Part shown: in pieces, positions 1-64,000 of the stretch | Layout of the letters: each line of letters opens with the position of its first letter | How positions within the stretch are numbered: position 1 is the stretch's first letter | NCBI GenBank assembly: GCA_021783135.1 | Contig: JAJXUE010000007.1 | Location: forward strand, 15,136-79,135 | Source: Bacillota bacterium | GTDB lineage: Bacteria > Bacillota > Desulfitobacteriia > Desulfitobacteriales > JAJXUE01 | DNA length: 64,000 nt | Direction of reading: 5' to 3' | Made by a program: the position numbers and the translations under genes | The notes under the pieces: model-generated | The model's database searches: none | Told to the model about the DNA's origin: nothing | What the model saw: only the letters and a program-made list of their open reading frames with translations

Positions 1-807
1 AAAGGGGTTATTGTGGCCATGGATTTAAATACCGCTTTGACTGCCGTCACGGAAATTATGGAAGGGCAGTTTGGCGCAGCCGGGCGACGGGTTGTCGTTG
101 AGGAATTTCTCGTAGGCCAGGAAGTAAGCCTCTTGGCTTTTGTGGACGGTAAACATGCCTTGGCTATGGTGCCGGTCCAGGATCATAAACGGATTTATGA
201 CGGAGACTTGGGGCCCAATACCGGTGGCATGGGCACTTATTCGCCGCCGCCTGTATTTACGCCGGAGCTGGCCGCTGAGGTGATGCGGACTATTGTTGAG
301 CCAACCGTCAAGGCCATGGCCGAAGAAGGCCGGGAATTTACCGGGGTCTTGTTCACAGGTTTGATTCTGACCCAAGACGGTCCTAAGGCCTTGGAATATA
401 ATGCGCGCTTTGGCGATCCGGAGACCCAAGTGGTAATGCTGCGTCTGGAAAATGACTTAGTTGATGTAATCGAAGCAGCGCTCGAGCAGCGCCTGGATGA
501 AATCGAGCTAACTTGGTCGCCGGGCTCGGCCGTCTGCGTGGTGTTGGCCGCCGGAGGATATCCCGGCAAATACCACAAAGGGGATAGTATCACCCTCCCG
601 ACCACCCTGCCGGAGTGGGGGACAATTCTGCATGCCGGCACAAGTTTACACCAAGGGCAGGTCGTTACCAATGGTGGGCGGGTCTTAGGGGTTGTCGCCA
701 AGGGCCAAGATTTGCCGGAAGCTCGAGCCCGCGTGTATGAACTGGTGGAACAAGTTCAGTTTAAGGATATGTTCTACCGTACCGATATCGGTGCAAAGGG
801 ATTGTAA
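1..807 (+). CDS. purD: Phosphoribosylamine--glycine ligase, C-terminal ~268 aa (5' end lies left of the window)
   Basis: Frame is open from nt 1 to TAA at 805-807. The translation carries PurD ATP-grasp/C-domain motifs (LEYNARFGDPETQ, NGGRVLGV). Confidence 0.9.
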   Translation, partial: KGVIVAMDLNTALTAVTEIMEGQFGAAGRRVVVEEFLVGQEVSLLAFVDGKHALAMVPVQDHKRIYDGDLGPNTGGMGTYSPPPVFTPELAAEVMRTIVEPTVKAMAEEGREFTGVLFTGLILTQDGPKALEYNARFGDPETQVVMLRLENDLVDVIEAALEQRLDEIELTWSPGSAVCVVLAAGGYPGKYHKGDSITLPTTLPEWGTILHAGTSLHQGQVVTNGGRVLGVVAKGQDLPEARARVYELVEQVQFKDMFYRTDIGAKGL

Positions 808-823
808 GCATTAATAACTCAGC

Positions 824-865
824 AAAAGAGAGAGCACGCCCCTAGGGACGATGCTCTCTCTTTTT
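824..865. terminator. Bidirectional intrinsic terminator between convergent purD and ppnP
   Basis: 13-bp perfect stem AAAAGAGAGAGCA / TGCTCTCTCTTTT with a 15-nt loop, and A/T runs on both sides. Confidence 0.75.
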
Positions 866-877
866 GGCTGGGGAGGT

Positions 878-1153
878 TCACTTATAATAACAAATATAAG
901 AAACATCCATGTCCGCTGCCACGTCAAACGAGGATTTCTCCGGCACGACAAACTCTTCCTTGGCGCTAAATTCAATCCAGTCGGCACAAGGGAGCTTAAC
1001 CTTGAGGCGACCTGAAGTAATAACCATTCTTTCCTCGGACGCGGTGGAAAAAGTGTACTTTCCCGGTGTCATAACTCCCACTGTGGCGCGCCCTTGTTGC
1101 GAGTTTAATTCCAGGCTTTGGACCTTTCCGTCAAAATAAACACTATGTTGCAT
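878..1153 (-). CDS. ppnP: Pyrimidine/purine nucleoside phosphorylase PpnP (YaiE/DUF1255 family)
   Basis: 91 aa. Colinear with recalled E. coli PpnP (YFDGKV.S..........A.VGVM..G.YTFST...E.M.v.SG.l.V.LP). Confidence 0.8.
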   Translation of the reverse strand: MQHSVYFDGKVQSLELNSQQGRATVGVMTPGKYTFSTASEERMVITSGRLKVKLPCADWIEFSAKEEFVVPEKSSFDVAADMDVSYICYYK

Positions 1154-1369
1154 GCCTAAATTCCCTCCCTATTCTTCGCTGCAACCGAGCAAGGCGCTAG
1201 CGGTAGTTTAATTATAATACATCATAAATTGAAAATAAACTAGGAGTAGTTACAGTGGGTACAACGTGCCTTTTGTGCCCTGGCTGCATAGGCTGAAAAT
1301 TGGGACGGTTGGATACTCTATCAGTAGAACGTTTAATAATTAAGCGGTGGTGAAGCGGAGGGTTCAAAA

Positions 1370-3094
1370 TTGCAACAAGTGTTGGTACAAGAACAAAGCA
1401 AACGTCGCTTTGGCTTAGTGGATATTTTCGTACTCTTATTCGCCTTTGGGTTATTGTCCTTCCTGCTCACCTTTGGCAAAGATATGCGCGCCCCATTTTT
1501 TCCGGGCCAGACTATGCAGCTGGATTTAAACCAGGCACTCTTGCCATACTACGCCGGCAGATCGCTAGTCCGGATGTTTCTAGCCTATGGCTTAGCGCTG
1601 CTGTTTACCTTTGTCTATGCCAGGGTGGCGGCATACCGTCCGCAGGCGCGTCTGGTGATGCTGCCAATGCTGGATATTTTACAGTCAATTCCGGTGCTGG
1701 GATTTTTATCGGTGAGTGTTACAGGGCTAATCAGGCTTTTTCCCGGCAGTATCATCGGCCCTGAGCTAGCGGCGATTTTTGCCATCTTTACTGGGCAAGC
1801 CTGGAATATGACTTTTAGCTTTTATTACTCGTTGAGCTCGATTCCGAAAGAATTCAATGAAGTAGCAGCGATGACGCGTATTTCTGCCTGGGAACGCTTT
1901 GCTAAGCTGGAAGTTCCGTACGGCATGATTGGGTTGGTGTGGAACAGTATGATGTCCTTCGGCGGCGGGTGGTTTTTCCTCGCCGCGAGTGAAGCCATTA
2001 CCGTGCTGGGGACCAATATTCGCCTGCCTGGGCTTGGTTCATATATGGCTACGGCGATTACGCAAGGCAACATGCAGGCGATTTATGCCTCGATTTTTAC
2101 GATGATTGGCGTGATTTTGCTCGTTGATCAGCTGTTTTGGCGCCCCTTAGTCGCTTGGTCTCAAAAATACAAGCTGGAGCAGTCGGAGGGTGAAGCGGCA
2201 GAGTCGTGGTTTCTAAATTTATTGCGAAAATCACTGCTAGTGGGGCAAATCAATAAGCTGACAGCCAAACAGGTCAATAACGCTGCAACACGCTTCCGAC
2301 GTGCTCAAGTAGGTATTAATAAAAGTCGGAGTACATATCGCGCTAACGCACAACGGGTAGTGACCTGGGGTCTAATCTTAGGTTTGCTGTATGTGGCGGG
2401 GAAGTATGTCGTAGTGGGGATAAACCTGGTGCTGCAGCTTAAGGGCAGCGAATTGCTAACCCCGCTTGGCTACGGCACCCTAACTTTCCTGCGGGTGCTC
2501 TGCAGTACGGCCTTAGCCACCTTGTGGACGGTTCCGGTCGGAGTAGCCATCGGCCTCAATCCCAAAATGGCACGTCTTGCCCAACCGGTGGTTCAGATAG
2601 CCGCTTCCTTTCCGGCGAACATGATCTTTCCATTTGTTACCCTGCTTTATCTCAACTTCCAGGTCAATATGGGAGTCGGTTCGATTCCTTTAATGATGCT
2701 GGGAACGCAGTGGTATATCTTATTTAATGTAATTGCGGGAGCCTCGGCCATACCCAATGACCTCAAAGAAGCCAGTTTGGTGTTGGGCTTGCGCAACCTA
2801 GACAAATGGAAAAAACTTATTTTGCCGAGCATCTTCCCTTTTTTGGTCACAGGTTGGGTTACCGCCAGCGGCGGCGCTTGGAATGCGAGTATTGTGGCTG
2901 AGATTGTGAGCTGGCAAAGTCATAGTTTGGTGGCCCCCGGGCTGGGGTCATATATTACCCTAGCCACTTCCGAGGGGAATTGGGCCAAAATTATCTGGGG
3001 TATTGTCATCATGGCCTTATTTGTAGTGTTAACAAATAGGTTGGTGTGGCGGAAATTGTACGCGGTTGCCCAGGAAAAATACAGCCTTGGCTAG
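1370..3094 (+). CDS. ABC transporter permease, fused double permease (NitT/TauT-like family)
   Basis: 574 aa polytopic protein with two permease halves. TTG start lies 7 nt after GGAGGG. It sits immediately upstream of the cognate ATPase. Confidence 0.75.
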   Translation: MQQVLVQEQSKRRFGLVDIFVLLFAFGLLSFLLTFGKDMRAPFFPGQTMQLDLNQALLPYYAGRSLVRMFLAYGLALLFTFVYARVAAYRPQARLVMLPMLDILQSIPVLGFLSVSVTGLIRLFPGSIIGPELAAIFAIFTGQAWNMTFSFYYSLSSIPKEFNEVAAMTRISAWERFAKLEVPYGMIGLVWNSMMSFGGGWFFLAASEAITVLGTNIRLPGLGSYMATAITQGNMQAIYASIFTMIGVILLVDQLFWRPLVAWSQKYKLEQSEGEAAESWFLNLLRKSLLVGQINKLTAKQVNNAATRFRRAQVGINKSRSTYRANAQRVVTWGLILGLLYVAGKYVVVGINLVLQLKGSELLTPLGYGTLTFLRVLCSTALATLWTVPVGVAIGLNPKMARLAQPVVQIAASFPANMIFPFVTLLYLNFQVNMGVGSIPLMMLGTQWYILFNVIAGASAIPNDLKEASLVLGLRNLDKWKKLILPSIFPFLVTGWVTASGGAWNASIVAEIVSWQSHSLVAPGLGSYITLATSEGNWAKIIWGIVIMALFVVLTNRLVWRKLYAVAQEKYSLG

Positions 3095-3112
3095 GCAAAG
3101 AAGGCGGGTAAA

Positions 3113-4393
3113 ATGGCGGATACCTTGATAACATTGCAAGGAGTGCAAAAAACCTATGGTTTGCCGGGTAACAACAGCGCAATTGTCCTGGCAGATATTA
3201 ATTTGACCGTTAAGGAACATGAGTTTGTGGCAATTTTAGGTCCTTCCGGTTCCGGCAAGTCCACTCTACTGCGGATTATCGCGGGATTAATTGAGCCCAA
3301 TCAAGGCCTGGTGAGCTATCGTAACCAAACAGGCAGCGGCTTTCGCGAGGGAATTGGCATGGTGTTTCAGTCCTTTGCCTTATTTCCGTGGCTTACGGTG
3401 TTGGAAAACGTCAAACTGGGTTTGCAATATAAAGATCTCAGTCCCCAAAGCAAACAGAATAGAGCGCTTGAAGTCATCGATATGATTGGACTGGACGGTT
3501 TTGAAGGCGCCTACCCCAAGGAGTTATCCGGCGGGATGAAGCAAAGGGTCGGTTTGGGTCGGGCTTTGGTCATGGAACCGGATGTATTGCTCATGGATGA
3601 GCCGTTTTCCGCCCTTGATGTGCTCACTGCCGAAAACTTGAAGCGAGACCTGTTGGAATTGTGGACGGAGCAGCGCATTCCCACCAAGTCGATTATCATG
3701 GTTACGCATGGGATTGAAGAAGCGGTCTATATGGCCAACCGAGCGGTTGTGCTTTCCCGCGACCCGGCTCGGATAATTGCCGATATTGCAATTAATTTGC
3801 CGCATTGGCGTGACAAGCAGAGTAAACCTTTTGTCGAAGTCGTGGACAAAATATATTCAGTGTTGACTTTGCACCAAGAACAGCACGTGAGCTACAAGGA
3901 AGAAAAAATGAAAAAGGACATTAAAATGCCCAATGTTCGTTCCGGCGCGCTGACCGGATTTATTGAATTGCTGGAAGATGTCGGGGTCAAAGTCGACCTG
4001 TATAAGTTGGGTGAACAACTTAGCTTGGACTTAGAAGAATTTCTGCCGATTGTCGATGCAGCTTCGCTCTTGGAATTTGTCAGGGTCCAGGCCGGGGATA
4101 TCGAATTAACTGCTGTAGGAATTAAGTTTGCCCAAGCTACAGTGTTGCAGCGTAAAGAGCTGTTTCGCGAGCAAATCCTGCAAAATGTCCCTATCATCAT
4201 CAAAATTACTGCGACTTTGCGCTCTAAGTCGAACGGCAGGATGGCGGAGGAATTCTTCAGCAATATTCTCAGCGGCCAATTTGGCGAAGAAGAGGCACTG
4301 CAACAACTCAACACAGCGATTGACTGGGGGCGCTATGCGGAGTTGTTTGCTTATGATGAACACTCCGGGACGGTATATCTGGAAGAAAATTAA
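3113..4393 (+). CDS. ABC transporter ATP-binding protein (nitrate/sulfonate/taurine type) with ~170-aa C-terminal extension
   Basis: Walker A GPSGSGKST, signature LSGGMKQR, Walker B LLMDEP. The long C-terminal non-ABC domain resembles the AAA-associated domain of this subfamily. Confidence 0.85.
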   Translation: MADTLITLQGVQKTYGLPGNNSAIVLADINLTVKEHEFVAILGPSGSGKSTLLRIIAGLIEPNQGLVSYRNQTGSGFREGIGMVFQSFALFPWLTVLENVKLGLQYKDLSPQSKQNRALEVIDMIGLDGFEGAYPKELSGGMKQRVGLGRALVMEPDVLLMDEPFSALDVLTAENLKRDLLELWTEQRIPTKSIIMVTHGIEEAVYMANRAVVLSRDPARIIADIAINLPHWRDKQSKPFVEVVDKIYSVLTLHQEQHVSYKEEKMKKDIKMPNVRSGALTGFIELLEDVGVKVDLYKLGEQLSLDLEEFLPIVDAASLLEFVRVQAGDIELTAVGIKFAQATVLQRKELFREQILQNVPIIIKITATLRSKSNGRMAEEFFSNILSGQFGEEEALQQLNTAIDWGRYAELFAYDEHSGTVYLEEN

Positions 4394-4540
4394 GCCCGAA
4401 GCGAGGCACTCAGGCTTGACGCAAATGTCATTTAACATTACATTTACACTAGGTTAAAAAAAGGTGCATTAAGACCCATGACATTTGCATCACTCCGGGA
4501 GTGAAGTAAGATTTCAACTTTTGCTACTCTGGTCATTTTT

Positions 4541-6139
4541 TTGGGTGGTCTGGGACTTTTTATGTATGGCGTAAGTACGACATCGGAAGGCCTGCAAAAA
4601 TTCGCGGCAAGTAGACTGAGACAGATTCTACATTCCCTGACGAAACGCTCGCTCTTGGCGTTAATATTCGGCATGGTAATGACTGTTGCCTTTCAAAGCA
4701 GCGCTGCTACAACGGTACTGGTAGTGGAATTTGTCAATGTCGGGTTAATGAATTTGGCGCAAGCCTTAGGAATCGTTTTAGGCTCCGCGGTCGGCACGTC
4801 CCTGACTATCCAACTAATTGCGTTTCAAATTTCAACTATTGCTTTAGGCATTATATTCATTGGTTTCATTCTGTACATACTTAAGCAGGGGCGCTCCAAA
4901 TATCTGGGCCAGGCCTTAATTGGCTTTGGCATAATTTTTGTCGGTATGGATACCATGGCCAGGGCCTCTGAGCCATTGAAAAATATTCCGCAGGTTTATC
5001 AATTTCTGGCTCATTTAGGCAGTAACCCGTTGTTGGCCATTATGGTAGGCTTGATTTTCACTGCGCTGATTCAGAGTACCCCCGCAGTTTTTGCCGTAAT
5101 TATGTCCTTAGCCGGCCAACACTTGCTGCCCATTGATGCCGTAATTCTCTTGGTGCTGGGGGCGCATACCGGTGGAACCATGACCACACTGGTGTCTAGT
5201 TTCGCTGCGCCGAAAATGGACGCGAAACGGACTGCGCTCGCTAATACGGGATATAAGGTAGTGGCGACTTGTTTGGTGTTGCCGTTTTTAAATGAGTACG
5301 CCAAAGTTGTTCAGTGGACCACAACCGATTTGCAACGTCAGGTGGCTAACGCGCACCTCCTGTTTGCCCTGTTGATGGTGGTGATATTTGCCCCGTTTAA
5401 CGCCGTCATCGCCAGGTGGTTAGTTCGTGTCTTGCCTGATAAAAAAGGGCAACGGGATTTTGTCAGTATGCAGTTTATTGACGAATCGGCGACAGAAGTG
5501 CCGGCAGTAGCTTTAAAGCAGGTGAGCAAGGAGCTTGTGGCGCTGGGGCAAATGATTCGCAGCAAGATGCTGGAACAAATTGCAGTTGTGGTAACCGGGA
5601 CCTCGGAGGATGCGAGAGAGGCGGTACTTGCTGCTGAAAAAAGTGTGGACTGGTATTACCTCCATATCTCAGAGTTTTTGACCGTATTGGGCAATAAAGG
5701 ACTGACAGAAGAACAGGTTCGGGACAGCGTGAACGCTCGCTTTATTCTCAAGGAACTGGAGTACATCGGTGACACCATCGTCGATATCGTACGCTTGCAG
5801 CGGAAATTGGCCCTGGAACAAATAGCTATTACAGAATGGGAACGGTTTAAGGTGCTGTATGAGAAGATCAGCGGAAATTTTTCTTTGGTCCTGGAAGTGC
5901 TGAAAACGTGGGACCAATCCATGGCTGAGCAAGTTGTACAGGAGCATCTGGCCATCAGCCAAGTGCAGCACCAACAGCAGTTGACCATCATGGCCCAGGC
6001 GAAACAAGGCATCAGCCAAGAAGATGTAATGCAAAGGGAAGAGAAACTCCACTTTGCCATGGTTGACTTGACTAATTTGTTGACTGTGGTCGATGAACAT
6101 TCAGTTAATATTGCGCAGGTGGTACTGGGATTTATCTAG
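4541..6139 (+). CDS. Na+/phosphate cotransporter family protein (NptA-like N-terminal half plus PhoU-like C-terminal half)
   Basis: GGLGLFMYG...SEGLQ motif and its internal repeat, with a helical PhoU-like tail. The start is uncertain because the frame is open from 4505 without a canonical start codon. Confidence 0.8.
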   Translation: MGGLGLFMYGVSTTSEGLQKFAASRLRQILHSLTKRSLLALIFGMVMTVAFQSSAATTVLVVEFVNVGLMNLAQALGIVLGSAVGTSLTIQLIAFQISTIALGIIFIGFILYILKQGRSKYLGQALIGFGIIFVGMDTMARASEPLKNIPQVYQFLAHLGSNPLLAIMVGLIFTALIQSTPAVFAVIMSLAGQHLLPIDAVILLVLGAHTGGTMTTLVSSFAAPKMDAKRTALANTGYKVVATCLVLPFLNEYAKVVQWTTTDLQRQVANAHLLFALLMVVIFAPFNAVIARWLVRVLPDKKGQRDFVSMQFIDESATEVPAVALKQVSKELVALGQMIRSKMLEQIAVVVTGTSEDAREAVLAAEKSVDWYYLHISEFLTVLGNKGLTEEQVRDSVNARFILKELEYIGDTIVDIVRLQRKLALEQIAITEWERFKVLYEKISGNFSLVLEVLKTWDQSMAEQVVQEHLAISQVQHQQQLTIMAQAKQGISQEDVMQREEKLHFAMVDLTNLLTVVDEHSVNIAQVVLGFI

Positions 6140-6758
6140 AGCTTGCAGTTAAGCGGCCCAATAAACGCTCGAACTCTTTGATATGGGCCAGTTCTTCGTG
6201 AAGAATATGGGCAATGCGCTTGCGAATAAAACGCTCCGGGATCTGTGTCAGCACTTGTTGATACGCATTCACGGCGTGTTGTTCGGATCTAATGTCTGCT
6301 GCCAATATGGCTGCCGGATCCGGCGTGTAATCGATCAGACAGGCATCCCAATATACCGGAGCGTCATCCATAATCCAATAACGCGGTTCATACCCCAAAT
6401 TCTTGAGGATTTGGGCTAGAGTATTGAGGTGCTCGCGTTCATCCCGGGTGATGCGCGCGAGTACATTTTTTGCTTCCAGGTCATCCCACACAACCTGTTG
6501 ATACTCGTACTGCGTTATCGCCGTTAATTCTGACAATGGCGCGGCATAAGCCACGTAGAGTAACTTGGCCCACGCGTGAAGTTCGGCAGCGGAATAAGCA
6601 AAATCGGGACTTGGTACGAGTAAGTTTTGGCCCGGCAATACCCAGTTGGCATCGGGCAAGCCGCTAGCCCGGACAATGTCCGGCACGGATGAATTATAAT
6701 CGAGCGCAATTTGGTAAACTGTTTCACCGGCACGCACGCGATGACTCCATAACGCCAT
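6132..6758 (-). CDS. LysM domain protein fused to a ferritin-like (di-metal ExxH) domain
   Basis: N-terminal LysM (HRVRAGETVYQIALDYN...GQNLLVP). The C-terminal four-helix-type region has two ExxH motifs (DEREHL, EELAHI). Its 3' end overlaps the convergent Na/Pi gene by 8 nt. Confidence 0.6.
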   Translation of the reverse strand: MALWSHRVRAGETVYQIALDYNSSVPDIVRASGLPDANWVLPGQNLLVPSPDFAYSAAELHAWAKLLYVAYAAPLSELTAITQYEYQQVVWDDLEAKNVLARITRDEREHLNTLAQILKNLGYEPRYWIMDDAPVYWDACLIDYTPDPAAILAADIRSEQHAVNAYQQVLTQIPERFIRKRIAHILHEELAHIKEFERLLGRLTASSR

Positions 6759-6869
6759 GACGTCAACCCCCTCGGTACTAGGTAATAAAACTAACTAATT
6801 CATATGTTGCTGGGCTTTTTTTTAGAATTAGGCAGATAATTTGCAAATGTGATTAAATTGATGCCGATA

Positions 6870-6885
6870 AGTGATAAAACTCACA
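6870..6885. promoter_or_regulatory. CRP/FNR-family (HcpR-like) binding-site candidate upstream of hcp
   Basis: AGTGATAAAACTCACA fits TGTGA-N6-TCACA at 9/10 half-site positions. It is centred about 31 bp upstream of a TATGAT -10 candidate (6908-6913), which matches class II activator geometry. Confidence 0.5.
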
Positions 6886-6968
6886 GCGCTTGTCCCACTC
6901 TTTTTGTTATGATGTGCATGTAAGCGAAATACGCTTGTAATTTGTTAAATTTCGAAGGAGGCCGTTAC

Positions 6969-8258
6969 ATGTTTTGCTATCAGTGTGAACAAACTCCCAA
7001 AGGCGGTTGCACGCGCGTTGGAGTGTGCGGTAAAGATGAGAATATTGCCAGTTTGCAAGACACGATGATTTTTGGTTTAAAAGGTATCGCAGCGTATCTC
7101 ACGCATGCCAGAGAGTTAGGTTTTACCGACCCTGAGGTGGATGCGATTGTATCGGAAGCGCTGTATACTACCTTAACTAATAGTAATTTTAATTTGCAAG
7201 AGCATATCAACATGGCCCTGAAGGTCGGTCAAGGTACTGTTAAAGCCATGGATTTATTGGACCGGGCTCACACTACCCGCTTGGGCGTTCCTTCTCCGGC
7301 TACAATCAGTCAAAATAAAGTTGAAGGACATGCGATCCTCGTTACCGGCCATGACCTGTTTGCCCTAGAAGCACTGCTGCAACAAACCGAGGGCAAAGGT
7401 ATTAATATCTATACCCATTCGGAAATGCTGCCGGCGCACGGCTATCCTGCCCTCAAAAAATACGCCCACTTAAAAGGTAATGTCGGCAAAGCATGGCATG
7501 ATCAGCGCACTGTTTTCGAACAATTCCCGGGAGCTATTCTTGCTACCACGAACTGCGTTATGCCGATTAAAGGCAGCTATGCAGACCGCTTCTTCTCCTA
7601 TGGTATAGCCGGTCTGGAGGGTGTAACCAAAATTCAGGACAACGATTTTAGCCCTGTGATTGCCAAAGCTTTGGCCTTGCCTGTAGCTGACGTGGCTTCG
7701 GATTTAACTTTAACCACAGGTTTTCACCACACCACTGTTTTGAGCATTGCACCGGAAATCATCGACGCAGTTAAATCCGGAAAAATCCGTCGTTTCTTTG
7801 TCATCGCCGGTTGCGATGCCCCTGGTAAAGGTGGCGAGTACTATCGTGAACTAGCCCAATCCCTGCCCAAAGAATGCGTAATCTTAACCACATCGTGCGG
7901 CAAGTTCCGGTTCAACGATATTGACTTCGGCAATGTACCGGGCACAGGCATTCCACGTCTGATTGATCTGGGTCAATGCAACAATTCCGGTTCAGCTGTA
8001 AAAATCGCGGTAGCTTTAGCAGAAGCCTTTGGTTGTGGCGTCAACGATTTGCCGTTGAGCATCGTATTATCTTGGTTTGAGCAAAAAGCCGTTGCCATTT
8101 TACTTGGTCTGTTCAGCCTAGGGGTGCAAAATATTTATATCGGACCCAAAGCACCTGAATTCCTCACCCCCGGCGTAGTGGATGTACTAGTCAAAACCTT
8201 TGGTCTGAAGCTGACCGGCACCGCTCAGGAAGACTTAAAAGCGATGCTGGGCGAATAG
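6969..8258 (+). CDS. hcp: Hydroxylamine reductase / hybrid-cluster protein, short form (429 aa)
   Basis: Starts MFCYQCEQTPKGGC...GVCGK (the N-terminal Cys cluster of Hcp). ATG at 6969 lies 7 nt after GAAGGAGG. The rest is colinear with the Hcp/CODH family. Confidence 0.88.
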   Translation: MFCYQCEQTPKGGCTRVGVCGKDENIASLQDTMIFGLKGIAAYLTHARELGFTDPEVDAIVSEALYTTLTNSNFNLQEHINMALKVGQGTVKAMDLLDRAHTTRLGVPSPATISQNKVEGHAILVTGHDLFALEALLQQTEGKGINIYTHSEMLPAHGYPALKKYAHLKGNVGKAWHDQRTVFEQFPGAILATTNCVMPIKGSYADRFFSYGIAGLEGVTKIQDNDFSPVIAKALALPVADVASDLTLTTGFHHTTVLSIAPEIIDAVKSGKIRRFFVIAGCDAPGKGGEYYRELAQSLPKECVILTTSCGKFRFNDIDFGNVPGTGIPRLIDLGQCNNSGSAVKIAVALAEAFGCGVNDLPLSIVLSWFEQKAVAILLGLFSLGVQNIYIGPKAPEFLTPGVVDVLVKTFGLKLTGTAQEDLKAMLGE

Positions 8259-8424
8259 GCCTGAGCACGCGAGTTAAATAATTAAACGCAGCATAACCGG
8301 CGGTGGGCTAAGACCTGCCGTCGGTTTCAAGCATGCGGCATGAAAAAACTTGCACGTCAGGCCAAAAGGGTATATGAAAATTTTGACGCTTGTCATATTA
8401 TTAGGGAAGGGGGGAGATGTGATA

Positions 8425-10107
8425 GTGCTAAAGATTAAATTTATCAAGTCCATCAAAACTAAGATCTTTTTATTTACCTTACTATTGTCGTTGCTCATCG
8501 CTGTTTTTTGCGTGTTCGATTACTACACCTTTAGTACCCTAAACGCCAAGAATCAACAGCTTCGCGCGCTTACTGTCGCTACCCAAAATGCTACCGACCT
8601 GAATACATCGATTTATCAGCAATATGTCCAAGCGGAGCAATATTTCGCTACCAAAGATCCGAACTATGCCCAACAATACAGCGAGGCCGCGCAGGTTCGC
8701 GATGCCGATGTTAAGACAATGGTTGCTAACGGGAAGGGATATGTTGATACCACTGAGGTGGCTTTGTTAAATTCAATCATCCAAAAAACCGACGCGCAGT
8801 TTGCCGGCATTGTAGCCTCAGGCCAAATCAGCGCTGACAGCACGGCACAATTCAAAAACTGGATGACCCAACTTTTGTCCACGTCTCAGGATGTTCAAAC
8901 TAGGTTGGCCAAGTCATTCACTGCAATCGACAAGGGAGACATTAGTTATGGGCAATGGGCCCAGAACCTGGAGATTTTAGTCGGAGCGATAATAGTTGTC
9001 TTACTTTTTGTAGTAGGCTATTTTTGGGCCGGTATTTTGACCAATGCATTAATCGGAGTGGTTAAGCTCCTAGATAGGGTTGCCAACAAGGAACTTAATC
9101 TTGAGGTTGAACAAAGAAACTACGATGAAGTCGGCAAAATCGAGCGGGCCCTAGGCAAAATGACGCGAGATTTACATACAATTGTGAGTCGTATCCATGC
9201 TAACTCGGAGACAGTATCTACTACCTCCGGCGAATTGGCTGTCAGCGTGGGACAGGCGGCAGGAGGCTCTAATAACGTGTCCCAGACTATTCAGGCCATT
9301 AACCTAGAGGCTCAGGCTCAGGTGGAAGACGTACAACGAGTTTCCAACACCTTTGCCGAACTCGATCAAGCTGTGCAGCACAGTAACACCGGGGTGCAAA
9401 GTGTAGTGCGCAATAGTCAAAGTGCCTTTCAAGCCGCGCGCGTCGGGTCTACAGCCATGGAACATGTCACGAGTAAAATGGAGTCAATTGTGAGTAAGGT
9501 CAAGGAGAGTGCCTTAGTAATTGAAGAATTAGGCGATCGAAGTCGTGAAATAGGGCAAATAGTTGAGGTTATTAATGAAATCGCGGACCAAACAAATTTG
9601 CTGGCCTTAAATGCCGCCATTGAAGCCGCCCGGGCGGGCGAACAGGGCAGAGGTTTTGCCGTAGTGGCCGAGGAAGTACGGAAATTAGCGGAACAATCTT
9701 CCAGTTCAGCCGGGAGAATTTCAGGGCTTATCCAGGGCATTCAGGCGGAAACGGATCGGGCTGTTACAGTGATGCATGCCAGCAACGCGGAAGTGACCGA
9801 TGGGCTTAATGTCTCTAGTGAAGCCGGACAAGCTTTTCAACAGATCCTAGACGTAATTACAGAGGTTAATAGTCGGATGCAAGAAATTTCGGGTGCCAAC
9901 GAGCAAATGGCGGTAACCTCGCAAAATGTAGCGCCACTGGTGGCTAATCTGAACAAGAGCGCCAATTCCATCGGGATGGCCACGGCTGAGGTCGCGGCTG
10001 CAGTGCAACAAGAGTCAGCCTCCATGGCTGTAATATCGAGCAATATCGAAAATCTGGTTAGTATAGCGAACGACTTAAATGCGATAGTGCAAGAGTTTAA
10101 GCTGTAG
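8425..10107 (+). CDS. Methyl-accepting chemotaxis protein
   Basis: Two TM segments, a HAMP region and a highly conserved signalling domain ([41 protein letters not shown]). The start is uncertain: GTG 8425 follows a G-rich SD, and the ORF is open from 8350. Confidence 0.88.
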
Positions 10108-10129
10108 AAGAAACCTAATTGGCGTCAAC

Positions 10130-10173
10130 AAAATGGTCTGTCCGGTAGAAAACCTACACGGACAGACCATTTT
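10130..10173. terminator. Bidirectional intrinsic terminator between MCP and the convergent transporter gene
   Basis: 15-bp perfect stem AAAATGGTCTGTCCG / CGGACAGACCATTTT with a 14-nt loop. Confidence 0.8.
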
Positions 10174-10192
10174 ACTGCTTAAAACTGTTTTT

Positions 10193-11467
10193 TTACAAGT
10201 AGAAAATTAACAGGTAAAAGCTCGAAATCAGGATGGACACCAACATTAAGGGAAAGGCTAGCTTGAGATATTGGCCAAACTTGATGGGAGAACCGTATTT
10301 TTCCGCGATTCCCGCTACAATCACATTGGCGGATGCGCCAATAATGGTACCGTTGCCGCCTAAGCAGGCGCCTAAGGACAACGACCACCAGAGTGGTTCT
10401 AAGGTAGTGGGGGACATACCGGTCAGGGTGCCCAACTGGTGAATGAGCGGAATCATGGTGGCAACAAAAGGAATGTTATCGACGAAAGCAGATGCTACTG
10501 CGGACAACCACAGAATGAGCATGCCGGTCAGGCGGAAATTGCCTGCGGTAATGGTGAGCGCCCAACTCGCCAGACGGGCGATCAAGCCTGTTTCCACCAA
10601 CCCGCCCACAATGATAAACAGGCCGATAAAGAAAAAAATAGAAGGCCACTCCACCGCCAGCAAGATATCTTCCGGCTCTTCGCGGGCGAGCAGCATCAAC
10701 AGCGTAGCGCCGGATAAAGCAATCGTAGCTGATTCCAGGCCCAAGGCCTGGTGCAGAATAAAGCCAAGCATGACCAGGCCTAAGACCAACAGACTTTTGT
10801 TTAATAAGGCGTAATCCTTAATTTCCTCGCGCGGGTCGCCCAAACAAACCTGTAGTTTTAGGGCCTCAGGCACCTCGAGACGTTTACGGTAGATCAGATA
10901 CAGGGCGGCCATTGTAACTATGTAAATGACGATAACTACGGGAGCAAGATTAAACACAAAGTCCATAAAGCCCAGATGAGTCTGGCTGCCAATCATAATG
11001 TTGGGAGGATCGCCAATTAAAGTCGCAGTACCGCCAATGTTACTGGCGAGAATCTGGCTTATAATGAATGGAATCGGGTCTAGTTCAAGACTTGCCGCAA
11101 TACTAAAGCTGATTGGGACAATCAGCAAAACGGTTGTCACATTGTCCAAACAGGCGGACAGCACCGCGGTAACCGTAGCCAACGCAATCAGGATGCGAAT
11201 CGGTTCACCTTTAGTCGCCTTTACCGCTTGGAGCGCCACATATTCGAAGACGCCGGAGCGGCGAGTTATGCCTACAATAATCATCATGCCGATGAGTAAG
11301 CCCAAGGTATTCCAATCGATGTAGGTAACCGCCTTAGATTGCGACAGAACGCCCAAAACGATTAAAAGCATCCCACCCAGCAGTGCGGCTATGGCGCGGT
11401 GGATTTTATCCCAGAGTAACAGTATGTAAGTAAAACAGAAAACAGCGAGTGCCAGCGCAGCAGACAA
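10193..11467 (-). CDS. ArsB/NhaD-superfamily (citrate-transporter-like) permease
   Basis: 424 aa with about 10-12 TM segments. The internal repeat architecture and motifs (GGTATLIGDPPNIMIG, GGNGTIIGASANV) are typical of the ArsB/NhaD permease superfamily. Confidence 0.7.
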   Translation of the reverse strand: MSAALALAVFCFTYILLLWDKIHRAIAALLGGMLLIVLGVLSQSKAVTYIDWNTLGLLIGMMIIVGITRRSGVFEYVALQAVKATKGEPIRILIALATVTAVLSACLDNVTTVLLIVPISFSIAASLELDPIPFIISQILASNIGGTATLIGDPPNIMIGSQTHLGFMDFVFNLAPVVIVIYIVTMAALYLIYRKRLEVPEALKLQVCLGDPREEIKDYALLNKSLLVLGLVMLGFILHQALGLESATIALSGATLLMLLAREEPEDILLAVEWPSIFFFIGLFIIVGGLVETGLIARLASWALTITAGNFRLTGMLILWLSAVASAFVDNIPFVATMIPLIHQLGTLTGMSPTTLEPLWWSLSLGACLGGNGTIIGASANVIVAGIAEKYGSPIKFGQYLKLAFPLMLVSILISSFYLLIFYL

Positions 11468-11503
11468 TGGTTATCATCCCCTAACCCAAAAACATCTAAA
11501 CAC

Positions 11504-11537
11504 ACAATTCTACTCTAAACACAATTCTACTCTAAAC
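11504..11537. repeat. Perfect 17-bp tandem duplication (ACAATTCTACTCTAAAC x2) in a divergent intergenic region
   Basis: Read directly: 11504-11520 equals 11521-11537. Confidence 0.9.
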
Positions 11538-11583
11538 CAAGCTGATTTGGAAAGAGCAGGAATAAATCTAGTACATAAGTTAA

Positions 11584-11603
11584 TACTTTAATGAATTAAA
11601 GTA
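11584..11603. promoter_or_regulatory. Perfect 9-2-9 palindrome TACTTTAAT-GA-ATTAAAGTA, candidate HisR/YerC operator
   Basis: Perfect inverted repeat lying 40-60 nt upstream of the candidate yerC starts (ATG 11644, TTG 11668). A 15/20-identical copy follows the hisG promoter (14387-14406). Confidence 0.45.
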
Positions 11604-11643
11604 AGAAAGAGGATAACTGAGTGATTTGGCGAATAATAAGGGT

Positions 11644-12003
11644 ATGGTACAGTTTGGGGGTGTTATATTGATCAATGATAAGCTGCGCGATCCGTTTGTC
11701 GATCGTTTATTTGAAGCAGTGCTCTTGTTGCAAAACCAGGAAGAATGCTACAGCTTTTTTGAAGATATAGCTACTGTGAGTGAGCTAAAATCCTTAGCTC
11801 AACGCCTGGAAGTAGCTAAAATGCTGGAAAAAGAATGTACGTATACCCTAATTGCAGAGCTTACCGGAGCGAGCACAGCCACTATCAGCCGAGTGAAACG
11901 CAGTCTTAATTATGGCGCGGACGGGTACAAATTAGTCTTGCGGCGTCTGGCTGAGCGGGCGCCAAACAGTAAAGATGGGGAGATGGCTGCCGATGAAACG
12001 TAG
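11644..12003 (+). CDS. yerC: YerC/YecD TrpR-like DNA-binding protein (predicted histidine regulon repressor HisR in Firmicutes)
   Basis: Colinear with recalled B. subtilis YerC (DKLR...LF.A.L.L...EE.Y.FFED..T..E..SL.QR.EVAKML......Y..I...TGASTATISRV.R.LNYG.DGY). The start is uncertain (11626 TTG, 11644 ATG or 11668 TTG). Confidence 0.75.
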   Translation: MVQFGGVILINDKLRDPFVDRLFEAVLLLQNQEECYSFFEDIATVSELKSLAQRLEVAKMLEKECTYTLIAELTGASTATISRVKRSLNYGADGYKLVLRRLAERAPNSKDGEMAADET

Positions 12004-13144
12004 TGCTTTAGGATTACAAGTTCCCGTGGGGACAGAAGATATACTACCCCGCAATCAAGCCTTCAGTCGAACTCTGGAACAGGGGATTCTCGGGCTATTT
12101 GCCGCCTGGGCGTACCAAGAAGTAAGTACTCCAACCTTGGAATATGGTTCGGCGATAAGTCCACAGCCGGATAAGGAAGACCTGTTATACAAGTTCTTTG
12201 ACCGGGAAGGCAGAGTTTTGGCTTTGCGTCCGGAACTTACTACGCCGATTGCCAGGATGGTGGGAACACGTTTGCGGCATGAACCTGTCCCGTTGCGACT
12301 GTGTTATGCTGCTGATGTTTTTCGCTTGCAAAAGGCACCGGCGCGACGAGAATTCCGCCAAGCAGGTGTGGAATTGTTGGGTTCCTCCAGCGCAGTGGCC
12401 GATGCTGAAATAATTGCCTTGGCGGTGGACACACTGAAGTTAGTAGGGGTCAAAGACTTTCAAATCAACCTGGGCCATATTGAAATTTTCCGCGGCCTGA
12501 TCGCTGACCTTGGTCTGAACCGAGAGACTTGTGCCGTAGTGGAAGGATGCTTGGCCCGTAAGGACTTTGTCGCCTTGGAGCTCACATTGGCTAAGACGAA
12601 ATTGACGGCGGAGCAAATCAGCTTAGTGTTGTCCGTTCCGACCTTTCACGGTGGGGAAGAAGTGCTGGCACGGGTGGAAAAACTGGCGCAAAGTCAACGT
12701 ACGCTCGCAGCCTTAGCCAACCTGCGTCAGGTATATCAAGCCTTAGGGCTGTTTGGCGTGCAGGCCCAAGTCGCCATAGACCTCGGGGTTTTGCGGGGGT
12801 TTGATTACTATACCGGCATTGTCTTTGAAGGCTATGCGCCGGATTTAGGTTTTCCGCTGTGTGAAGGCGGGCGCTATGACGACTTACTGGGTAACTTTGG
12901 TTATGCCTGTCCTGCCACAGGCTTTGCGATTAACCTGGAGCACCTCGTCAAGGTCTTGGAGCTGCCGGAATACGAGGCGGCCCAAGTATTTGTTGCAGGA
13001 GGCGATCAGGCAAGTGTCATCAATAAGGCTGCCTCCCTGCGCCAACAGGGCTTGCGGGTCCAGATTGCCTTGGAAGCCATGACCGGACCGGAAGCGGAGG
13101 CATATGCTAAGGCTAGGGGTATTAAAAGGGTAGAATTCGTCTAG
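11993..13144 (+). CDS. hisZ: ATP phosphoribosyltransferase regulatory subunit HisZ (HisRS paralog)
   Basis: Class II aaRS-like core without an anticodon-binding domain (LRPELTTPIARM, GGRYDDL). It pairs with the short-form HisG in the operon. ATG 11993 overlaps the yerC stop, and 11975 is an alternative start. Confidence 0.85.
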   Translation: MKRSALGLQVPVGTEDILPRNQAFSRTLEQGILGLFAAWAYQEVSTPTLEYGSAISPQPDKEDLLYKFFDREGRVLALRPELTTPIARMVGTRLRHEPVPLRLCYAADVFRLQKAPARREFRQAGVELLGSSSAVADAEIIALAVDTLKLVGVKDFQINLGHIEIFRGLIADLGLNRETCAVVEGCLARKDFVALELTLAKTKLTAEQISLVLSVPTFHGGEEVLARVEKLAQSQRTLAALANLRQVYQALGLFGVQAQVAIDLGVLRGFDYYTGIVFEGYAPDLGFPLCEGGRYDDLLGNFGYACPATGFAINLEHLVKVLELPEYEAAQVFVAGGDQASVINKAASLRQQGLRVQIALEAMTGPEAEAYAKARGIKRVEFV

Positions 13145-13192
13145 CCGCGGGTGTGAGGGTATCACGCGAATGGTGCGGCAAGGAGGGTGCAC

Positions 13193-14278
13193 ATGGTCAA
13201 AAGAATTGGAATCTTAACAGGCGGCGGTGATTGTCCGGGTCTAAATGCGGTAATCAGAGCGATTGTCAAGTCGTCGATTTACACCTATGGAATAGAAGTA
13301 GTTGGTATTTCTGATGGATTTAAAGGCGCCGTGGAGAAAATGTTTCAACCACTTGACTTAAACTCCATCTCGGGAATTTTGCCGCGAGGCGGCACCATAC
13401 TAGGCACCTCCAATCGTGATAACCCCTTTAGCTACGCCGTCAAAGTAGGCGATAAGACAGTGTATGAAGACCGCAGCGCTCAGATGCTGGAGAACTTTCG
13501 TACGGCTGGGATTGAACTATTGGTAGCAATCGGCGGGGACGGTAGCCTGAATATCGCCAAAGAAATCTTTGATTTGGGTTTCCCGGTTATTGGTGTACCC
13601 AAGACGATTGATAATGATCTGTTTGCAACTGATGCCACATTTGGCTATCAGACTGCGGTGGAAACTGCATGTGATGCCTTAGATAAACTCCACACCACCG
13701 CAGAATCACATCACCGGATTATGATCTTAGAAGTAATGGGCCGTTATGCCGGCTGGATTGCCTTGGCGGCCGGAATTGCGGGCGGCGCGGATGTGGTGCT
13801 GATTCCGGAAATACCATATGACTTGTTTAAAATAACTAAGACGCTGGAAAAACGCGTCCAGCAGGGTAAAAAGTATAGTGTAATCATCGTGGCTGAGGGC
13901 GCGAAGCCGTTCGGCGGTCAAATGGTAGTGGAAAAGAGGATCGAGGGGAGAACCGACCCCATTAAACTCGGCGGTATCGGCAATCGGGTGGGGGAGAAGC
14001 TGGAGCAAATGACCGGAATGGAAACAAGGGTAACCGTGCTGGGTCACTTGCAACGCGGCGGGTCCCCAAACAGCTATGACCGGATCTTAGCCACTCGCTA
14101 TGGTGTCGCCGCGGTTGAGGCGGTGACTAACGGTGAAAACGGAGTGATGGTTGCCTTGCAAGGCAGTCAAATCTGCACTGTGCCGTTAGCTGAGGCTGTT
14201 TCTCAACTGAAATTCGTCCCCCTCAATCATGAACTGCTGTTAGCAGCTCGCAGCATAGGCATTGGCTTGGGTGATTAG
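13193..14278 (+). CDS. pfkA: 6-phosphofructokinase (PfkA family; phosphoryl donor not assignable from sequence alone)
   Basis: GGGDCPGLNAVIR, GGDGSL, PKTIDNDL and MGRYAGW motifs. ATG lies 7 nt after AAGGAGGG. Confidence 0.88.
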   Translation: MVKRIGILTGGGDCPGLNAVIRAIVKSSIYTYGIEVVGISDGFKGAVEKMFQPLDLNSISGILPRGGTILGTSNRDNPFSYAVKVGDKTVYEDRSAQMLENFRTAGIELLVAIGGDGSLNIAKEIFDLGFPVIGVPKTIDNDLFATDATFGYQTAVETACDALDKLHTTAESHHRIMILEVMGRYAGWIALAAGIAGGADVVLIPEIPYDLFKITKTLEKRVQQGKKYSVIIVAEGAKPFGGQMVVEKRIEGRTDPIKLGGIGNRVGEKLEQMTGMETRVTVLGHLQRGGSPNSYDRILATRYGVAAVEAVTNGENGVMVALQGSQICTVPLAEAVSQLKFVPLNHELLLAARSIGIGLGD

Positions 14279-14291
14279 GGACTGTGTAGCG

Positions 14292-14324
14292 AAAAGGAGT
14301 AGAGCGACAAGGCTACTCCTTTTT
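14292..14324 (+). terminator. Intrinsic terminator after pfkA, separating yerC-hisZ-pfkA from hisG...
   Basis: 11-bp stem AAAAGGAGTAG / CTACTCCTTTT followed by a T-run. Confidence 0.8.
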
Positions 14325-14344
14325 GCTGGGTCAAATTAAAAGTA

Positions 14345-14373
14345 TTGTATTCTCGCAATAATAAAGTTATAAT
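14345..14373 (+). promoter_or_regulatory. Sigma-A-type promoter of the hisGDCBHAF(IE) operon
   Basis: TTGTAT, a 17-nt spacer, then TATAAT (consensus -10), about 45 nt upstream of the hisG start. Confidence 0.65.
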
Positions 14374-14386
14374 GTTACCATACTAA

Positions 14387-14406
14387 TACTTTAACGTAAT
14401 GAAGTG
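14387..14406. promoter_or_regulatory. Second copy (15/20 identical) of the yerC-upstream palindrome, candidate HisR operator
   Basis: TACTTTAACGTAATGAAGTG; its left 8 nt are identical to the left arm of the 11584-11603 site. It lies between the -10 box and the hisG RBS. Confidence 0.4.
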
Positions 14407-14417
14407 GGGTTGCGGAT

Positions 14418-15086
14418 ATGTCGCGTAATTTCTTAACAATTGCTCTGCCTAAAGGAAAGTTATTGGAAGAATCAGTTCGCCTCTTAGTTGCCGCCGGCAT
14501 CAACTGTGCGGCCATCGATGAAGATTCACGCAAGTTGTTATTTGAATTTCCGGAAGAAGAAGTCCGCTGCATTATCTGTCGGCCGACCGATATCCCTACC
14601 TATGTTGAGTATGGGGCTGCAGACCTCGGTTTTGTCGGTAAAGACACCATTATTGAAGAGAATAAAAATGTGGCGGAACTGCTTGATTTGAAGTTTGGTT
14701 ACTGTCGCTTTGTCGTCGCAGTGCCGGAAGAGGACTTACCGCCTAATCCGGCTGAATTTGATCTCCGTGCGCTCAACCACAAACGAGTGGCAACGAAATT
14801 CCCGCGTGTTGCCCAGAGTTTCTTTGCGGATAAGGGTATGCAGGTAGGTGTTATCAAACTCCACGGCAACATCGAGCTGGCCCCGCGGGTAGGCTTGGCG
14901 GAAATGATTGTTGACATCGTGTCTACCGGTAAGACCTTGCGCCAAAACCGGCTAAAGGAAGTAGAACAAATCCTCGAGGCGACTACACGTTTGATTGCTA
15001 ACCGGGTGAGTTACCGGATGAAATATCAGCGCATTCAGAGTCTTCAAGACAAACTGCGCGAATTGCTCACTGAGGAGGGTTGCTAA
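14418..15086 (+). CDS. hisG: ATP phosphoribosyltransferase, short form (HisZ-dependent)
   Basis: 222 aa lacking the C-terminal regulatory domain. HisG motifs present ([16 protein letters not shown]). Confidence 0.92.
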
Positions 15087-16379
15087 ATGTTGCGCGTGTT
15101 AGATAGTAAAAGCGGAGAAATTAAGTGCTTGCTGGACAAATGCTATACTAACTTACAGGAATTTACCCGCCGCACCACAGAAATAGTGGCAGATGTCCGC
15201 GTGCGAGGGGATGCGGCACTAGTCGAGTTAGCTTTAAAATTTGACGGGTTTGTCGTGACACCGGATACCTTGCAAGTTACGGATGCCGAGTTTGCGGCTG
15301 CATATCAGTCCGTTAGCGAGGAATTTCTCGCCGCATTGCGGCGGGCCCATCAGAGTATTAGCGAATTTCACCAAAAACAAGTACGCACCTCCTGGCTGGA
15401 GCCGGACGAGCAGGGCAATATTTTAGGTCAGGTCTTGCGTCCGTTGGAGCGAGTAGGTATATACGTTCCGGGCGGAACGGCGGCTTATCCCTCATCTGTA
15501 TTAATGAATGCAGTGCCTGCTCGAGTGGCAGGGGTTAAGGAAATTGCTATGGTGACTCCGGTCAAGTCTGACGGAATTGTGACCCCTGAGGTTTTAGTGG
15601 CGGCGAAAGAGGCCGGTGTCAGTGAAGTCTATAAAGTTGGCGGAGCGCAGGCCATTGCCGCTTTGGCCTATGGTACTAAGAGTATCAAAAAAGTAGATAA
15701 AATCACCGGACCGGGCAACATCTACGTGACCTTGGCCAAAAAAATGGTGTACGGTGAGGTTGACATCGATATGCTGGCCGGTCCCAGTGAAATTTTAATT
15801 GTAGCGGATGAGAGTGCAGATGCAGCCTATGTGGCAGCGGACATGCTCTCCCAGGCCGAGCACGACGTTTTGGCCTCGGCTATTTTAATTACTCCGACGC
15901 AGGGTTTGATCGACAAGGTCTTAGCCGAGCTGGAGCGTCAGCTGGCTGACCTCCCTCGCCGCGAAATTGCCCAGAGGTCGCTTGCCGATTACGGCGCCGT
16001 TATCTTGGCTGATTCTGTGCAAGATGCGCTGAATTTGGCGAACCGGTTCGCGCCGGAACACCTGGAATTAATGTTGGCGGAGCCATTTCAATATTTAGGT
16101 CAAGTCCAAAACGCCGGAGCAGTCTTTTTAGGCCAATACTCGCCTGAACCTTTGGGTGATTACTATGCCGGACCGAACCACGTCTTGCCTACCGGTGGGA
16201 CAGCCAGGTTTTATTCCCCGTTGAGTGTTGACACCTTTACGAAAAAAACGAGTGTGATTGCCTATTCCCAACAAGGCTTGTGCCAAGTAGCAGATGATGT
16301 AATGCTCTTGGCAGAAACAGAAGGTTTGGCTGCCCATGCCAGAGCGATAAAAGTGAGGGTGAATGAGCGTGGAGTTTAA
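15087..16379 (+). CDS. hisD: Histidinol dehydrogenase
   Basis: 430 aa with SQAEHD and GDYYAGPNHVLPT motifs. Its start abuts the hisG stop. Confidence 0.93.
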   Translation: MLRVLDSKSGEIKCLLDKCYTNLQEFTRRTTEIVADVRVRGDAALVELALKFDGFVVTPDTLQVTDAEFAAAYQSVSEEFLAALRRAHQSISEFHQKQVRTSWLEPDEQGNILGQVLRPLERVGIYVPGGTAAYPSSVLMNAVPARVAGVKEIAMVTPVKSDGIVTPEVLVAAKEAGVSEVYKVGGAQAIAALAYGTKSIKKVDKITGPGNIYVTLAKKMVYGEVDIDMLAGPSEILIVADESADAAYVAADMLSQAEHDVLASAILITPTQGLIDKVLAELERQLADLPRREIAQRSLADYGAVILADSVQDALNLANRFAPEHLELMLAEPFQYLGQVQNAGAVFLGQYSPEPLGDYYAGPNHVLPTGGTARFYSPLSVDTFTKKTSVIAYSQQGLCQVADDVMLLAETEGLAAHARAIKVRVNERGV

Positions 16380-17427
16380 CGTTGGCAAATTAATGCGCAG
16401 TGCAATTAAGAATTTCCAACCATATCAAGCTAAGGACTACCCGGGCGTGGTCAAGCTAGATGCAAACGAAAATCCCTATGCCTGGCCGGCGGGCTTGGCA
16501 ACACAGCTTTACGAGCAGGTGCGCTTTAACCGCTATCCTGACCCGGAGGCACGGGTGTTAAGACAAAAAATCAGCGCCTATACCGGGGTGGATGTTAACA
16601 ATGTCATGGTGGGTAATGGCTCAGATGAGTTGATTCAAATGCTGCTGTTAGCCTTTGGCGGGGACGGCACGAAAACGGTGGTAGCCACACCTACCTTTAC
16701 CATGTATTCGTTGGCAACTGAGTACTTGGGCGGCCAGGTCGTAGAGGTACCGCTTGTGAACGGATGCAAGCTTGATGTAGCGGGGATGCTCGCGGCAGCA
16801 GCCGATCCTCAGGCGAACCTAGTAATCCTTTGCAATCCGAATAATCCGACCGGCAATACTTTTGCCCCAGAGGATATCCGCGCGATAATTGCCGGTACGG
16901 ACAAGCTAGTGGTGTTAGACGAAGCCTACTATGAATTTGCCGGCGCTAGTTTAGTTAGCGAGCTGGCCGATTTCCCTAATTTAGTTATCCTGCGTACCTT
17001 TTCGAAAGCATTTGCGATGGCAGGTTTGCGCATCGGGTATCTCCTGGCCGCGCCCAATATCACTAACGTATTGCAACGCGTACGCCAGCCGTATAACTCC
17101 AATAGTTTTTCGCAAGCGGCCGGGGCTTTAGCCCTCGATTTCTTGCCCCAATTTCAGAGCCAAATTCAACAGATTTTGCGTGAACGGGACAAGCTGGTAA
17201 GTTTTTTAGGCGCGCAAAATTTACGGCAGGTCTATCCTACCGATGCGAACTTTATCCTGTTTGCGCCGCATAGCGGCGCGAAGCAATTGCACCAGCAATT
17301 ACTTGACCGCAATATTTCCATCCGCTATATGGGGAATCTGCCGGTAGTCGGGGAGAGCCTGCGTGTGAGCATTGGTTTACCGGCAGAAAATGAACTGTTT
17401 ATGACTGCCTTGGCGGCAGTTATCTAG
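16363..17427 (+). CDS. hisC: Histidinol-phosphate aminotransferase
   Basis: Class II aminotransferase with the PLP-lysine motif TFSKAFAMAGLRIGY and NPNNPTG. Overlaps the hisD 3' end. Confidence 0.9.
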   Translation: MSVEFNVGKLMRSAIKNFQPYQAKDYPGVVKLDANENPYAWPAGLATQLYEQVRFNRYPDPEARVLRQKISAYTGVDVNNVMVGNGSDELIQMLLLAFGGDGTKTVVATPTFTMYSLATEYLGGQVVEVPLVNGCKLDVAGMLAAAADPQANLVILCNPNNPTGNTFAPEDIRAIIAGTDKLVVLDEAYYEFAGASLVSELADFPNLVILRTFSKAFAMAGLRIGYLLAAPNITNVLQRVRQPYNSNSFSQAAGALALDFLPQFQSQIQQILRERDKLVSFLGAQNLRQVYPTDANFILFAPHSGAKQLHQQLLDRNISIRYMGNLPVVGESLRVSIGLPAENELFMTALAAVI

Positions 17428-17439
17428 GAGGTAAGGCAA

Positions 17440-18024
17440 ATGCGCACAAGTCAAATCCAACGTGAAACCCACGAAACTGCAATTGGAGTTAACCTGAACC
17501 TTGATGGTGCGGGAACCAGTGTAGTTGACACAGGCATCGGTTTTTTGGATCACATGCTTACCCTGCTGGCCAAAATGGGTCAAATCGATGTGACCTTGAA
17601 GGCCAAAGGAGATTTAAACGTGGATGCCCATCACACTATTGAGGATGTGGGCATTGTGCTGGGTAAAGCCATAAACCGCGCCGCAGGTGAGCGTGAAGGT
17701 ATTACGCGTTACGGAGCGGCCTTTGTCCCGATGGATGAGGCCTTGGTCCAAGTGGTTTTGGATTTTTCCAATCGCCCTTTTTTGGTGTGGGATGTCCCCC
17801 TGCCGTATGGCCAGGTTGGTGAATTTCCGCTGGAAATGGCGGAGGAATTTATGCGGGCTTTGGCATTTAATGCCGGCATCACTCTGCACATTCGGCTGCT
17901 GAGCGGCAAAAATACCCACCACATTTTAGAAGCTATATTTAAGGCGTTAGGACGCGCTTTGCGTGAAGCCTTGACAGTAGACCCGAAACTTAAGGGTGTC
18001 TTATCCACCAAAGGCATGTTATAG
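17440..18024 (+). CDS. hisB: Imidazoleglycerol-phosphate dehydratase
   Basis: 194 aa with IGPD motifs (DAHHTIEDVGI, NTHHILEAIFKALGRAL). Confidence 0.93.
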   Translation: MRTSQIQRETHETAIGVNLNLDGAGTSVVDTGIGFLDHMLTLLAKMGQIDVTLKAKGDLNVDAHHTIEDVGIVLGKAINRAAGEREGITRYGAAFVPMDEALVQVVLDFSNRPFLVWDVPLPYGQVGEFPLEMAEEFMRALAFNAGITLHIRLLSGKNTHHILEAIFKALGRALREALTVDPKLKGVLSTKGML

Positions 18025-18074
18025 CACAACGGGTTTAAGACGGGGTCTACCCATTATACGGCGGAGGGAACCGG

Positions 18075-18683
18075 ATGATAGCAATCATAGATTATGGCAG
18101 GGGTAACCTGCGCAGTGTACAAAAGGGTTTGCAAAAGTTTAACTTCGAGGCAGTGATAACCGACGCCCCCGCAGTTATGGCTAAGGCCAAAGGGCTTATT
18201 CTGCCCGGCGTGGGAGCGTTTGGCGATGCTATGCACCAACTCAAACAACGCAACTTGATTGATGCTATTTTGGGCAATATTGCGGACGGCAAGCCCTTTT
18301 TAGGGATATGTTTAGGCATGCAGGTCTTATTTACCCGCGGGGAGGAGCATGGCCAGCATCAGGGCTTGGGGATTTTACCCGGAACAGTGGTAAAGTTCCC
18401 GCCGGGACTCAAGATACCGCACATGGGGTGGAACCAGTTGCACTTGCAGTCGGAGACGCCGTTATTACGCGGTATTGCCGAAGGAACGGCGTGTTACTTC
18501 GTGCATTCTTATTATGCAGCGGCGGAAGATCCGGCGACGGTTTTGGCCAGCTCCGATTACGGCATTGATTTTGCGGCTGTAGTGGGGCGCGATAACGTAT
18601 TTGGGGTTCAGTTTCATCCGGAGAAGAGTAGTAGCTTGGGGCTGCAAATTTTGCAAAACTTTGGGGGATTAGTTGAGCTATGA
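18075..18683 (+). CDS. hisH: Imidazole glycerol phosphate synthase, glutaminase subunit
   Basis: Class I amidotransferase with catalytic GICLGMQ and the FHPEKS motif. Confidence 0.93.
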   Translation: MIAIIDYGRGNLRSVQKGLQKFNFEAVITDAPAVMAKAKGLILPGVGAFGDAMHQLKQRNLIDAILGNIADGKPFLGICLGMQVLFTRGEEHGQHQGLGILPGTVVKFPPGLKIPHMGWNQLHLQSETPLLRGIAEGTACYFVHSYYAAAEDPATVLASSDYGIDFAAVVGRDNVFGVQFHPEKSSSLGLQILQNFGGLVEL

Positions 18684-19408
18684 TTATTTTTCCAGCGATT
18701 GATTTAAGACAAGGCAAGGCGGTGCGCCTTTTACAGGGCGACCCGGACCAACAGACCGTTTTTTCGGATGACCCCGTCGCAGTAGCCGTAAGGTGGCAAG
18801 AGCTGGGTGCTAAGTTTTTACACCTGGTGGATTTAGACGGGGCCTTTGCCGGCAAACCGCAAAACTTAACTGTCGTGCAAGCGATTGTGGCTGCCCTGAA
18901 GATTCCCGTGCAATTAGGGGGCGGTATCCGCGATATGGCCACCATTGAGCAAATTCTGGACCTTGGCGTAAACCGGGTTATTTTAGGTACTACAGCAATT
19001 TCGCAGCCACAATTGGTGCAAGAGGCGGCTAAACGTTTCTCGGACCGGATAGTTGTCGGGATCGACGGCAAAAACGGTTTGGTGGCAATTGAAGGATGGG
19101 GTCAGACTGCTAGCACCAGCGTTTTAGATTTGGCTCGAGCCATGGGCGATGTGGGGATTACGCGAATTGTGTTTACCGATACGCGGCGTGATGGGATGAT
19201 GCAGGGACCGAACCTGGCCAGTACACGTGAAATGGCACTTGCTTCAGGTCTTAAAGTAATTGCTTCCGGCGGCATATCAAGTCTGGCCGACATCAAGGCG
19301 TTAGTTGAGTTGGAAGCTGACGGCGTGGAAGGTGCCATTACCGGTAAGGCGCTGTATACCGGGGCGCTCGACCTGACAGAGGCTTTGGCAGTAGCGGAGG
19401 GGAAATAA
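18680..19408 (+). CDS. hisA: ProFAR isomerase
   Basis: [14 protein letters not shown] start and the (beta/alpha)8 HisA pattern. ATGA overlap with hisH. Confidence 0.92.
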
Positions 19409-20163
19409 TGCTGGCAAAACGCATTATCCCTTGCCTTGATGTGCATGAGGGAAGGGTTGTTAAGGGGACCAACTTTGTTAATTTGCGCGATGCCGGTGAT
19501 CCGGTGGAATTGGCGGCACTCTATGACGCAGCAGGCGCGGATGAGCTCGTTTTTCTCGATATATCAGCCTCGAATGAGGGCAGAGCCACAATGCTTGATG
19601 TAGTAAGACGGACGGCGGAAGAGGTCTTTATTCCCTTTACCGTCGGCGGCGGCTTGCGCAGTCTGGAGGATATTCGCAACATGCTGCGGGCAGGTGCCGA
19701 TAAAGTGTCCTTAAACACTTCAGCGGTGCAAAATCCTGATTTGCTGCGGCAAGGAGCGGAAGCCTTTGGCAGCCAGTGCATAGTCCTGGCCGTGGACGCG
19801 CGGGCGCGCCAAGGCGGCGGTTGGGAAGTATATATTCACGGGGGACGTACGCCAACCGGACTTGATGTCCTGGCGTGGGTTGAGCAGGGTCAAAGCTTGG
19901 GAGCCGGAGAAATTTTGCTGACCAGCATGGACAGAGACGGTACCAAAGACGGCTATGATCTCGAGTTAACTCGCCAAGTGAGCGAGGCTGTTTCTGTGCC
20001 GGTTATTGCCTCCGGCGGCGTGGGCAATTTGGCTCATATTTTGGCTGGCTTAACCTTAGGTAAAGCCGATGCCGCCCTGGCCGCCTCCATCTTTCATTAC
20101 GGTGAGTACACGATCAAAGAAACTAAGCAATATCTCGCGCAACACGGGGTGTTAGTGCGATAA
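19408..20163 (+). CDS. hisF: Imidazole glycerol phosphate synthase, cyclase subunit
   Basis: KRIIPCLDV...[10 protein letters not shown]...GGGL and SGG.G motifs. Start overlaps the hisA stop. Confidence 0.93.
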
Positions 20164-20207
20164 TTAGTACGTTGCTGCGAGCAAAGCCAGAAAGAGAGGT
20201 AACTTTA

Positions 20208-20891
20208 ATGCAAGATAGATTTACGGTAGATAATGTTGAAGTCATTGCCAAACTAAAGTTTGACGCCCATGGACTTATTCCGGCGGTGATTCAGGACGTC
20301 AAATCAAATGCAGTATTGATGTTAGCGTATATGAATCAAGCATCGTTGACCCAAACGCTGCAAGAGGGCAGGGCCTGCTATTTTAGCCGCAGCCGCCAGA
20401 GTATGTGGCTCAAAGGGGAAACCTCCGGTCATTATCAATATGTGCGGCAAATTTACTATGATTGTGATGCCGACTCGCTCTTGGTATTGGTGGAACAAGC
20501 AGGAGTTGCCTGTCATGAAGGGTATTTTACCTGTTTCCACAACCGTATCGAGCCTAACGGTTCGGTAACTGTTGAGGGTGAAGCAGAGGCGATACCGGAG
20601 GCCAAACTGGGCAAGGTTTTGGATGAGCTGTATAGCATGATCCTCGAACGTAAACAGAGCAAGCCTGAGGGTTCCTATACGACGTATCTGTTTGACAAAG
20701 GGCAAGACAAAATTCTGAAGAAGTTCGGTGAGGAAACAGCGGAAAGCATCATAGCCTCGAAGAATAACGATAGCACGGAGATTGTGTATGAAGTAAGTGA
20801 TTTACTCTACCACATGATGGTGCTGCTTGCGTACCATGAGTTAGGGCCAGCCCAAATTGCCGCCGAGCTAATCAAACGGCGCAGCAAATAG
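20208..20891 (+). CDS. hisIE: Bifunctional phosphoribosyl-AMP cyclohydrolase / phosphoribosyl-ATP pyrophosphatase
   Basis: N-terminal HisI (LIPAVIQD...WLKGETSGH...DCD.D..L) and C-terminal HisE (SYTTYLF..G.DKILKK.GEE, EVSDLLYH). ATG lies 8 nt after an AGAGAGG SD. Confidence 0.9.
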   Translation: MQDRFTVDNVEVIAKLKFDAHGLIPAVIQDVKSNAVLMLAYMNQASLTQTLQEGRACYFSRSRQSMWLKGETSGHYQYVRQIYYDCDADSLLVLVEQAGVACHEGYFTCFHNRIEPNGSVTVEGEAEAIPEAKLGKVLDELYSMILERKQSKPEGSYTTYLFDKGQDKILKKFGEETAESIIASKNNDSTEIVYEVSDLLYHMMVLLAYHELGPAQIAAELIKRRSK

Positions 20892-20974
20892 AAATTGCAG
20901 CAAATAAAAAAGGAAAGGCGCTACCTTAATGGTTTGCAGCCTTCCCTTTTTTTGTTGCCCCACTATGGGTGCTA

Positions 20975-21496
20975 TTACTTTTCGAAGTCTTTATACAGCA
21001 TGCTGGCTTGCACGCCCTGGTTGTTTTGATATTTGCCGGAAGAGTATTTGGCGTATTCACCCTCAATGGAGTGGTAAAAGATTTGGCATATTTCAACTCC
21101 CGGATAAATACGAATGGGATGAATACAGTGCATTTCCAAGGTCCAAAAGCCGCAAAAGCCAACATCACCAAAGCCTGCCGTAACATGAATGTAAAGACCT
21201 AGCCTACCAACGGAAGAACGACCTTCTAACATCGGCACGTATTTATCGGTGGCGGTGTACTCCACAGTTCTACCTAAGTAAAGGATGCCAGGTTGCAGGA
21301 GCAGACCTTCAGGGGGAATAATAATACTCGTAACATCGTTTTTTTGTTTCATATCGAGCACCGGGTTAACGTAAACAAGCAACTCATTGTGCAACGTTAA
21401 ATTATAACTATTGGGGTTAAGCTGTTTCTGATTATAAGGTTCAATTACAATTTCTTGTCCTAGTTTGTTTTGAATTTCCTTACCGGATAAGATCAT
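20975..21496 (-). CDS. dcd: dCTP deaminase
   Basis: 173 aa. MILSGKEI start and the GRSS.GRLGL...HVTAGFGD.GF.G.WTLE motif of the Dcd/dUTPase fold. Confidence 0.88.
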   Translation of the reverse strand: MILSGKEIQNKLGQEIVIEPYNQKQLNPNSYNLTLHNELLVYVNPVLDMKQKNDVTSIIIPPEGLLLQPGILYLGRTVEYTATDKYVPMLEGRSSVGRLGLYIHVTAGFGDVGFCGFWTLEMHCIHPIRIYPGVEICQIFYHSIEGEYAKYSSGKYQNNQGVQASMLYKDFEK

Positions 21497-21659
21497 TTTT
21501 ATCCCCCTTAATCAACTTAAATTGTATAACTAGGATAAAACTACTATAGCAGAAGTAGGCCAATTTTGCATCAAGTAGGGTGTAACGGATTTTTCAATCG
21601 GAACGAAAACCTGTTATAATATGGGTAGAGATTAAATTTTAAACAAAAGGGTGGGAAAT

Positions 21660-22712
21660 ATGCATAATAAGCTAGTGTCACTTTTGGGGGATGAAGCCGA
21701 ATATTTGTTAGAACATAAGTGTAATACAATCAGTCAAGACCTAATCCATCTGCCTGGTGCAGATTTTATCGACCGGGTATTTAGTGCCACCGATCGCAAC
21801 ACCAATGTTTTGCGCAACTTGGCTGCTCTCTACAACCACGGCCGCTTAGCCGGTACAGGCTATGTTTCGATCTTGCCGGTTGACCAAGGGGTAGAGCATT
21901 CCGGTGCAGCTTCATTTGCACCCAATCCGTTGTATTTTGATCCGGAGAATATCGTCAAGCTGGCAATTGAAGGCGGTTGTAATGCTGTAGCTTCAACCTT
22001 GGGTGTCTTAGGCATGACCTCGCGCAAATATGCCCACAAGATTCCCTTTATCCTCAAGATTAATCATAACGAACTGCTTACATATCCTAATACCTATGAT
22101 CAAAGGTTATTTGCGGCAGTAGAACAGGGCTACCAAATGGGCGCAGCAGGCATTGGCGCCACAATTTACTTTGGTTCGCAAGAGTCGCGCCGGCAAATCG
22201 AAGAAATAAGCTTAGCTTTTAAGCGCGCGCATGAATTGGGTATGTTTACGGTGCTCTGGTGTTATTTGCGCAATGACGGGTTTAAAACGGATAAAGTTGA
22301 TTATCATGAGTCGGCAGATTTAACAGGCCAGGCCAACTATTTAGGTGTAACTATCGAAGCCGATATTATTAAACAAAAGCTGCCCACTAATAATGGCGGC
22401 TACACAGCCCTCAAGTTTGGTAAAACAAGTCCCCTGGTATATGAAAAATTAAGTTCTGACCACCCGATTGATTTAACCCGTTATCAAGTCGCCAATTGCT
22501 TCATGGGTCGGGCCGGACTAATTAATTCCGGCGGACCTTCCGGCCAAGATGATTTACAGCAAGCGGTGAAGACGGCGGTCATCAATAAGCGGGCCGGCGG
22601 CATGGGGTTGATATCCGGCCGTAAGGCGTTTCAAAAACCGATGCCGGCAGGAATCGAATTGCTGCAGGCCATCCAAGATGTATACCTCGACCAAGCCATC
22701 GTTATAGCCTAA
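21660..22712 (+). CDS. fbaB: Class I fructose-bisphosphate aldolase (FbaB/DhnA type)
   Basis: Near-colinear with recalled E. coli FbaB ([47 protein letters not shown]). Confidence 0.88.
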
Positions 22713-22723
22713 CTGAACAGTTG

Positions 22724-22766
22724 GGACATTAATGGGGACTGCCTAAGGCAGTCCCCATTAATGTCC
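22724..22766. terminator. Bidirectional terminator between fbaB and the convergent flavin reductase gene
   Basis: 20-bp perfect stem GGACATTAATGGGGACTGCC / GGCAGTCCCCATTAATGTCC with a 3-nt loop. Confidence 0.8.
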
Positions 22767-22783
22767 TCGTTATGTACGCATAT

Positions 22784-23356
22784 CTATTTAGGCTGCTTTT
22801 GGGAGAACCCAAAGGTACCAAGCTTTTCCCCTAACGCGCGATACTCGTTTAAGCAATAGCCGTATGGGTTGAGTTTGGCCAAATCGGGTCGGCCGGCTGT
22901 GTCTAGTACCGTTTCAGAATAGTTTACGGCCAGGACATCGGCCACAAATACATCATGACTGCCTAACTCGATGGTCTGGCGTACCCGGCACTCTATATTG
23001 ACCGGACACTCGGCAATTAACGGCGCCTTGACTTGCGTCGCCGCAACAGGGGTAAGGCCGGTGGCTTGAAACTTATCAATATCCCGTCCGGATACTACCC
23101 CGCAATAGTCTACCGCCCGCGCCAGGTCGGCAGAAGGAATGTTAATTACATATTCACCCGATTCTTGCACCAGTTTGTGTGAGAATCTGCTGGGGTTAAT
23201 ACTGACATAGACAATAGGAGGCACGGAGTTCATGATGCCGGTCCAAGCAATAGTCAAGACATTGGCTTTATCACCTAACTGAGAACTCACGAGAACGTTA
23301 GGCACCGGAAACAGGGTTGTGGAGGGCGTTTTAGTGACCTTACGCATTGTAATCAT
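22784..23356 (-). CDS. Flavin reductase family protein (FMN-binding split barrel)
   Basis: 190 aa. The pattern (P.PV.LV.S......N..T.AW.G...S.PP.V.VSI.PSR.S..LI..SGEF.IN.P) is typical of the flavin reductase-like domain. Confidence 0.7.
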   Translation of the reverse strand: MITMRKVTKTPSTTLFPVPNVLVSSQLGDKANVLTIAWTGIMNSVPPIVYVSINPSRFSHKLVQESGEYVINIPSADLARAVDYCGVVSGRDIDKFQATGLTPVAATQVKAPLIAECPVNIECRVRQTIELGSHDVFVADVLAVNYSETVLDTAGRPDLAKLNPYGYCLNEYRALGEKLGTFGFSQKQPK

Positions 23357-23514
23357 CCCCTTCGAACAACGGAAATATTTCTTCTATATTTTATCATTGA
23401 CCAGGGTGTTTAACAATTTACCGCGTAAATTTTATTATGCTAAAAACCTCTTATCAAAATAACATGCTTGAGGTTATAATAGGGTTCAACTATGTCGTGA
23501 GAGGATTTGTAGCT

Positions 23515-24681
23515 ATGTCTTTCTCTCGTACCTCATTTAGCAGTTTAATCTTGGCCGTGGCAATTTCCGGGATGAGTCAGGGCTTGATTATACCCTTACT
23601 AACCATTCTTTTGGCGAACAGGGGAATTTCTTCACTCGCGAACGGTTTTAATGCCACTGCCCTGTATTTAGGCATCTTACTGGCGTCGCCCTGGATGGAC
23701 ATCCCGCTGCGCCGACTTGGCTATCGCAAGACCTTGCTGATAGGGTTATTACTGGTAACCTTCAGTACACTACTCTTTCCGTTGTTTCGCTCGTACAGTA
23801 TATGGTTCGGACTCAGATTTATTCTGGGTATTGGCGATGTTTGGCTCAATTATGCCAGTCAAATGTGGGTAACTGCCATTTCACCGCCGAATCGACGGGG
23901 GAGAAACTTGTCAATATATGGGCTTGCCTATGGCTTGGGTTTTAGCATCGGCCCCCAAGGAATTTTATTGCTGCCTTGGGGTGTATTTGCACCTTTCTTG
24001 GCTATTAGTGTAATTTACGTTGTCGCGTTTATCCTGATTGGCAGGCTGCCCAATTCTTACCCGGAGTCGTTCACACCATCGGCACAACAGGAAAACCGCT
24101 ATATTTCAGTGATGCGCCTGGCCTGGATTGCGTTACTGCCGGCTTTCTTATATGGGTTCATGGAAGCAACATTGAACAATAGTTTCCCAATCTACATCTT
24201 GCGGCTAGGACTTGCCAAGGATTGGATTCCTTTGCTGCTATTTACGTTTACAGCAGGTTCCTTGGTGTTGCAGCTTCCTTTAGGGGTATGGAGCGACAGG
24301 ATTGGCAGGCAAAAAGTAATGCTAGGTTGCGCCGCAGTAGGTACGCTTATGTTTGCGCTCTTTCCTCTAATCGGCCACTCGTTTTGGTCTATGGCTATTT
24401 TATTTGCCGTAGCCGGAGGAGTGGTAGGTTCGTTCTATTCCTTAGGGATGGCCTTTGCCACTGATATTTTGCAGCCTAAGCTGGTGCCGACTTTCGGGAT
24501 ATTAGCAGGTATCTATTATAGCCTTGCCAGCATCTTAGCTCCCGGTGTGAATGGTTTCATCCTAGACCATCTACCACCCGGTCTAATATTTGCGACCTTA
24601 GCTTTATTGCTTGCTCTGTTTTGTGGCGCGGGCTTTTTCTTTCGCGCACCGCAACTACAAAGCAGTGCGGACGGGAGTTAA
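23515..24681 (+). CDS. MFS transporter
   Basis: 12-TM-type hydrophobic profile with an MFS loop motif (PLRRLGYRKTL, WSDRIGRQKVM). ATG 23515 is the preferred start within an ORF open from 23437. Confidence 0.75.
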   Translation: MSFSRTSFSSLILAVAISGMSQGLIIPLLTILLANRGISSLANGFNATALYLGILLASPWMDIPLRRLGYRKTLLIGLLLVTFSTLLFPLFRSYSIWFGLRFILGIGDVWLNYASQMWVTAISPPNRRGRNLSIYGLAYGLGFSIGPQGILLLPWGVFAPFLAISVIYVVAFILIGRLPNSYPESFTPSAQQENRYISVMRLAWIALLPAFLYGFMEATLNNSFPIYILRLGLAKDWIPLLLFTFTAGSLVLQLPLGVWSDRIGRQKVMLGCAAVGTLMFALFPLIGHSFWSMAILFAVAGGVVGSFYSLGMAFATDILQPKLVPTFGILAGIYYSLASILAPGVNGFILDHLPPGLIFATLALLLALFCGAGFFFRAPQLQSSADGS

Positions 24682-24683
24682 AC

Positions 24684-24956
24684 ATGAAATATTATTGGTT
24701 GGCTCTGGCAATCTGGAACATAGTAACTCTACTCATCACCGGCTATGACAAGTTAATTGCGGGCAGCAAAAGGCGGCGTATCCCGGAAAAAACGCTGTTG
24801 CTTCTAGCGGCATGCCAGGGTGCGTTGGGAGTGTATGCTGCGATGTATCTATTCCATCACAAGACACGCCATCAGAAATTTACGCTCGGCGTACCCGTGC
24901 TGGTAGTGGGCAATATTGTGCTTACTTACTTTTTGGTGACGCGGGTGCACTTATAG
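24684..24956 (+). CDS. DUF1294-family small membrane protein
   Basis: 90 aa. The pattern YDK..A......RIPE..L...A..GGA.G...AM..F.HKT.H..F is as recalled for DUF1294. The start follows a GGGAG SD. Confidence 0.6.
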   Translation: MKYYWLALAIWNIVTLLITGYDKLIAGSKRRRIPEKTLLLLAACQGALGVYAAMYLFHHKTRHQKFTLGVPVLVVGNIVLTYFLVTRVHL

Positions 24957-25062
24957 AATACATAATACATGCGCGTAAACCGTTTACTTTTGGGCCTGAT
25001 TTTTGTTTTAATGACAATAGAACGTAAAATTGTGTTAACTATGTGGAAGGTCAGGTGGTTTG

Positions 25063-26043
25063 ATGGCAGTCGAAATGAAGTTACCACCGGTGTTAGACAT
25101 CATTCGCAGTAATATTGTCAAGTATGGCAATCCTTTGGCCTTAAAGGGCGGGGAAGTTGCGGCTTGGGCTAAGAGCCTGAACCTGCCCGCGCAGGGTGAG
25201 TTGCTTTTTTATACCGGTGGTGAGTATCAACTTCTTCCCTATATTGATACGTTAGTCAAGACGATGACCAAGGTTGATCAAGCCAGTAAAGGCTTTTCTC
25301 TGTTAATGGGCGTGCGCAATGTTTTAGACAAAGCCGGAATTAACGCAGAGAAGATGTACGCATCGGTTTTGGCCAAGGACAAGGAACGTTATAATACGGT
25401 CTGTTACAAGGCCGCTGTGATATTACGCCAATTGGGCTATGAGTTGAGTTATTCCGGTGAACATGAACTCTATAGCGGTGCTTTGCTGTACGAACTTGGC
25501 TATTGGGACGACCTCAGGGCATATGCACCCAAGGTAGCTAATGTCATAGCTCAAAGCGGCGCAAAGACCATTGTCTGCTTATCACCGCACGCGGCCGAGG
25601 TATTTAAGTATGTTTATCCCAAATTGCTCCCGGATTTTGCGTTTGAGATCAAGACCTTTGTGGAACTGGTATGGGAGAAACGCGATTTGCTGCCGCAGGT
25701 TGATTATGCCGCTCCGGTCGTTATTCATGATTCCTGTCGCTTAGCCCGGGAACTGGGTATTGACGAGCAATTACGTGACATTTTAACCAGTGTGGGTGTG
25801 CAACAGCGAGAAGCGCTGCGTAATCGTAAGTGGACGACTTGCTGCGGTGGCCCGAACAAATTGTTGTTTCCGGAAATTTCGCATGAAGTAGCGGAACGCA
25901 GGGTGAACGAACTGACCCATACTGAGGCCGAAACGATTTTGACCTCCTGCCCTTATTGTCTGTCTGCTTTGGAGAACGGGAATGCTGCCAATGCCGGCGT
26001 GGAAGATTTAATTGAATTTCTCTACAGGGGGGTTAAGCCGTGA
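25063..26043 (+). CDS. Cysteine-rich (CCG-domain) Fe-S oxidoreductase subunit, LutA/HdrB-like
   Basis: Two CCG-type motifs (HDSCRLAR..., WTTCCGGP, SCPYCL). Translationally coupled to the downstream LutB-like gene. Confidence 0.65.
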   Translation: MAVEMKLPPVLDIIRSNIVKYGNPLALKGGEVAAWAKSLNLPAQGELLFYTGGEYQLLPYIDTLVKTMTKVDQASKGFSLLMGVRNVLDKAGINAEKMYASVLAKDKERYNTVCYKAAVILRQLGYELSYSGEHELYSGALLYELGYWDDLRAYAPKVANVIAQSGAKTIVCLSPHAAEVFKYVYPKLLPDFAFEIKTFVELVWEKRDLLPQVDYAAPVVIHDSCRLARELGIDEQLRDILTSVGVQQREALRNRKWTTCCGGPNKLLFPEISHEVAERRVNELTHTEAETILTSCPYCLSALENGNAANAGVEDLIEFLYRGVKP

Positions 26044-27284
26044 ACACTGATTTGCAAAAGGAATTTGCGGATTACACCAAAAATCTGAATGCGGCAGGAA
26101 AAGACGAGAGGATTAAGACTGCGTTAACGCGCGCGGTTCACGCCTATCGCAGTACTGTAGATGAAACCTTGCAGCGCTTTCCGCATACCCCGGAATTGGC
26201 TGCGGAAGTTAGAGAACTTAAAGCTGAGGCTGTGATAAAGCGCGACGACTTGCTGCGGCAAGCCATGGAGTCCGTAGAACGCAACAAAGGGAAGGCCTTT
26301 TATGCGGCAGACAAACAAGCTGCCCTAGCTCTGGCGCGGGAAATCATCGGCAAAGGTAAAGTGGTGGTCAAGGGCAAGAGCATGCTGGGCGAGGAGCTTC
26401 ACCTGCGTGAGGATTTAGAGGAATACGGTAACGAGGTTTGGGAGACTGACTTGGGGGAATTTATCCTGCAGTTAAAGCATGACCGCCCCATGCATATCCT
26501 GTCCCCAGCCATTCACGTGCCGCGTGAACAAGTGGCCGAGATCTTCAGTAAGTTTTTTGGCAAGGAAGTTCCGCCGGATATCGCGCAGGAAGTGGCCGTA
26601 GTTAAGGAATTTATGCGTGATAAGTTTTTCCAAGCTGACGTTGGGATAAGCGGCGCTAACGTAGTGGCAGCTGATACCGGCGCCATGGTGATGATTGAGA
26701 ACGAGGGCAATGTTCGCCTTGCGACTGCCGCTCCGCCTGTGCACATCGTATTTGTTGGGGTCGAAAAAATTGTACCTACGTTCCAGGATGCTATGAAAGT
26801 GGCGGAGGTAACTTGGCGCTACGCCCAGTACGGCGTACCGGGCTATGTCAGCATTATAACCGGCCCGAGCAAGACCGGGGATATTGAAAAGGTAACTACT
26901 TACGGTGCGCATGGGCCAAAGGAGTTTGTGGTTATTTTTGTCGACAATGGCCGCAGCACCATGGCCACAGAGCCTGAGTTCAGCGCAGCGTTGCATTGCT
27001 TGCGCTGCGGCGGTTGTATGTATGAATGCCCGGTGTTTCAGGTCACCGCCGGACATTTTGGCCATACCTATTTGGGAGGTATCGGTACAGTATGGACTGC
27101 GTTTGTCGCCGGAGGCATGGAGAAGGCGGCACCGCTAGCCTATACCTGCCTGCGCTGCGGACGGTGTGTGGAGCGTTGCCCGATGCAGATCAATATTCCG
27201 GCGATGGTCGGGGAGCTACGCAAGCGTATTGTTAACGGTGAGGGTCTTGGCAAAGAGGAAGTTTCCCAAGAGGAAGCATCTTAA
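26040..27284 (+). CDS. LUD-domain / 2x[4Fe-4S] lactate-utilisation-type protein (LutB-like)
   Basis: LUD/DUF162-type central region plus two ferredoxin motifs (CLRCGGCMYECP, CLRCGRCVERCP). Confidence 0.65.
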   Translation: MNTDLQKEFADYTKNLNAAGKDERIKTALTRAVHAYRSTVDETLQRFPHTPELAAEVRELKAEAVIKRDDLLRQAMESVERNKGKAFYAADKQAALALAREIIGKGKVVVKGKSMLGEELHLREDLEEYGNEVWETDLGEFILQLKHDRPMHILSPAIHVPREQVAEIFSKFFGKEVPPDIAQEVAVVKEFMRDKFFQADVGISGANVVAADTGAMVMIENEGNVRLATAAPPVHIVFVGVEKIVPTFQDAMKVAEVTWRYAQYGVPGYVSIITGPSKTGDIEKVTTYGAHGPKEFVVIFVDNGRSTMATEPEFSAALHCLRCGGCMYECPVFQVTAGHFGHTYLGGIGTVWTAFVAGGMEKAAPLAYTCLRCGRCVERCPMQINIPAMVGELRKRIVNGEGLGKEEVSQEEAS

Positions 27285-27313
27285 GCTGGTAAAAACTACA
27301 TTGTTGGCCTTGG

Positions 27314-27536
27314 GCCTTAGCTGTAGAGCAACGACGTGGAAAATAGTACGAGGAAAAGCGCGCTCAGAGGAAATTGATGCGCGCTTTTTCTCGTACTAGC
27401 GTGAAACTAGCTTTGGGTCGCTGGGGTCGAGTTTACTTTCTGCTCCGCTCAACAGACTTCAGCGCCGAGCATACTTATCGGCTCGCTGCCTCACTTTCGC
27501 AAACGTAGCCGTAAATTGGGCGCGAGCAGGCGTGCG
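27314..27536. repeat. Dispersed structured intergenic repeat, copy A: 3' tail and 18-bp hairpin (27346-27396) followed by the 5' arm and core (27421-27536)
   Basis: 27421-27536 aligns with 40111-40226 at high identity, and 27346-27396 aligns with 40328-40377. Read directly. Confidence 0.85.
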
Positions 27537-27562
27537 TAAAAACATGGTGGTAACTTATAAAA

Positions 27563-28573
27563 CTAGTGCTGACAGTTGTCATGGTGCCAGTTGCTTTCGA
27601 CACAACAGGTTTCATTGGCATGGTGGTGGTTTCTGCTTTCCAGCTGCAAGGTGACATGCCCAATGCCGAACCTCTCACTTAACGTGGCTTCGATCGATTC
27701 AACCATGGCCTGTGACTCGTTAATGCACATGTCGCCATCTACGACCAGATGGCCGCTTAAGGCATGGCGGTTAGAGGTGAGGCTCCAAATGTGCAGGTCG
27801 TGCAGGTTTATTACCTCCGGAATAGAGTTGAGAAACTCTTCTACATCCGTAAACAGGATGCCGGAGGGAGTGCCTTCCATGAGGACGACGTAGGTTTCTT
27901 TGACAATGCGCCACGCACCTATCGCTACGAGCAGGGCAATCAGAATACTCATAATCGGGTCGGCAATGTACCAATGCGCAAAGTACATGACGAGGCCGGC
28001 GATGATAACACCGGCAGAGGCGGCGGCATCGCCAAAAACGTGCAGCATCGCGCTTTTGATGTTGATGTTGTCTGACTGATCCCGCATACCCAGCCCAATG
28101 TAGAGGTTAACCAAGATGCCGATGGTGGCGGTGACAAACAAGATTAAGCCTTGAACCGGCTCCGGGTGTAAAATGCGCCGGTATGCTTCGCCGCCAATAA
28201 AAAAGGCGATACCAACCAAGGTTAAAGCGTTAAACAGGGCTGCTAAAATGGTAATGCGGTGATACCCGTAGGTCATCATGGGTGACGGAGATTTAGTCGC
28301 GACGCGAATCGCCCACCAGGCAACTACCAGCGAAATGACATCTGTCAGCATATGTCCGGCATCGCTGAGCAGGGCCAAGCTGTTGGCCCACAAGCCGCCA
28401 AACAGTTCGACGCCTAAAATCAACAGGGCCAAGAAAATGGCCTGTCGCAGTTTTGTTTGGGCTACATGGGCATGCCCCACGTGGGAGTGATGGTGGGAAT
28501 GGGTGTGATCGGTATGATTGTGATCGTTATGATGATGGTCGGCATGATGGTGATCGGAATGAGTGTGCTCCAT
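27563..28573 (-). CDS. czcD: Cation diffusion facilitator (CzcD/ZitB-like) with His-rich N- and C-termini
   Basis: Six-TM CDF core (SLALLSDAGHMLTD, HVFGDAAAS) and a cytoplasmic C-domain. The N-terminus is MEHTHSDHHHADHHHNDHNHTDHTHSHHHSH. Confidence 0.85.
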   Translation of the reverse strand: MEHTHSDHHHADHHHNDHNHTDHTHSHHHSHVGHAHVAQTKLRQAIFLALLILGVELFGGLWANSLALLSDAGHMLTDVISLVVAWWAIRVATKSPSPMMTYGYHRITILAALFNALTLVGIAFFIGGEAYRRILHPEPVQGLILFVTATIGILVNLYIGLGMRDQSDNINIKSAMLHVFGDAAASAGVIIAGLVMYFAHWYIADPIMSILIALLVAIGAWRIVKETYVVLMEGTPSGILFTDVEEFLNSIPEVINLHDLHIWSLTSNRHALSGHLVVDGDMCINESQAMVESIEATLSERFGIGHVTLQLESRNHHHANETCCVESNWHHDNCQH

Positions 28574-28596
28574 GCATAACCTCCGGTAAAAGCATT

Positions 28597-28620
28597 TGCA
28601 GTCACCCCGGGGTGGCTACA
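28597..28620. promoter_or_regulatory. 24-bp imperfect palindrome with perfect core CACCCCGGGGTG in the czcD leader
   Basis: TGCAGTCACCCC|GGGGTGGCTACA, with 10/12 arm complementarity, about 24 nt upstream of the czcD start codon. Confidence 0.4.
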
Positions 28621-28699
28621 GAAAGGTGAGCAGTAATTAAACCAAATGTACGGTTTGACAGGGTATAATAGAGAGTAGCAAAGTGAATGAAGGTGGACA

Positions 28700-29128
28700 A
28701 TGAAATTGTTGGTTGATGCGGACGCCTGTCCCAAAGCGTGTCTGCAAATTTGCCTAAGGTTAGGACATGCCTTCGGCTGTCCGGTTTGGACTGTCGCCAG
28801 TTTTAATCACAATATTGAGTCTGACCATCATATCGTGGTCGGAAATTCTTCCCAGGAGGCCGATATCAAGCTGATGAATTTGGCTGAAGCGGGTGACATT
28901 GTAGTGACGCAAGACTGGGGTCTGGCCGCTATGCTCCTGGGCAAAGGCGCCAGGTGCTTAAATCCGACCGGGCGCGAGTACAAGCCGGACACTATCGAAT
29001 TTTTGCTGGAGGAGCGGGAAGTCAAGGCCAAACTCCGGCGAACCGGCGGGCGAACCAAGGGACCCAAGCCCAGGGTGCCAGCAGATGATCAACGTTTTGC
29101 CGCGGCCCTCTCACACTTGTTCAGTTAA
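28700..29128 (+). CDS. yaiI: YaiI/YqxD family protein (UPF0178/DUF188)
   Basis: Starts [11 protein letters not shown] and has the ...AD..L......GD.VVTQD..LA pattern recalled from E. coli YaiI. Confidence 0.75.
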
Positions 29129-29375
29129 AAAACAAAACTCGCATCCCAGCGTAAGCTCAGCCTACAGATGGTGCGAGATTGTTTGTTGTTGACTGCAACA
29201 TTGGTTGTAAACAGCCTGCCTGCACGCTCGCCAACTCGTGCAAGTTCGCGAGCGTGCAGTCCACTGCAGGTGTTTTTCCGTGCAACGCAATTAACGTTAC
29301 CCGATGTCAGCTCAATATAATAGTAAAATAAAATCTATGTAGCGTCAACCAGCAAAAAAAAACAACCCGGCAATT

Positions 29376-29549
29376 TTATTCTTCAGTTTTATTGCCAGGC
29401 GGAGTGGGACGGGGGAAGGTACGGCGGCGTTGACCCGGTACGCCTGGAGCGATCTCGCCGGGGCGGCCATATTTGGCATAAAGTAATTCCAATTCTTCCT
29501 TCGATAGGCTTGAGGTGACTAATGAGTCACTAGATCCTGCTTTGCTCAT
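29376..29549 (-). CDS. Small hypothetical protein (57 aa), below the ORF-track cutoff
   Basis: ATG at 29549 lies 6 nt downstream of the perfect SD AAGGAGGG. It translates to MSKAGSSDSLVTSSLSKEELELLYAKYGRPGEIAPGVPGQRRRTFPRPTPPGNKTEE. No family was recognised. Confidence 0.45.
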   Translation of the reverse strand: MSKAGSSDSLVTSSLSKEELELLYAKYGRPGEIAPGVPGQRRRTFPRPTPPGNKTEE

Positions 29550-29684
29550 CCGATACCCTCCTTAAGTGGCTTAACCTTTTTATTGTACCCCGAACCAGCC
29601 AATTAATACAGGGTGTTTGAGTATTCACGGACACAAATATTTGCTAAAATGAATGAAGACTGGAGAAAATAAGGGGGCCTAACG

Positions 29685-31913
29685 TTGGAACAAATCGCTC
29701 ATTTGAACCCTAAACAGCAGGAAGCTGCATTACATACGTCAGGACCGCTTTTGATTTTAGCCGGGGCGGGCAGTGGTAAAACCCGAGTGCTCACCTACCG
29801 CATTTCTCACTTGGTTGAGCAAGGCGTAGCTCCGTATCAAATTCTGGCTATTACGTTTACCAATAAAGCCGCCGGAGAGATGAAGGAAAGAGTGGCGCAG
29901 CTCGTAGGCGATGCCGCGCGCGAAATGTGGGTGGCTACCTTTCATTCCGTCTGTGTGCGCATCTTGCGGCGGGAAATAGAAGCCATACCGGGCTATAACC
30001 GCAATTTCGTCATCTATGATAGCGGGGACACCAACACCTTAGTCAAACAATGTCTCAAAGAAGCTAATCTTGACGATAAGAAATTTCCGGTCCGCAATGT
30101 CGGGTCCGTGATTAGTGACGCCAAAAATAAACTACAGGGCCCGGAACAGTTTGCTGCCCTGGCTGGAGATTATTTTCAACAAAAGTGTGCCGAGGTCTAT
30201 AAGCTCTACCAGCAAAAGTTGCAAGCTAACAACGCCTTGGATTTTGATGACTTAATTATGCAAACGGTGCGGCTGTTTGAGCTTGCACCGCATACTTTAG
30301 GTTATTATCAATCGCGTTTTCGCTATATTTTGGTGGACGAGTACCAAGACACCAACCATGCCCAGTATAAGCTGGTTAATATGTTAGCTGAGCGCTACCG
30401 CAATTTGTGTGTAGTGGGGGATGCCGACCAGTCTATTTACGGCTGGCGCGGCGCTGACATCACTAATATTTTAGAGTTTGAACACGATTACCCTGAAGCA
30501 AGGGTAATTAATTTGGAGCAAAACTACCGCTCCACGCAAGCAATCCTTACAGTTGCCAACAAAGTCATCGAGAATAACCCTGGGCGCAAAGCGAAAAATC
30601 TCTGGACCGAAAACAGCGCCGGGCACCCTGTCGTTTACTACACTGCCAACGATGAATATGACGAAGGACGTTTTATCGCCGATCGCATTGGGTTATTGCG
30701 GCGTAAAGAAAACCGCAACTATCGTGATTTTGCGGTATTATATCGTACCAATGCCCAGTCCCGTGCCCTTGAGGATGTGTTTATGCGTGCAGGCATACCC
30801 TATCGCATGTTCGGCGGGCAGAAGTTCTATGAGCGTAAAGAAATTAAGGATATTTTAGCCTACTTGCGGGTTATCCTTAATCCGTCGGACAGTATCAGTT
30901 TAGGTCGAATTATCAATGTACCCAAGCGAGCGATTGGTGATACTTCGTTTAGCAGGGCAGCGGAATATGCCAACGAGCAAGGTATGAGCGTGTTCGAGGT
31001 GCTGACAGATCCTTACCGGGTTACCGGTCTGGGTGCCAGGGCGGCCAAGGCCATGCAGGAATTTAATACTCTAATCAGGCACTGGCAGGAGAGCAAGGAA
31101 CGGTTACATGTTACGAGTTTAGTGGAAGAGGTATTGGCCAAAACGGGTTACTTGGACGAACTGCGCGCCGAAAAAACTCCGGACGCGGAAAGTAGAATTG
31201 AGAACTTACAAGAGTTTTTGTCTGTTACTAAGGAGTATGACGCGACAAGTGAAGACAAGAGCCTGGAAGGTTTCTTGGCGGAGGTATCCTTAGTTACCGA
31301 TTTGGATTCCCTGGATGATGCTGATGATGCCGTGGTCATGATTACGATGCATGGCGCGAAGGGCTTGGAATTTCCGGTCGTTTTTCTGGCCGGAATGGAA
31401 GAAACTATCTTTCCGCACAACCGGGCGTCGTTGGACAACTTGGAGCTGGAGGAAGAGCGACGCATCTGCTATGTGGCCATTACACGGGCGCAAAGCAAGC
31501 TCTATCTCACTAATGCGTCCCGCCGCATGTTGTTTGGCCGCACCCTCTACAACAACCCTTCGCGCTTTATTGACGAGATTCCGGAGGATTTGATTTCACG
31601 CGATGATCCCAGCGACCCGGGTAAGTTAGGCAAAAATGCCGCCCCAATCCGCAAAAAGCCGGCAGAGGACAAAGGGCCTAGTCCCTTGTGGACCAGTTAT
31701 GGCTCCACCCTGCAACCGCCGAAGCCTGTAAACAGCGGACCGGTTTACCTGCTGGGCGATAAAGTTACCCATGCCAAATTCGGCGATGGAGTAATCGTCA
31801 GCGTGAAGGGTGAAGGGTCGGATGCGGAAATTGCCGTAGCCTTTAGTGGCGCCGGTATTCGCAAGCTCATCGCCCAATATGCCAATTTGAAAAAAATTAC
31901 GACGGAGGGTTAA
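29685..31913 (+). CDS. pcrA: ATP-dependent DNA helicase PcrA (UvrD family)
   Basis: 742 aa with SF1 motifs (AGAGSGKTRVL, VDEYQDTN, YRS, MTMHGAKGLEF, YVAITRA) and a C-terminal Tudor-like tail. Confidence 0.92.
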   Translation: MEQIAHLNPKQQEAALHTSGPLLILAGAGSGKTRVLTYRISHLVEQGVAPYQILAITFTNKAAGEMKERVAQLVGDAAREMWVATFHSVCVRILRREIEAIPGYNRNFVIYDSGDTNTLVKQCLKEANLDDKKFPVRNVGSVISDAKNKLQGPEQFAALAGDYFQQKCAEVYKLYQQKLQANNALDFDDLIMQTVRLFELAPHTLGYYQSRFRYILVDEYQDTNHAQYKLVNMLAERYRNLCVVGDADQSIYGWRGADITNILEFEHDYPEARVINLEQNYRSTQAILTVANKVIENNPGRKAKNLWTENSAGHPVVYYTANDEYDEGRFIADRIGLLRRKENRNYRDFAVLYRTNAQSRALEDVFMRAGIPYRMFGGQKFYERKEIKDILAYLRVILNPSDSISLGRIINVPKRAIGDTSFSRAAEYANEQGMSVFEVLTDPYRVTGLGARAAKAMQEFNTLIRHWQESKERLHVTSLVEEVLAKTGYLDELRAEKTPDAESRIENLQEFLSVTKEYDATSEDKSLEGFLAEVSLVTDLDSLDDADDAVVMITMHGAKGLEFPVVFLAGMEETIFPHNRASLDNLELEEERRICYVAITRAQSKLYLTNASRRMLFGRTLYNNPSRFIDEIPEDLISRDDPSDPGKLGKNAAPIRKKPAEDKGPSPLWTSYGSTLQPPKPVNSGPVYLLGDKVTHAKFGDGVIVSVKGEGSDAEIAVAFSGAGIRKLIAQYANLKKITTEG

Positions 31914-31916
31914 CGC

Positions 31917-33548
31917 TTGGATAAACCTGTCTATATTATTGGCCATAAGAACCCGGACACGGATTCGATTTGCGCGGCCCTGGCTTATGCTGCCCTCAAA
32001 CGTGAACTAGGCCACAACGCCATCGCCTGTCGTGCCGGGGAGATAAACCGGGAAACGCAATATGTACTGGATTATTTTAACCAAGCAGCCCCGTTGTTGT
32101 TACCGGATTTGCATACCCGGGTCAAGGACTTACTGCATGATAATAACGCTACGATTACACCGGATGTACCGCTGCGGGAAGCTTGGCTCTTGATGCGAGC
32201 TCAAGGTTCCAAGGCCTTAGCTGTCGTGGATAAAGCCGGGCACCTGTTAGGACTGGTTACCGGGGGTGACTTGGCTGATAAGTATCTAGTCGATTTAGGG
32301 GAACAGGACTTAGATGATTTACACGTCACGGTTGCCAATGTATTGACCACGCTCTCCGGCTGTTTGATAGTCGGCGCGCCCCAAGCTGAGTTAAAAGGTA
32401 AGGTTGTCATCGGCGCCATGCAATCCAAAACCTTGGAACAGTTTTTGGCTCCGAATTGTGTGGTGATTGTGGGTGATCGGGAAGACGGTCAGCTTGCCGC
32501 GCTTGAGGCAGGCGCATCTTGTCTGATTATTACCGGCGGTATGGAAGTTAGCAGTAAAGTGGATGCCCTGGCTAAGGCGCGAGGCACGATTGTGGTCAGT
32601 GTACCTATGGACACCTTCGCTGCGGCACGCTTGATTTTAACCAGTATTCCGGTGGGCAGTATGATGCGTACCACTAATTTGGTCGTATTTCAGGAGGATG
32701 ATTTACTCGACGAGGTACGCAAGGTGATGCTGGAAACTCGCTTTCGTAATTACCCGGTGGTCGATGAACAAAACCGGGTGGTGGGAGGCATAGCGAGATA
32801 TAACCTGCTGGCCGAGAGTAAGCACAAAGTAATCTTGGTGGACCATAATGAGTTTGGTCAGGCGATTGAAGGCATTGATGAAGCGCAAATCCTCGAGGTG
32901 GTTGATCACCACCGCGTCGGTGGCATTCAAACCGGTGAGCCGATTTTATTCCGCAATGAGCCTCTTGGTTCGACTTGTACCTTAATTGCGAAAGCCTATT
33001 TTGAACACGACCTAACGCCAACGGCATCAATAGCAGGAATTATGTGCGCGGCGATTTTATCGGACACGGCCATATTCAAATCCCCGACCAGCACCCAGAC
33101 GGACCGTGCTATCGCCCAACGCCTGGCGGAGCTGGCCGGGATTGACCCGGTGCCCTTTGGTACCGCGATGTTTCAGGCTACCTCTTCCTTAAGCGGGCGC
33201 ACCCCGGCGGAAATTCTGTTGGCGGATTATAAAGAATTTGCCGTGGGTGAGTTGCGCATGGGCGTGGGCCAAATTAACATCATGGGTGCCGATGAGGTAG
33301 CGAAGCTAAAACCCGAGCTGTTGCAGGAGATGGAGCAGCAGCGCCGCAAAGAAGGGGTGGACAGCGTTTTGTTGATGGTCACTGACCTTTTAAGCGAAGC
33401 TACCAATCTGTTGATTGCTGCGCCCGAACCCGCTGAGTTTGCTAAAGTATTTAAGGTAGAGGTAATCGATAATGCCGCATATTTGCCAGGCGTCCTTTCG
33501 CGCAAAAAGCAAATCGTACCGCCGTTGGTCAAGTATTTTAGCGCGTAA
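31917..33548 (+). CDS. ppaC: CBS-domain-containing family II (DHH) inorganic pyrophosphatase
   Basis: N-terminal DHH (GHKNPDTDS; VDHNE; DHHR), an internal CBS pair and DRTGG-like insert, and a C-terminal DHHA2 domain. 543 aa, typical of CBS-PPases. Confidence 0.8.
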   Translation: MDKPVYIIGHKNPDTDSICAALAYAALKRELGHNAIACRAGEINRETQYVLDYFNQAAPLLLPDLHTRVKDLLHDNNATITPDVPLREAWLLMRAQGSKALAVVDKAGHLLGLVTGGDLADKYLVDLGEQDLDDLHVTVANVLTTLSGCLIVGAPQAELKGKVVIGAMQSKTLEQFLAPNCVVIVGDREDGQLAALEAGASCLIITGGMEVSSKVDALAKARGTIVVSVPMDTFAAARLILTSIPVGSMMRTTNLVVFQEDDLLDEVRKVMLETRFRNYPVVDEQNRVVGGIARYNLLAESKHKVILVDHNEFGQAIEGIDEAQILEVVDHHRVGGIQTGEPILFRNEPLGSTCTLIAKAYFEHDLTPTASIAGIMCAAILSDTAIFKSPTSTQTDRAIAQRLAELAGIDPVPFGTAMFQATSSLSGRTPAEILLADYKEFAVGELRMGVGQINIMGADEVAKLKPELLQEMEQQRRKEGVDSVLLMVTDLLSEATNLLIAAPEPAEFAKVFKVEVIDNAAYLPGVLSRKKQIVPPLVKYFSA

Positions 33549-33578
33549 ATCGGCCACAAACAGCGACTCTCGGCTCGC

Positions 33579-34655
33579 TCAGACCAGCGGTCTAAGGGCG
33601 TAGCTAAGTAATTTTAGCGGGTTACGGCGACTGTTAAGGAGGTTTTGCGCTACGTTGGTGCGCAAAAAACTGACGAGCAGGTCCAGCCGGCTGTTATTGA
33701 GCTTTTCCATGGCGCGGCGCAGGACCAGTGAATTGGCATAGCTGCGGTGCAGGGGCTTGGTTAACTCACTATAATTGCCCATGCCGCATAAATCCTGGGC
33801 GGCGTAAACGCCAGTCAAAATAGAGGTAAACTGGCCGAAGCCGAAGGCCGGCATGACGGAGCCAAAACAGTTGCCGACAAAAAACGTATTGCCGATACGC
33901 GGATAAGCACAGGTGCCGATGATATAACGCGATACGCTAAAGCGGTCGCTGACTTTTACGTCCTGCCCGATATTTTCGCTGGCCCGAGCCAAGAACTTTT
34001 CCCATAAGGCGTCTTGGGCTTGTGACTGATTGTGCGGATAATCCGGATAAGCCAACGTAAGGTTGGCCTCATGCTCGGAATAGGGAATGAGAAACCCGTA
34101 CCCTTGGGGAGCCAGGTCGTTATCCAGCCAGATGCTAACGCTGTTACGGGTAAACTTGCCCTCTAGCGTAGCGCCGGTCAGACTGACCGTGAGATCACTG
34201 TGAAAAGTTTGCAGCTTAGCGGTATAGGCTGCATCACCTGTAGCCAGGACGACGTAGTTGAAATCTTGCAGGAGGCGTTCATAGCTAAAGTCGGAATTAA
34301 AGACGATTCTACTTTTAACCTGCCGCACCAGTTGGCTTTCAAACGAGTCATAGTCACGCCCTCTCAGGTTGGTAAAACCGAGGTTGCCGCTAACCACAGC
34401 GCTGTGGTGCGGGGCAAAAAATTTAAGCTGTGTAATGTTGCTGATCGGAGTGAGAAAGATGCTGTGCTTATCGGCCAGATAGGCAATACTATCTTGGACA
34501 GGCCGCTCTTGCAGTGGCAGTAAGGCTTCGGCATTAATAAACCTGTCGCCGACCTGGCTGCGCTTTTCAAATATGACCGGGGCGATACCCTGTTGTTCTA
34601 AAGTGATAGCACAGGCAAGACCGGATAGGCCTGCTCCCATAATCGCTATTTTCAT
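33579..34655 (-). CDS. FAD-dependent oxidoreductase (geranylgeranyl-reductase-like)
   Basis: N-terminal Rossmann motif MKIAIMGAGLSGLACA...FEK. 358 aa. Confidence 0.65.
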   Translation of the reverse strand: MKIAIMGAGLSGLACAITLEQQGIAPVIFEKRSQVGDRFINAEALLPLQERPVQDSIAYLADKHSIFLTPISNITQLKFFAPHHSAVVSGNLGFTNLRGRDYDSFESQLVRQVKSRIVFNSDFSYERLLQDFNYVVLATGDAAYTAKLQTFHSDLTVSLTGATLEGKFTRNSVSIWLDNDLAPQGYGFLIPYSEHEANLTLAYPDYPHNQSQAQDALWEKFLARASENIGQDVKVSDRFSVSRYIIGTCAYPRIGNTFFVGNCFGSVMPAFGFGQFTSILTGVYAAQDLCGMGNYSELTKPLHRSYANSLVLRRAMEKLNNSRLDLLVSFLRTNVAQNLLNSRRNPLKLLSYALRPLV

Positions 34656-34713
34656 CTGCCGCTCCTAAATCCTTTTAATTAGTATGAACGAAATCGCCGG
34701 AACCATGCATTGA

Positions 34714-36783
<2,070 letters not shown>

Positions 36784-36885
36784 AAACGGGCACGACGTGC
36801 CACCGTTACTGCCGACATCGCTTGCCGAAAAGGGCTTATTTTGGTATATTGGACATATGTATGACTCGACAGGGATGGTGAAATT

Positions 36886-37170
36886 ATGAAGATTTCCAAG
36901 GAACAAGTAGAACACGTGGCGATGCTCGCCCGTTTGGAATTGACCGAAGCTGAGCAGGAGATTTATACGGAACAGCTCAACTCCATTCTCGACTACGCGG
37001 CCCTGTTGGACAAGCTGGACACCCAAGGGGTAGAACCAATGGCACATGCTTTGCCGCTGAAGAATGTATTTCGAGATGATGTGGTGCAACCCTCCATCAG
37101 CCAAGCGCGAGCCTTAGCTAATGCACCTGATGCCGAAGAGGGCTTTTTTAAGGTCCCGAAGATTGTCTAG
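36886..37170 (+). CDS. gatC: Asp/Glu-tRNA amidotransferase subunit C
   Basis: 94 aa (MKISKEQVEHVAMLARLELTEAE...) in the canonical position before gatA. Confidence 0.9.
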   Translation: MKISKEQVEHVAMLARLELTEAEQEIYTEQLNSILDYAALLDKLDTQGVEPMAHALPLKNVFRDDVVQPSISQARALANAPDAEEGFFKVPKIV

Positions 37171-37182
37171 GAGGAAGAATTG

Positions 37183-38649
37183 ATGACGCTTACGGAGCTC
37201 ACGGCCCACGAACTGCATGATCGGTTAAGCCGCAAGGAAACCAGCGCAGTGGAGATTGCACGGGCCTTCACCCAGAGAATTGAAGCTGTAGAAGATAGTG
37301 TCCAGGCCTATAACCTATTAACAGGCGAGCGGGCCATGGCACAAGCAGAAGCCATCGACGCCAAGCTTGCGCGCGGTGAGTCGATCGGGGCGTTGGCGGG
37401 GATACCGATGGCCCTGAAGGATAACATGTGCACGGAGGGAATCCCCACGACATGCTCCTCCAAAATGTTGCAAAACTTTGTACCGCCCTATAATGCCACC
37501 GTTGTGGAACGCTTGGCAGAAGCGGGTTCTGTAGTGTTAGGCAAATTAAACATGGATGAATTTGCGATGGGTTCGTCGACGGAAAACTCAGCCTTTAAGC
37601 AAACCTGCAATCCGTGGGATTTAGCTCGCGTGCCGGGCGGCTCGTCCGGCGGCGCAGTAGCGTCAGTGGCTGCGGATGAAGCAGTGTTTTCGTTAGGCTC
37701 AGATACCGGTGGCTCGATTCGTCAACCGGCAGCTTTTTGCGGGGTAGTCGGACTGAAACCCACCTATGGTTATGTGTCGCGCTATGGCTTGATTGCATTT
37801 GCCTCTTCTTTGGACCAAATCGGTCCGATTACCAAAGATGTAACTGATTGTGCGCTGGTTATGAACACTATCGCGGGTCACGACCCGAAGGACTCCACTT
37901 CGGCGCCGGTAGACACCCCCGACTTTACTAAATACCTGGTGAATGACATCAAGGGTTTGCGCGTAGGTATCCCGCAAGAATACTTTGGCTCAGGCCTTGA
38001 ACCGGAAGTTGCGGCGGTAATTAAAGCTGCCATTGCCAAGCTGGAGGAACTTGGTGCGATTGTGGACGAGTGTTCCATGCCGCATACTGAATATGCGATG
38101 CCAACTTATTACTTAATTGCCCCGGCGGAGTGCAGCTCGAACTTAGCCCGTTATGACGGGGTGAGTTACGGCTATCGCACCGAGGGAGCCACAGATATCA
38201 TCAATATGTTTAAAAAGACCCGCTCGGAAGGCTTTGGTCCGGAAGTAAAGCGGCGGATTATGTTAGGTACTTATGCTCTAAGCTCCGGCTATTATGATGC
38301 GTATTACCTGAAAGCACTGAAAGTCAGAACCTTGATCAAACAGGACTTTGACCGCGCCTTTGCCAAGTTTGATGTCTTGCTTTCGCCCACAGCGCCCACT
38401 GCGGCGTTCAAATTTGGCGAAAAATCGGCGAACCCGTTGGCTATGTATATGTCGGATATCTGCACCGTGCCCGCGAATCTGGCCGGAATTCCGGCAATTT
38501 CCGTACCGTGCGGCTTTGCGAACGGCTTACCTGTAGGTATGCACTTAATGGGTAAGGCGTTTGATGAAGGAACCCTGCTGCGGGCGTCCTATACCTTCGA
38601 ACAAAACACCGAACATCATAAAGCTAAACCCAAGCTGGGGGTGAGTTAG
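37183..38649 (+). CDS. gatA: Asp/Glu-tRNA amidotransferase subunit A
   Basis: Amidase signature (GGSSGG..., GSDTGGSIR). ATG follows an AGGAGGAAG SD. Confidence 0.93.
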
Positions 38650-40098
38650 ATGCTTGACGATTTTGAAATGGTTGCGGGTGTGGAGGTTCACACCGAATTA
38701 TGGACTAAAACCAAGATTTTCTGCGGGTGTACGACTGAGTTTGGCGGGGAACAAAACACACATGTTTGCCCTGTATGCCTAGGTCTGCCAGGTGTCTTGC
38801 CGGTGTTAAACCGTCAGGTCGTGGAATATGCCATTAAGACCGGTCTGGCCTTAAACAGCGAAATTGCTGAGTTTAGCAAATTTGATCGCAAGAACTACTA
38901 CTATCCGGATTTGCCGAAAAACTTTCAGACTTCGCAGTATGACCTGCCCATCTGTATCGGGGGTCATGTAGAAATCGAAGTTGACGGAGTAAAGAAAAAA
39001 GTCGGCATCACCCGCGCTCATATGGAGGAAGATGCCGGCAAACTGGTCCACAGCGGCGCGACCATTTCCACCTCGGATACTTCCTTTGTGGACTATAACC
39101 GCACCGGAGTGCCCTTGCTGGAGATTGTATCGGAACCGGATTTGCGTTCCATCGATGAAACGGTGGCTTATTTAGAAAAACTGGTGCAGATCCTTGAGTA
39201 TATCGAAGTGTCCGACTGTAAAATGGAACAAGGCTCAGTGCGCTTTGACATCAATGTTTCCTTGCGTCCGATTGGCAGCGATAAGTTGGGTACTAGGACT
39301 GAAACCAAAAACTTAAATTCCTTTAGCTCAGTGCGCCGGTGTCTTGAATATGAGATCGAACGGCAAGCTGAGGTGCTGCGTGAAGGCGGCAAAGTCAGCC
39401 AAGAAACCAGAACGTGGGATGAGGCCAAAGGAATTACACTTTCCCTGCGTTCCAAGGAAGAAGCGCACGATTACCGCTATTTCCCAGAGCCGGATTTGGT
39501 ACCGATGCTGATTGACCGGGAATGGGTGGAAAGAGTGCGGCAGACCCTGCCGGAACTACCGGACGCGCGTAGGCTAAGGCTTATGGGGCTGGGTTTATCC
39601 GACTACGATGCCGGGGTTATTATTAACTCTAAGGCCCTGGCGGAATTTTTCGATGCGGCTTTGGCGCAGTTCAATGATGCCAAAACTCTGGTTAATTGGG
39701 TGACGGGGGACTTCCTAGGCACCTTGAAGGCAAAGGGACTGCCAGTACAACTCTCCCCGGTAAACCCGGAAGGCTTGGCCGAGCTGCTAAACTTGGTAGC
39801 CAAAGGTACGATTAACGGCAAGATTGCGAAAAGTGTGTTGGAGGAAATGTTTGCCACCGGTAAAGGCGCGGCGCAAATTGTGCAAGATAAAGGACTGGTC
39901 CAAATCAGCGATGAAGGCGCAATCGCAGCCATTGTGACCCAAGTCATTGAGGCTAATCCCCAGTCTGTGGCCGACTTTAAAGCCGGCAAAGAAAGAGCCA
40001 TCGGCTTTTTGGTCGGGCAGGTCATGAAAGCAAGCAAAGGGAAGGCCAATCCGGGCCTGGTCAATAAACTGTTGCAGGAGCAATTGGCACAGCTTTAA
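38650..40098 (+). CDS. gatB: Asp/Glu-tRNA amidotransferase subunit B
   Basis: 482 aa (GLEVH..L.T..K.FC.C; the YFPEPDL motif). Start abuts the gatA stop. Confidence 0.93.
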
Positions 40099-40109
40099 GC
40101 TTGTCGGAA

Positions 40110-40377
40110 GCTGGGGTCGAGTTTACTTTCTACTCCGTTTTGCAAACTACATCGCCTAGCATACTTTTCGGTTCGCTGCCTCACTGCCGCAAACGTAGCC
40201 TTAAATTGGGCGCGAGCAGGCGTGCTCTCGTTCGGGCGCTCACCGAGTATGTTAACGGCGCCTCCGTAATGCTTCTCTGCGCAGAAAGTAAACTCACCCT
40301 TTAGCTAAGCGGCCCCAGCGGAAGATAGTACGAGGAAAAGCGCACGCAGAGGAAATTGATGCGCGCTTTTCTTGTAC
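40110..40377. repeat. Dispersed structured intergenic repeat, copy B: full ~210-nt unit with terminal inverted arms, plus the adjacent 18-bp hairpin (40328-40377)
   Basis: Arms GCTGGGG..GAGTTTACTTTCT (40110-40131) and AGAAAGTAAACTC...CCCCAGC (40283-40319) are complementary. The core 40111-40226 matches 27421-27536. Confidence 0.85.
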
Positions 40378-40544
40378 ACAAAACAGCCTGGACGAATCCC
40401 AAACAACAAGCCTTGGCGTTTAGTTGAAGTTTAATTACAAGTATACAGTATTAACTGCAATGCTTGCTTTTACAGAATAAGGGTTTGTGATAAAATTAAC
40501 TTTACTAATTAAATTCATACTGATAATAGAGGAGGTGGGGGTAC

Positions 40545-41666
40545 GTGTCGAAGCACATAAGTATTGTAGATACAACCCTGCGCGACGGGGAGCAAACTGC
40601 AGGGGTAGTGTTTGCGAATCAAGAAAAACTACGTATTGCCAGACTCTTAGATGAAGTCGGCGTTGACCAGATAGAAGCTGGCATCCCTGTAATGGGTGGC
40701 GATGAACAACAGGTAATTAAAGATATGGTTAAAATGAAGCTGAACGCCAGTATTATGGGCTGGAACAGAGCCGTAATAGCGGACATTCAAGCTTCGATTA
40801 ACTGTGGTGTCGACGCCGTAGCTATCTCAATTTCAACCTCAGATATCCATATTCAACATAAATTAAAGACAACCCGCGAAGATGTGCTGGAACGGATGAT
40901 TAAAGCGACTGAATTCGCCAAAAAAGAGGGCTTGTACGTCTCAACCAATGCGGAGGATGCTTCGCGTTCGGACATGGACTTTTTGGTGCAGTTTGCGACC
41001 GAAGCGAAAAAAGCCGGTGCTAACCGGATTCGTTACTGTGATACGGTAGGTATCCTCGATCCCTTTGTGACGTTTGAGCGGATTCAAACGTTGATTAGCC
41101 GAGCCGGGATTGAGGTGGAGATGCATACCCATAATGATTTTGGCATGGCTACCGCTAATGCTTTTGCCGGAGTTAAAGCAGGTGCCACTCATGTGGGCGT
41201 TACCGTTAACGGCCTAGGTGAACGGGCGGGCAACGCGGCCTTAGAGGAAGTGGTAATGGCCTTAAAGCATCTCGCGGATAATGACTTGAACTTTAAGACG
41301 CCGCGTTTCCGCGAGCTTTCCGAATATGTCTCAATGGCTTCCGGTCGGGTTCTGCCGGCTTGGAAGGCAATTGTCGGGACCAATATGTTTGCGCATGAAT
41401 CCGGCATCCATGCCGATGGGGTACAGAAAAACCCGTTAACCTATGAAGTATTCTCCCCGGAGGACGTGGGGCTGCAGCGGCAGATCGTTATCGGTAAGCA
41501 CTCAGGTACAGCTTCTATCGTAGCAAAATTCAATGATTACGGGCGGGTAATTACCGAGCAAGAGGCCGCAGACCTCCTAGTGCGAGTGAGGACACTTGCG
41601 GTAGAGCTGAAACGCTCGCTGTTTGATAAAGAATTGATATATCTCTATGAGGAACTGGCAAAATAG
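40545..41666 (+). CDS. Homocitrate synthase / 2-isopropylmalate synthase family enzyme; candidate Re-face citrate synthase
   Basis: 373 aa DRE-TIM metallolyase (DTTLRDGEQ, HTHNDFGMA) with no LeuA regulatory domain. GTG start follows a GGAGGTGGGGG SD. An NAD-type isocitrate dehydrogenase lies directly downstream. Confidence 0.6.
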   Translation: MSKHISIVDTTLRDGEQTAGVVFANQEKLRIARLLDEVGVDQIEAGIPVMGGDEQQVIKDMVKMKLNASIMGWNRAVIADIQASINCGVDAVAISISTSDIHIQHKLKTTREDVLERMIKATEFAKKEGLYVSTNAEDASRSDMDFLVQFATEAKKAGANRIRYCDTVGILDPFVTFERIQTLISRAGIEVEMHTHNDFGMATANAFAGVKAGATHVGVTVNGLGERAGNAALEEVVMALKHLADNDLNFKTPRFRELSEYVSMASGRVLPAWKAIVGTNMFAHESGIHADGVQKNPLTYEVFSPEDVGLQRQIVIGKHSGTASIVAKFNDYGRVITEQEAADLLVRVRTLAVELKRSLFDKELIYLYEELAK

Positions 41667-41674
41667 TTACCGAT

Positions 41675-41699
41675 AGAGGGTGGGAAAACCACCCTCTTT
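41675..41699 (+). terminator. Hairpin (attenuator or partial terminator) between the synthase gene and icd
   Basis: 9-bp stem AGAGGGTGG / CCACCCTCT, a 5-nt loop, then TTTG. Confidence 0.5.
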
Positions 41700-41724
41700 G
41701 TATGGAAGTGGAGGAATAAAATAA

Positions 41725-42729
41725 ATGTCGGTCAGAGTAACCTTAGTTCCCGGAGATGGTATTGGCCCGGAAGTGGCTGGTGCCGCACGGGAAGTAATTG
41801 ACGCCTCGGGAGCGGCTATCGAATGGGAGACAGTTGAAGCCGGGGAGCATATGATTCCGGATTACGGTACCCCGTTGCCGGATTATGTTTTGAATTCAAT
41901 TCGTAAAAATAAGGTGGCCTTGAAAGGGCCGATTACCACCCCGATCGGCAAGGGCTTTCGCAGTGTGAACGTTACCTTGCGTCAGGCTTTGAACCTCTAT
42001 GCCAATGTGCGACCGCTCGCCAACTTCCCCAATGTGCCTTCGCGCTATGCGGGAATTGATATGGTCATCGTGCGCGAAAATACGGAAGATCTCTATGCCG
42101 GCGTAGAACATATGGTAGGTCCGGATGCGGCAGAAAGCATTAAAATTATTACGCGCGCCGCGTCCACCCGTATTGCCCGCTATGCATTTGAATTAGCGCG
42201 CCAAGAAGGACGCAGCAAAGTAACCGCAGTGCACAAGGCGAATATCATGAAGCTTTCCGACGGCTTGTTTCTCGATGCTGTGCGAACCGTGGCGCGGGAC
42301 TTTGCGGAAATTGAACTGGAAGAAGTAATCGTGGACGCCATGTGCATGAACTTGGTGCAGTTTCCGGAGCGATATCAAGTCCTCGTACTGCCAAATTTGT
42401 ATGGGGATATCGTGTCTGACCTGGGCGCAGGCCTAGTAGGCGGACTTGGGGTAGCACCAGGGGCCAACATTGGGGAAGACGGTGCGGTATTTGAAGCAGT
42501 ACATGGTTCGGCGCCGCAAATTGCGGGCAAGAATCTGGCCAATCCCTTAGCCATGATTCTATCCGGGGTTAATATGCTGAAATATCTAGGCGAACAAGGC
42601 GCGGCCGAGAAGATTACCAAGGCAATTATTGTAGCTTTAAGCGATAAGGCCAATCTAACGCCGGATTTAGGTGGCAGCAACGGCACGCAAGAAATGGCTA
42701 GAGCCATAGTGCGCGCCATGCGAAGCTAG
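41725..42729 (+). CDS. icd: Isocitrate dehydrogenase, NAD-dependent type (334 aa, IDH3-like beta-decarboxylating dehydrogenase)
   Basis: GDGIGPEV, LRQALNLYANVRP, VRENTEDLY, HKANIMKLSDGLFL and LYGDI.SD motifs. The KANIMK.SDGLFL block matches recalled IDH3-type enzymes rather than LeuB. Confidence 0.75.
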   Translation: MSVRVTLVPGDGIGPEVAGAAREVIDASGAAIEWETVEAGEHMIPDYGTPLPDYVLNSIRKNKVALKGPITTPIGKGFRSVNVTLRQALNLYANVRPLANFPNVPSRYAGIDMVIVRENTEDLYAGVEHMVGPDAAESIKIITRAASTRIARYAFELARQEGRSKVTAVHKANIMKLSDGLFLDAVRTVARDFAEIELEEVIVDAMCMNLVQFPERYQVLVLPNLYGDIVSDLGAGLVGGLGVAPGANIGEDGAVFEAVHGSAPQIAGKNLANPLAMILSGVNMLKYLGEQGAAEKITKAIIVALSDKANLTPDLGGSNGTQEMARAIVRAMRS

Positions 42730-42824
42730 GTAAAACGTTGAGAAATTTAAACTGGGTCGCAAGTCTAACTAAAAAGGGCCTAGCAAAAAAAGTCTAATTG
42801 GGAAAAAATTTAACTGCTAAATTG

Positions 42825-42864
42825 AAACCTCGTACCGCAGCACTATGTGGTTACGAGGTTTTTT
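42825..42864 (+). terminator. Intrinsic terminator after icd
   Basis: 10-bp stem AAACCTCGTA / TACGAGGTTT followed by TTTT. Confidence 0.75.
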
Positions 42865-43072
42865 GGCACAAGCCGCAAGTTCAAATCCACCTGGCTGGAG
42901 AAAAGGCGCAAGCATTATGGGGAAATAAGAAACGCACGCTTTGTTTTCTATAAAAGTTCTCGCAAGATTTGAGCAGGGAAAGGCTTTTGCGGGTTTAAGT
43001 AGGGAGTTAATTAATGGTAGAATAGAAGACATGATGTAGGAAATGCTACTAGGTAGATTTGGAGGGATGTTT

Positions 43073-43789
43073 ATGATCAAAGCGGTAACGTTTGATTTTT
43101 GGAGTACACTATTTGACGATATAGGAGATGTAGGGCATCGGCGGCAGGAGTGGCGGGTTGCCACAATGCAGCAAGCACTGGCTAAAGGTGGCTGGCAAGG
43201 CGAACTGGAGCAAGTAATCGCCGCAGTGGGTGAAGCGGAAGGCCAGTGTACAACGATCCGACATTTAGGCGGGGTCGACTTTACCCCAGAGGAACAGTTG
43301 ACAGCTATTTTGAATATGCTGGAGTTTAATCCGAGTCCTGTTGTACGCGACGAAGTTTTTGAAGCGTACACTACCGCTGTTGATCACTTTCCGCCGGACC
43401 CATTGCCCGGTGCAATCAGTGTAGTTAAAGAAATAAGCCGTGAATTGCCAATTGCCTTAATATCCAATACCGGAATTACACCTGGCAGTGTACTACGCCG
43501 AGTTTTAGCCAAAGCAGGCATCTTAGAATGCTTTAAAGTCCTGACTTTTTCCAATGAGGTCAATATGGTTAAGCCCAACCCCGGCATATTTTTGCACACG
43601 GCCCACCAGCTAGGCGTGGATATAAGTGAAACTCTGCATGTGGGTGATAATTTTCGGGCGGACGTTTTGGGTGCGGTCGGAGTCGGCGCCAAGGGAGTTT
43701 GGCTAAATCCCCAAGGCGGCTCAGCGCCGGAGGCGTATGCTGTGATTAAAGCAATGGCCGAATTGCGCGACGTAGTGTTACGAGGGTAA
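43073..43789 (+). CDS. HAD-superfamily hydrolase
   Basis: Motif I FDFWSTL (DxD variant), SNT (motif II) and GDN..AD (motif IV). ATG lies 6 nt after GGAGGG. Confidence 0.7.
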   Translation: MIKAVTFDFWSTLFDDIGDVGHRRQEWRVATMQQALAKGGWQGELEQVIAAVGEAEGQCTTIRHLGGVDFTPEEQLTAILNMLEFNPSPVVRDEVFEAYTTAVDHFPPDPLPGAISVVKEISRELPIALISNTGITPGSVLRRVLAKAGILECFKVLTFSNEVNMVKPNPGIFLHTAHQLGVDISETLHVGDNFRADVLGAVGVGAKGVWLNPQGGSAPEAYAVIKAMAELRDVVLRG

Positions 43790-43793
43790 GAGG

Positions 43794-44483
43794 ATGGAGC
43801 AAGCGGAGCGGCAAGTCAGAGCACCCTGGAGCGCACGCCAGGCGTTAGCGGTTTTGGTGGCAATAAACCTTCTAGAGCTAGGGCTAAGCCGCGCACTGAA
43901 TTTAGCAACCACCGGTGTATGGCAGCTATTGCTGTGGACCAGCCTGGACGCAGCACTTAACATTGGCTTGATTTTGCTGTTTATGCGGTGGCGCCATCAG
44001 AAGGGGAGCGTGGCACTGGGCCTAACCGGCCGACGTTGGCTGCACGCCGTAATTTTTGGGCTAGGCGCAGGCTTAGTTGCAGCGGCAGTCGCTTTGCTAG
44101 TGGGGGACTTGCTGGTGGAATTGACAGGACATGCGCCTGAATGGCAACCGGTACAAGAGTTGTTGACGCGGCCGAGTAGCTTATTGCAAACCGTGGCGTT
44201 AATTGGCGCTGCTTCTGTATTGGTGCCGCTTAAAGAGGAAATTATGTTTCGAGGTTTCTTGTACCCGGCTTTACGTGACCGAATGGGTATAGTCGGGGGA
44301 ATTTTGGTAACCTCGCTTTTGTTTGCCCTGGTACATGGCGATTTAATGCGCGCGCTGCCACTGTTTATTGGTGGCGTAATTTTAAATGTAGCATATCAAA
44401 AGACCGGGTCACTTTATGCGGCGATAGTCGGGCATGGGGTGTGGAATTTACTGATGAGTATCTTGGCATATACGTGGAGGTAG
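43794..44483 (+). CDS. CPBP family intramembrane glutamic endopeptidase (CAAX protease-like)
   Basis: EEIMFRG and FALVHG...HGVWN motifs in a polytopic protein. Confidence 0.75.
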   Translation: MEQAERQVRAPWSARQALAVLVAINLLELGLSRALNLATTGVWQLLLWTSLDAALNIGLILLFMRWRHQKGSVALGLTGRRWLHAVIFGLGAGLVAAAVALLVGDLLVELTGHAPEWQPVQELLTRPSSLLQTVALIGAASVLVPLKEEIMFRGFLYPALRDRMGIVGGILVTSLLFALVHGDLMRALPLFIGGVILNVAYQKTGSLYAAIVGHGVWNLLMSILAYTWR

Positions 44484-44487
44484 AAAT

Positions 44488-45774
44488 TTGGCTAGCGTAA
44501 AAGTTACGATTACAGGCTTGGGGCACGAAGGAGAAGGGGTTGGCCGTGTAGACGGCAAAGCCACCTTTGTTGCAGGAGCCCTACCTGGTGAAACCGTACT
44601 GACAGAAATCAGACAGCAAAAGAAGAATTTTCAACGCGGCGAGCTACGGGAAGTGCTGGAAGCGGCACCCGAGCGCATAAACCCGCCCTGCCCGGTATTT
44701 GGCCGCTGCGGCGGGTGTCAGGTACAGCAGCTGGAATATCAGGCAACCTTAAATTGGAAACGCCAAAAAGTGCAAGACGCGTTAGTTAGGTTGGGCAAGC
44801 TTGAGCAAGTGGAAGTTAGTCCGGTACTGGGTATGCCAGAGCCATGGCGCTACCGCAACAAGGTTCAACTACATGTCGGGGAGCGCAGCGGAAGCATCCA
44901 GTTGGGGTATTACGGGCATAACACTAACCGCCTGGTGGCCTTTGACGATTGTCTGCTGCTGCCGCAAAGGTTTAATGCTTTAAAGGCTCGGCTGGAGATA
45001 TTTTTCAGGGAAAATGGGGTTAAACCGCAGCAGGTACAGCAGGTCGTCATACGCAATTCACCTGTTACAGGTGAGCTGATGGTGGGGATTATAGGTGTGT
45101 TGCCGCCATTGCCGTGGCAGGAAATTAGGCGCGATTTTCCGGAGCTTAAGTCGTTAGTCGTAGTCGACCCGGTAAGTGGTAAACCAAAGTTGGCGGCCGG
45201 ACAAGCGGTAATTAATGACGTCATTTATGATAATCAATTTGCAATATCCTTCGCGTCTTTTGTGCAGGTAAATCCGGGGCAAACTAAGGCGTTGTATGCC
45301 AAGGTACTGGAGTATGCCAATTTGCAGGGACAAGAAGTGGTATTAGATGCCTATTGTGGGATTGGGACGATTACATTGGCCTTGGCGCAACAGGCCAGGT
45401 GGGTAATTGGCGTAGAGGTGGCCCCAGAGGCAATCGCGGACGCCCGGGCCAATGCCACAGCTAATAAGATTCCAAACGTTGAATTCCACGCGGCGACAGC
45501 GGAGGAACTCTTGCCCCAGCTAGCGGCGCAAAAGCTCAAAGTAGATGTGGTGGTAGTCGATCCGCCGCGCAAAGGGTGCGAGCGGGAGGTGCTCGACGCG
45601 ATAGGCAAACTAGGCCCGAAGCGGCTGGTGTATGTATCATGCGACCCGGCGACCTTGGCGCGGGATTTAGGCGTGATGCAGGAGTTGGGGTATGTGACGG
45701 TAGGGGTGCAGCCGGTGGATATGTTCCCGTGGACGGCGCACGTTGAAACGATAATTCGGATAAATCGTGCTTAA
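44488..45774 (+). CDS. rlmD: 23S rRNA (uracil-C5)-methyltransferase RlmD/RumA family
   Basis: TRAM N-domain, Fe-S Cys cluster (CPVFGRCGGCQ), SAM motif LDAYCGIGT, DPPRKG, and C-terminal DMFPWTAHVE. TTG start. Confidence 0.88.
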   Translation: MASVKVTITGLGHEGEGVGRVDGKATFVAGALPGETVLTEIRQQKKNFQRGELREVLEAAPERINPPCPVFGRCGGCQVQQLEYQATLNWKRQKVQDALVRLGKLEQVEVSPVLGMPEPWRYRNKVQLHVGERSGSIQLGYYGHNTNRLVAFDDCLLLPQRFNALKARLEIFFRENGVKPQQVQQVVIRNSPVTGELMVGIIGVLPPLPWQEIRRDFPELKSLVVVDPVSGKPKLAAGQAVINDVIYDNQFAISFASFVQVNPGQTKALYAKVLEYANLQGQEVVLDAYCGIGTITLALAQQARWVIGVEVAPEAIADARANATANKIPNVEFHAATAEELLPQLAAQKLKVDVVVVDPPRKGCEREVLDAIGKLGPKRLVYVSCDPATLARDLGVMQELGYVTVGVQPVDMFPWTAHVETIIRINRA

Positions 45775-45874
45775 AGCCGCTGATACCAAGGGTTTCAGGC
45801 ACTTTGATTTACGACCTAAAAAAAGAAAAGATCACTGATAAAAAATAGATTCTAAGTTAAATTTGATAAAAATG

Positions 45875-45907
45875 AAGCGGTTTCATTCTAAAAGGATGAA
45901 GCCGCTT
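45875..45907 (+). terminator. Hairpin terminator in the island's left flank (would terminate rumA read-through)
   Basis: 12-bp stem AAGCGGTTTCAT / ATGAAGCCGCTT (one G-U pair) followed by a T-rich tract. The sequence is related to the terminator at 47012-47051. Confidence 0.6.
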
Positions 45908-46204
45908 TATTATTTTCACAGTATTTCCCAGACCTCAAAATGAGAAAAAATAAGGATAGGAGGGTGAAAAACAATGAACCCTGAATGATTTCTTTAATGA
46001 GTCTACATAAAAGCACACATCGCTAGGTCTCACAGTTGGCACAGTATCAGATGACCACTTACCAATATATCTTTAGAAAGTAAAGAAGAAAGGAAAATGA
46101 AAATGGACAATAATGAATTATAAACCGTATATATTGAAAAGCTCAAGGATATCAACACACTCTGCCAAGCAATAGAACGAACTTGCTAATATGGTTATGA
46201 CGAT

Positions 46205-46318
46205 ATGGCAGAACGCCTAGCAGCCAGCGATGCGGGATATGCAAGAGAGCTGATGGCTGTGGTTGAGCAATTCATTCAGGCACAACAATCACAAACGATG
46301 GGAGAATGTAAATGCTGA
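46205..46318 (+). pseudogene. Remnant of an ArdA-like gene 3' end plus the inter-gene junction scar
   Basis: Ends ...QSQTMGEC with DNA CAAACGATGGGAGAATGTAAATGCTGAAAGC. This matches the intact junctions CAAAGGATGGGAGGGATGTAAATGCTGAAAGT (48241-) and ...GATGGGAGGGATGTAAATG (49425-). The following MLKALIAD... start is cut off after about 8 codons. Confidence 0.5.
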
Positions 46319-46372
46319 AAGCTTTGATCGCAGACATGAGTCATAGTTTTCATAAAACGGGAGGACATCGAC

Positions 46373-46624
46373 ATGATGAGTCAATGGAAAATCAACGCAA
46401 TTAAAAAAGACTATCCCCAGGGTACACGAGTAGAGCTTGGGTCCATGGCGGGAGAACAGCAGATGCCGTTAGGTCTTCAAGGTACTGTGGAAATTGTGGA
46501 CGATATCGGGCAAATCCATGTGAAATGGGATAATGGCAGAAACCTGGTATTAGTGCCGGAGGAAGATTCATTCCGCAAATTACCGGATCAGGAACAGGGG
46601 AAGTCTCAACAGATGATCCTATAA
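46373..46624 (+). CDS. DUF4314-like small protein (common in Firmicutes conjugative elements)
   Basis: 83 aa. The pattern YP.GTRVEL..M......P.GL.GTV..VDD.GQIHV.WDNG..L.L is as recalled for DUF4314. Confidence 0.6.
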   Translation: MMSQWKINAIKKDYPQGTRVELGSMAGEQQMPLGLQGTVEIVDDIGQIHVKWDNGRNLVLVPEEDSFRKLPDQEQGKSQQMIL

Positions 46625-46641
46625 TTAAAGGAGGGAAAGCA

Positions 46642-46974
46642 ATGGATTACCCATATTTAATTGGCAATGTCTATTCGGAGGAAGTAAGAAGCGAACATTT
46701 TTTGAAAGCTACTCCGACAAACATTGCCTCTTTCATTGTAAAAAATTCGCCGCTAGATGTCATTCAAATTACTACCCCGCTGGATACTGCCTTCATATCC
46801 ACCAGAGCAGGATTTATCGACTATTGCGCCGATCAGGAATTTCTAAGGAATGAGTTGCTTCCCGTGCTGATTCCAATGCAGATGGGCGACACAGAACCCT
46901 CAGAAGTAGAGTTGGTTCCTGAAAATGAAATGAATTCGATGGATGAGGAAGGATGGGATTCCCCAGAATTTTAA
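46642..46974 (+). CDS. Hypothetical acidic protein (110 aa)
   Basis: GGAGGG SD 7 nt upstream, 17 nt after the preceding gene, followed by a strong terminator. No family was recognised. Confidence 0.55.
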   Translation: MDYPYLIGNVYSEEVRSEHFLKATPTNIASFIVKNSPLDVIQITTPLDTAFISTRAGFIDYCADQEFLRNELLPVLIPMQMGDTEPSEVELVPENEMNSMDEEGWDSPEF

Positions 46975-47011
46975 ATTTGCAGGGAACTCTTACTTAAAAC
47001 AGTATAGTAGT

Positions 47012-47051
47012 AAAAAGCGGTTGCATTTTCAAAAGATGCAACCGCTTTTTT
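47012..47051 (+). terminator. Intrinsic terminator
   Basis: 15-bp perfect stem AAAAAGCGGTTGCAT / ATGCAACCGCTTTTT, a 9-nt loop and a T-run. Confidence 0.85.
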
Positions 47052-47088
47052 ATTTCTCAAACTCTATTAAGGAAAGGATTGGTACAGG

Positions 47089-48261
47089 ATGATTATTGCC
47101 GAACTCAAAAACGGTGTATATCGCGATAACTATAGCATCGACATCACCTTCCCTGTTGATGAGGAAAGCATGATGGAACAGCTCAGTGGGATAAACATCA
47201 GCGACAGCAACATAGAAGATTGTCATGTTGCGAAGATAAGCGGAGACATACCTGCTCTTTGCGTACTTGAAAACAACTGCATCAATGTGGATGAGATGAA
47301 CTATCTCGCGAGACGGATAGACAGCTTTGACTACTATGAGCTTGCCAAGTTTCAAGGAGCTATTGCAAGAGAGGGTATCTGCACCATGAAAGACCTCATC
47401 AACCTAACCTTCAACCTTCACAATTATACGGTCGTCACTGATTTCTTGAACCTGAAAAACATCGGAAGTAATCATTACCTTGATAAGAACATCGGATGCC
47501 CTGCAAGTGAAATGGAACGGCTCGACTTTGAAACAATGGGCAGAAATCTTTTAAGCAGCGGTGATGGTAAGGTAACACCTTATGGTGTAGTATTTTGCAA
47601 CAGCCTTCCCATGGAAGAAGTATACAAAGGAAAAATGTTTCCCGATTATGATTACACCAGTGACTATGTATTGAAGCTGGAGATGATGAGAAAGGGTTCC
47701 CAATCAACAAGCCCGGAAAAGGTATGGCTATATCTTCCCACATCAAAAGCCTGTATTTTGAAAGCGCTCCTCCATCTCGGCGCAGACACATATAACGACT
47801 TGACCTTTCAATGTGTAGACAGCATGAGCTTGTCGGAGAGCTTTATGGATCATCTTTCCCTGATGGACAACATTGGTGAAATCAATGAATTGAGTAAAAT
47901 CATCCATGAGCTTGATCCGGAGGAAATCAAGAAACTGGAGGGGGTCATAGATTATACCCAAGCGAAAACTGCAGGAGAAATGATCGAGCTGGCAAACAAA
48001 CTTGACAGCTTCTTTTTTGTTGCAGGCATTTCCAACGTGGAGCAGTACGGCAGACACATGATTATAGAGTCCGGCCATTTTAAATATGACAGCGAGTTGG
48101 AAAGCTACGTCGACTTTGAAAAGTACGGTCAGGACCGCCTTAAACATGAGCAGGGGTGCTTCACCTCATACGGATATATCTGCCGTACTGATTCAATGGA
48201 AGAAGTCTGTGAACTGTATGAACAGCAGGAAGAAAACACCCAAAGGATGGGAGGGATGTAA
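47089..48261 (+). CDS. ArdA-like anti-restriction protein, two tandem-fused modules (390 aa)
   Basis: Internal duplication of about 190 aa. Each half ends in an ArdA-C-terminal-like motif (RLDFETMGRNLLSSGDGKVTPYGVVF; SYVDFEKYGQDRLKHEQGCFTSYGYIC), compare recalled Tn916 ArdA NYIDYQAYGRDLDLSGTFISTNHGIF. The protein is D/E-rich. Confidence 0.65.
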   Translation: MIIAELKNGVYRDNYSIDITFPVDEESMMEQLSGINISDSNIEDCHVAKISGDIPALCVLENNCINVDEMNYLARRIDSFDYYELAKFQGAIAREGICTMKDLINLTFNLHNYTVVTDFLNLKNIGSNHYLDKNIGCPASEMERLDFETMGRNLLSSGDGKVTPYGVVFCNSLPMEEVYKGKMFPDYDYTSDYVLKLEMMRKGSQSTSPEKVWLYLPTSKACILKALLHLGADTYNDLTFQCVDSMSLSESFMDHLSLMDNIGEINELSKIIHELDPEEIKKLEGVIDYTQAKTAGEMIELANKLDSFFFVAGISNVEQYGRHMIIESGHFKYDSELESYVDFEKYGQDRLKHEQGCFTSYGYICRTDSMEEVCELYEQQEENTQRMGGM

Positions 48262-49440
48262 ATGCTGAAAGTCTTTTTAACAAGAGTAGACAAAGAAAAT
48301 GGTGTATGGCTCTCGTTGCCCACTACTCCTGCAGACATAGGGGTAGCTTATGCAACACTTGATAATATCAATGGCACTGAGAACCTTGATACACGCCTCA
48401 CCGGGGTGGAATCTTCTATCCGGAATCTACGACAATACTTAATAGGAAAAAGTACCGATGACCCCAATACCATAAAAGAGCTTGACTTCATCGCTCGGCG
48501 TATAGATGGCTTTACTGAAACGGAAGCAGTCCTTTTCTCCGGCGCTCTTGGTATTGAATCCATCAACACACTGACAGACATCATCAACTTGACCTACAGT
48601 TTGGAAGGATACGAGTTGTACCCCGATGTCACCACTGCCAATGAGCTTGGGCAATATCTGGTGGAAAGCGGTGAGGTGCAAATCCATGAAAGCGCCCTGC
48701 CTTATGTGGATTATGAAAGGGTTGCAACGGAATATGAGGCAAACAACTCCGGTAGCTATACCGCAGCAGGATATGTGGCAAAGACTGGCGGCAGCATGGA
48801 GCGCATCTATGATGGGATCACGCTGCCCGATGTGAATGCCGATAAGGATTATATTTTCAATCTCAAGCTCATATCTCAGTACAGCTTTGATAGTCTGGAG
48901 GCCCCCTACACCCTCAAGTTGCCAACATCGGATATTGCCTTGCGTCAGGCAAGGGATCAGCTGCGGGTAAAACATTTTGACGAGTGTGAAATTGTGGATT
49001 TTGACTGTCCGATCGCAAACCTATCAGACAAGCTTCATATGGATGGGGACATCTATTCTCTCAACAAGCTGGCGCAGAAAATTAAAGACATGCTGCCAAA
49101 CGAGGGAATGGTCACGAAGCTTCTCGCTGCCCTTGAAGCAGAAATGCCGGAGGATTTGGGCAATACGCTGGATATCGCAGAAGACCTCGATAGGTATGAA
49201 CTTATCCCTGTCTCTGTTATCAATGCAACGGACTACGCTCATCATGTGCTCTTTGAGTCCGGCAGATATGATATATTCGTTGACGATGAGATTAATAGCT
49301 TTGTCGACTACGAGAAATATGGCAATTACAAAATGGTAGAAGATGGTGTAAAGCAGACGGCATTTGGAATGATCCGAAGAATTGATGAGCCGTTCCAAGA
49401 ACAGGAGCAAGGCTTCACACAAAAGATGGGAGGGATGTAA
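48262..49440 (+). CDS. ArdA-like anti-restriction protein, two tandem-fused modules (392 aa), paralog of the preceding gene
   Basis: ATG abuts the upstream TAA. Module ends are LPYVDYERVATEYEANNSGSYTAAGYV and NSFVDYEKYGNYKMVEDGVKQTAFGMI. It has the same C-terminal ...QKMGGM as its neighbour. Confidence 0.65.
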   Translation: MLKVFLTRVDKENGVWLSLPTTPADIGVAYATLDNINGTENLDTRLTGVESSIRNLRQYLIGKSTDDPNTIKELDFIARRIDGFTETEAVLFSGALGIESINTLTDIINLTYSLEGYELYPDVTTANELGQYLVESGEVQIHESALPYVDYERVATEYEANNSGSYTAAGYVAKTGGSMERIYDGITLPDVNADKDYIFNLKLISQYSFDSLEAPYTLKLPTSDIALRQARDQLRVKHFDECEIVDFDCPIANLSDKLHMDGDIYSLNKLAQKIKDMLPNEGMVTKLLAALEAEMPEDLGNTLDIAEDLDRYELIPVSVINATDYAHHVLFESGRYDIFVDDEINSFVDYEKYGNYKMVEDGVKQTAFGMIRRIDEPFQEQEQGFTQKMGGM

Positions 49441-49580
49441 ATGAGTAAAATGTTTTCATTGGTAGCACCAAGAATATAGTATGGAACAGCATTTGCTTTC
49501 CAAGATCTTATTTTCTAGGAATGACTTTTCTCTCTCATAGCAAGACCTTTGGCAATCACCGATTGCACTACCGATGAACA

Positions 49581-49985
49581 TCAGCCACCGGCAGGATTTT
49601 TAGTCAGACATTCACACCCTGTATTGGCTCCCGTATGCCTCTTAATATCTTCCAATGTTGAACAGCATTGTGCTTCAGCTACATGATATAAGATCTCCTC
49701 CTCCTTAACATTTGCACAGTAACAAATTGGAATTGGGGGAGGAACGTTTTTAAACCAAATCTTGTTGACCAATTGGTCTTGACTAATGGTCATCTTACTG
49801 TTTTGTGTGTAATAAGCGACTTCACATTCGGGAGTTCTACACAAGAAAAAATGTTCTTCTTCTTCAATTTCAACGCCAGGTTGTACCTGATGTTCAACTG
49901 TTTCCTTACGTACTTTCTGCCCTATCCCATTACAAACAGGGCAATCCGGAATTACTTTTGAATTTGCGGATAGTTCAATAATCAT
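49581..49985 (-). CDS. Cysteine-rich metal-binding protein: N-terminal Zn-ribbon-like CxxC...CxxxC plus C-terminal BFD-like CxC...CxC (CopZ N-terminal-domain-like)
   Basis: CPVCNG...CRTPEC, then ICYCANV...(about 30 aa)...GCEC. The architecture is as recalled for the A. fulgidus CopZ N-domain family. TTG 49991 is an alternative start. Confidence 0.55.
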   Translation of the reverse strand: MIIELSANSKVIPDCPVCNGIGQKVRKETVEHQVQPGVEIEEEEHFFLCRTPECEVAYYTQNSKMTISQDQLVNKIWFKNVPPPIPICYCANVKEEEILYHVAEAQCCSTLEDIKRHTGANTGCECLTKNPAGG

Positions 49986-50061
49986 GAGCAAACACTTCTT
50001 TCACAACAACTTGCGTGTATTTAATTGACCTCCAGTTTTTGTCCTTCGGTTGATAGATCTT

Positions 50062-50091
50062 TTTGAAAAAGACCGGGAAACTATCCCGGCC
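50062..50091 (-). terminator. Intrinsic terminator after the thioredoxin-like gene (minus strand)
   Basis: On the minus strand: GGCCGGGATAGTTTCCCGGTC followed by TTTTT. Confidence 0.55.
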
Positions 50092-50127
50092 CATACAATT
50101 AAAATAAATCGTTCTTGGCGTTTACAT

Positions 50128-50400
50128 TTATTGACCTAGTCCGGCTCTTTTTAGTGTTTCATAGTCAATTCCCCTGTTGCTGCAGCAATCCACTAACTTT
50201 CCGTTGATAGCAACGGCAGGAACCGATTTAACGCCGTACTGCTCGGCCTTTTCAACGCATTCATTAGTATCACACTTTTTGTTTAAGTCGTATACCTTCA
50301 CTTCGCAGTTGGGACAAGCTAGAGTCTTTATTTCTTTTACAGCATTCTCACAGATGTAGCAACCAGCCGTAAAAATTTCAATCAGCCTCTTGTTAGCCAT
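50128..50400 (-). CDS. Thioredoxin-fold small redox protein (MTH895/Thioredoxin_3-like), Cys-rich
   Basis: 90 aa with CYIC and CPNC motifs plus four more Cys residues and the SVPAVAINGK pattern. ATG 50400 lies 6 nt after AAGGAGGTG and overlaps the merR stop. Confidence 0.65.
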   Translation of the reverse strand: MANKRLIEIFTAGCYICENAVKEIKTLACPNCEVKVYDLNKKCDTNECVEKAEQYGVKSVPAVAINGKLVDCCSNRGIDYETLKRAGLGQ

Positions 50401-50809
50401 TTTCCTCACCTCCTTCCGACAACCTTTCTACAATAGGACAACTATGAACAGGCCCTTGGTCGGGACATCTGCTCGATAAATCTTGTAGAACGCTTTTGAT
50501 GCTTTGTAGGTCACGTATTTTGGACTCTATCTCCTTTATCTTTTGTGAGGCAAATAGCCGAACTTCCCGACAACCAGAACTTTCGCTCTCAGTTATACTA
50601 AGAAGTTTTTTAATTACCGAAAGAGTAAACCCTAAATCTTGAGAGCGTTTTATGAACCTAATTCGCTGAATCACTTCAGGTGGAAAGATTCGGTAACCAG
50701 ATTTTGTTCGTGGGGGTTCCGATATCAAGCCTAATCTTTCATAATACCTAATCGTCTCGATATTTACGCCAGCGTTTTTAGCTAATTCGCTAATAGTCAG
50801 TCCATTCAT
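50393..50809 (-). CDS. merR: MerR-family metal-responsive regulator with Hg(II)-type cysteine triad
   Basis: HTH LTISELAKNAGVNIETIRYYERLGLI. Cys80, Cys115 and Cys124 have spacings of 35 and 9, identical to the recalled MerR triads (Tn501 C82/C117/C126; Bacillus C79/C114/C123). Confidence 0.8.
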   Translation of the reverse strand: MNGLTISELAKNAGVNIETIRYYERLGLISEPPRTKSGYRIFPPEVIQRIRFIKRSQDLGFTLSVIKKLLSITESESSGCREVRLFASQKIKEIESKIRDLQSIKSVLQDLSSRCPDQGPVHSCPIVERLSEGGEENG

Positions 50810-50828
50810 TTGCTCACCTCACATGTCT

Positions 50829-50860
50829 AGTATAAAGTCTGTAGTTAGGTACGGTGTCAA
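50829..50860 (-). promoter_or_regulatory. MerR-type promoter with over-long spacer (TTGACA, 20 nt, TATACT)
   Basis: The minus strand reads TTGACA CCGTACCTAACTACAGACTT TATACT, 19 nt upstream of the merR ATG. A 19-20 bp spacer is the hallmark of MerR-activated promoters. Confidence 0.6.
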
Positions 50861-50928
50861 GGGTTTATTAGCACCATTTTAACATATCCTTATATGGAGT
50901 AAGATAAGCAAGCTGATCATGGGTATCA

Positions 50929-51239
50929 GAGTTCAAGGCTGCCCTTAAACATGAAGAATGCACAGACCTTGACTGGGCAGCAGACATTTCGCAAAACCTT
51001 GGCTGTTATGACTTTTATTTCTCACTGACATCACCGGAGGAATATGGCGTGCGCACATTACAGGCAGCGGATATATGAATTCCCTTGAACCGGTATTATG
51101 CTGTTTTGACTTTGAGCAGTACGGAAGGGATCAGATAGCAGCCGGGGGTACAGTGACAACAGAATATGGTATGATTGCCCGCAATGAAAAGGAATTTTAC
51201 TTCGACTACTATACCCCGCCGTCTACACGCAGCAATTGA
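50929..51239 (+). pseudogene. 5'-truncated, frameshifted remnant of an ArdA-like gene
   Basis: EFKAALKHEECTDLDWAADISQNLGCYDFYFSLTSPEEYG...* (stop 51076-78), then in another frame ...CCFDFEQYGRDQIAAGGTVTTEYGMIARNEKEFYFDY. This is colinear with the C-terminus of the ORF at 62840 (KYKAALQYEYCTDLDLAIDIAQNLDCYSFYSSLCSPEDYG...FLDFRQYGEAKMKEHGVKFTDYGLICRNEKEFVFEF). Confidence 0.75.
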
Positions 51240-51304
51240 TATAGTGCCTTTTGGTTTTCAAAAACTGAAAGGCATTTTTTATTTAAATAAATAGGAGGGA
51301 AAAA

Positions 51305-52171
51305 ATGCTTAAATTAATTATCAGCAACACCCAAAAAGATGAACATGGGCAGCAGCTTGCGGTGCACGTTGAGCTTCCCGCGGCAGAGGAAACGCTTCAA
51401 AAAGCTGTCGGAGAAATCGGATTGAGCGATTTCGACAACGGCGGCTATGAGATCATTGGTCACTCCTTCGGAAAATATGAGGACCTGCAGAACAACATCC
51501 CAGGAGGCGCCAACATCAATGAACTCAATCTCCTTGCCCATAAGTTCAAAGGATTTACTGAAGAACAGGCTGAGGATTTCATGTCCCTGCTCACAGACTG
51601 CGGGGATATTACGGTCAAAGACCTCATCAACAAGGCGTACTACCTTGAAGACGACTCCTATGAAATATGGCATGGCGTCACGGATTTAGATGAGCTTGGA
51701 CACCGTTTTGTAGAGGAAAAAGCACCGGATCTGCCGGAGGAAATCTTTGAAAACATTGACTATGAGGATGTAGGCTACCATGTGCAGTCCAATGACCATG
51801 GCGAGTTTACTAATGCCGGATATATTCGCAACTCCAATGCGGTAGTGGACGAGGTATACGATGGCACTAACCTCATTGAACTGATTGCCAAAGAACGGGA
51901 GAAGCAAAAATCGTTGAAAAGTAAAGACGGATCTTTAAGTAAAGAGGATGTAATGATTAAAGCAACTATCGATGGTCTGACTGCTACTGCTGTAGAAAAA
52001 GCTTGTGTTCTTGGAGTGGAAGCAACAGAGGATATCGGTGAACTTCGTAAAACGGTAGCTGAACTGATCCGTTTTTGGAGCCTTGATGAGCGATGGCTTG
52101 AACAGTTTGATATGGAGGTTCAAACCGTCATGGAGGGTACGGTGAAGCAGAGCGGCATGCAGATAAACTAA
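51305..52171 (+). CDS. ArdA-like anti-restriction protein, single module plus ~90-aa C-terminal extension
   Basis: MLKLII start like its paralogs. Module end is FENIDYEDVGYHVQSNDHGEFTNAGYI. Strong SD (AGGAGGG). It ends 13 nt before the first pilus gene, with no terminator between them. Confidence 0.6.
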   Translation: MLKLIISNTQKDEHGQQLAVHVELPAAEETLQKAVGEIGLSDFDNGGYEIIGHSFGKYEDLQNNIPGGANINELNLLAHKFKGFTEEQAEDFMSLLTDCGDITVKDLINKAYYLEDDSYEIWHGVTDLDELGHRFVEEKAPDLPEEIFENIDYEDVGYHVQSNDHGEFTNAGYIRNSNAVVDEVYDGTNLIELIAKEREKQKSLKSKDGSLSKEDVMIKATIDGLTATAVEKACVLGVEATEDIGELRKTVAELIRFWSLDERWLEQFDMEVQTVMEGTVKQSGMQIN

Positions 52172-52184
52172 ATTCCTTGAAGGA

Positions 52185-52916
52185 GTGATGAATAAGTTGA
52201 AGATACTCAAGAACCGGATATTTTTAAGCGTCCTCTGCATTGTCCTGGCAGGAGCCATTTCTTTTTTGCTCCTGCCGAAGTTTTATGCAGACAAGGGTGC
52301 GACAGTGATGGTGCTTCGGGCTGCGGAGGACATCCCGGCAGGCACAAAGATACAGAGTAAATATCTTGCTATGGTGGAGGTGGGAAAATTCGGTTTGCCC
52401 GATGCCGTCATCAAAGATAAGGTCTTGGCTGAAGGGAAGATCGCGCAGACTGACATTGCGAAGGGGGACTACGTGTTTACCCAAAAGATCGGTGACTTTG
52501 TCGCCGATGAAAAGCTGGACCGTATTGCCAGGGATAATAAACGGCTGGTTACCATCAGTGTGCCAAGCATTGCCGCAGGGCTCTCCTCCCATTTAGAAAG
52601 CGGCGACATTGTGACAGTGGCTGTCTTTTCAAATCAAAAAAAAGAGGGGGACGCAAGTCAAAGCACTCCCGCCCAGGTTATCCTCTACCCTGAACTGAAA
52701 GGACTGGAGGTTTACAGTGTGGAGAATGCCCGCACACAGAGCACCGCCCAGGTCCGAAAGCAGCAAGCGGAAAATCAGCAGTCTTCCAGCGATCCCATCC
52801 CCAAGGCGGTTACCCTGATAGCTACCGAAGCGCAGGCAGCGAAACTCATCGAAGCCGAATACACGGGCAAGCTGCATCTGATCTTTGAAAAAAGGGGGGT
52901 AAGCCATGAGCAGTAA
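52185..52916 (+). CDS. cpaB: Flp pilus assembly protein CpaB-like (SAF domain plus RcpC/CpaB region)
   Basis: N-terminal TM, SAF-like VLRAAEDIPAGTKIQSKYLAMVEV, and ...LVTISV...GD.V.V pattern. The exact start is uncertain. Confidence 0.65.
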   Translation: MMNKLKILKNRIFLSVLCIVLAGAISFLLLPKFYADKGATVMVLRAAEDIPAGTKIQSKYLAMVEVGKFGLPDAVIKDKVLAEGKIAQTDIAKGDYVFTQKIGDFVADEKLDRIARDNKRLVTISVPSIAAGLSSHLESGDIVTVAVFSNQKKEGDASQSTPAQVILYPELKGLEVYSVENARTQSTAQVRKQQAENQQSSSDPIPKAVTLIATEAQAAKLIEAEYTGKLHLIFEKRGVSHEQ

Positions 52917-53643
52917 AATCATCACTGTTTGGGGCAAGGGCAACAGCGGAAAAACCACTTTTGCGGTCAACTTAGCCTGCGCTTTGGCAAACCGTGACCA
53001 CCTTGTGGGGCTCATTTCCTCCAACCTGATCTACGGCGACCTGCAGGTGTATTTTGGGCAGAGCATACCACCGGAAAAGGGACTGTTCCGTGCGCTCCAT
53101 GAAGACAATCCCAATGTGGGTGAGAAGTTTATGGAGGCCGGGGAAAGTAAAAATCTCTTTTTTCTGTCCGTACCCAATCATTACACAGGGCTTTTATGTG
53201 ACAGCGTATCCCTCCAAAGCGTGGAAAGGCTCATCACCGCATCCACTCTCCTGTTCGACATCTTACTGATTGACGGCTCGGGGGATCTAACCAATCCCAT
53301 ATCCGGAACAGGGCTCTGGCTGGCGGAAAAGGTGTACACCCTGTACAGGCCGTCTGCCTCTGCCCCTATGTGGCATAAAGGAGTAGAGGATTTTGTCCAG
53401 GAACTTCATATCGCCGACAAGCAAATCAATGTAATGCAAACACCGAATGGTGAGTTCGATGACAAAACCTTTAAGAGTCTTATAGAGCTTTCCTTTAAAT
53501 ATGAACTTCCCTTTGTAAAGCAAGCAGGTGAGCTTGAAAACGCCGGTACTCCGGTGTTTTTTTATGAGGATCGAGGGTGCAGACAGTACAGAAGAGTCCT
53601 GGAAAAAATCTCAGATGAACTATGCGGAGGAAAGGACCAATGA
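52906..53643 (+). CDS. ParA/MinD-type ATPase, TadZ/CpaE-like pilus localisation protein
   Basis: Deviant Walker A VWGKGNSGKTTFAVNLA. 245 aa. Overlaps both neighbours (11-nt and ATGA overlaps). Confidence 0.65.
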   Translation: MSSKIITVWGKGNSGKTTFAVNLACALANRDHLVGLISSNLIYGDLQVYFGQSIPPEKGLFRALHEDNPNVGEKFMEAGESKNLFFLSVPNHYTGLLCDSVSLQSVERLITASTLLFDILLIDGSGDLTNPISGTGLWLAEKVYTLYRPSASAPMWHKGVEDFVQELHIADKQINVMQTPNGEFDDKTFKSLIELSFKYELPFVKQAGELENAGTPVFFYEDRGCRQYRRVLEKISDELCGGKDQ

Positions 53644-55034
53644 ACAAGGGATTTTCAGTCAATGAACTGATCTACAAGGCCAACAAGCAGGGCTCCGACA
53701 GCGGGGAGAACAGCCTGGAAGCCCAGGACTACGGCGACATTCTGGATAAATTGCAGCGGATTATCTCTAAAAACCACTCCACCGAATTGGCACAGGTGCT
53801 GTATTCGGAAGAAGCGGAGGGAAAGCTGAAGAACCTCATCATGCAGTATTTGAATAGTGAACGGATGGTGGCAAAGGGGATTCAAAATATTTCTGAGCTG
53901 GTCGATAGGGTATACAACGATATGGCAGGCATGGGGATTTTATCGGAATACCTGAAGGACAGCGAGGTTGAAGAGATCAACGTCAATGGGTACAACGGAG
54001 TATGGGTTTTATACAAGGATAAAAAGGTGCGGCTCCCGGTAACCTTCAGCAGCCCGGAGGCTTGCTCCAACATCGCCAAGAAAATGAGCCGCTTTGGCAA
54101 TGTCATCCTGGATGGCTCAAAGCCTATAGGCGACAGCTTTATTTCACGGGGCATCCGCATGTCCGGTGCCATTGTACCCTGCGTTGATTTCGATGCCGGT
54201 GCCATTGCTTCCATCAGAAAGCAAAAGCCGTCCTATATCACAAGAGAAAACCTGATTTATTGGGGGACAGCTACAGAAGATGAGCTGGATTTTCTCACCC
54301 TCTGCGTTAATAACGGCATATCGGTAGCCATCGCTGGGGCAACCGGCAGCGGAAAGACCTCCGATATGGGATATATTCTAAGCTGTATTTCAAGTGATAA
54401 AAGAATCGTAACCATAGAGGACACCCGCGAACTGACTCTGGTCCAAGTGGATGAAAACGGCGTAATGGTCAACGATGTCATTCACCTTTTGACAAAGGAA
54501 GAACCCAATCCCATTACCATGCTGGACCTGTTGAAGCTGTCTTTGAGGCTCCACCCGGCAATCCTTGTCCCGGCTGAGATGAGGGGGAAGGAAGCCCTGA
54601 CGGTGCAGGAAGCAGGACGTACAGGGCACACCATCGTCAGCACTCTGCATGCCAACAGTGCCAGGACAGCCTATGAAAGAATCCTGACCATGTGCCTGGA
54701 AGCCGGAACCTCCTTGTCGGAAGAAAGGTTGCTTAAAAATATCGTAGAAGCTTTTCCCATTATGGTCTTTAAAATGCAGTTGCCCGACCAGTCCCGAAAG
54801 TACATGGAAATCTTCGAGGCCACCGGGGTAAAAGATGGAGAGTTGGCAGGCAATACCCTTTTCCGATACGACATTGATCATTATGAAAAAGACGAAGCTG
54901 GAAGAATCAAAACGGTTGTAGGAAGTCACAAGCACATAGGGCATATATCCCAGACCCTTGCCGAGAGGCTCTTGATCAATGGGGTTGAACGAAAGGAAAT
55001 TTGCCGTTTCGCAGGAAACAAGTTTAAAAATTGA
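53640..55034 (+). CDS. cpaF: CpaF/TadA-family secretion ATPase (T2SS-E/VirB11 superfamily)
   Basis: Walker A GATGSGKTS, Asp box VTIEDTRELT, His box GHTIVSTLHANSA. ATG 53640 overlaps the upstream TGA. Confidence 0.85.
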   Translation: MNKGFSVNELIYKANKQGSDSGENSLEAQDYGDILDKLQRIISKNHSTELAQVLYSEEAEGKLKNLIMQYLNSERMVAKGIQNISELVDRVYNDMAGMGILSEYLKDSEVEEINVNGYNGVWVLYKDKKVRLPVTFSSPEACSNIAKKMSRFGNVILDGSKPIGDSFISRGIRMSGAIVPCVDFDAGAIASIRKQKPSYITRENLIYWGTATEDELDFLTLCVNNGISVAIAGATGSGKTSDMGYILSCISSDKRIVTIEDTRELTLVQVDENGVMVNDVIHLLTKEEPNPITMLDLLKLSLRLHPAILVPAEMRGKEALTVQEAGRTGHTIVSTLHANSARTAYERILTMCLEAGTSLSEERLLKNIVEAFPIMVFKMQLPDQSRKYMEIFEATGVKDGELAGNTLFRYDIDHYEKDEAGRIKTVVGSHKHIGHISQTLAERLLINGVERKEICRFAGNKFKN

Positions 55035-55047
55035 AGGGAGGTTGACT

Positions 55048-55962
55048 ATGAATAGCATCCAGGGTTCCCTTGCCTTTGTCTTTGTCCTGATCAGCCTTGC
55101 CCTTTTCCTCCTGCTGAAGCTTAACCCTTTTGCAGTGGAGAAAAACACTTTGAAACAGCGGCGGTTGTATCTGTCTAGGACAAAGCTGAAAATCAGCGAG
55201 AGAGTGATCCTCCGGTTCACAACCCTGTTCCGGCAAACCAGATACACGCTTAAGAAATTTATCCTGATGGTTGCCGCAGCATTTGTGTCGGGTTTTTTGG
55301 CGGGGGTTTTGCTTTTTAACAACGCTGGCTTAGCAGCGGTTACAGCAGTCTGCCTTATCCCTGCTCCTTACTTTTACCTGACTGTGAAAAGTTCCAGAGC
55401 AGCGAGGGAAGAAATTGAGGGGTTGGAAAATACCATGTCCATCATCACCAACGCCTATGCTGGATGTGACGATATTATCAAGGCGGTGGAAACCTATGTC
55501 GAAGAGAAGAACCGCTATACCCCTGTGGAGTTAATGAAGCCAACACCCTTCGATGAATTTATCTCAGAAATAAAGCTTATAAATCCCAACATAGAACATG
55601 GGCTGTACCGCCTGTCTGCTAAAATCAAAAACCGATACTTTGCCGAGTGGATAAAAATGTTGATTCTCTGCTATCACGACAGGCGGCTGAAATTTGCCCT
55701 GTTTCCCGTGATAAAGTCGATGAATGATGCCAAGGCCATGCAGATTGAAAGTGACAGCATGATGAGCAGGGTATGGCGGGATTATCTGATGACGGTGGGC
55801 ATGATGTTCAGTATTATTCCATTGATGCGTTTTTCAAATGCCGAATGGTTTGCCATTCTGACCGGAACCACCCTAGGAAAATTACTGATTGTCGTCATGC
55901 TCGTAACCGCTCTGGCAACTTCGTTCTTCGTGATGAAGATGACCAGGCCTGCCAACCGATAG
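55048..55962 (+). CDS. tadB: TadB-like type II secretion system F-family membrane protein
   Basis: N-terminal TM, cytoplasmic helical domain and C-terminal TM pair. It is in the canonical position after cpaF. ATG lies 7 nt after GGGAGG. Confidence 0.65.
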   Translation: MNSIQGSLAFVFVLISLALFLLLKLNPFAVEKNTLKQRRLYLSRTKLKISERVILRFTTLFRQTRYTLKKFILMVAAAFVSGFLAGVLLFNNAGLAAVTAVCLIPAPYFYLTVKSSRAAREEIEGLENTMSIITNAYAGCDDIIKAVETYVEEKNRYTPVELMKPTPFDEFISEIKLINPNIEHGLYRLSAKIKNRYFAEWIKMLILCYHDRRLKFALFPVIKSMNDAKAMQIESDSMMSRVWRDYLMTVGMMFSIIPLMRFSNAEWFAILTGTTLGKLLIVVMLVTALATSFFVMKMTRPANR

Positions 55963-56001
55963 AAAACTCAACCAAAATCAATTTTTCAGGGAGGTTTAAT
56001 T

Positions 56002-56907
56002 TTGTTCTATCAAATCATCGTCTTTGTCCTGCTGACTGCGGCAGGATTTTTAATTTGCAGGCAAATACTCAAAATACCCAAGCTGAGCATGAAAAAAAAC
56101 ATCAAAAACTTACAGGTAGAAAAAGAAAAAACGGGAGCAAGGTTGCTCAACCTTTTTGTGATGCCCCTTGTAAAGCCGGTATCCCGATTGATCAGAATTG
56201 AACCGGAGAAAGAAGCAAAAATGGCGTCAATGCTAAGACGTGGAGGACTTGCGCTAACACCAAAGGAATATCATGCACGTGCTCTCATCTGTGCTGCTTT
56301 CACCCTGCCGCTCTTGATTCTGCTTTTGGCAATCGGAGCAACAAACATTGCTCCTGCAATTCTTATCTTTTCGGTGGTAGTATATTTCCACTTCATGACC
56401 GACCTCAAAGACAAGCTGAAAGAGAAAAAGGAATTAATCGAAATAGAACTTCCAAGTTTTGTTCGCTCCATCCTCTATAAGCTTGAAGATGTGCGGGGCG
56501 GCAACGAAAATACGGTTGTCCAGGTGGACCTGATCCAGATATTTGAGGACTATCTAAAGGTAGCGAGTGAGGTTTTCTACTATGACATTGCGGTTCTGAT
56601 CATGGAGATGAAAGCCAAGGACATAGAAACAGCGCTTCGAAACTTCAGTGAGCGTGTCGGACTTCTTGAGGTATCCTTTTTGGTCAATGCCCTTATCGGC
56701 CTATACCGCGGAGAACATCAGGGCGAGGCTCTAATGTATCTTGCCAAGGATATGGACATCAAGGCGAAGGAAGCCCTGCGCAAAAATCTGGGCAAGCTGC
56801 CCGGCAAAATAAAAATGGCATCCATACCCCTTGTGGTAGTGACCCTGGCAAGCCTTTTATATGTTATAGGCTCCCATTTAGTCCGATCCATGGGGGGCCT
56901 TTTTTGA
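56002..56907 (+). CDS. tadC: TadC-like type II secretion system F-family membrane protein
   Basis: Same architecture as the preceding gene (a second T2SS-F paralog). TTG start 7 nt after GGGAGG. Confidence 0.65.
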   Translation: MFYQIIVFVLLTAAGFLICRQILKIPKLSMKKNIKNLQVEKEKTGARLLNLFVMPLVKPVSRLIRIEPEKEAKMASMLRRGGLALTPKEYHARALICAAFTLPLLILLLAIGATNIAPAILIFSVVVYFHFMTDLKDKLKEKKELIEIELPSFVRSILYKLEDVRGGNENTVVQVDLIQIFEDYLKVASEVFYYDIAVLIMEMKAKDIETALRNFSERVGLLEVSFLVNALIGLYRGEHQGEALMYLAKDMDIKAKEALRKNLGKLPGKIKMASIPLVVVTLASLLYVIGSHLVRSMGGLF

Positions 56908-56962
56908 TGTGAAAACGGGGCAACCCTTTTCAAATAAAACTATATTATTCAGGAGGTAAAGC

Positions 56963-57214
56963 ATGAAAAACGGAACAAACACAATCCAAATCACGGAGGA
57001 AAGGAGGTCAAACCCCATGAGAAACAAAATGGCAAACGCCTTTTCAAAGGCAAGAGGACTTATGGTTAACAAGTCCGGTGACCAGATGACAGGCTGGCTC
57101 ATTGTCGTACTGATCGTAGTGGTAGTGGGTGCAGTATTCATGACCCTGTATCAGGGTTCCATTACGCAAATCTGGAACAGTATTGTCACCAAGATTACAA
57201 GTCTTTTGGGCTAA
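56963..57214 (+). CDS. Flp-like type IVc pilin candidate 1
   Basis: Basic leader ending ...NKSG, then DQMTGW and a 20-aa hydrophobic helix. The mature part would be about 44 aa. ATG 57017 is an alternative start and aligns better with paralog 2. Confidence 0.55.
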   Translation: MKNGTNTIQITEERRSNPMRNKMANAFSKARGLMVNKSGDQMTGWLIVVLIVVVVGAVFMTLYQGSITQIWNSIVTKITSLLG

Positions 57215-57240
57215 ATAACGGCAAACTGTAAAATTACCCA

Positions 57241-57279
57241 CAAAGGTAAAAAGGAGAAACTTTCTCCCTTTTACCTTTG
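57241..57279 (+). other. Long hairpin after pilin gene 1 (attenuator or 3' stabiliser)
   Basis: 19-bp stem CAAAGGTAAAAAGGAGAAA / TTTCTCCCTTTTACCTTTG with one mismatch and a 1-nt loop. No canonical U-tract follows. Confidence 0.55.
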
Positions 57280-57377
57280 ATGAAATGTTTTGCAACTGAT
57301 ATTACGGGCCTCAACTCTGGTAAAACCTTAAAAAATCAAACTGAAATCAAAAAATAACTATACGGAGGCATTTTTCT

Positions 57378-57587
57378 ATGATGAGAACTTTGAGAAACAA
57401 AATGGCGATGGCAGGCTTAAAGGCTAGGAAAGTATTGACCAATCAATCCGGCGATCAGATGACAGGCTGGCTGATCGTTGTACTGATCGTAGTCGTCGTC
57501 GGTGCGGTATTTATGACGCTTTACCAGGGTTCTATTACGCAGATTTGGAACAGTATTGTAACCAAAATCACCGGCCTTTTGAGCTAA
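57378..57587 (+). CDS. Flp-like type IVc pilin candidate 2 (paralog of 56963-57214)
   Basis: SGDQMTGWLIVVLIVVVVGAVFMTLYQGSITQIWNSIVTKIT is identical to paralog 1 over 42 aa. The leader differs. It has its own SD (ACGGAGG). Confidence 0.55.
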   Translation: MMRTLRNKMAMAGLKARKVLTNQSGDQMTGWLIVVLIVVVVGAVFMTLYQGSITQIWNSIVTKITGLLS

Positions 57588-57637
57588 ACTATTCGGCGGC
57601 TGCGAAACAACACCGCCAGAACAGGGGGTGTAAAGGG

Positions 57638-58126
57638 ATGAACAGGCAGTGCCGGAGCTTATGGGGGAGATGTTCTCCCCCTTTTTCTTTGAAAAAGGTG
57701 TTGGTTAATCGAAAAGGTAGTGCCTATTATGAACTGATTATCAAAACCTTGGTGGTCATTACACTGATGGCGACGGTGATGTCCTTCTTAAGCATCTTCA
57801 CCACCTATCTGAGTCTTAACCAGGTCTGCCGCCGGGTGGTCCGGGTCATTGAGCTGGAGGGACAGGTATCGGACAATGCATATGATGTTTTTTATCGGCT
57901 CAAGGAACAAACCGGGCTGTCTCCTGAAATGAGCATCGGGGATGTCAATTATTGTGATGAACAAAACCAAAAAATTCAGCTAAGAGATACTTTTACAGTA
58001 AAGATGAAATACAACTATGCCTTTACGGTGTTTCGGCCTTCCTCCTCTCCACCGGTGCAAATCATCATACCCATGGAGGTGCGCATCACGGGCATGTCGG
58101 AAAAATATTGGAAGCTTTTAGAGTGA
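57638..58126 (+). CDS. TadE-like minor pilin / pseudopilin candidate (DUF4320-like)
   Basis: ...NRKG/SAYYELIIKTLVVITLMATVM has Gly, then Glu at +5, then a hydrophobic helix, which is a class III signal-peptide-like site. The start is uncertain (ORF open from 57545). Confidence 0.5.
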   Translation: MNRQCRSLWGRCSPPFSLKKVLVNRKGSAYYELIIKTLVVITLMATVMSFLSIFTTYLSLNQVCRRVVRVIELEGQVSDNAYDVFYRLKEQTGLSPEMSIGDVNYCDEQNQKIQLRDTFTVKMKYNYAFTVFRPSSSPPVQIIIPMEVRITGMSEKYWKLLE

Positions 58127-58152
58127 AAGCGCCGGAAGGGAGGGATAATTTT

Positions 58153-58638
58153 GTGGGCAAAACCGGACCCATTTTAAAAAGCAAAAAAGGCGATGGGCTG
58201 GTGTTTATCTTGATCCTCATCTTTTTTATTATGACCCTTGCAGCCATCGTCATTGAATATTTCCGCATGGACAGCCTGTACCAGCAGGTGGAATATGTGC
58301 TCCAGCGGGGAGTGAATTCCTCCGTGGAGTACGCCATGCTGGACGAATACCGCAAAGACGGCTATGCCCGGATGGACAGCGCCCTTGCGGAAGAACAGCT
58401 CTACGGCTATCTTCATGAAAGCATGCAGCTGGACCGAGATCTGAACAAGTATTCCGGGGAGCAATGGGTGTACACCCTTGAAATCCAGAGCCTCACCGCA
58501 ACCGATGATCCGCCCCGGCTCATCTTGAAAGGGCAGTTGAGAACCCGGAGCGTTTTTAGTTTCCTGACTGGCGAGGTGCGGCTGCCCTTTACTCTCTCCA
58601 GCAGCAACAACAGAATTGATGAAGGAGGTTCCCCATGA
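58153..58638 (+). CDS. TadE/TadG-like minor pilin candidate
   Basis: ...KSKKGDGLVFILILIFFIMTLAAIVIEYF N-terminal hydrophobic helix. GTG 58153 lies 8 nt after GGGAGGG. Its 3' end overlaps the next gene (ATGA). Confidence 0.45.
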   Translation: MGKTGPILKSKKGDGLVFILILIFFIMTLAAIVIEYFRMDSLYQQVEYVLQRGVNSSVEYAMLDEYRKDGYARMDSALAEEQLYGYLHESMQLDRDLNKYSGEQWVYTLEIQSLTATDDPPRLILKGQLRTRSVFSFLTGEVRLPFTLSSSNNRIDEGGSP

Positions 58639-61600
58639 AGCAAAAAGTAATTATTGCTATACCCTTGGCGTTTTTATGCTGTCTGCTATTTTCAACGCAA
58701 GTCTTTGCCCTGTCCGGCAGCGACATTACGCTGAAAATACGCTCTCCCGTAAACAGCCTGACCAGTGAAAGCGGTGTGATCGCGGTGGAGCAGTTTCCGG
58801 CAGAAATTGCCATCAGCGTTGCGGCAAAGGCGGGCAATTTGGCAGGAATACAATTAAGCCATAACGGTCAGACCCTGGAGATTCCGGCGGACCACATTCT
58901 GACCATTGCGAATAAAGAAGCCTGCGGGGTGTATACCCTGACAGCGAAAACAGATGGGGGCGCAGTCCTCACCATAAGCACAAATGTAGTATTCCAGGTA
59001 AAAGCCACATACAATATCCGCTACCGCACGGTAGGGATGAATTTGAAGGAAGCCTATGATGGAGCAGACAAGCTAAAGACCTTCCCCACACCCCAGCGCA
59101 TTGACCTGGTGCAGGCCAACACCATCGCCGGATACGAGCAGAAACGCTTTGCCGGGCTGATCGGCAGGAGCGACGGCAGGACCTACACGTTGAAGGGCAG
59201 TCTGGTGGTGGAGGTTTACGACTATTCCACCGGGAAGGTCATCGGGACCTATGATGCAAATCAGGATTTTGATGCCCTGACTAAAGGTTTTCATTGGACC
59301 ACCAAGAGCCTCATGGCCTTTGAAACCATGCGGAACACGGCAATCACCTATCAAGCCCCTGTGAAAATTGACGTCCAGGCTACATGGTGCAGTGAAGACA
59401 AGCAGGAGGTGTACGGCAAAGCTACGGCACAGGACAGGGGTGTGCCGGAATACCTCTATCCCTACCAGACTACCAGCGTCACCTTCTCAAAGGATGATAT
59501 CCCCCTATCGCGCAACTATATCTATAGAGGTCTGGAATGGGATTACAAACCGGAAACTGCCGGATACACCGATGGGGAAAGTCAGACCCAAACGGTAATT
59601 ACTCAGAAAATCAATTATATGATTCCAGTAGCGAATTTTTACTTCAAGTTTAAAAAACAGGATGGCAACGACCTTTCCGTGAGCATCCACGCCCCTGAAA
59701 CCGTCTACCGAGGGGATAGCTATTCTTTCGAGGAGGTTTTTACCAACCATGGCGCAGCACCTGCCTATGATGTGCCCTTGATCGGCACCGTAGACCGGGA
59801 GCAGATGAAAGAAATCCCTGCCAAGCAGGATTTCTCGCCTAACGAAAGCAAAACCTTCACCCTCACACGGAATACTGACAAAGCAGGGGCAGTCATAACG
59901 TTGTGGGCGCAGATCGAAGTGCCCGAGGGATTTATGGATAAGAACCCGGAGAACAATACCGCGACATCGGTCATCCGGGTGGTGGAAAAACCGGAGCCGA
60001 CCCCAAGCCAGGGGAAGAACCCCGAACCGGACAAAGAAAATCCGCCACCGGCGGAAAATCCCGACCCGGAAAAGCTGTGTGATGAATCGGCAAGCATTGC
60101 AGCGCCGCCCACCGTTTACGAAGGGGAGACTTATCGCTTTACGGTGAGCTTTACCAACCATTCCGACAGGATGCTGAAGGATGCAGGGGTACAGGGGAAA
60201 AACAATGAGGTCGTTTTAGACTCAATTCCCAAAGCGCTTGACTTCAATCCCCTGGAAACCAAGACCTATACCCGCACCGGACAGGCGGGGCATGTGGGTG
60301 AGGTATATAACCTGTGGGCGAATATCGGAGTGCCCGAGGGCTTCCAGGATGAAAATCCGGTCGATAACACCGCGGCTTCCAAAATTACTGTTGTGGCAAA
60401 ACCCTCGGGCAATCCGCCCAGAAACTCGGATAATCCACCCAACAATCCGGATAATCCGCCGAAAAACCTGGACAATCCACCTAAAAATCCGGATAATCCG
60501 CCGAAAAACCCGGACAATCCACCTAAAAATCCGGATAATCCACCGACAAACCCAGACAATCCACCTGAAAATCCGAATAACCCGCCAACGAATCCGGTTC
60601 CCCCCCATGATCCCGGACATCCGCCCGTCGACCCGGTGGTGCCGCAGGAGAAGCTGTGCGATGTATGGGTGAACCTGTCCTACCCGCCCACGGTCTATGA
60701 GCAGGAGGAATATAGCTTTACTGTGTACTTCGGCAATGACACGGATAAAGCGCTGTCAGGGGTAAGCTTAAACGCTTCCATTGACGGTAAGGCAGTTTCA
60801 GCCGTACCGACTGCGGCAGATTTCCAAGCCCATGAAACTAAAGCCTTCCTTGTCAAAGGCAAGGCAGGAGAAAAAGGCACAACCATCCGACTGTCGGCCC
60901 AGGTGTCGCCACCTGCAGAGTACAGGGATACCAACACAAGCAACAACCGAGCTGAGGCAGAGCTTTCTGTAGTGGAGCGTCCCTATGACTTGGATGTGCA
61001 GCGGATCACGCCCGACTGGTACAAGGAGAATCAGACGGTCATCAGCACCATCAAGGTGTCAAACCGGGGAAGCCTGGACTTTACGCCTGGACAGAAGGTT
61101 TCAGTCCAGTTTGAAGTCCCGGAGCTTTTACTTAAAAAACGTATTGATGCTATCGTCATGGAAAAGGATACATGGAACGTCGTATCGGTCAAATGGGATA
61201 CCCCCAACGTGCAGGCCGATAAAAACATCACCCTGATTGCGGTCATCAATCCCGACCAAGTCCTGGACAATGAAACATCCAACGCCAACAACACCTATAC
61301 CCAAAAGGCCATCATCAAAAATGTAACCTATGATGAGCCGGAAGAGAATACAACCATTCCTGCACCACCGCCAAGAAGTGAGCAGCCCAGGGTGACCTGG
61401 AAGGAGCAGCAATATGAAAACGACCGGTTTGTTTGGAAAGACTTCTACGCCGAGCTAAAAGTAGATGCCGTCCTTGACTATGAAACAAAGGCAAAAGGCT
61501 ATATCAAATCGGGATATGGTTTTTCCATCAATGTTACGACCTCTGTGAATACCAACTATGATAAGTCGGAGCTGATTACTGCGCCGCAGACTGCCGAGGT

Positions 61601-61874
61601 CTATCTGCCCCAGTACCGCTATGAAACAGCCATACCACTAATGAAGGAGGGCGACCATTTTACATTCAAAGAAAATCTCACTTCACCCTTTCGATACAAG
61701 AAGCAATATGTCCCGGTATGGTTCCCCGATGACAGGGACTATATCGTGCAGCTCCTTGTCACCGATGTGCACACTCCCGGAGGTACCCTATCTAAATGGA
61801 TCACCGGAGGAAATCTGAAAATGAAGGTGGTTGACAGCATGTACTCCGATGATGTCACCACGGGAAGTCCATGA
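58635..61874 (+). CDS. Secreted 1079-aa CARDB-repeat protein with Pro/Asn-rich heptad stalk (candidate pilus-associated adhesin)
   Basis: Signal peptide MKQKVIIAIPLAFLCCLLFSTQVFA. Four CARDB-like modules of about 110 aa each end in E/D-N-x-x-N-N (about 59672-59995, 60074-60410, 60652-60985, 60985-61320). There is a (D-N-P-P-x-N-P)n linker and no LPXTG motif. Confidence 0.7.
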   Translation: MKQKVIIAIPLAFLCCLLFSTQVFALSGSDITLKIRSPVNSLTSESGVIAVEQFPAEIAISVAAKAGNLAGIQLSHNGQTLEIPADHILTIANKEACGVYTLTAKTDGGAVLTISTNVVFQVKATYNIRYRTVGMNLKEAYDGADKLKTFPTPQRIDLVQANTIAGYEQKRFAGLIGRSDGRTYTLKGSLVVEVYDYSTGKVIGTYDANQDFDALTKGFHWTTKSLMAFETMRNTAITYQAPVKIDVQATWCSEDKQEVYGKATAQDRGVPEYLYPYQTTSVTFSKDDIPLSRNYIYRGLEWDYKPETAGYTDGESQTQTVITQKINYMIPVANFYFKFKKQDGNDLSVSIHAPETVYRGDSYSFEEVFTNHGAAPAYDVPLIGTVDREQMKEIPAKQDFSPNESKTFTLTRNTDKAGAVITLWAQIEVPEGFMDKNPENNTATSVIRVVEKPEPTPSQGKNPEPDKENPPPAENPDPEKLCDESASIAAPPTVYEGETYRFTVSFTNHSDRMLKDAGVQGKNNEVVLDSIPKALDFNPLETKTYTRTGQAGHVGEVYNLWANIGVPEGFQDENPVDNTAASKITVVAKPSGNPPRNSDNPPNNPDNPPKNLDNPPKNPDNPPKNPDNPPKNPDNPPTNPDNPPENPNNPPTNPVPPHDPGHPPVDPVVPQEKLCDVWVNLSYPPTVYEQEEYSFTVYFGNDTDKALSGVSLNASIDGKAVSAVPTAADFQAHETKAFLVKGKAGEKGTTIRLSAQVSPPAEYRDTNTSNNRAEAELSVVERPYDLDVQRITPDWYKENQTVISTIKVSNRGSLDFTPGQKVSVQFEVPELLLKKRIDAIVMEKDTWNVVSVKWDTPNVQADKNITLIAVINPDQVLDNETSNANNTYTQKAIIKNVTYDEPEENTTIPAPPPRSEQPRVTWKEQQYENDRFVWKDFYAELKVDAVLDYETKAKGYIKSGYGFSINVTTSVNTNYDKSELITAPQTAEVYLPQYRYETAIPLMKEGDHFTFKENLTSPFRYKKQYVPVWFPDDRDYIVQLLVTDVHTPGGTLSKWITGGNLKMKVVDSMYSDDVTTGSP
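60408..60596 (+). repeat. In-frame 21-nt tandem repeat, 9 units, encoding (D/G/N)NPPxN(P/L/S)
   Basis: Units were read directly. The pair of units at 60450-60491 is repeated at 60492-60533 with 41/42 identity. Confidence 0.9.
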
Positions 61875-62284
61875 TGCTGCTGCTTTACGCCATCCCGATG
61901 GTCTGTGCTGCCATCACGGATTGGAAAAAACGGATTATTCCCGATTGGACATGGATTGCCATTCTTATGGTGGGATTTGCTTCTGCGGTCATCAATGGTA
62001 AAGGAATCTTATATATTCCCCTGCTTGAAAGATTTACGGGACTTTTGTTCCCGGCAGTCTGCCTTCTTATGATTGCTTTCAAATGGGGCGGTGTTGGTGG
62101 AGGAGATATTAAGCTGATGGCAGCCTTAGGCTTTTGTTTCGGGCTTTACGGACTTGTAGCCATCCTCTTTTTTGCTGTCATCCCTGCCTGCATTTATGCC
62201 AGAGCGACAAAGCAAAGGAGCGTGCCTTTGGCCGTATTTTTGTGCATCGGTTTCTTTGTATATGCCGGTCTTTTACTTTCATAG
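61871..62284 (+). CDS. A24-family prepilin peptidase (TadV/CpaA-like)
   Basis: 137-aa polytopic protein with two Asp motifs (AITDWKKRIIPD; GGGDIKLMAALG). ATGA overlap with the upstream gene. Confidence 0.75.
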   Translation: MMLLLYAIPMVCAAITDWKKRIIPDWTWIAILMVGFASAVINGKGILYIPLLERFTGLLFPAVCLLMIAFKWGGVGGGDIKLMAALGFCFGLYGLVAILFFAVIPACIYARATKQRSVPLAVFLCIGFFVYAGLLLS

Positions 62285-62351
62285 AGGGGATATTTTTTGA
62301 AAGTATTATTGGTGCTGCAGATTTGCAGCCCTTTATAGGGAGGAATATTGT

Positions 62352-62783
62352 GTGATACATTTTCACGATGAAGTCCACCGGCAGAAGGTCGTAAACTGCT
62401 TGCAAAAGGAAAACAGGATTTATCCCGATGGCAGGGCTGACAGCTATTACCTGCCTGCCCTGTATCTGCTTCTCTCTACAAAAAACGATCTGTATAAAAA
62501 GACCAGCAGGTATATCGACAGGGATGGCATCGACTTTGAAAAAATGCTATCCAAACAGGACTTTCCCAGCAGTGAAAGAAAGCTTATCAAACTGGCGGCC
62601 AATCTTTTCAACGACTCTATGGAGGTTTCCCCTTCGGAGTTGATCGACACGCTGGATGAGGAAAACTTTACTCTGGCTATGCAGGCCATTTTTCTCAAAC
62701 GCACCAGTTGCCACGTTCAGGAGCTGCTTCCTGCTGCAAAGGAAGTTCCTGAACTGGAGCCACAGTATGAGCTGAAGATGTAG
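62352..62783 (+). CDS. DUF6075-like protein (conjugative-element associated)
   Basis: 143 aa. The pattern ...F...EH......L.......D.YY.PALYLL... ...R.LIKLAANLFN is as recalled for DUF6075. GTG start after GGGAGG. Confidence 0.45.
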   Translation: MIHFHDEVHRQKVVNCLQKENRIYPDGRADSYYLPALYLLLSTKNDLYKKTSRYIDRDGIDFEKMLSKQDFPSSERKLIKLAANLFNDSMEVSPSELIDTLDEENFTLAMQAIFLKRTSCHVQELLPAAKEVPELEPQYELKM

Positions 62784-62839
62784 ATGGATTGACCTCCACG
62801 CTGCAGATAAACAAATTCTCATAGATGGGAGGATTGAAA

Positions 62840-64000
62840 TTGAATGAAATAAAAATAACGGTTTTAAGAGATGATCTCTGCGATAACTCCAGCTATATCG
62901 GTGCACACCTCTGTCTACCTGCAACGAATGCCGAAATACAGGATGCCCTTGAAAAAGCAAGGATCGATGATGAGCATCCAGATTTTATGGTAGTGGATTA
63001 TGCGTGTGGGCAGGATTACTTAAACGAGCTTCTGCCGAAGAAGGCTTCGCTTTATGAGCTTGACTACCTCGCAAGGCGGCTGGCCAGTATGGATGATTTT
63101 GAAAAAGTAGCTTTTGAGGGAGTAGTAAAAATGGAGGGAGCGCCTGACCTTGTTAAGCTCATCAACCTCACCTACAACCTCGCCGATTGTAATGTAGCCT
63201 TTGCAGTGTACAATGACAAGCAGCTCGGCAAATTTTATGTCGACAATGAGTTCATAACGGAGCTGGAGAAAGTGCCTGAAAAAGTGCTGCAATACCTCGA
63301 CTATGAAAAGGTGGGACGTATCCACAGAGAGGCAGAAAAGGGTGTGTTCACGAAAACCGGTTATGTAGTGCAATCAGAGCCGGATATAAAGGTTGTCTAT
63401 GACAGCACCAACATTCCCAAGCCCGATGACGATAGCGGATATGTTTTCAAGCTGTATCTTATAGAAGGATGTTTTGAACCGGAAAAAGCAAAAGGGGTTT
63501 GGCTGAAGCTTCCTGCATCGGAGGCAGAAATCGTGTCGGCCCTGGCGGAGATCGGGGTGGCTTCTTTATTTGATTGCGTTTTTACCCACTGCGAAAGCAG
63601 CATGCCCTGCTTCGAGGATGTGTTCTCTGAAAGTGAGGACATAGAAATGCTGAATATCTTAAGCAATGCTATTTCAAAAATCATAGATAGCAATATGGGC
63701 ACTAAGTACAAAGCTGCCCTTCAATATGAATACTGCACCGATCTGGACTTGGCCATTGACATTGCACAAAACCTGGACTGCTACAGCTTTTATTCCTCTC
63801 TTTGCTCACCAGAGGACTATGGACGGCAGGCACTGCTCAAAGCATCCGGGCTCCCGCCCGATGATATAGCCTTTAAGTTTCTTGATTTCAGACAGTACGG
63901 TGAAGCAAAAATGAAGGAGCATGGGGTGAAATTCACAGATTACGGATTGATTTGCCGCAACGAGAAAGAGTTTGTGTTCGAATTTTGTACCAGACCGCAA
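62840..64000 (+). CDS. ArdA-like anti-restriction protein, at least two modules, 3' end outside the window (absent from the ORF track because no stop is reached)
   Basis: Frame is open from TTG 62840 (7 nt after GGGAGG) to nt 64000. Module ends are LQYLDYEKVGRIHREAEKGVFTKTGYVV and FKFLDFRQYGEAKMKEHGVKFTDYGLIC. Confidence 0.65.
   Translation, partial: MNEIKITVLRDDLCDNSSYIGAHLCLPATNAEIQDALEKARIDDEHPDFMVVDYACGQDYLNELLPKKASLYELDYLARRLASMDDFEKVAFEGVVKMEGAPDLVKLINLTYNLADCNVAFAVYNDKQLGKFYVDNEFITELEKVPEKVLQYLDYEKVGRIHREAEKGVFTKTGYVVQSEPDIKVVYDSTNIPKPDDDSGYVFKLYLIEGCFEPEKAKGVWLKLPASEAEIVSALAEIGVASLFDCVFTHCESSMPCFEDVFSESEDIEMLNILSNAISKIIDSNMGTKYKAALQYEYCTDLDLAIDIAQNLDCYSFYSSLCSPEDYGRQALLKASGLPPDDIAFKFLDFRQYGEAKMKEHGVKFTDYGLICRNEKEFVFEFCTRPQ

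Follow-up and report, generated by a model that had tools for sequence, protein, structure and literature searches.

A secretin-less Tad-type pilus module in an ArdA-rich integrated element of Bacillota and its possible role in conjugation

Classical Tad pili are organelles of adhesion and colonisation, and the presence of a full set of genes for such a pilus in an integrated element raises the question of what purpose it serves there. We address this question for the region 52185-62284 of the window, the whole 64,000-nucleotide stretch of Bacillota DNA that was analysed. Judged on its sequence, this region is an intact, selectively maintained, secretin-less pilus module of Tad type (type IVc-like), and it belongs to a distinct clade. 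Members of this clade are recognised by their DUF4320 pseudopilin and second prepilin-like protein, by pilins that are very short and Flp-sized, and by a large DUF8194/8195 protein that is secreted. The window copy is referred to here as Tad1 (type 1), and a second copy beyond the window as Tad2 (type 2).

An eleven-gene pilus operon

The region holds eleven intact open reading frames on the plus strand (Table 1), at the coordinates of the original prediction and with its overlaps, namely 52906 with 52916, and ATGA at 53640, 58635 and 61871. All of the motifs that it quoted (GKGNSGKTT, GATGSGKTS, IEDTRELT, STLHANSA and KG/SAYYE) were found in the translations. Each of the eleven genes is under purifying selection in comparison with two relatives (dN/dS 0.00-0.46), with values mostly of 0.05-0.2 against the copies in Desulfosporosinus metallidurans and Dehalobacter, and this argues that the locus is not due to chance.

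Table 1. Features of the window around and within the pilus operon
Feature	Position	Strand	Evidence
rumA/TrmA-like RNA (uracil-5) methyltransferase gene, last of backbone	44488..45774	+	Pfam tRNA_U5-meth_tr, TRAM
Two ArdA-family anti-restriction genes	47089-48261, 48262-49440	+	Pfam ArdA 2.4e-17, 1.4e-16
Third ArdA gene, 13 nt 5' of pilus operon	51305..52171	+	Pfam ArdA 1.3e-17
CpaB/RcpC-like protein (membrane anchor, SAF and RcpC domains)	52185..52916	+	RcpC 2.6e-17, SAF 1.6e-08
TadZ-like ParA/MinD-type P-loop protein	52906..53643	+	CbiA 1.2e-05, ParA 2.2e-05
CpaF/TadA-family motor ATPase	53640..55034	+	T2SSE 2e-27
TadB-like platform membrane protein	55048..55962	+	27% identical to and collinear with 309-aa protein of Tad2
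TadC-like platform membrane protein	56002..56907	+	T2SSF recurrent among relatives
Two tandem Flp-sized pilin genes	56963-57214 (83 aa), 57378-57587 (69 aa)	+	Alignment with DUF6133 pilins of Tad2
GC-rich hairpin, then T-run	57663..57681	+	Terminator-like site, 8 pairs, 6 G-C
DUF4320 minor pilin (pseudopilin), class-III-type leader	57689..58126	+	DUF4320 3.9e-42
Second prepilin-like protein, 161 aa	58153..58638	+	Conserved leader ...KKG/DGLVF
1079-aa Sec-secreted protein	58635..61874	+	Signal peptide seen in sequence
TadV-type short prepilin peptidase	61871..62284	+	Peptidase_A24 5.7e-17
DUF6075 gene	62352..62783	+	DUF6075 2.7e-06
Fourth ArdA gene, 394 aa, cut by window end	62840..64000	+	ArdA match on identical contig, L001 10489-11673

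The predicted secretin-less Tad-type operon is supported by profile matches of its components, and the identities proposed for CpaB, the CpaF/TadA ATPase and the A24 prepilin peptidase were borne out in this way. CpaB reaches 73.9 bits with TIGR03177, against a cut-off of 71, and the peptidase keeps both aspartate motifs (...ITDWKKRIIPD and GGGDIKL). The closest PDB entries to CpaF are those of Caulobacter CpaF (8rkd and 9e24, best 4.5e-37, residues 49-452), with VirB11 at 5e-15; it has 2754 homologues, of which the best 120 are all at least 78% identical. Membership of CpaF in the NCBIfam model TIGR03819, the 'TadA family conjugal transfer-associated ATPase', was rejected, at 134 bits against a cut-off of 373. 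The TadZ-like label is borderline in profile score, since the match covers the N-terminal P-loop only and CbiA reaches 25.7 bits against a cut-off of 25.4, but it is favoured by a position between the CpaB and CpaF genes that is constant in all relatives.

The two membrane proteins had been described as T2SS-F-like. Neither has a T2SSF match of its own in the Pfam scan, and the TadB-like protein has no Pfam match at all, but T2SSF is the sole recurring Pfam family among the relatives of each, in 4 of 17 members of the TadB-like family and in 8 of 84 TadC-like relatives (best 1.9e-05; the TadC-like family has 509 cluster representatives). The assignment, made through transitive weak matches, is weaker than originally stated. 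The first of these genes has a mechanical start at 54979 and probably begins at 55048, giving a protein of 304 aa like its relatives.

The mature pilin, G/DQMTGWLIVVLIVVVVGAVFMTLYQGSITQIWNSIVTKITGLL, is nearly invariant across 16 copies from six elements, with variable leaders. The window pilins lack the canonical Flp motif G/XXXXEY; type 1 pilins have aspartate at +1 and no acidic residue at +5. TadE and Flp Pfam models matched none of the locus proteins, and both labels are weaker than originally stated. The hairpin listed in Table 1 lies directly 3' of the second pilin gene, and is a candidate attenuator that could set how much pilin is made relative to the machinery. For the DUF4320 gene the most likely start comes after it, at TTG 57689, with the leader MKKVLVNRKG/SAYYE, which contains the class-III-type site that had been predicted. 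This leader motif is conserved as [RK]KG/S[AS]Y[YF][ED]L in type 1 and as RG/EGY[IV]D in type 2, which places an acidic residue at +5 in both. A single-sequence AF2 model gives the protein a long N-terminal helix and a beta-sheet at a pLDDT of just 56. The second prepilin-like gene, listed at 176 aa before its start was moved to 58153, encodes a protein with no Pfam match and no acidic residue at +5, whose type-2 counterpart has the leader KG/SAFPL; it could be a minor pilin that sits at the tip or initiates the filament.

The 1079-aa protein had been called a secreted CARDB-repeat protein. Secretion stands, but CARDB was not matched in the Pfam scan of the window protein and is 'faint' in precomputed hits for orthologues; those for the identical public contig described below give DUF8194 and DUF8195. 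The protein combines Ig-like beta-sandwich domains with two linkers rich in proline, and ends in a conserved domain, DUF8195. In the AF2 model (pLDDT 69.8) residues 454-478 and 591-671 are disordered and the C-terminal domain, the most conserved, is modelled poorly; Foldseek returned generic Ig/MG arrays only. The C-terminus is 27% identical to a 576-aa protein of Tad2, and the gene contains a 21-nt repeat in about 8-10 copies (60385-60615). No recognisable adhesin or variable domain was found in the protein.

The element, its second module and its T4SS

As predicted, the locus lies in an integrated element rather than in the chromosomal backbone of its Clostridia-type genome. Housekeeping genes are found from position 1 to about 45.8 kb, the GC content drops at about 46 kb (about 0.50 before, 0.42 after), and the sequence places the left junction at or just past the 3' end of the rumA-like gene, at about 45.8 kb. 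An element of C. thermosuccinogenes that carries Tad1 adjoins the same kind of rumA/TrmA-like gene; similarity between the two genes stops after ...VDMFP.T.HVE, and past this point both elements share the motif TTTCAG(G)CACTTTG. The element runs on beyond the window end. Its second ArdA gene (48262-49440) also has DUF6329, and a strong terminator (51243-51276) stands 5' of the third. No terminator-like site was found between that third gene and 52185, as had been noted, and it is probably co-transcribed with the operon. The DUF6075 gene and further ArdA gene predicted 3' of the operon are likewise present, placing ArdA genes on both sides.

The window matches contig DAIDQL010000005.1 of GCA_027447525.1 with 0 mismatches over 11,649 nt, and that contig carries a second, collinear Tad-like module about 4.5-5 kb past the window end. 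Tad2 has a counterpart for each Tad1 component, collinear and at 22-37% amino-acid identity, and its prepilin peptidase gene appears damaged in the window genome. The locus is thus not the sole pilus system of its element.

The inspection beyond nucleotide 64,000 that had been proposed did turn up conjugation genes. On the same contig, in orthologous elements and in related elements there are genes for VirB6-like and VirB4-like proteins, for a cell-wall hydrolase and a MobL relaxase, and for a coupling protein of VirD4 type. In relatives the Tad2-type module is followed directly by a T4SS that has MobL relaxase and coupling protein; downstream of such modules are a VirB4-like ATPase, unusually short at about 612 aa, an M23 or NlpC hydrolase, the relaxase (1.7e-47), DUF3991/Toprim and the coupling protein (T4CP, 1.7e-43). 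T4CP is found in 25 of 25 full-length MobL loci and the VirB4-like gene in 23 of them. Tad components occur in 63 of 66 informative TrbL_5 loci, that is, those whose upstream sequence covers 4 kb or more; two of the three exceptions have DUF3852 and inserted cargo, and the third, on a 7.8-kb contig (L071), has no Tad-side component. The DUF3852 protein beside TrbL_5 has a signal peptide and two hydrophobic helices with a charged loop between them, and appears to be a VirB2-like pilin that belongs to the T4SS. By gene order, Tad2 is the canonical copy, immediately upstream of the T4SS, and Tad1 an extra divergent copy, about 15 kb away amid genes of leading-region type.

Distribution and relation to known systems

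The proposed co-occurrence of homologous loci with conjugation genes held wherever the context could be inspected, the TrbL_5 loci included. All eight window-type loci sampled lie amid conjugative-element genes, with ArdA, ArdC/YodL, ParAB, topoisomerase, giant methylase-helicase, DUF6664 and DUF3991/Toprim as neighbours. A third variant, on the Oscillospiraceae circular plasmid CP141730.1, is adjoined by DUF3852, TrbL, DUF87 and M23 genes, and a fourth, on the C. difficile circular plasmid pCd5_2, by VirD4-like and pLS20_p028-family genes; both plasmids are typed "non-mobilizable". In nearly all Clostridia loci examined, modules of the clade have conjugation genes as neighbours, and as far as sampled the clade is found in conjugative elements of Clostridia. 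In the T4SS literature searched, the link between Tad modules and conjugation was found as annotation-level mentions only, and a 2025 T4SS review makes no mention of Tad. The papers searched describe neither the DUF4320/DUF8195 clade nor its systematic linkage to T4SS.

By its genes, the window module resembles the Tad/Flp systems of Caulobacter (Cpa), Aggregatibacter (Tad) and Bifidobacterium breve (Tad) in its CpaB, TadZ-like, CpaF and TadB/C-like proteins, short TadV peptidase, very short pilins and pseudopilins, and lacks a secretin as do other monoderm Tad loci. It differs from them in pilins without G/XXXXEY and without a Flp Pfam match, in pseudopilins of DUF4320 and an unnamed family rather than TadE/TadF, in the large Sec-secreted DUF8194/8195 Ig-repeat protein of its operon, and in lying within conjugative elements instead of colonisation islands of the chromosome.

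The closest analogy for its action may be the thin type IVb pilus, with PilV adhesins, of IncI plasmids. These (R64, TP114) are also conjugative elements with a T4SS and a separate type IV pilus, which joins donor and recipient in liquid or gut (PMC12857230, PMC9045228). However, the IncI pilus is of type IVb with a secretin, its components are not orthologous to those of the Tad-like window module, and the window system has two modules, no shufflon or variable tip adhesin and a host inferred to be monoderm. As to the R64 analogy originally drawn, with its PilV adhesins, the large protein of the window is conserved evenly along its length and shows neither a variable adhesin tip nor shufflon-like variability. 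PAPI-1/ICEclc-type elements are likewise integrative, with a type IV pilus cluster tied to transfer, but PAPI-1 is Gram-negative, with a type IVb pilus and few recognisable T4SS parts, whereas the window family has VirB6-like, VirB4-like, hydrolase, relaxase and T4CP genes.

Among Gram-positive mobile elements, the Sulfobacillus plasmids pL15 and pY0017 are annotated with 'T4SS and T2SS homologs' (PMC6803676) and Flp-pilus plasmids are reported from Cutibacterium acnes (PMC5696575); these and TIGR03819 resemble the window case in Tad-like ATPase and platform genes beside conjugation genes, at annotation level. The VirB2-like pili of PrgF (pCF10) are also Gram-positive conjugation filaments, and DUF3852 has the same layout as a VirB2-like pilin, but that filament is the T4SS's own pilus, in contrast to the separate type IV filament machine of the window. 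Type IV (competence) pili are stated to be absent from Gram-positive T4SS operons (bioRxiv 10.64898/2025.12.18.695078).

Possible functions of the module

We consider it reasonably probable that the module is a dedicated mating pilus, similar to the IncI thin pilus, that would capture recipients and is encoded in the ArdA-rich end of an integrative conjugative element. Assistance of conjugation by type IV pili is established for IncI plasmids and PAPI-1 (PMC12857230, PMC9045228). Against this reading, the window copy is about 15 kb from the T4SS and shifts among element backbones like cargo, its pilins lack the Flp motif and the large protein lacks an adhesin or variable domain. The T4SS also seems to own a VirB2-like pilin, so that a second filament is not obviously needed.

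To our knowledge, the Tad systems characterised so far all serve adhesion or colonisation. The module could accordingly be a fitness gene of the 'widespread colonisation island' type without a role in DNA transfer, serving attachment to surfaces, minerals, plant fibre or mucosa, or biofilm formation or aggregation. The published functions of Tad systems (PMC6668835, PMC12786226), the large Ig-repeat protein, secreted and with Pro-rich linkers as is typical of surface adhesins, and the cargo-like occurrence of the window-type module at different sites in at least three element backbones all favour this possibility. We nevertheless think it rather unlikely, as the contexts that were sampled belong to conjugative elements and, in the 63 loci noted above, the sister module operonically adjoins the T4SS. 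Moreover, neither the mature pilin nor the large protein changes much across subsurface, thermophilic cellulolytic and gut hosts, which agrees more with a conserved bacterial target than with a surface particular to one niche. The two readings overlap, since aggregation would itself promote mating.

That the sister module is coupled in operons to VirB6 and VirB4 genes, and that the VirB4-like ATPase is so short, could also point to a hybrid machine, with the Tad-like apparatus as part of the DNA conduit through the thick wall or serving DNA uptake. There are precedents in the PAPI-1 type IV pilus, essential for transfer (PMC12857230), and in the tad-like competence pilus of Micrococcus luteus, whose Flp pili act in transformation (PMC8467076, PMC6370729). 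We hold this to be improbable, because the T4SS looks complete for a monoderm (VirB2-like candidate, VirB6, VirB4, hydrolase, T4CP and relaxase), the window copy is physically apart from it and no ComEA/ComEC-type genes were seen in the element parts retrieved. That the module is present twice in one element, with several ArdA paralogues nearby that suggest accretion of element parts, might instead mark it as a decaying leftover of recombination between two elements, no longer functional. We hold this to be very improbable, in view of eleven intact frames under the selection described above and of a dual arrangement conserved in at least four genomes; moreover, the damaged-looking peptidase gene belongs to Tad2.

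As a mating pilus, the module would work as follows. By homology, the TadV peptidase would cut pilins and both minor pilins just after their conserved glycine. CpaF would sit on the TadB/C-like platform, with TadZ and CpaB as its organisers, and would polymerise the pilin of about 45 residues into a thin filament that crosses the cell wall without a secretin. The host taxon is drawn from relatives, and its monoderm status is therefore drawn from them likewise. Minor pilins may prime the tip, and the Sec-exported Ig-repeat protein may be associated with the tip or line the wall passage. The filament would bind a recipient, CpaF-driven retraction would draw donor and recipient together, and the element's own T4SS, with its VirB2-like DUF3852, VirB6-like TrbL_5, VirB4-like ATPase, wall hydrolase, MobL relaxase and VirD4-type coupling protein, would then build the mating junction. 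Two divergent modules may allow such an element a wider range of recipients or conditions, or may provide redundancy.

Components of the pilus operon

The eleven plus-strand reading frames predicted for the pilus operon (Tad1, the window-type module) are all present, the start/stop overlaps at 52906, 53640, 58635 and 61871 are real, and GKGNSGKTT, GATGSGKTS, IEDTRELT, STLHANSA and KG/SAYYE were all found in the translations. Profile searches supported the CpaB-like SAF protein (RcpC, 2.6e-17; SAF, 1.6e-08), which also scored 73.9 bits against TIGR03177 (cut-off 71), as a CpaB/RcpC protein does. The predicted CpaF/TadA ATPase, CpaF1, matched T2SSE (2e-27) and carries the Walker A and His-box strings; among solved structures its best match, over its full length, was Caulobacter CpaF (4.5e-37), followed by FlaI (3e-22) and VirB11 (5e-15). 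CpaF1 as the VirB11 of a T4SS was rejected, with CpaF matching about 22 orders of magnitude better, and this ranking together with the neighbouring platform, pilin and peptidase genes identifies it as a Tad-type motor. The A24 prepilin peptidase was likewise recovered (Peptidase_A24, 5.7e-17; 137 aa) and is of the short TadV type, with both catalytic Asp motifs present. The match of the TadZ-like ParA-type protein is confined to the N-terminal P-loop (CbiA, 25.7 bits against a cut-off of 25.4); its orthologues in the second module match AAA_31 and CbiA. For the two membrane proteins the T2SS-F-like assignment is tentative: neither matches T2SSF itself, and T2SSF is the sole recurrent Pfam family among their relatives (4 of 17 in one set and 8 of 84 in another, best 1.9e-05). 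Their position, size and topology agree with TadB/TadC platform proteins, the first probably starting at 55048 to give 304 aa, the same as in relatives. Comparison of the two paralogue families by hhalign was weak (probability 26%, E 7e-4), and a PDB search with the profile of both families returned no T2SSF-type structure, only chance matches with E > 0.07. The TadC-like family has 509 representatives at 50% clustering. As predicted, no secretin was matched among the eleven proteins in profile searches, nor was TadD; the RcpA secretin and TadD are diderm-only parts whose absence is expected in monoderms (PMC6668835). A search of the whole 64-kb window with Rfam at gathering thresholds gave zero families, and no tRNA genes were found there. 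The locus is shown by homology to encode a secretin-less Tad-type assembly machine of processing peptidase, motor, platform, pilins and minor pilins.

Sixteen type-1 pilin genes from six elements were aligned with three second-module DUF6133 pilins. The type-1 leaders are variable and the mature sequence, G/DQMTGWLIVVLIVVVVGAVFMTLYQGSITQIWNSIVTKITGLL, is near-invariant, with two or three tandem pilin copies per module. The two short pilin candidates of the window fit Flp pilins in size (~45 aa when mature). The Flp Pfam model had no match in them, and their conserved site, G/DQMTGW, lacks the Glu5-Tyr6 of the canonical G/XXXXEY. They correspond to the 'Flp-like' Gram-positive pilins of PMC3244431. 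The second-module pilins (Pfam DUF6133) can be aligned with type 1 and have the site CG/ENFVD, with an acidic +5 and without Tyr6. The two minor-pilin candidates described as TadE-like gave no TadE match but both retain Gly cleavage-type leaders; one is a DUF4320 protein (Pfam DUF4320, 3.9e-42) and its partner belongs to an unnamed family, and on their sequences the pair are functional analogues of TadE/TadF rather than members of the HMM families. The class-III-type G/SAYYE site is real, as the DUF4320 protein conserves (R/K)KG/S[AS]Y[YF][ED]L in type 1, with an acidic +5, and the type 2 leader, RG/EGY[IV]D, also has an acidic +5. The 161-aa second minor pilin conserves KG/D..F and lacks an acidic +5; elsewhere among type IV filaments such a lack marks the tip-most minor pilin, and the pattern of the 161-aa protein may be read in the same way. 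Directly 3' of the second pilin gene lies a GC-rich hairpin with a T-run (57663-57681), and the DUF4320 gene most plausibly starts just past it, at TTG 57689, with the leader MKKVLVNRKG/SAYYE; the gene after it starts at 58153. Single-sequence AF2 modelled the DUF4320 protein with low confidence (pLDDT 56).

The 1079-aa protein has a Sec signal peptide, but the CARDB repeats ascribed to it were not recovered in the Pfam scan of the window protein; among the precomputed matches of its orthologues CARDB was only 'faint', and the firm matches of the family were to DUF8194 and DUF8195. It contains repeated domains of ~137 aa, and AF2 with a 64-sequence alignment predicts a string of confident Ig-like beta-sandwiches with disordered Pro-rich linkers at residues 454-478 and 591-671, the C-terminal 160 residues being of low confidence, though a conserved domain. 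A 21-nt tandem repeat of ~8-10 copies (60385-60615) encodes NPDNPPK-type units. A Foldseek search of the PDB with the model returned only generic multi-Ig/macroglobulin arrays (TM ~0.1) and no functional lead. The protein has 127 homologues; conservation is even along its length with a peak in the C-terminal domain, the repeat linker is the sole part to vary, in length, among the homologues, which are 1020-1080 aa long, and neither a hypervariable receptor-binding part nor a variable tip was seen along the family. Its C-terminus is homologous to a 576-aa DUF8193-8195 protein of the second module.

The element and its second Tad-type module

In keeping with the original prediction, the locus lies outside the chromosomal backbone, which extends from 1 to ~45.8 kb and holds transporter and his genes, PcrA, LigA, GatA/B and a rumA-like methyltransferase (44488-45774); GC content passes from ~0.50 to 0.42 at 46 kb. 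The left junction of the element lies at the 3' end of the rumA-like gene. An element of C. thermosuccinogenes with the same pilus module adjoins the same kind of gene, and the motif TTTCAG(G)CACTTTG is common to both, just past the rumA-like stop (window 45740-45830; L092, the relative's locus, 1120-1200), which suggests that the two Tad1 elements have a common integration site and related recombinases. The predicted DUF6075 gene and ArdA gene were found 3' of the operon, the latter cut off by the window edge. The four ArdA paralogues within 17 kb, with ~22-30% mutual identity, are an unusual concentration of anti-restriction genes, and the D. metallidurans copy has an extra ArdA just past the counterpart of the fourth gene here (L093, from 18196). 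The minus-strand cassette, whose third product is a CopZ-type zinc-finger/BFD-like [2Fe-2S] protein, is kept in D. metallidurans and missing from Dehalobacter, and is probably metal or redox cargo. Two strong terminator-like hairpins on the plus strand, at 47012-47050 (18-bp stem) and 51243-51276 (15-bp stem, just 5' of the third ArdA), split the left end of the element into transcription units.

Features of the element, from left to right (window coordinates unless stated)
Feature	Coordinates	Strand	Remarks
110-aa gene			First gene of the element
Two ArdA genes	47089-49440		Second and third items of the element
MerR, thioredoxin-like, CopZ-zinc-finger cassette	49581-50809	-	Between ArdA genes
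Third ArdA gene	51305-52171		Leads into the pilus operon
Pilus operon (Tad1)	52185-62284	+	After the third ArdA
DUF6075 gene	62352-62783		Between the operon and the fourth ArdA
Fourth ArdA gene	62840-64000		Incomplete at window end
Second module (Tad2)	16815-20432 of L001 (DAIDQL010000005.1)		~4.5-8 kb past window end; DUF6133 pilin, A24, CpaB, TadZ, CpaF

The window agrees with contig DAIDQL010000005.1 of GCA_027447525.1 with 0 mismatches in 11,649 nt, and past the window this contig carries ArdA, a D12 methylase, a MazE-like gene, YodL, two SpoVG genes and then a second Tad-like module, Tad2, which is collinear with the window module and matches every one of its components (22-37% identity). 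Reading on the same contig reached the first Tad2 genes, and the map from there to the T4CP and cargo is that of orthologous and related loci. The peptidase gene of the second module (L001 ~17050-17461) has a 20-nt 5' deletion relative to Dehalobacter and a change of the conserved RIIPD motif to WIILD, and the enzyme may be impaired in this genome; if so, the window peptidase would be the only intact one here. In one dual-module relative (L181, 18267-23090), three consecutive tyrosine-recombinase genes follow two DUF6133 pilin genes and occupy the expected place of the remaining second module.

Association with conjugation genes

The ATPase of the second module, CpaF2, has 4423 homologues, the best 120 of which are at least 64% and mostly at least 77% identical and are spread across Clostridia; hosts of the module include Desulfosporosinus, Dehalobacter, Pelotomaculum, Oscillibacter valericigenes, Muricomes, Enterocloster and Marasmitruncus, and it is also found on many human-gut metagenome contigs. 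In these relatives the gene order is pilin, A24, CpaB, TadZ and CpaF, then two membrane proteins, DUF4320 and a ~180-aa protein, DUF6550, the 576-aa DUF8193-8195 protein, DUF3852, TrbL_5 (VirB6-like), DUF7768, a 202-aa protein, a ~612-aa VirB4-like ATPase, an optional amidoligase with GGACT, an M23 or NlpC/P60 hydrolase, DUF6329 or DUF3846, a small DUF6103-like protein, an RHH-like accessory protein, a MobL relaxase, DUF3991/Toprim and a VirD4-type T4CP. Among 80 species-representative TrbL_5 loci, 66 had at least 4 kb of upstream sequence, and Tad components lie upstream of TrbL_5 in 63 of these; two of the three exceptions have DUF3852 present and cargo inserted, and the third, L071 on a 7.8-kb contig, has zero Tad-side components. 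In 25 full-length metagenome MobL loci the T4CP was always present and a VirB4-like gene was found in 23. The VirB4, TcpA and relaxase genes looked for beyond nt 64,000 have their counterparts in loci of the element family, as VirB4-like, MobL and T4CP genes. Profile matches in family loci on other contigs were 1.7e-47 for MobL and 1.7e-43 and 1.8e-45 for T4SS-DNA_transf, and a VirB4-family ATPase occurs, outside the window itself, in 55 of the 60 family loci with sufficient downstream sequence. In the orthologous element of D. metallidurans (contig MLBF01000019) it is a 610-aa AAA_10/TraG-P-loop ATPase that shares 85% identity with the reference of the family. The DUF3852 protein combines a signal peptide with two hydrophobic helices and a charged loop between them. 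VirB2-like pilins of Gram-positive T4SS are described with the same layout (bioRxiv 10.64898/2025.12.18.695078), and because of this match the T4SS of the element family would have a pilin of its own, DUF3852. The Amidoligase_2 and GGACT (gamma-glutamyl cyclotransferase-like) genes, ~4.6-5.6 kb 3' of TrbL_5 in L029, L079 and other loci, are conserved in many members of the family, where they lie within the block of T4SS genes.

For Tad1, CpaF1 has 2754 homologues, the best 120 being at least 78% identical. The expectation that homologous loci co-occur with conjugation genes held in all eight Tad1 contexts, which are conjugative-element neighbourhoods of three layouts. The dual-module layout seen here recurs in D. 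metallidurans (94-98% amino acid identity), Dehalobacter CP003869.1 and one metagenome contig; another has ParA, ParB, Tad1, A24, small genes, a giant methylase-helicase, DUF6664 and DUF3991/Toprim; and the last has a CD1107-like gene, topoisomerase, DUF4316, Tad1 and an ArdC/YodL gene. In D. metallidurans the second module, TrbL_5, a VirB4-like gene and an M23 hydrolase are on the Tad1 contig. Megablast of the 10-kb locus against PLSDB gave no match, and tblastn of CpaF1 found 11 Firmicutes plasmids at 28-38% identity, 10 of them typed non-mobilizable by MOB-suite. Two circular examples, both of that type, are an Oscillospiraceae plasmid, CP141730.1 (L178), and C. difficile pCd5_2 (L179, NZ_CP037841.1). 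The former carries A24, CpaB, TadZ, CpaF, two membrane proteins, pilin, DUF4320, another protein and a 1610-aa protein, and farther on DUF3991/Toprim, DUF3852, TrbL, DUF87 (VirB4) and M23; the latter has a prepilin peptidase, CpaB, an AAA ATPase, CpaF, two membrane proteins and DUF4320, with a VirD4-like gene (CD1115 family) and a pLS20_p028-family conjugation protein farther on. As these plasmid modules adjoin conjugation genes, the link between the pilus clade and conjugation spans several T4SS backbones, and the typing results suggest that standard mobility typing misses these conjugation systems. The picture is thus broader than a single locus: a distinct family of Tad-type modules is linked with conjugation systems of Clostridia, and two copies of it are present here.

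A candidate mating pilus of Clostridia

The original prediction is real as a finding and its reading largely right, and the locus is very probably a functional Tad-type pilus module of an integrative conjugative element. A decaying duplicate can be ruled out, because all eleven genes of the window show low dN/dS when compared with their copies in D. metallidurans and Dehalobacter (0.00-0.46, mostly 0.05-0.2). In the mechanism that we propose, a thin retractile filament would capture recipients and stabilise mating pairs for the T4SS of the element. There are precedents in the IncI thin pilus, which serves recipient capture and mating-pair stabilisation, and in the PAPI-1 pilus, which is required for island transfer (PMC12857230, PMC9045228). 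The likeness to the IncI thin pilus is functional only, as none of its type IVb parts (PilS/PilV, PilN secretin, shufflon recombinase) was matched in the locus in profile searches and the large protein here has no variable tip. We lean towards a role of the locus in mating because of the near-universal synteny with conjugation genes in our sample and because of the strong conservation of pilin and large protein in hosts from unrelated habitats. However, classical Tad pili serve adhesion, and the window copy is placed like cargo, both of which count against a role in mating.

A 2011 catalogue of Gram-positive Tad operons included Flp-like pilins that lack Tyr6 (PMC3244431), and horizontal transfer of Tad loci is known to be frequent (PMC6668835). 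Tad-like genes beside conjugation genes have been noted at the level of annotation in Sulfobacillus plasmids (PMC6803676) and C. acnes plasmids (PMC5696575), and the NCBIfam name of TIGR03819 is a further link of this kind; beyond such annotation-level notes we found none in the literature searched, nor any work on the function of Tad-like loci carried by conjugative elements of Firmicutes. A 2014 survey of VirB4-associated families reported no Tad components, a December 2025 review of T4SS does not include Tad and gives T4P-assisted transfer for IncI plasmids and PAPI-1 only, and a preprint of the same month describes type IV (competence) pili as absent from Gram-positive T4SS operons (bioRxiv 10.64898/2025.12.18.695078). 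To explain how Gram-positive donors find and keep their recipients, the field has favoured adhesins over pili, and VirB2-like pili for Gram-positive T4SS were proposed only in late 2025.

We tentatively suggest, as a possibility that we hold short of even confidence, that a large and so far unrecognised class of conjugative elements and plasmids in Gram-positive Clostridia, including those of human-gut Lachnospiraceae and Oscillospiraceae and 'non-mobilizable' C. difficile plasmids, may have a dedicated retractile Tad-type mating pilus, with two divergent modules in some that would extend the recipient range. If true, it would give monoderms their first case of conjugation that depends on a type IV pilus. 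The gene-level link of a Tad-type module with T4SS, relaxase and T4CP extends over dozens of Clostridia species, with homologues in the thousands in metagenomes, and points to a blind spot in mobility typing, in which carrier plasmids are labelled non-mobilizable. DUF4320, DUF6133, DUF8193-8195 and DUF3852 provide marker families for finding such elements, and the module is a concrete candidate, open to testing, for how mating pairs form in strict anaerobes, including gut commensals and the hosts of C. difficile plasmids.

Follow-up and report, generated by a model that had tools for sequence, protein, structure and literature searches.

Tandem genes for a predicted Flp/Tad-type prepilin without Glu5 in a Tad-like operon of Clostridia

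More than one small pilin gene can be present per Tad system: Aggregatibacter actinomycetemcomitans has flp-1 and flp-2, and the paralogues of such multi-copy flp systems differ in the mature part of the protein. Haemophilus ducreyi also has several, flp1-flp2-flp3 (PMC3201912), and in Bdellovibrio the flp genes are differentially regulated (PMC5430801). Among the closest described major subunits, Flp1 of A. actinomycetemcomitans and PilA of Caulobacter crescentus (PDB 8U1K; PMC10710030) are made as small precursors whose long, basic leader has Gly as its last residue. The Flp processing motif, G/XXXXEY, places Glu at position +5 and Tyr at +6, and the mature peptides of Flp/Fap pilins, expected to comprise 40–60 residues, lack a globular domain. 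The Tad pilin of Caulobacter is a single helix in which no contact between subunits involves Glu5, a residue that archaeal type IV pili do not conserve (PMC10710030). Archaeal type IV pilins and archaellins, which have class III signal peptides, likewise show no Glu5 requirement and combine a basic leader and a Gly at −1 with a continuous helix, to which a C-terminal globular domain is added. In the Clostridia, a group of Tad-like loci termed 'no Flp_2' has been described by Imam et al. 2011, in which no prepilin gene was found; the members, which include loci of Desulfitobacterium hafniense, Clostridium kluyveri and C. bolteae among others, resemble each other and lie far from the remaining tad loci (PMC3244431).

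The locus described here lies in a 64,000-nucleotide stretch of DNA from a Bacillota bacterium, referred to below as the window, in which the operon genes described are on the forward strand. The first gene of the Tad-like operon (52185–52916) encodes an RcpC/CpaB-like protein with SAF and RcpC domains (Pfam RcpC, E = 2.6e-17; SAF, E = 1.6e-8). The second product (52906–53643) is a ParA/MinD-type P-loop protein with weak N-terminal matches to CbiA (1.2e-5), ParA (2.2e-5) and MinD (2.9e-5), which by its position would be the TadZ-like component. It is followed by a CpaF/TadA-type secretion ATPase (53622–55034; Pfam T2SSE, E = 2e-27), whose best NCBIfam match is a TadA family (5.9e-39, below the curated cut-off), and by two polytopic membrane proteins in the TadB (54979–55962) and TadC (56002–56907) positions. 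The former is assigned from its position and hydrophobic segments, and the latter has no Pfam match, with some of its homologues labelled 'FlaJ' by JGI. Neither of these putative platform proteins matches Pfam T2SSF, even at E ≤ 10, or any PDB profile, and in being too divergent for T2SSF they would be unlike those of Flp/Tad systems; the AlphaFold2 (AF2) model of the TadC-position protein is all-helical (pLDDT 66) and its Foldseek comparison with the PDB was uninformative.

Downstream of the small genes that are the subject of this report lie two genes for putative TadE/F-like minor pilins. One (57698–58126) encodes a DUF4320 protein (Pfam, E = 1.6e-42), a probable minor pilin with the canonical prepilin motif RKG/SAYYEL, which has an acidic +5 residue; the motif [KR]G/SxYx[ED]L is kept in all 18 loci compared except L016, which has NG. 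The other (58153–58638) encodes a pilin-like protein of 161 residues that belongs to no Pfam family and in which KKG/DGLVF precedes about 20 hydrophobic residues, an N-terminal motif found in all loci. The next open reading frame (58635–61874), which contains a tandem repeat at 60398–60586, encodes a secreted protein of 1079 residues with PKNPDNP repeats and precomputed DUF8194/DUF8195 matches, a candidate tip or adhesin component. The operon also encodes a short TadV-type A24 prepilin peptidase of 137 residues with D17 and GGGD79 motifs (61871–62284), already named in the initial annotation and confirmed by Pfam (PF01478, E = 5.7e-17); its only NCBIfam matches are FlaK and EppA, both weak. 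In its ATPase, RcpC/CpaB, short A24 peptidase and pilin-like minor subunits the operon resembles Flp/Tad systems, whereas the host is monoderm and, unlike the Flp1 and PilA systems, there is no secretin.

Between the TadC-position gene and the DUF4320 gene lie gene A (57017–57214) and gene B (57378–57587), a pair to which the initial annotation had drawn attention and both of whose reading frames are present. Gene A encodes a 21-residue A-type leader, including its Ser-Gly, and a 44-residue mature peptide (DQMTGW...KITSLLG), and gene B a 25-residue B-type leader and a mature peptide of the same length (DQMTGW...KITGLLS). Codon-by-codon comparison bore out what had been claimed of the pair: the region SGDQMTGW...TKIT is identical in 42 of 42 residues, and 20 of the 42 codons differ, all at the third position and all synonymously. 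The TCC codon that opens this core is located at 57074 in gene A and 57447 in gene B, and the coordinates given earlier, 57066 and 57448, were off by 8 and 1 nt. The four C-terminal residues, SLLG in A and GLLS in B, account for two nonsynonymous codons, and the leaders (MRNKMANAFSKARGLMVNK and MMRTLRNKMAMAGLKARKVLTNQ) are as divergent as described. The full set of 46 codons contains 15 transitions and 8 transversions; for the identical core, a Nei–Gojobori comparison of A with B gave S = 30.7 sites, Sd = 20, pS = 0.65 and dS = 1.53, with Nd = 0 and dN 0. Such a codon pattern lies well outside what chance would produce in sequence that is non-coding or was recently duplicated.

The synonymous-only pattern is the norm across the family and not peculiar to this pair. 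Homologues number roughly 790. Our comparison set comprised 43 gene copies from 18 loci in at least nine genera of Clostridia; over 903 pairs, pS was 0.68 and pN 0.06, and one copy, L002_1, contains a divergent patch. Of the 46 mature codons, 31 are invariant at the protein level in all 43 copies and 28 of those 31 use more than one synonymous codon, so that the extreme purifying selection first proposed from the pair holds for the family. In the more distant loci (L005–L017), conservation within the locus is highest for the mature pilin, at 82–100% compared with 60–84% for the other products. Antisense open reading frames of 83–87 codons overlap the region, and conservation might in principle be due to one of these, or to an RNA element, rather than to the pilin frames. 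This explanation, to which we assign a negligible probability, is refuted by the codon-position pattern, since all 20 core differences are synonymous third-position changes in the forward frame and the same holds over the 43 copies; in addition, a scan of 45–64 kb found no Rfam family in 56.9–57.7 kb.

To speak of twins is too narrow a description of these genes. Two to four tandem copies are present in each of the 18 loci, always with exactly one A gene first and then one to three B genes, and birth and death of copies is apparent from young B–B pairs (dS 0.15–0.19) and one frameshifted copy. In a neighbour-joining tree of the leaders, A and B separate into two clean clades, both represented in 18/18 loci. 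Orthologues are only 1–4 nt apart and paralogues 16–22 nt, which shows that the A/B duplication is old, in line with the first reading of the pair, and leaves no sign of gene conversion. Recent duplication or ongoing gene conversion (concerted evolution) would be another route to identical products, and the mature proteins of A and B are indeed identical in the window and in loci L001 and L003. Most other A–B pairs have 2–9 nonsynonymous changes. Against this explanation, dS between the copies is 1.5, and the sequence that A and B share is the family consensus, so that retention of the ancestral state suffices to explain their identity. Synonymous divergence and the distances between orthologues and paralogues together refute this highly improbable explanation.

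It had also been suggested that the synonymous divergence suppresses homologous recombination between the copies. Such an effect may follow from the divergence; selection for it, on the other hand, was not seen. The longest identical stretch between the two cores is only 17 nt, below the minimal processing segments typical of homologous recombination, as would be expected if the genes had been recoded against RecA-mediated deletion or conversion between tandem copies. When 20 differences are placed at random among the 38 degenerate codons, though, the median longest run is also 17 nt (P(≤) = 0.71), and this agreement with chance gives nothing to suggest selection against recombination. Synonymous divergence is similarly saturated between loci (pS 0.69) and within loci (0.57), and the young B–B pairs persist; hence we consider selected recoding distinctly improbable.

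In both proteins, a basic leader that ends in Gly is followed by the sequence DQMTGW and the hydrophobic stretch LIVVLIVVVVGAVF. This Gly, at −1, shows no variation among 33 close and 38 distant homologues, nor across relatives of 22–64% identity, even those of 22–35%. The register across the predicted cleavage site is also maintained in distant relatives, G/DQMTGW aligning with G/ASMTEY and G/AGMIEY. Position +5 is Gly in 43/43 copies, with no acidic residue, and at +6 Trp replaces Tyr, by which aromatic character is kept; an acidic residue, Glu or Asp, is found at the aligned +5 of some of the distant relatives and of a DUF6133 paralogue. The proposal that these are prepilin-like proteins that depart from the Glu-Tyr of Flp pilins finds support in the invariant Gly and in the register with ASMTEY, AGMIEY and ENFVDS. 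No match to Pfam Flp_Fap (PF04964) was obtained for either protein at E ≤ 1, and Pfam and NCBIfam scans of both returned no significant family. The nearest profile families, DUF6133 (PF19629) and Flp1_like (PF16982), consist of uncharacterised small Firmicutes proteins: gene B scores 15.8 bits against DUF6133 (E = 0.016), below the gathering threshold of 27 bits, and of the 38 distant relatives 23 match DUF6133, nine Flp1_like and two Flp_Fap (best Flp_Fap E = 1.8e-4). Aligned by hhalign, the pilin family and the DUF6133 paralogue gave a probability of 89% (E = 2e-6), with the Gly residues superimposed (G/ENFVDS) and the Gly at +5 opposite the acidic Asp that the paralogue keeps; the relationship to DUF6133 is thus one supported at the level of profiles.

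The AF2 model of the gene B precursor (pLDDT 85) has a helix at residues 2–21, a break at NQSGD and a single helix from 27 to 68, and in the length of the mature peptide, the predicted single continuous helix and the lack of a globular domain the proteins resemble Flp/Tad major pilins. A Foldseek search of the PDB with this model gave no match, which is unsurprising for a single helix. Nor was anything significant found when PDB sequences were searched with profiles from close and extended alignments, the best match being to the signal peptide and N-terminus of 5z1l (E = 0.12), annotated 'flagellin', which we take to be an archaellin. Together with the FlaK and EppA matches of the peptidase, this non-significant match constitutes a weak likeness to the archaeal systems, whose pilins, unlike those of the window, carry a globular domain. 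The failure of curated pilin models and of the PDB-sequence searches, together with the missing Glu5, could instead indicate that the small proteins are other single-pass membrane peptides, such as assembly factors or peptides for exclusion or immunity. We regard this as improbable, because the genes stand where a pilin gene is expected, with a TadC-like gene before and minor-pilin genes after them, the operon has an A24 peptidase, an invariant Gly precedes the hydrophobic helix, homologous Flp-like and DUF6133 proteins bear E/D5, size and single-helix prediction are as in Tad pilins, and high-copy arrays with terminators behind them are typical of major subunits. Hence, the A and B proteins appear to represent an ultra-conserved, unannotated branch of Flp/Tad pilins without the usual Glu5, which would be cleaved after Gly by the operon's A24 peptidase and would form filaments. 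Our literature searches found no papers on DUF4320 or DUF6133 and, for Tad pili of Gram-positive conjugative elements, no description of this pilin family.

The two genes differ in their 5' regions. Upstream of gene A (56951–57019), two tandem Shine-Dalgarno/start pairs are kept in the alignment of 18 loci: AGGAGG at 56951–56956 with an in-frame upstream ATG at 56963, and AAGGAGG at 57001–57007 with the ATG at 57017. A longer gene A of 83 codons starting at 56963, despite having its own Shine-Dalgarno sequence, was set aside, and 57017 was taken as the pilin start, because substitutions in the extension are not enriched at third codon positions, which makes the stretch more UTR-like than coding, and because the upstream ATG is directly followed by TAA in L005 and L006. 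Gene B is preceded by ACGGAGG (57362–57368), 9 nt before its ATG.

The same features bear on why two gene classes are maintained. A and B might be non-redundant, their two leader classes and 5' regions providing separately controlled supply routes for the same subunit, with tandem Shine-Dalgarno/start pairs and possibly an upstream mini-ORF in A and with B copies that can amplify; the difference would then concern translational control, insertion or processing kinetics, or an action of the leader after cleavage. This is a possibility that we entertain tentatively. One A gene in first place with at least one B gene in every locus, the conserved tandem starts upstream of A, including the ATG-TAA of two loci, and a mature peptide in which the 43 copies show no A- or B-specific residue are all consistent with it, and a pure dosage role leaves the conservation of two leader classes in every locus unexplained. 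The leaders, however, are short and basic like those of any prepilin, the difference between the classes is mostly a 4-residue indel, and the UTR-like character of the region upstream of A, where substitutions are not concentrated at third positions, counts against a separate route as well.

The hairpin between the two genes (57239–57282, core 57241–57279), proposed earlier as a 19-bp structure, is real, with 17 contiguous pairs around one A/C mismatch plus two outer pairs. It has an inner GGAGAA/TTCTCC stem, is followed by CTTTTACCTT and is flagged as terminator-like; its folding energy is −21.5 kcal/mol (z = −6.3) and 0/200 shuffles fold as well. Behind the last pilin gene, an intrinsic-terminator-like hairpin (57663–57690; GGGGGAGA-TGT-TCTCCCCC then TTTTTCTTT) has 8 pairs, 6 of them GC, and a T-run, and is conserved behind the last copy in other loci. 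In nearly all loci a hairpin positionally equivalent to that of gene A is found, and a terminator-like hairpin stands behind every copy, the last included. The idea that the hairpin sets the stoichiometry of A and B did not hold, since the mature products are the same but for two of the last four residues and no meaningful ratio could be set. More likely roles are raising pilin expression relative to the downstream machinery, in which the hairpins would act as terminators, or stabilising mRNA.

Taken together, we consider it likely that A and B are tandem major-prepilin genes of a Tad-like (type IVc) pilus operon on an apparent integrative mobile element of Clostridia/Peptococcaceae. The precursors would carry a basic, probably helical leader of 21 (A) or 25 (B) residues ending in an invariant Ser/Asn-Gly, and cleavage after the Gly by the short A24 peptidase would release a 44-residue peptide that forms a single continuous α-helix like the Tad pilin of Caulobacter. 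Since such a filament would consist of helices and nothing else, nearly all of its residues would pack against several neighbours or form the surface; most amino-acid changes, with few exceptions, would then be purged, and synonymous change would drift to saturation. An A/B duplication older than the radiation of the element family would explain why the two genes are 16% apart in DNA yet specify the same mature protein, and B copies would keep duplicating and decaying. With its own ribosome-binding site and hairpin, each gene copy would contribute to making one subunit in large amounts compared with the products of the assembly genes downstream, and the multiple copies may thus serve dosage. 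In having several small pilin genes the operon is like the multi-copy flp systems described above, but its paralogues are near-identical in the mature peptide and differ mainly in the leader.

The operon looks as if it is part of a probable integrative mobile element, based on the ArdA genes that adjoin it and on its position beside a rumA-like methyltransferase gene; integrase, relaxase and T4SS genes were not seen in the DNA examined, and a tblastn search of PLSDB plasmids with the pilin gave no match. Strains of Desulfosporosinus and Dehalobacter carry the probable element. On another contig with a pilin array (DAIDQL010000005.1), there is a second Tad-like cluster headed by a genuine DUF6133 gene, whose product is the paralogue aligned above. 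A more far-reaching reading, which we think doubtful, is that the operon specifies an archaeal-style single-helix Tad pilus without Glu5 on a Gram-positive mobile element, used for transfer or adhesion and with leaders that have regulatory or functional roles. The same peptide, one that present pilin finders overlook, would then be made from two ancient gene classes, each with its own conserved leader and 5' control region, A with its tandem start or mini-ORF and B being amplifiable, and the element would also carry the second Tad-like cluster with its DUF6133 pilin.

Under the likely reading, of tandem major-prepilin genes, the A/B family is probably the major subunit that has been missing from a clade of Tad-like loci in Clostridia. 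The family also occurs in D. hafniense (P0096), as do the 'no Flp_2' loci (PMC3244431), and membership of the same clade is a lead; with Gly at +5, it would escape a search rule that asks for Glu or Asp at this position, a rule that under-detects bacterial Tad pilins. The family shows cleanly, in a natural setting, how tightly the sequence of an all-helical pilin can be constrained: its mature part is the slowest-evolving product of the operon, and surface pilins usually behave in the opposite way. Two conserved leader classes in front of one mature peptide raise the question of what prepilin leaders do, and the ArdA neighbours and the second Tad-like cluster on the same contig as an array mark this as a candidate for an accessory pilus carried by a mobile element of Gram-positive bacteria.

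The window carries two neighbouring candidate pilin genes on the forward strand, gene A (57017-57214, with an alternative in-frame ATG at 56963) and gene B (57378-57587), and no further copy of the pilin core is found elsewhere in the 64 kb window. The shared 42-codon core starts at the TCC of a Ser-Gly pair, at 57074 in gene A and 57447 in gene B; the initial annotation had placed these starts slightly off, at 57066 and 57448, but its claim of identity was borne out by a codon-by-codon comparison. All 42 residues are the same, 20 codons differ, each at the third position and synonymously, and divergence lies, as claimed, in the leaders and the last four residues (SLLG versus GLLS). A formal Nei-Gojobori calculation on the pair gives S = 30.7, Sd = 20, pS = 0.65, dS = 1.53 and dN = 0. 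The sequence common to A and B is the family consensus, and their identity is thus explained by both having kept the ancestral state.

A protein search returned 790 homologues with 80-99% identity from Dehalobacter, Desulfitobacterium, Desulfosporosinus, Pelotomaculum, Lutispora, Geosporobacter, Acetivibrio and metagenomes, nearly all annotated as hypothetical. Seventeen genomic loci, each with a tandem array of 2-4 pilin genes, were fetched and compared together with the window (18 loci, 43 gene copies). Across these copies, 31 of the 46 mature codons never alter the protein, and 28 of the 31 use several synonymous codons; over all 903 pairs, mean pS is 0.68 (saturated) and mean pN 0.06. Hence, the very strong purifying selection initially proposed for the window pair is general to the family rather than peculiar to these genes, which lie at its low end (Nd = 0). 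The family is narrow: among 1.84 billion representatives, a profile search recovered only 73 clusters. No product of the locus is as strongly conserved as the mature pilin (82-100% identity); for the ATPase, membrane proteins, DUF4320 protein and large protein, identity across the more distant loci (L005-L017) is 60-84%. The subunit of the Caulobacter Tad pilus is a single helix that contacts subunits S1, S3, S4, S7 and S10 and whose polar C-terminal half makes up the surface of the filament (PMC10710030). A 44-residue subunit without a globular domain would likewise have few positions free to vary and hence be tightly constrained, with which the conservation of the mature pilin is consistent.

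The pilin genes are part of an operon coding for an RcpC/CpaB protein, a ParA-type protein, a CpaF/TadA-type ATPase, two polytopic membrane proteins, pilins A and B, a DUF4320 protein, a 161-residue pilin-like protein, a 1079-residue repeat protein and a 137-residue A24 peptidase. The membrane proteins in the TadB and TadC positions (54979-55962 and 56002-56907) do not match T2SSF (PF00482) at a cut-off as loose as E <= 10, and their homologues lack Pfam annotation, a few being called FlaJ by JGI; they may be platform proteins that have diverged strongly, or proteins of another kind. DUF4320 is a Pfam domain of unknown function, and its protein here (57698-58126) has in nearly all loci a canonical prepilin N-terminus, [KR]G/SxYx[ED]L (the slash marks predicted cleavage), followed by hydrophobic residues; it is probably a minor pilin. 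The 161-residue ORF (58153-58638) has [KR]G/D before about 20 hydrophobic residues. The 1079-residue protein (58635-61874), a possible tip adhesin, has a signal-like N-terminal segment, DUF8194/DUF8195 matches and about eight copies of a 21-nt (PKNPDNP) tandem repeat at 60398-60586, and its length varies between close relatives (1065 versus 1079 residues).

Several observations, besides the operon itself, bear on the identity of the pilins. Among 38 distant members with 22-35% identity, the Gly preceding the hydrophobic helix is one of only two invariant columns, and several of these relatives have the canonical Flp motif (G/ASMTEY, G/AGMIEY or G/ASLWEY) in register with G/DQMTGW. Pfam assigns 23 of the 38 to DUF6133, nine to Flp1_like and two to Flp_Fap, and hhalign aligns the family with a DUF6133 protein from a second cluster, described below, Gly on Gly (probability 89%, E = 2e-6). 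An AlphaFold2 model shows a leader helix, a break at NQSGD and a single continuous helix over residues 27-68 (pLDDT 85). On this evidence, A and B most likely encode Flp-related Tad pilins whose Glu5-Tyr6 has changed to Gly5-Trp6, so that the earlier suggestion of a distinct subclass without Glu5 was largely right; predicted cleavage after the Gly before DQMTGW is supported by homology. In the Caulobacter pilin, Tyr6 holds the register and Glu5 touches no neighbouring subunit; conservation of Glu5 does not extend to archaeal T4P (PMC10710030).

Over 16.6 kb, the window matches contig DAIDQL010000005.1 (GCA_027447525.1) with 100% identity. Upstream of the operon is a rumA-like RNA methyltransferase gene (44488-45774), just past which the left element end probably lies. 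Flanking the operon are several ArdA antirestriction genes, a MerR/thioredoxin pair and DUF6075, D12 DNA methyltransferase, YodL and SpoVG genes. Together with whole-locus protein identities of 64-99% across genera, these neighbours indicate a mobile element. The ArdA-domain genes that bracket the operon number at least four or five (47089-52171, 62840-64000 and in downstream DNA), the MerR/thioredoxin pair (50128-50809) is divergently oriented with a CopZ-like gene called beside it on L019, and the D12 methyltransferase, MazE-like, YodL and two SpoVG genes lie downstream. A weak Rfam L20_leader match just upstream of the first ArdA gene (46943-47059; 28.8 bits versus a gathering threshold of 58.7, E = 0.043) is probably chance. 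No integrase, relaxase or T4SS genes were seen in the window and flanks, the pilin has no match in PLSDB plasmids, and 'ICE' would be an inferred label. About 5.2 kb beyond window position 64000, on the same contig, lies a second Tad-like cluster (L022:16815-20432), headed by a gene for a 77-residue DUF6133 protein (leader ...SQCG/ENFVDS..., Asp at +5) and also encoding a 107-residue GGGD-motif (peptidase) protein, an RcpC/SAF protein, a 271-residue protein and a T2SSE ATPase. The element thus seems to have two pilus systems, related to each other but built from distinct pilins.

The leaders form two clades, both present in 18 of 18 loci. The A-type leader (21 residues including Ser-Gly, M[RK]x[KR][MI]xNA...) always belongs to the first gene of the array, and the B-type leader (25 residues, MMxTLKNKM...) to the one to three copies that follow. 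In DNA sequence, window A differs from its L001 and L003 orthologues by 1-2 nt and window B from B of L001 and L002 by 4 nt, whereas A and B differ by 16-22 nt. Orthologues being closer than paralogues, recent gene conversion between A and B is ruled out and the duplication, judged from these sequences, predates the spread of the element family, largely as the initial annotation had it in calling both copies old and functional. B copies are still duplicating (B-B dS 0.19 in L002 and 0.15 in L009) and decaying (frameshift in L014:6288-6493), a history of birth-and-death evolution under constraint. One middle copy (L011:5771-5911) lacks a recognisable leader start of either type. In Ca. Dehalobacter alkaniphilus (L002), the A leader, B gene (4 nt) and flanks are close to the window (91% overall, TadC protein 99%), but mature A (L002:5305-5445 versus window 57074-57214) differs by 19 nt over the 126-nt core and 23 nt over 138 nt. 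This mosaic patch suggests that pilin segments have been exchanged between elements; no donor is found among the 18 loci. Two tandem Shine-Dalgarno/start pairs precede gene A (56951-57019; AGGAGG with ATG 56963, AAGGAGG with ATG 57017) and are kept across the 18 loci. The upstream start opens the reading frame of pilin A in most loci, extending it to 83 codons, and is an ATG-TAA start-stop in L005 and L006; it could be a mini-ORF or standby site for translational control.

The hairpin reported between the genes is real (57239-57282, core 57241-57279; -21.5 kcal/mol, z = -6.3), but its proposed role in setting A:B stoichiometry is not supported as stated. Such a ratio has little meaning because both genes yield the same mature product, and GC-rich hairpins of the GGGGAG...CTCCCC type with a T-rich tail follow practically every pilin copy in every locus, including the last of the array, with sequences unlike between loci. 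The T-tract is interrupted after gene A; after gene B, the hairpin (57663-57681) is followed by TTTTTCTTT, a textbook intrinsic terminator. A better fit would be that the hairpins attenuate read-through into the machinery genes or stabilise the mRNA. Nor is the suggested link between synonymous divergence and suppressed recombination supported as stated: the longest identical run between the cores, 17 nt, equals the median when 20 differences are placed randomly among the 38 degenerate codons (P = 0.71), and the spacing of the differences between the A and B cores gives no sign of such selection. Low recombination may be a consequence of the divergence.

Flp-like pilins without Tyr6 have been noted in Gram-positives, and the products of genes A and B are best taken as a variant within Tad/Flp pilins, a known class. 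Tandem multiple flp genes are likewise known from H. ducreyi (PMC3201912) and Bdellovibrio (PMC5430801); a literature search for DUF4320 and DUF6133 turned up no mention of either. The single feature without ready explanation is that two leader classes are kept universally for one mature peptide. Imam et al. 2011 described Clostridial Tad-like loci, one of them in D. hafniense, without a recognisable prepilin gene (PMC3244431). The present family occurs in D. hafniense, as found by protein search, and is a plausible candidate for the missing prepilin of those loci.

Follow-up and report, generated by a model that had tools for sequence, protein, structure and literature searches.

The window (the whole 64,000-nucleotide stretch of DNA analysed here) contains a Tad-like pilus operon in which one gene encodes a large secreted protein, and the question that this locus raises is what the protein does. 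A preliminary description had proposed an adhesin, located at the pilus tip or binding recipient cells. The reading we favour, tentatively, is also an adhesin, and several alternatives have to be weighed against it.

The gene and its operon

The protein is encoded by the sole long open reading frame (ORF) at its site:

58635-61874, + strand: 1079-aa ORF of the large secreted protein

GGAGG lies 8 nt 5' of its start. The start shares an ATGA with the stop (58636-58638) of the 176-aa ORF upstream, and the stop forms another such overlap with the start of a Peptidase_A24 gene (61871). The ORF list and a check of the sequence agree with the preliminary description on the ORF and on both overlaps. 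The neighbouring features are as follows:

52185-52916, + strand: RcpC/CpaB (Pfam RcpC 2.6e-17, SAF)
52906-53643, + strand: ParA/TadZ-like ATPase (Pfam CbiA/ParA)
53622-55034, + strand: T2SSE/TadA-CpaF-type ATPase (Pfam T2SSE 2e-27)
54979-55962 and 56002-56907, + strand: two polytopic platform-like proteins (by size and position only; no Pfam match)
56963-57214 and 57378-57587, + strand: two Flp-like major pilin genes (ORF translations)
57638..58126, + strand: minor-pilin-like DUF4320 protein (Pfam DUF4320 3.9e-42)
57663..57681, + strand: terminator/attenuator-like hairpin GGGGGAGA-TGT-TCTCCCCC with a T-run, about 75 nt past the second pilin gene
58108..58638, + strand: 176-aa pilin-like protein (161 aa from the ATG at 58153), ...KKG/DGLVFILILIFF, Phe at +5
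61871..62284, + strand: prepilin peptidase (Peptidase_A24, Pfam 5.7e-17)

Judged from these sequences, the operon is a Tad (type IVc) system, with ATPases, RcpC/CpaB, platform proteins assigned by size and position, Flp-type pilins and an A24 peptidase. The order of the Tad-like core (52185..56907) is kept in 36-40 of 48 related loci. A prepilin motif of the form G/hydrophobic (a slash marks a predicted cleavage point) is present in the DUF4320, 176-aa and Flp genes. The two Flp-like pilins have distinct leaders and near-identical predicted mature parts (G/DQMTGWLIVV...), and their G/DQMTGW motif, kept in about 100 copies across related loci, stands in place of the canonical G/xxxxEY. Since the major pilin itself has no Glu+5, the argument that an apical pilin lacks E5 is not transferable to this system. 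The DUF4320 protein has a prepilin-type N-terminus (...NRKG/SAYYELIIK, a conserved motif) with an acidic residue at +5, and its true start probably lies 3' of the hairpin. The 176-aa protein has no Pfam family.

Of 44 related loci, 32 have the same hairpin at the same distance, with stem extensions that are compensatory. Lying after the major pilin genes, it places the large gene in a distal sub-operon together with two minor-pilin-like genes and the peptidase. The preliminary description had read the overlaps as fixed stoichiometric co-expression with pilus biogenesis components, which was overstated, given that the hairpin splits off this distal block. Such a separated block is expected of low-copy tip components, so it supports a pilus adhesin.

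Export and domain architecture

The large protein can be divided as follows:

58635..58709, + strand: Sec/SPase I-type signal peptide, aa 1-25, VFA/LS (from sequence and AF2 pLDDT)
58716..59660, + strand: N-terminal region without a family, comprising an Ig-like beta domain (aa 28-125) and an alpha/beta domain (aa 126-342)
59661..60404, + strand: CARDB modules M1 (aa 343-452) and M2 (aa 479-590), with a Pro-rich linker (aa 453-478)
60405..60647, + strand: Pro/Asn heptad stalk, aa 591-671 (21/42-bp tandem repeat)
60648..60983, + strand: CARDB module M3, aa 672-783 (CARDB 21.8 bits; homologous to M1 and M2)
60984..61322, + strand: M4, aa 784-896, a divergent CARDB-like beta-sandwich roughly corresponding to DUF8194
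61377..61871, + strand: C-terminal domain, DUF8195 (PF26615), aa 915-1079 (from Pfam annotation of homologues)

The N-terminus consists of MKQK, a 20-residue hydrophobic core and VFA/LS, which bears out the Sec-type signal peptide described earlier. The AF2 model shows residues 1-27 as disordered (pLDDT <50), and residues 1-29 hold the only Kyte-Doolittle windows above 1.6 in the whole protein. No second hydrophobic segment follows residue 29 by that measure, and no LPXTG-like motif was found in the C-terminal part, confirming that both a sortase signal and a C-terminal transmembrane segment are absent. We therefore rejected a sortase-anchored adhesin. We also rejected a type IV pilin or modular minor pilin: class III signals have a short basic leader, Gly at -1 and about 20 hydrophobic residues and are cleaved by an A24 peptidase, whereas this protein has a classical Sec signal peptide ending in VFA/LS. 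On its sequence features, the large protein is secreted and has no features of a pilin, and this combination with the absence of an anchor fits the pilus-adhesin reading.

The N-terminal region, previously described as of unknown fold, belongs to no named family: it has no match in Pfam and no PDB sequence match. It is modelled by AF2 with pLDDT 80-90, and its alpha/beta domain holds an invariant YQAPV motif. At 31% identity, residues 100-246 match a domain that occurs fused to a TrbL_5/VirB6-like conjugation protein, and this homology supports the pilus-adhesin reading.

The preliminary description counted four CARDB-like modules, of which three stand as paralogues. As the criterion we took the gathering score of CARDB (PF07705), 22.7 bits, with most of the profile's 101 positions covered. 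CARDB is absent from a Pfam scan of the full-length protein and appears only when modules are scanned separately: M1 then exceeds the gathering score (24.9 bits, profile positions 2-100), M3 falls just below it (21.8 bits) and M2 has no direct match. M1 and M2 match each other with a BLAST E-value of 1e-29 and an hhalign probability of 99.9%, and mutual comparisons of M1-M3 give E-values of 1e-29 to 7e-18 and probabilities of 99.8-100%. By this homology, M1-M3 are paralogues and CARDB domains. M4 is not a detectable paralogue (hhalign probability against M1-M3 <1%) and has no direct Pfam CARDB match. However, its equivalents in distant relatives exceed the CARDB gathering score in three of eight cases (30.3, 35.1 and 26.1 bits) and give sub-threshold matches in four more, so M4 would be CARDB only by transitive homology. 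In the AF2 model, M4 is a 7-8-strand beta-sandwich, and the single-module scans and the model together support the expected CARDB/Ig-like folds. M2 and M3 both open with EKLCD, as had been noted. An xNxxNN ending, attributed earlier to all four modules, is exact in M1 (NPENN) and M3 (NTSNN) but not in M2 (NPVDN) or M4 (SNANN). The Pro/Asn stalk between M2 and M3 is real, with nine NPPxNPD heptads at aa 593-655 that correspond to a 21/42-bp tandem repeat at 60398-60586.

The C-terminal domain, for which no family could be named before, belongs to an uncharacterised one, DUF8195. Local Pfam scans of the large protein gave no DUF8195 or DUF8194 match (the models may be missing from that copy), but a 99% identical protein (P0001) has a precomputed PF26615 match. 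Among the 120 homologues listed, PF26615 is precomputed in most and PF26614 (DUF8194) also in many, and fragments with only the last ~160 aa still carry PF26615. The domain is modelled as a ~165-aa beta-sandwich (AF2 pLDDT 93.8) with the conserved motifs W...SGYG...Q...PE..Y...P.W.PD..Y...TPGG...YDD, and the tail past YDD is short, weakly conserved and of low pLDDT (59). There was no convincing match in the PDB, the best Foldseek result having an E-value of 4.5e-3 and a TM score of 0.42.

The only widely shared part of the large protein is its last ~290 aa (M4/DUF8194 plus DUF8195), and of 98 relatives, whose lengths run from 360 to 1967 aa, 97 have DUF8195 at their very C-terminal end. Among 61 distant members, the passengers are CARDB in 32, and others have GBS_Bsp-like repeats, beta-propellers, Flg_new, SpaA or Big. 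Both the restriction of sharing to this C-terminal unit and the nature of the passengers, which are typical surface or stalk domains, support an adhesin carried by the pilus.

Genomic context and conservation

The close tie to the pilus operon claimed in the preliminary description is borne out by gene order. The gene lies within or adjoining a DUF4320-type Tad operon in all 48 genomic loci of close relatives, and the full Tad core is found 5' of it wherever the contig extends far enough. In 47 of these loci, which come from many Clostridia families, the genes follow the order DUF4320, 176-aa gene, large gene, A24 peptidase; the 176-aa gene is directly 5' of the large gene in 40/48 and Peptidase_A24 directly 3' in 47/48. 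This coupling between a pilin-like gene and a prepilin peptidase again supports the pilus-adhesin reading. Proteins that share only the C-terminal module lie within or next to such Tad loci in eight of nine distant contexts; the exception (L059) has no Tad genes in the 10.5 kb examined. Tad-linked relatives with 20-30% identity in the C-terminal domain include L005, L006, L007, L057, L060, plasmid CP141730 and C. difficile pCd5_2, and this linkage at low identity favours the pilus-adhesin reading.

The most serious alternative, although an unlikely one, is a surface adhesin that acts beside the pilus. DUF8195 would then bind a wall polymer or envelope component and hold the protein non-covalently on the donor, where, like PrgB-type aggregation substances but independently of sortase, it would promote aggregation or mating. 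With no covalent anchor, retention must indeed be non-covalent, and a beta-sandwich with many aromatic and polar residues that do not vary (W, SGYG, Q, Y, W, YDD) is comparable to carbohydrate-binding modules. Pro-rich stalks such as this one are typical of the wall-spanning regions of Gram-positive surface proteins. In several distant loci, a protein with Cu_amine_oxidN1, CWB2 (annotated cell wall-binding repeats) or Big_2 is encoded directly upstream, a hint of a complex associated with the wall and not with the tip of a filament. However, a general wall anchor should also occur outside Tad loci, and DUF4320-type Tad genes are present in 56 of the 57 examined loci whose flanks are long enough. 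Translational coupling to a pilin-like gene on one side and to the prepilin peptidase on the other also argues against this explanation.

Sequence conservation bears on a second alternative, which we consider improbable: the protein would have a structural or assembly role in the monoderm Tad machine, such as guiding the filament across the wall or initiating it, and the CARDB string would be a spacer. Across 109 homologues, mean identity is 62-69% for the N-terminal domains and 78% for both M4 and the C-terminal domain (62-78% for the folded domains overall), so the hypervariability that was to indicate receptor specificity is not seen. The folded domains are conserved about as much as the rest of the operon, and only the Pro-rich linkers vary. 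N-terminal domains without diversification are unusual for receptor-specific adhesins such as IncI PilV and weigh against our adhesin reading. A protein that evolves at the rate of machine parts and is present in the operon in 48/48 loci could be one of them; PilY1 and CpaL are themselves required for fibre initiation (PMC12918778), and the fibre-guiding secretin and Rcp proteins of diderms are absent from monoderm Tad systems (PMC6916266). Against this, passengers are freely swapped across the DUF8195 family (propellers, Bsp-like repeats, SpaA; 360-1967 aa), which fits cargo or an adhesin better. Stalk length, too, ranges from 16 to 81 aa across homologues and differs even between near-identical elements, being shorter by one 42-bp unit in a contig 99.8% identical to the window.

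Secretion can be driven by type IV filament machines working as pistons (as in the T2SS), and the protein has no recognised anchor of any kind, but a released exoprotein merely co-regulated with the pilus genes (a binding protein or a T2SS-like pseudopilus substrate) is very improbable, as a monoderm lacks the outer membrane that a piston would serve to traverse, Pfam scans detect no enzymatic or toxin domain, and deep conservation of the C-terminal module beside minor-pilin-like genes is hard to square with co-regulation alone.

A proposed pilus-docked adhesin

Our preferred explanation, which we hold as the leading candidate though short of an even chance, is that the protein is a Sec-exported non-pilin adhesin whose C-terminal module docks to the minor-pilin complex of a Tad-like pilus borne by an integrative and conjugative element (ICE). 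It would be a functional analogue of PilC/PilY1, not a homologue. Sec would export the protein and the signal peptide would then be removed; with no pilin N-terminus, it could not polymerise into the filament. The C-terminal unit (divergent CARDB/DUF8194 plus DUF8195) would instead dock to a low-copy complex of the DUF4320 and 176-aa pilin-like proteins, which in this monoderm Clostridium may prime or cap the Tad-type (type IVc-like) pilus. The Ig-like domain, alpha/beta domain, three CARDB domains and variable Pro-rich stalk would form the outward binding end. Minor-pilin docking, location on the filament and the bound target are predictions from association evidence, as are a position at the tip and binding to recipient cells.

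The mobile-element setting is real. An integrated mobile element carries the operon at its antirestriction-rich end, several related loci also hold genes for a type IV secretion system (T4SS), and VirD4/VirB6-like genes adjoin related operons. Given this location and these T4SS genes, a pilus-docked adhesin would probably target a surface or another cell while mating pairs form.

Comparison with known systems

The hallmarks of PilC/PilY1 are export by Sec/SPase I, a gene after the minor pilins, a varied N-terminal adhesin and a conserved C-terminal domain (PMC12918778). Our protein resembles PilC/PilY1 (and MshQ of MSHA pili) as a large non-pilin exported by Sec/SPase I and encoded directly after minor pilins, with a family-wide conserved C-terminal domain, a variable N-terminal part and an expected low copy number, and this matching arrangement supports a pilus adhesin. 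The analogy is functional only: there is no kinship in sequence or fold (a DUF8195 beta-sandwich versus the PilY1 beta-propeller), Pfam scans gave no match to the family, and no such structure was among the 50 Foldseek matches listed. In the type IVa systems tested, the extreme C-terminal beta-strand of PilY1, which complements the apical minor pilin, is conserved in function (PMC12918778), whereas the DUF8195 tail is poorly conserved. PilC/PilY1 also belongs to type IVa pili, while our protein is predicted to dock in a monoderm Tad-like system.

Among type IVc systems, TadG/CpaL is likewise a large accessory encoded with minor pilins, proposed to be at the tip and needed for assembly (PMC12918778), but it resembles a pilin and has a pilin domain at its N-terminus, whereas our protein has a cleavable Sec signal and no pilin domain. 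IncI PilV (R64, TP114) is the adhesin of a type IV pilus whose genes a conjugative element carries besides its T4SS and which serves mating-pair formation in liquid. However, PilV is a minor pilin with a shufflon-diversified C-terminus, while our protein is a non-pilin from a Gram-positive host in which only the stalk repeat number varies. PrgB (aggregation substance) is similarly a large secreted multi-domain surface protein of a Gram-positive mobile element with a Pro-rich spacer, but it is LPXTG-anchored; our protein has no LPXTG, is encoded inside a pilus operon instead of beside T4SS genes, and gave no polymer-adhesin-domain match in Pfam scans. CARDB-repeat surface proteins (PF07705) share the modules (M1 above threshold, M2 and M3 as paralogues, M4 transitively), but CARDB covers spacer modules only, and the family here is defined by its N-terminal region and DUF8195.

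Implications

A complete Tad-like operon, spread over many Clostridia families on mobile elements, brings with it a dedicated, unanchored, adhesin-like protein. More speculatively, and with considerable doubt, DUF8194 plus DUF8195 may form the docking cassette for Gram-positive conjugative pili of a class not recognised before: a DUF4320-type Tad pilus beside a T4SS on many Clostridia ICEs and plasmids (including those of C. difficile), with interchangeable tip adhesins and convergence on PilC/PilY1. If true, this would go against the present understanding that pili are not encoded by Gram-positive conjugation systems. If DUF8195 is a pilus dock, two Pfam DUFs would gain a function, and there would be a handle on how monoderm Tad pili carry adhesins and a concrete target for asking whether pili aid conjugation in Gram-positive anaerobes, including C. 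difficile plasmids.

Gene, export signals and operon

The large gene begins and ends in the overlaps that the preliminary description had claimed: its ATG shares an ATGA with the stop of the upstream 176-aa ORF, and its stop shares an ATGA with the ATG of the Peptidase_A24 gene. A GGAGG lies 8 nt 5' of the ATG. The proposed Sec-type signal peptide is well matched by the N-terminus, where MKQK, a 20-residue hydrophobic core and VFA/LS form a predicted Sec/signal-peptidase-I pattern. As also claimed, the C-terminal end lacks both an LPXTG-type motif and a transmembrane segment, the N-terminal hydrophobic segment being the only one in the protein.

ORF calls and Pfam matches place the gene in a Tad-like (type IVc-like) pilus operon with the order RcpC/CpaB, ParA/TadZ-like ATPase, T2SSE-family ATPase, two polytopic proteins, two Flp-like pilin genes, DUF4320 protein, 176-aa protein, large gene and prepilin peptidase. 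The features needed here are:

56963-57214: first of two tandem Flp-like pilin genes
57378-57587: second Flp-like pilin gene
57663-57681, + strand: terminator-like hairpin GGGGGAGA-TGT-TCTCCCCC with T-run, about 75 nt past the second Flp gene
58635-61874, + strand: large gene, ORF of 1079 aa

The DUF4320 and 176-aa proteins have prepilin-like N-termini (...NRKG/SAYYEL and ...KKG/DGLVFIL, respectively) that are kept in relatives, so it was reasonable to call the upstream gene a minor-pilin candidate. The two Flp-like pilins differ in their leaders, and their predicted mature forms are nearly identical (about 46 aa, beginning DQMTGWLIVV...), with the canonical Flp Glu+5/Tyr+6 absent from both mature N-termini. 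Because the major pilin also lacks Glu+5, we dropped the argument that the 176-aa protein is an apical minor pilin lacking this residue.

The hairpin is strong and G+C-rich. Of 44 related loci, 32 have it in the same position, with compensatory changes in the stem extensions. As usually called, the DUF4320 ORF includes the hairpin near its 5' end, and the real start of this gene therefore probably lies further downstream. Most transcripts would end at the hairpin, past the major pilin genes, with lower-level read-through into the distal block (DUF4320, 176-aa protein, large gene and peptidase). Such reduced distal expression would fit low-copy tip or initiation components. The fixed stoichiometry that had been proposed for the large gene and the pilus components may thus apply to the minor-pilin-like genes and the peptidase, which are coupled to it, but probably not to bulk pilin, given the hairpin.

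Domain anatomy of the large protein

The full-length AF2 model (50-sequence alignment; mean pLDDT 77, with 80-90 in folded parts) predicts an almost all-beta protein in which residues 1-27, 453-474 and 592-670 are disordered.

Domains of the large protein; the last value is identity to the window protein, averaged over 109 full-length homologues
aa 1-25: signal peptide, Sec/SPase I type
aa 28-125: NT-a, Ig-like domain without family; 0.62
aa 126-342: NT-b, alpha/beta domain without family; 0.69
aa 343-452: M1, CARDB, 24.9 bits (threshold 22.7), whole profile; 0.62
aa 453-478: linker, Pro-rich
aa 479-590: M2, CARDB paralogue without direct match; 0.62
aa 591-671: stalk, nine NPPxNPD heptads
aa 672-783: M3, CARDB, 21.8 bits (threshold 22.7); 0.67
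aa 784-896: M4, divergent CARDB-like, approximately DUF8194; 0.78
aa 915-1079: C-terminal domain (CTD), DUF8195; 0.78

Four CARDB-like modules had been claimed, and three of these stand: M1, M2 and M3 are clearly paralogous (BLAST E 1e-29 to 7e-18; hhalign probability 99.8-100%), and M1 scores above the CARDB threshold. M4 has no direct Pfam match and no detectable kinship to M1-3 (hhalign probability <1%), but the domain at its position in distant relatives matches CARDB (three of eight above threshold, four more below), so by transitive homology M4 is probably a divergent CARDB-type sandwich. The CARDB matches were obtained only when modules were scanned one by one; a Pfam scan of the full-length protein missed CARDB altogether, and a full-length NCBIfam scan likewise gave nothing useful. 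M2 and M3 do start with EKLCD, which contains C482 and C675. These two, together with C97 and C252, are four cysteines outside the signal peptide that are invariant or nearly so.

Structural databases added little. No match came from a PDB search with the single sequence, and a PDB profile search gave weak CARDB-like entries plus a V8 protease, rejected because it aligns only with the Pro-Asp-Asn low-complexity stalk. In Foldseek, the full-length model matched nothing but generic multi-Ig proteins (hydin, alpha-2-macroglobulin, GhpA; TM <0.2), which is uninformative on the terminal domains. A thioester domain in the N-terminal region (Cys97/Cys252, Q-x-x-W) was also considered and discarded, because conservation does not extend to Gln248 and the residues are spaced otherwise than in the thioester-domain motif.

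The C-terminal domain had been described as having no nameable family; it in fact belongs to Pfam PF26615 (DUF8195). This family and PF26614 (DUF8194) are precomputed for a 99%-identical homologue (P0001) and for most listed relatives. PF26615 is also assigned to fragments limited to the final ~160 residues, and therefore DUF8195 is the CTD and DUF8194 is approximately M4. A CTD-only model built on a diverse alignment predicts, with high confidence (pLDDT 93.8, pTM 0.86), a sandwich of long beta-strands, for which Foldseek found no convincing solved-structure relative (best E 4.5e-3, TM 0.42). Invariant or nearly invariant positions in the alignment (W, S-G-Y-G, Q, P..Y, P.W.PD..Y, TP.G and YDD) suggest a defined binding surface; the tail past YDD is not conserved.

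Conservation and stalk length

Hypervariability of the terminal domains, proposed as a sign of receptor specificity, is not seen, with mean identities of 0.62-0.78 across regions. The N-terminal region diverges across loci at about the same pace as TadZ or the peptidase, and the only variable, gapped parts are the Pro-rich linkers. The Pro/Asn heptad stalk is present between M2 and M3 as described. It is encoded by a 21/42-bp tandem repeat, and its length is 16-81 aa among homologues, the window copy being the longest. A metagenomic contig (L001) that is 99.8% identical to window 49533-64000 (14.5 kb) differs at 60453-60538 by exactly one 42-bp stalk unit (14 aa), which indicates recent slippage, with repeat number shifting on very short timescales.

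Family and genomic context

An exhaustive profile search gave 458 relatives, in which wide sharing is confined to the final ~290 residues (M4 plus CTD). In 97 of 98 proteins, of 360-1967 aa, no more than 15 residues separate the end of this unit from the C-terminus. In 61 distant members, the part upstream of the unit contains domains typical of surface proteins and stalks: CARDB in 32 members, and elsewhere GBS_Bsp-like repeats, beta-propellers, Flg_new, SpaA, Big and MG domains. A word-based search with the CTD alone found 35 candidates, all close relatives.

For the genome scan, which covered one genome per species, we used a narrower alignment, as the diverse CTD alignment was too divergent. 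It produced 48 loci, in Desulfosporosinus, Dehalobacter, Thermotalea, Lutispora, Geosporobacter, Syntrophomonas, Pelotomaculum, Acetivibrio, Petroclostridium, Oscillibacter and others; the closest is in D. metallidurans OL (operon proteins 92-100% amino-acid identical). An A24 peptidase directly follows the gene in 47 of the 48, and the complete Tad core, together with the two pilin-like genes, lies upstream in 36-41, i.e., wherever the contig reaches.

The Tad association is seen again in distant relatives, with 20-30% identity in the CTD. The gene follows DUF6133(Flp), DUF4320 and hypothetical genes in four loci (L005, L006, L057, L060), lies just upstream of a Tad operon in L007, and has an A24 peptidase directly downstream in L008. 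It is near a Tad operon on plasmid CP141730 and on C. difficile plasmid pCd5_2 (a 598-aa protein with the domain at E 1.5e-38); L059 has no Tad genes within its available 10.5 kb. T4SS genes (TrbL/VirB6-like, VirD4-like, DUF3991-Toprim) are close by in L005 and pCd5_2. The latter is a complete plasmid (L063, NZ_CP037841.1) that MOB-suite calls 'non-mobilizable'; its Tad-like operon reads A24-RcpC-ATPase-DUF4320, and it has VirD4-like and pLS20_p028 (VirB6-like) conjugation genes.

Mobile element setting

Up to ~45.8 kb, the genes of the window are ordinary chromosomal ones (LigA, GatA/B, homocitrate synthase, isocitrate or isopropylmalate dehydrogenase and a RumA-type methyltransferase). Past the methyltransferase gene, G+C falls (46-52 kb), and the right part of the window belongs to one end of an integrated mobile element, an end rich in antirestriction genes; any T4SS of this element is outside the window.

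44488-45774: RumA-type (TRAM + tRNA_U5-meth_tr) methyltransferase, chromosome-element junction just past it
47089-48261, 48262-49440 and 51305-52171: three ArdA-like antirestriction genes, before the operon
49581-49991, - strand: zf_CopZ-like ORF
50128-50409, - strand: thioredoxin_3-like small protein
50393-50809, - strand: MerR-family regulator
62798 to window end (64000), running off it: fourth ArdA-like gene

The minus-strand cluster between ArdA genes (49581-50809) was assigned from the near-identical L001. Beyond the window, L001 continues with Dam-type methylase, YodL and SpoVG genes and then a second Tad-like locus ~8 kb downstream (20490-23198; DUF6133 Flp-like pilin, RcpC, T2SSE ATPase).

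Interpretation

The best-supported reading, which we hold tentatively, is that the large protein would be a functional analogue of PilC/PilY1, i.e., a pilus-docked adhesin. PilC/PilY1 proteins are Sec-exported non-pilins with diverse N-terminal adhesin parts and a conserved C-terminal domain; they are encoded directly after minor pilins, and the C-terminus holds them at the fibre tip (PMC12918778). The large protein has all of the genomic and architectural hallmarks (Sec export, non-pilin, diverse N-terminal parts on a conserved C-terminal part across the family, gene position). Its C-terminal domain folds differently, and the pilus system concerned is Tad-like and that of a monoderm. We infer filament contact from association and treat it with caution.

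Caution about pilus docking is also called for by the non-conserved tail past YDD and by the passenger, which shows no diversification among close relatives. In addition, the gene directly upstream in several distant loci encodes a 250-380-aa protein with a Cu_amine_oxidN1 domain (L007, L059, L060), a Big_2 domain (L006, L057) or, in pCd5_2 (21901-22935), CWB2, annotated as cell wall-binding repeats. These points together keep alive a wall-retained adhesin held on the cell wall by DUF8195, which we consider rather unlikely; the window operon has no counterpart of this upstream gene. An assembly or structural role is less probable again, and a released protein is very improbable.

For the putative pilus-docked adhesin, there is a hint of conjugation. 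In the 332-aa protein P0208 (L061 3656-4654; L062), a TrbL_5/VirB6-like conjugal-transfer membrane domain is fused to a stretch that aligns with residues 100-246 of our protein's N-terminal region at 31% identity (E 3e-18) and shares its YQAP motif; two samples contain the complete gene. According to a 2025 T4SS review, conjugative pili are not encoded by Gram-positive systems. In the literature that could be searched, we found no mention of DUF4320, DUF8194 or DUF8195, and Tad-like or Flp pili were nowhere found described as modules of Gram-positive conjugative elements. The DUF8194/DUF8195 family is already catalogued in Pfam, where it has no assigned function; what would be new is an adhesin that is encoded in a pilus operon, is not itself a pilin and carries a new putative docking module.
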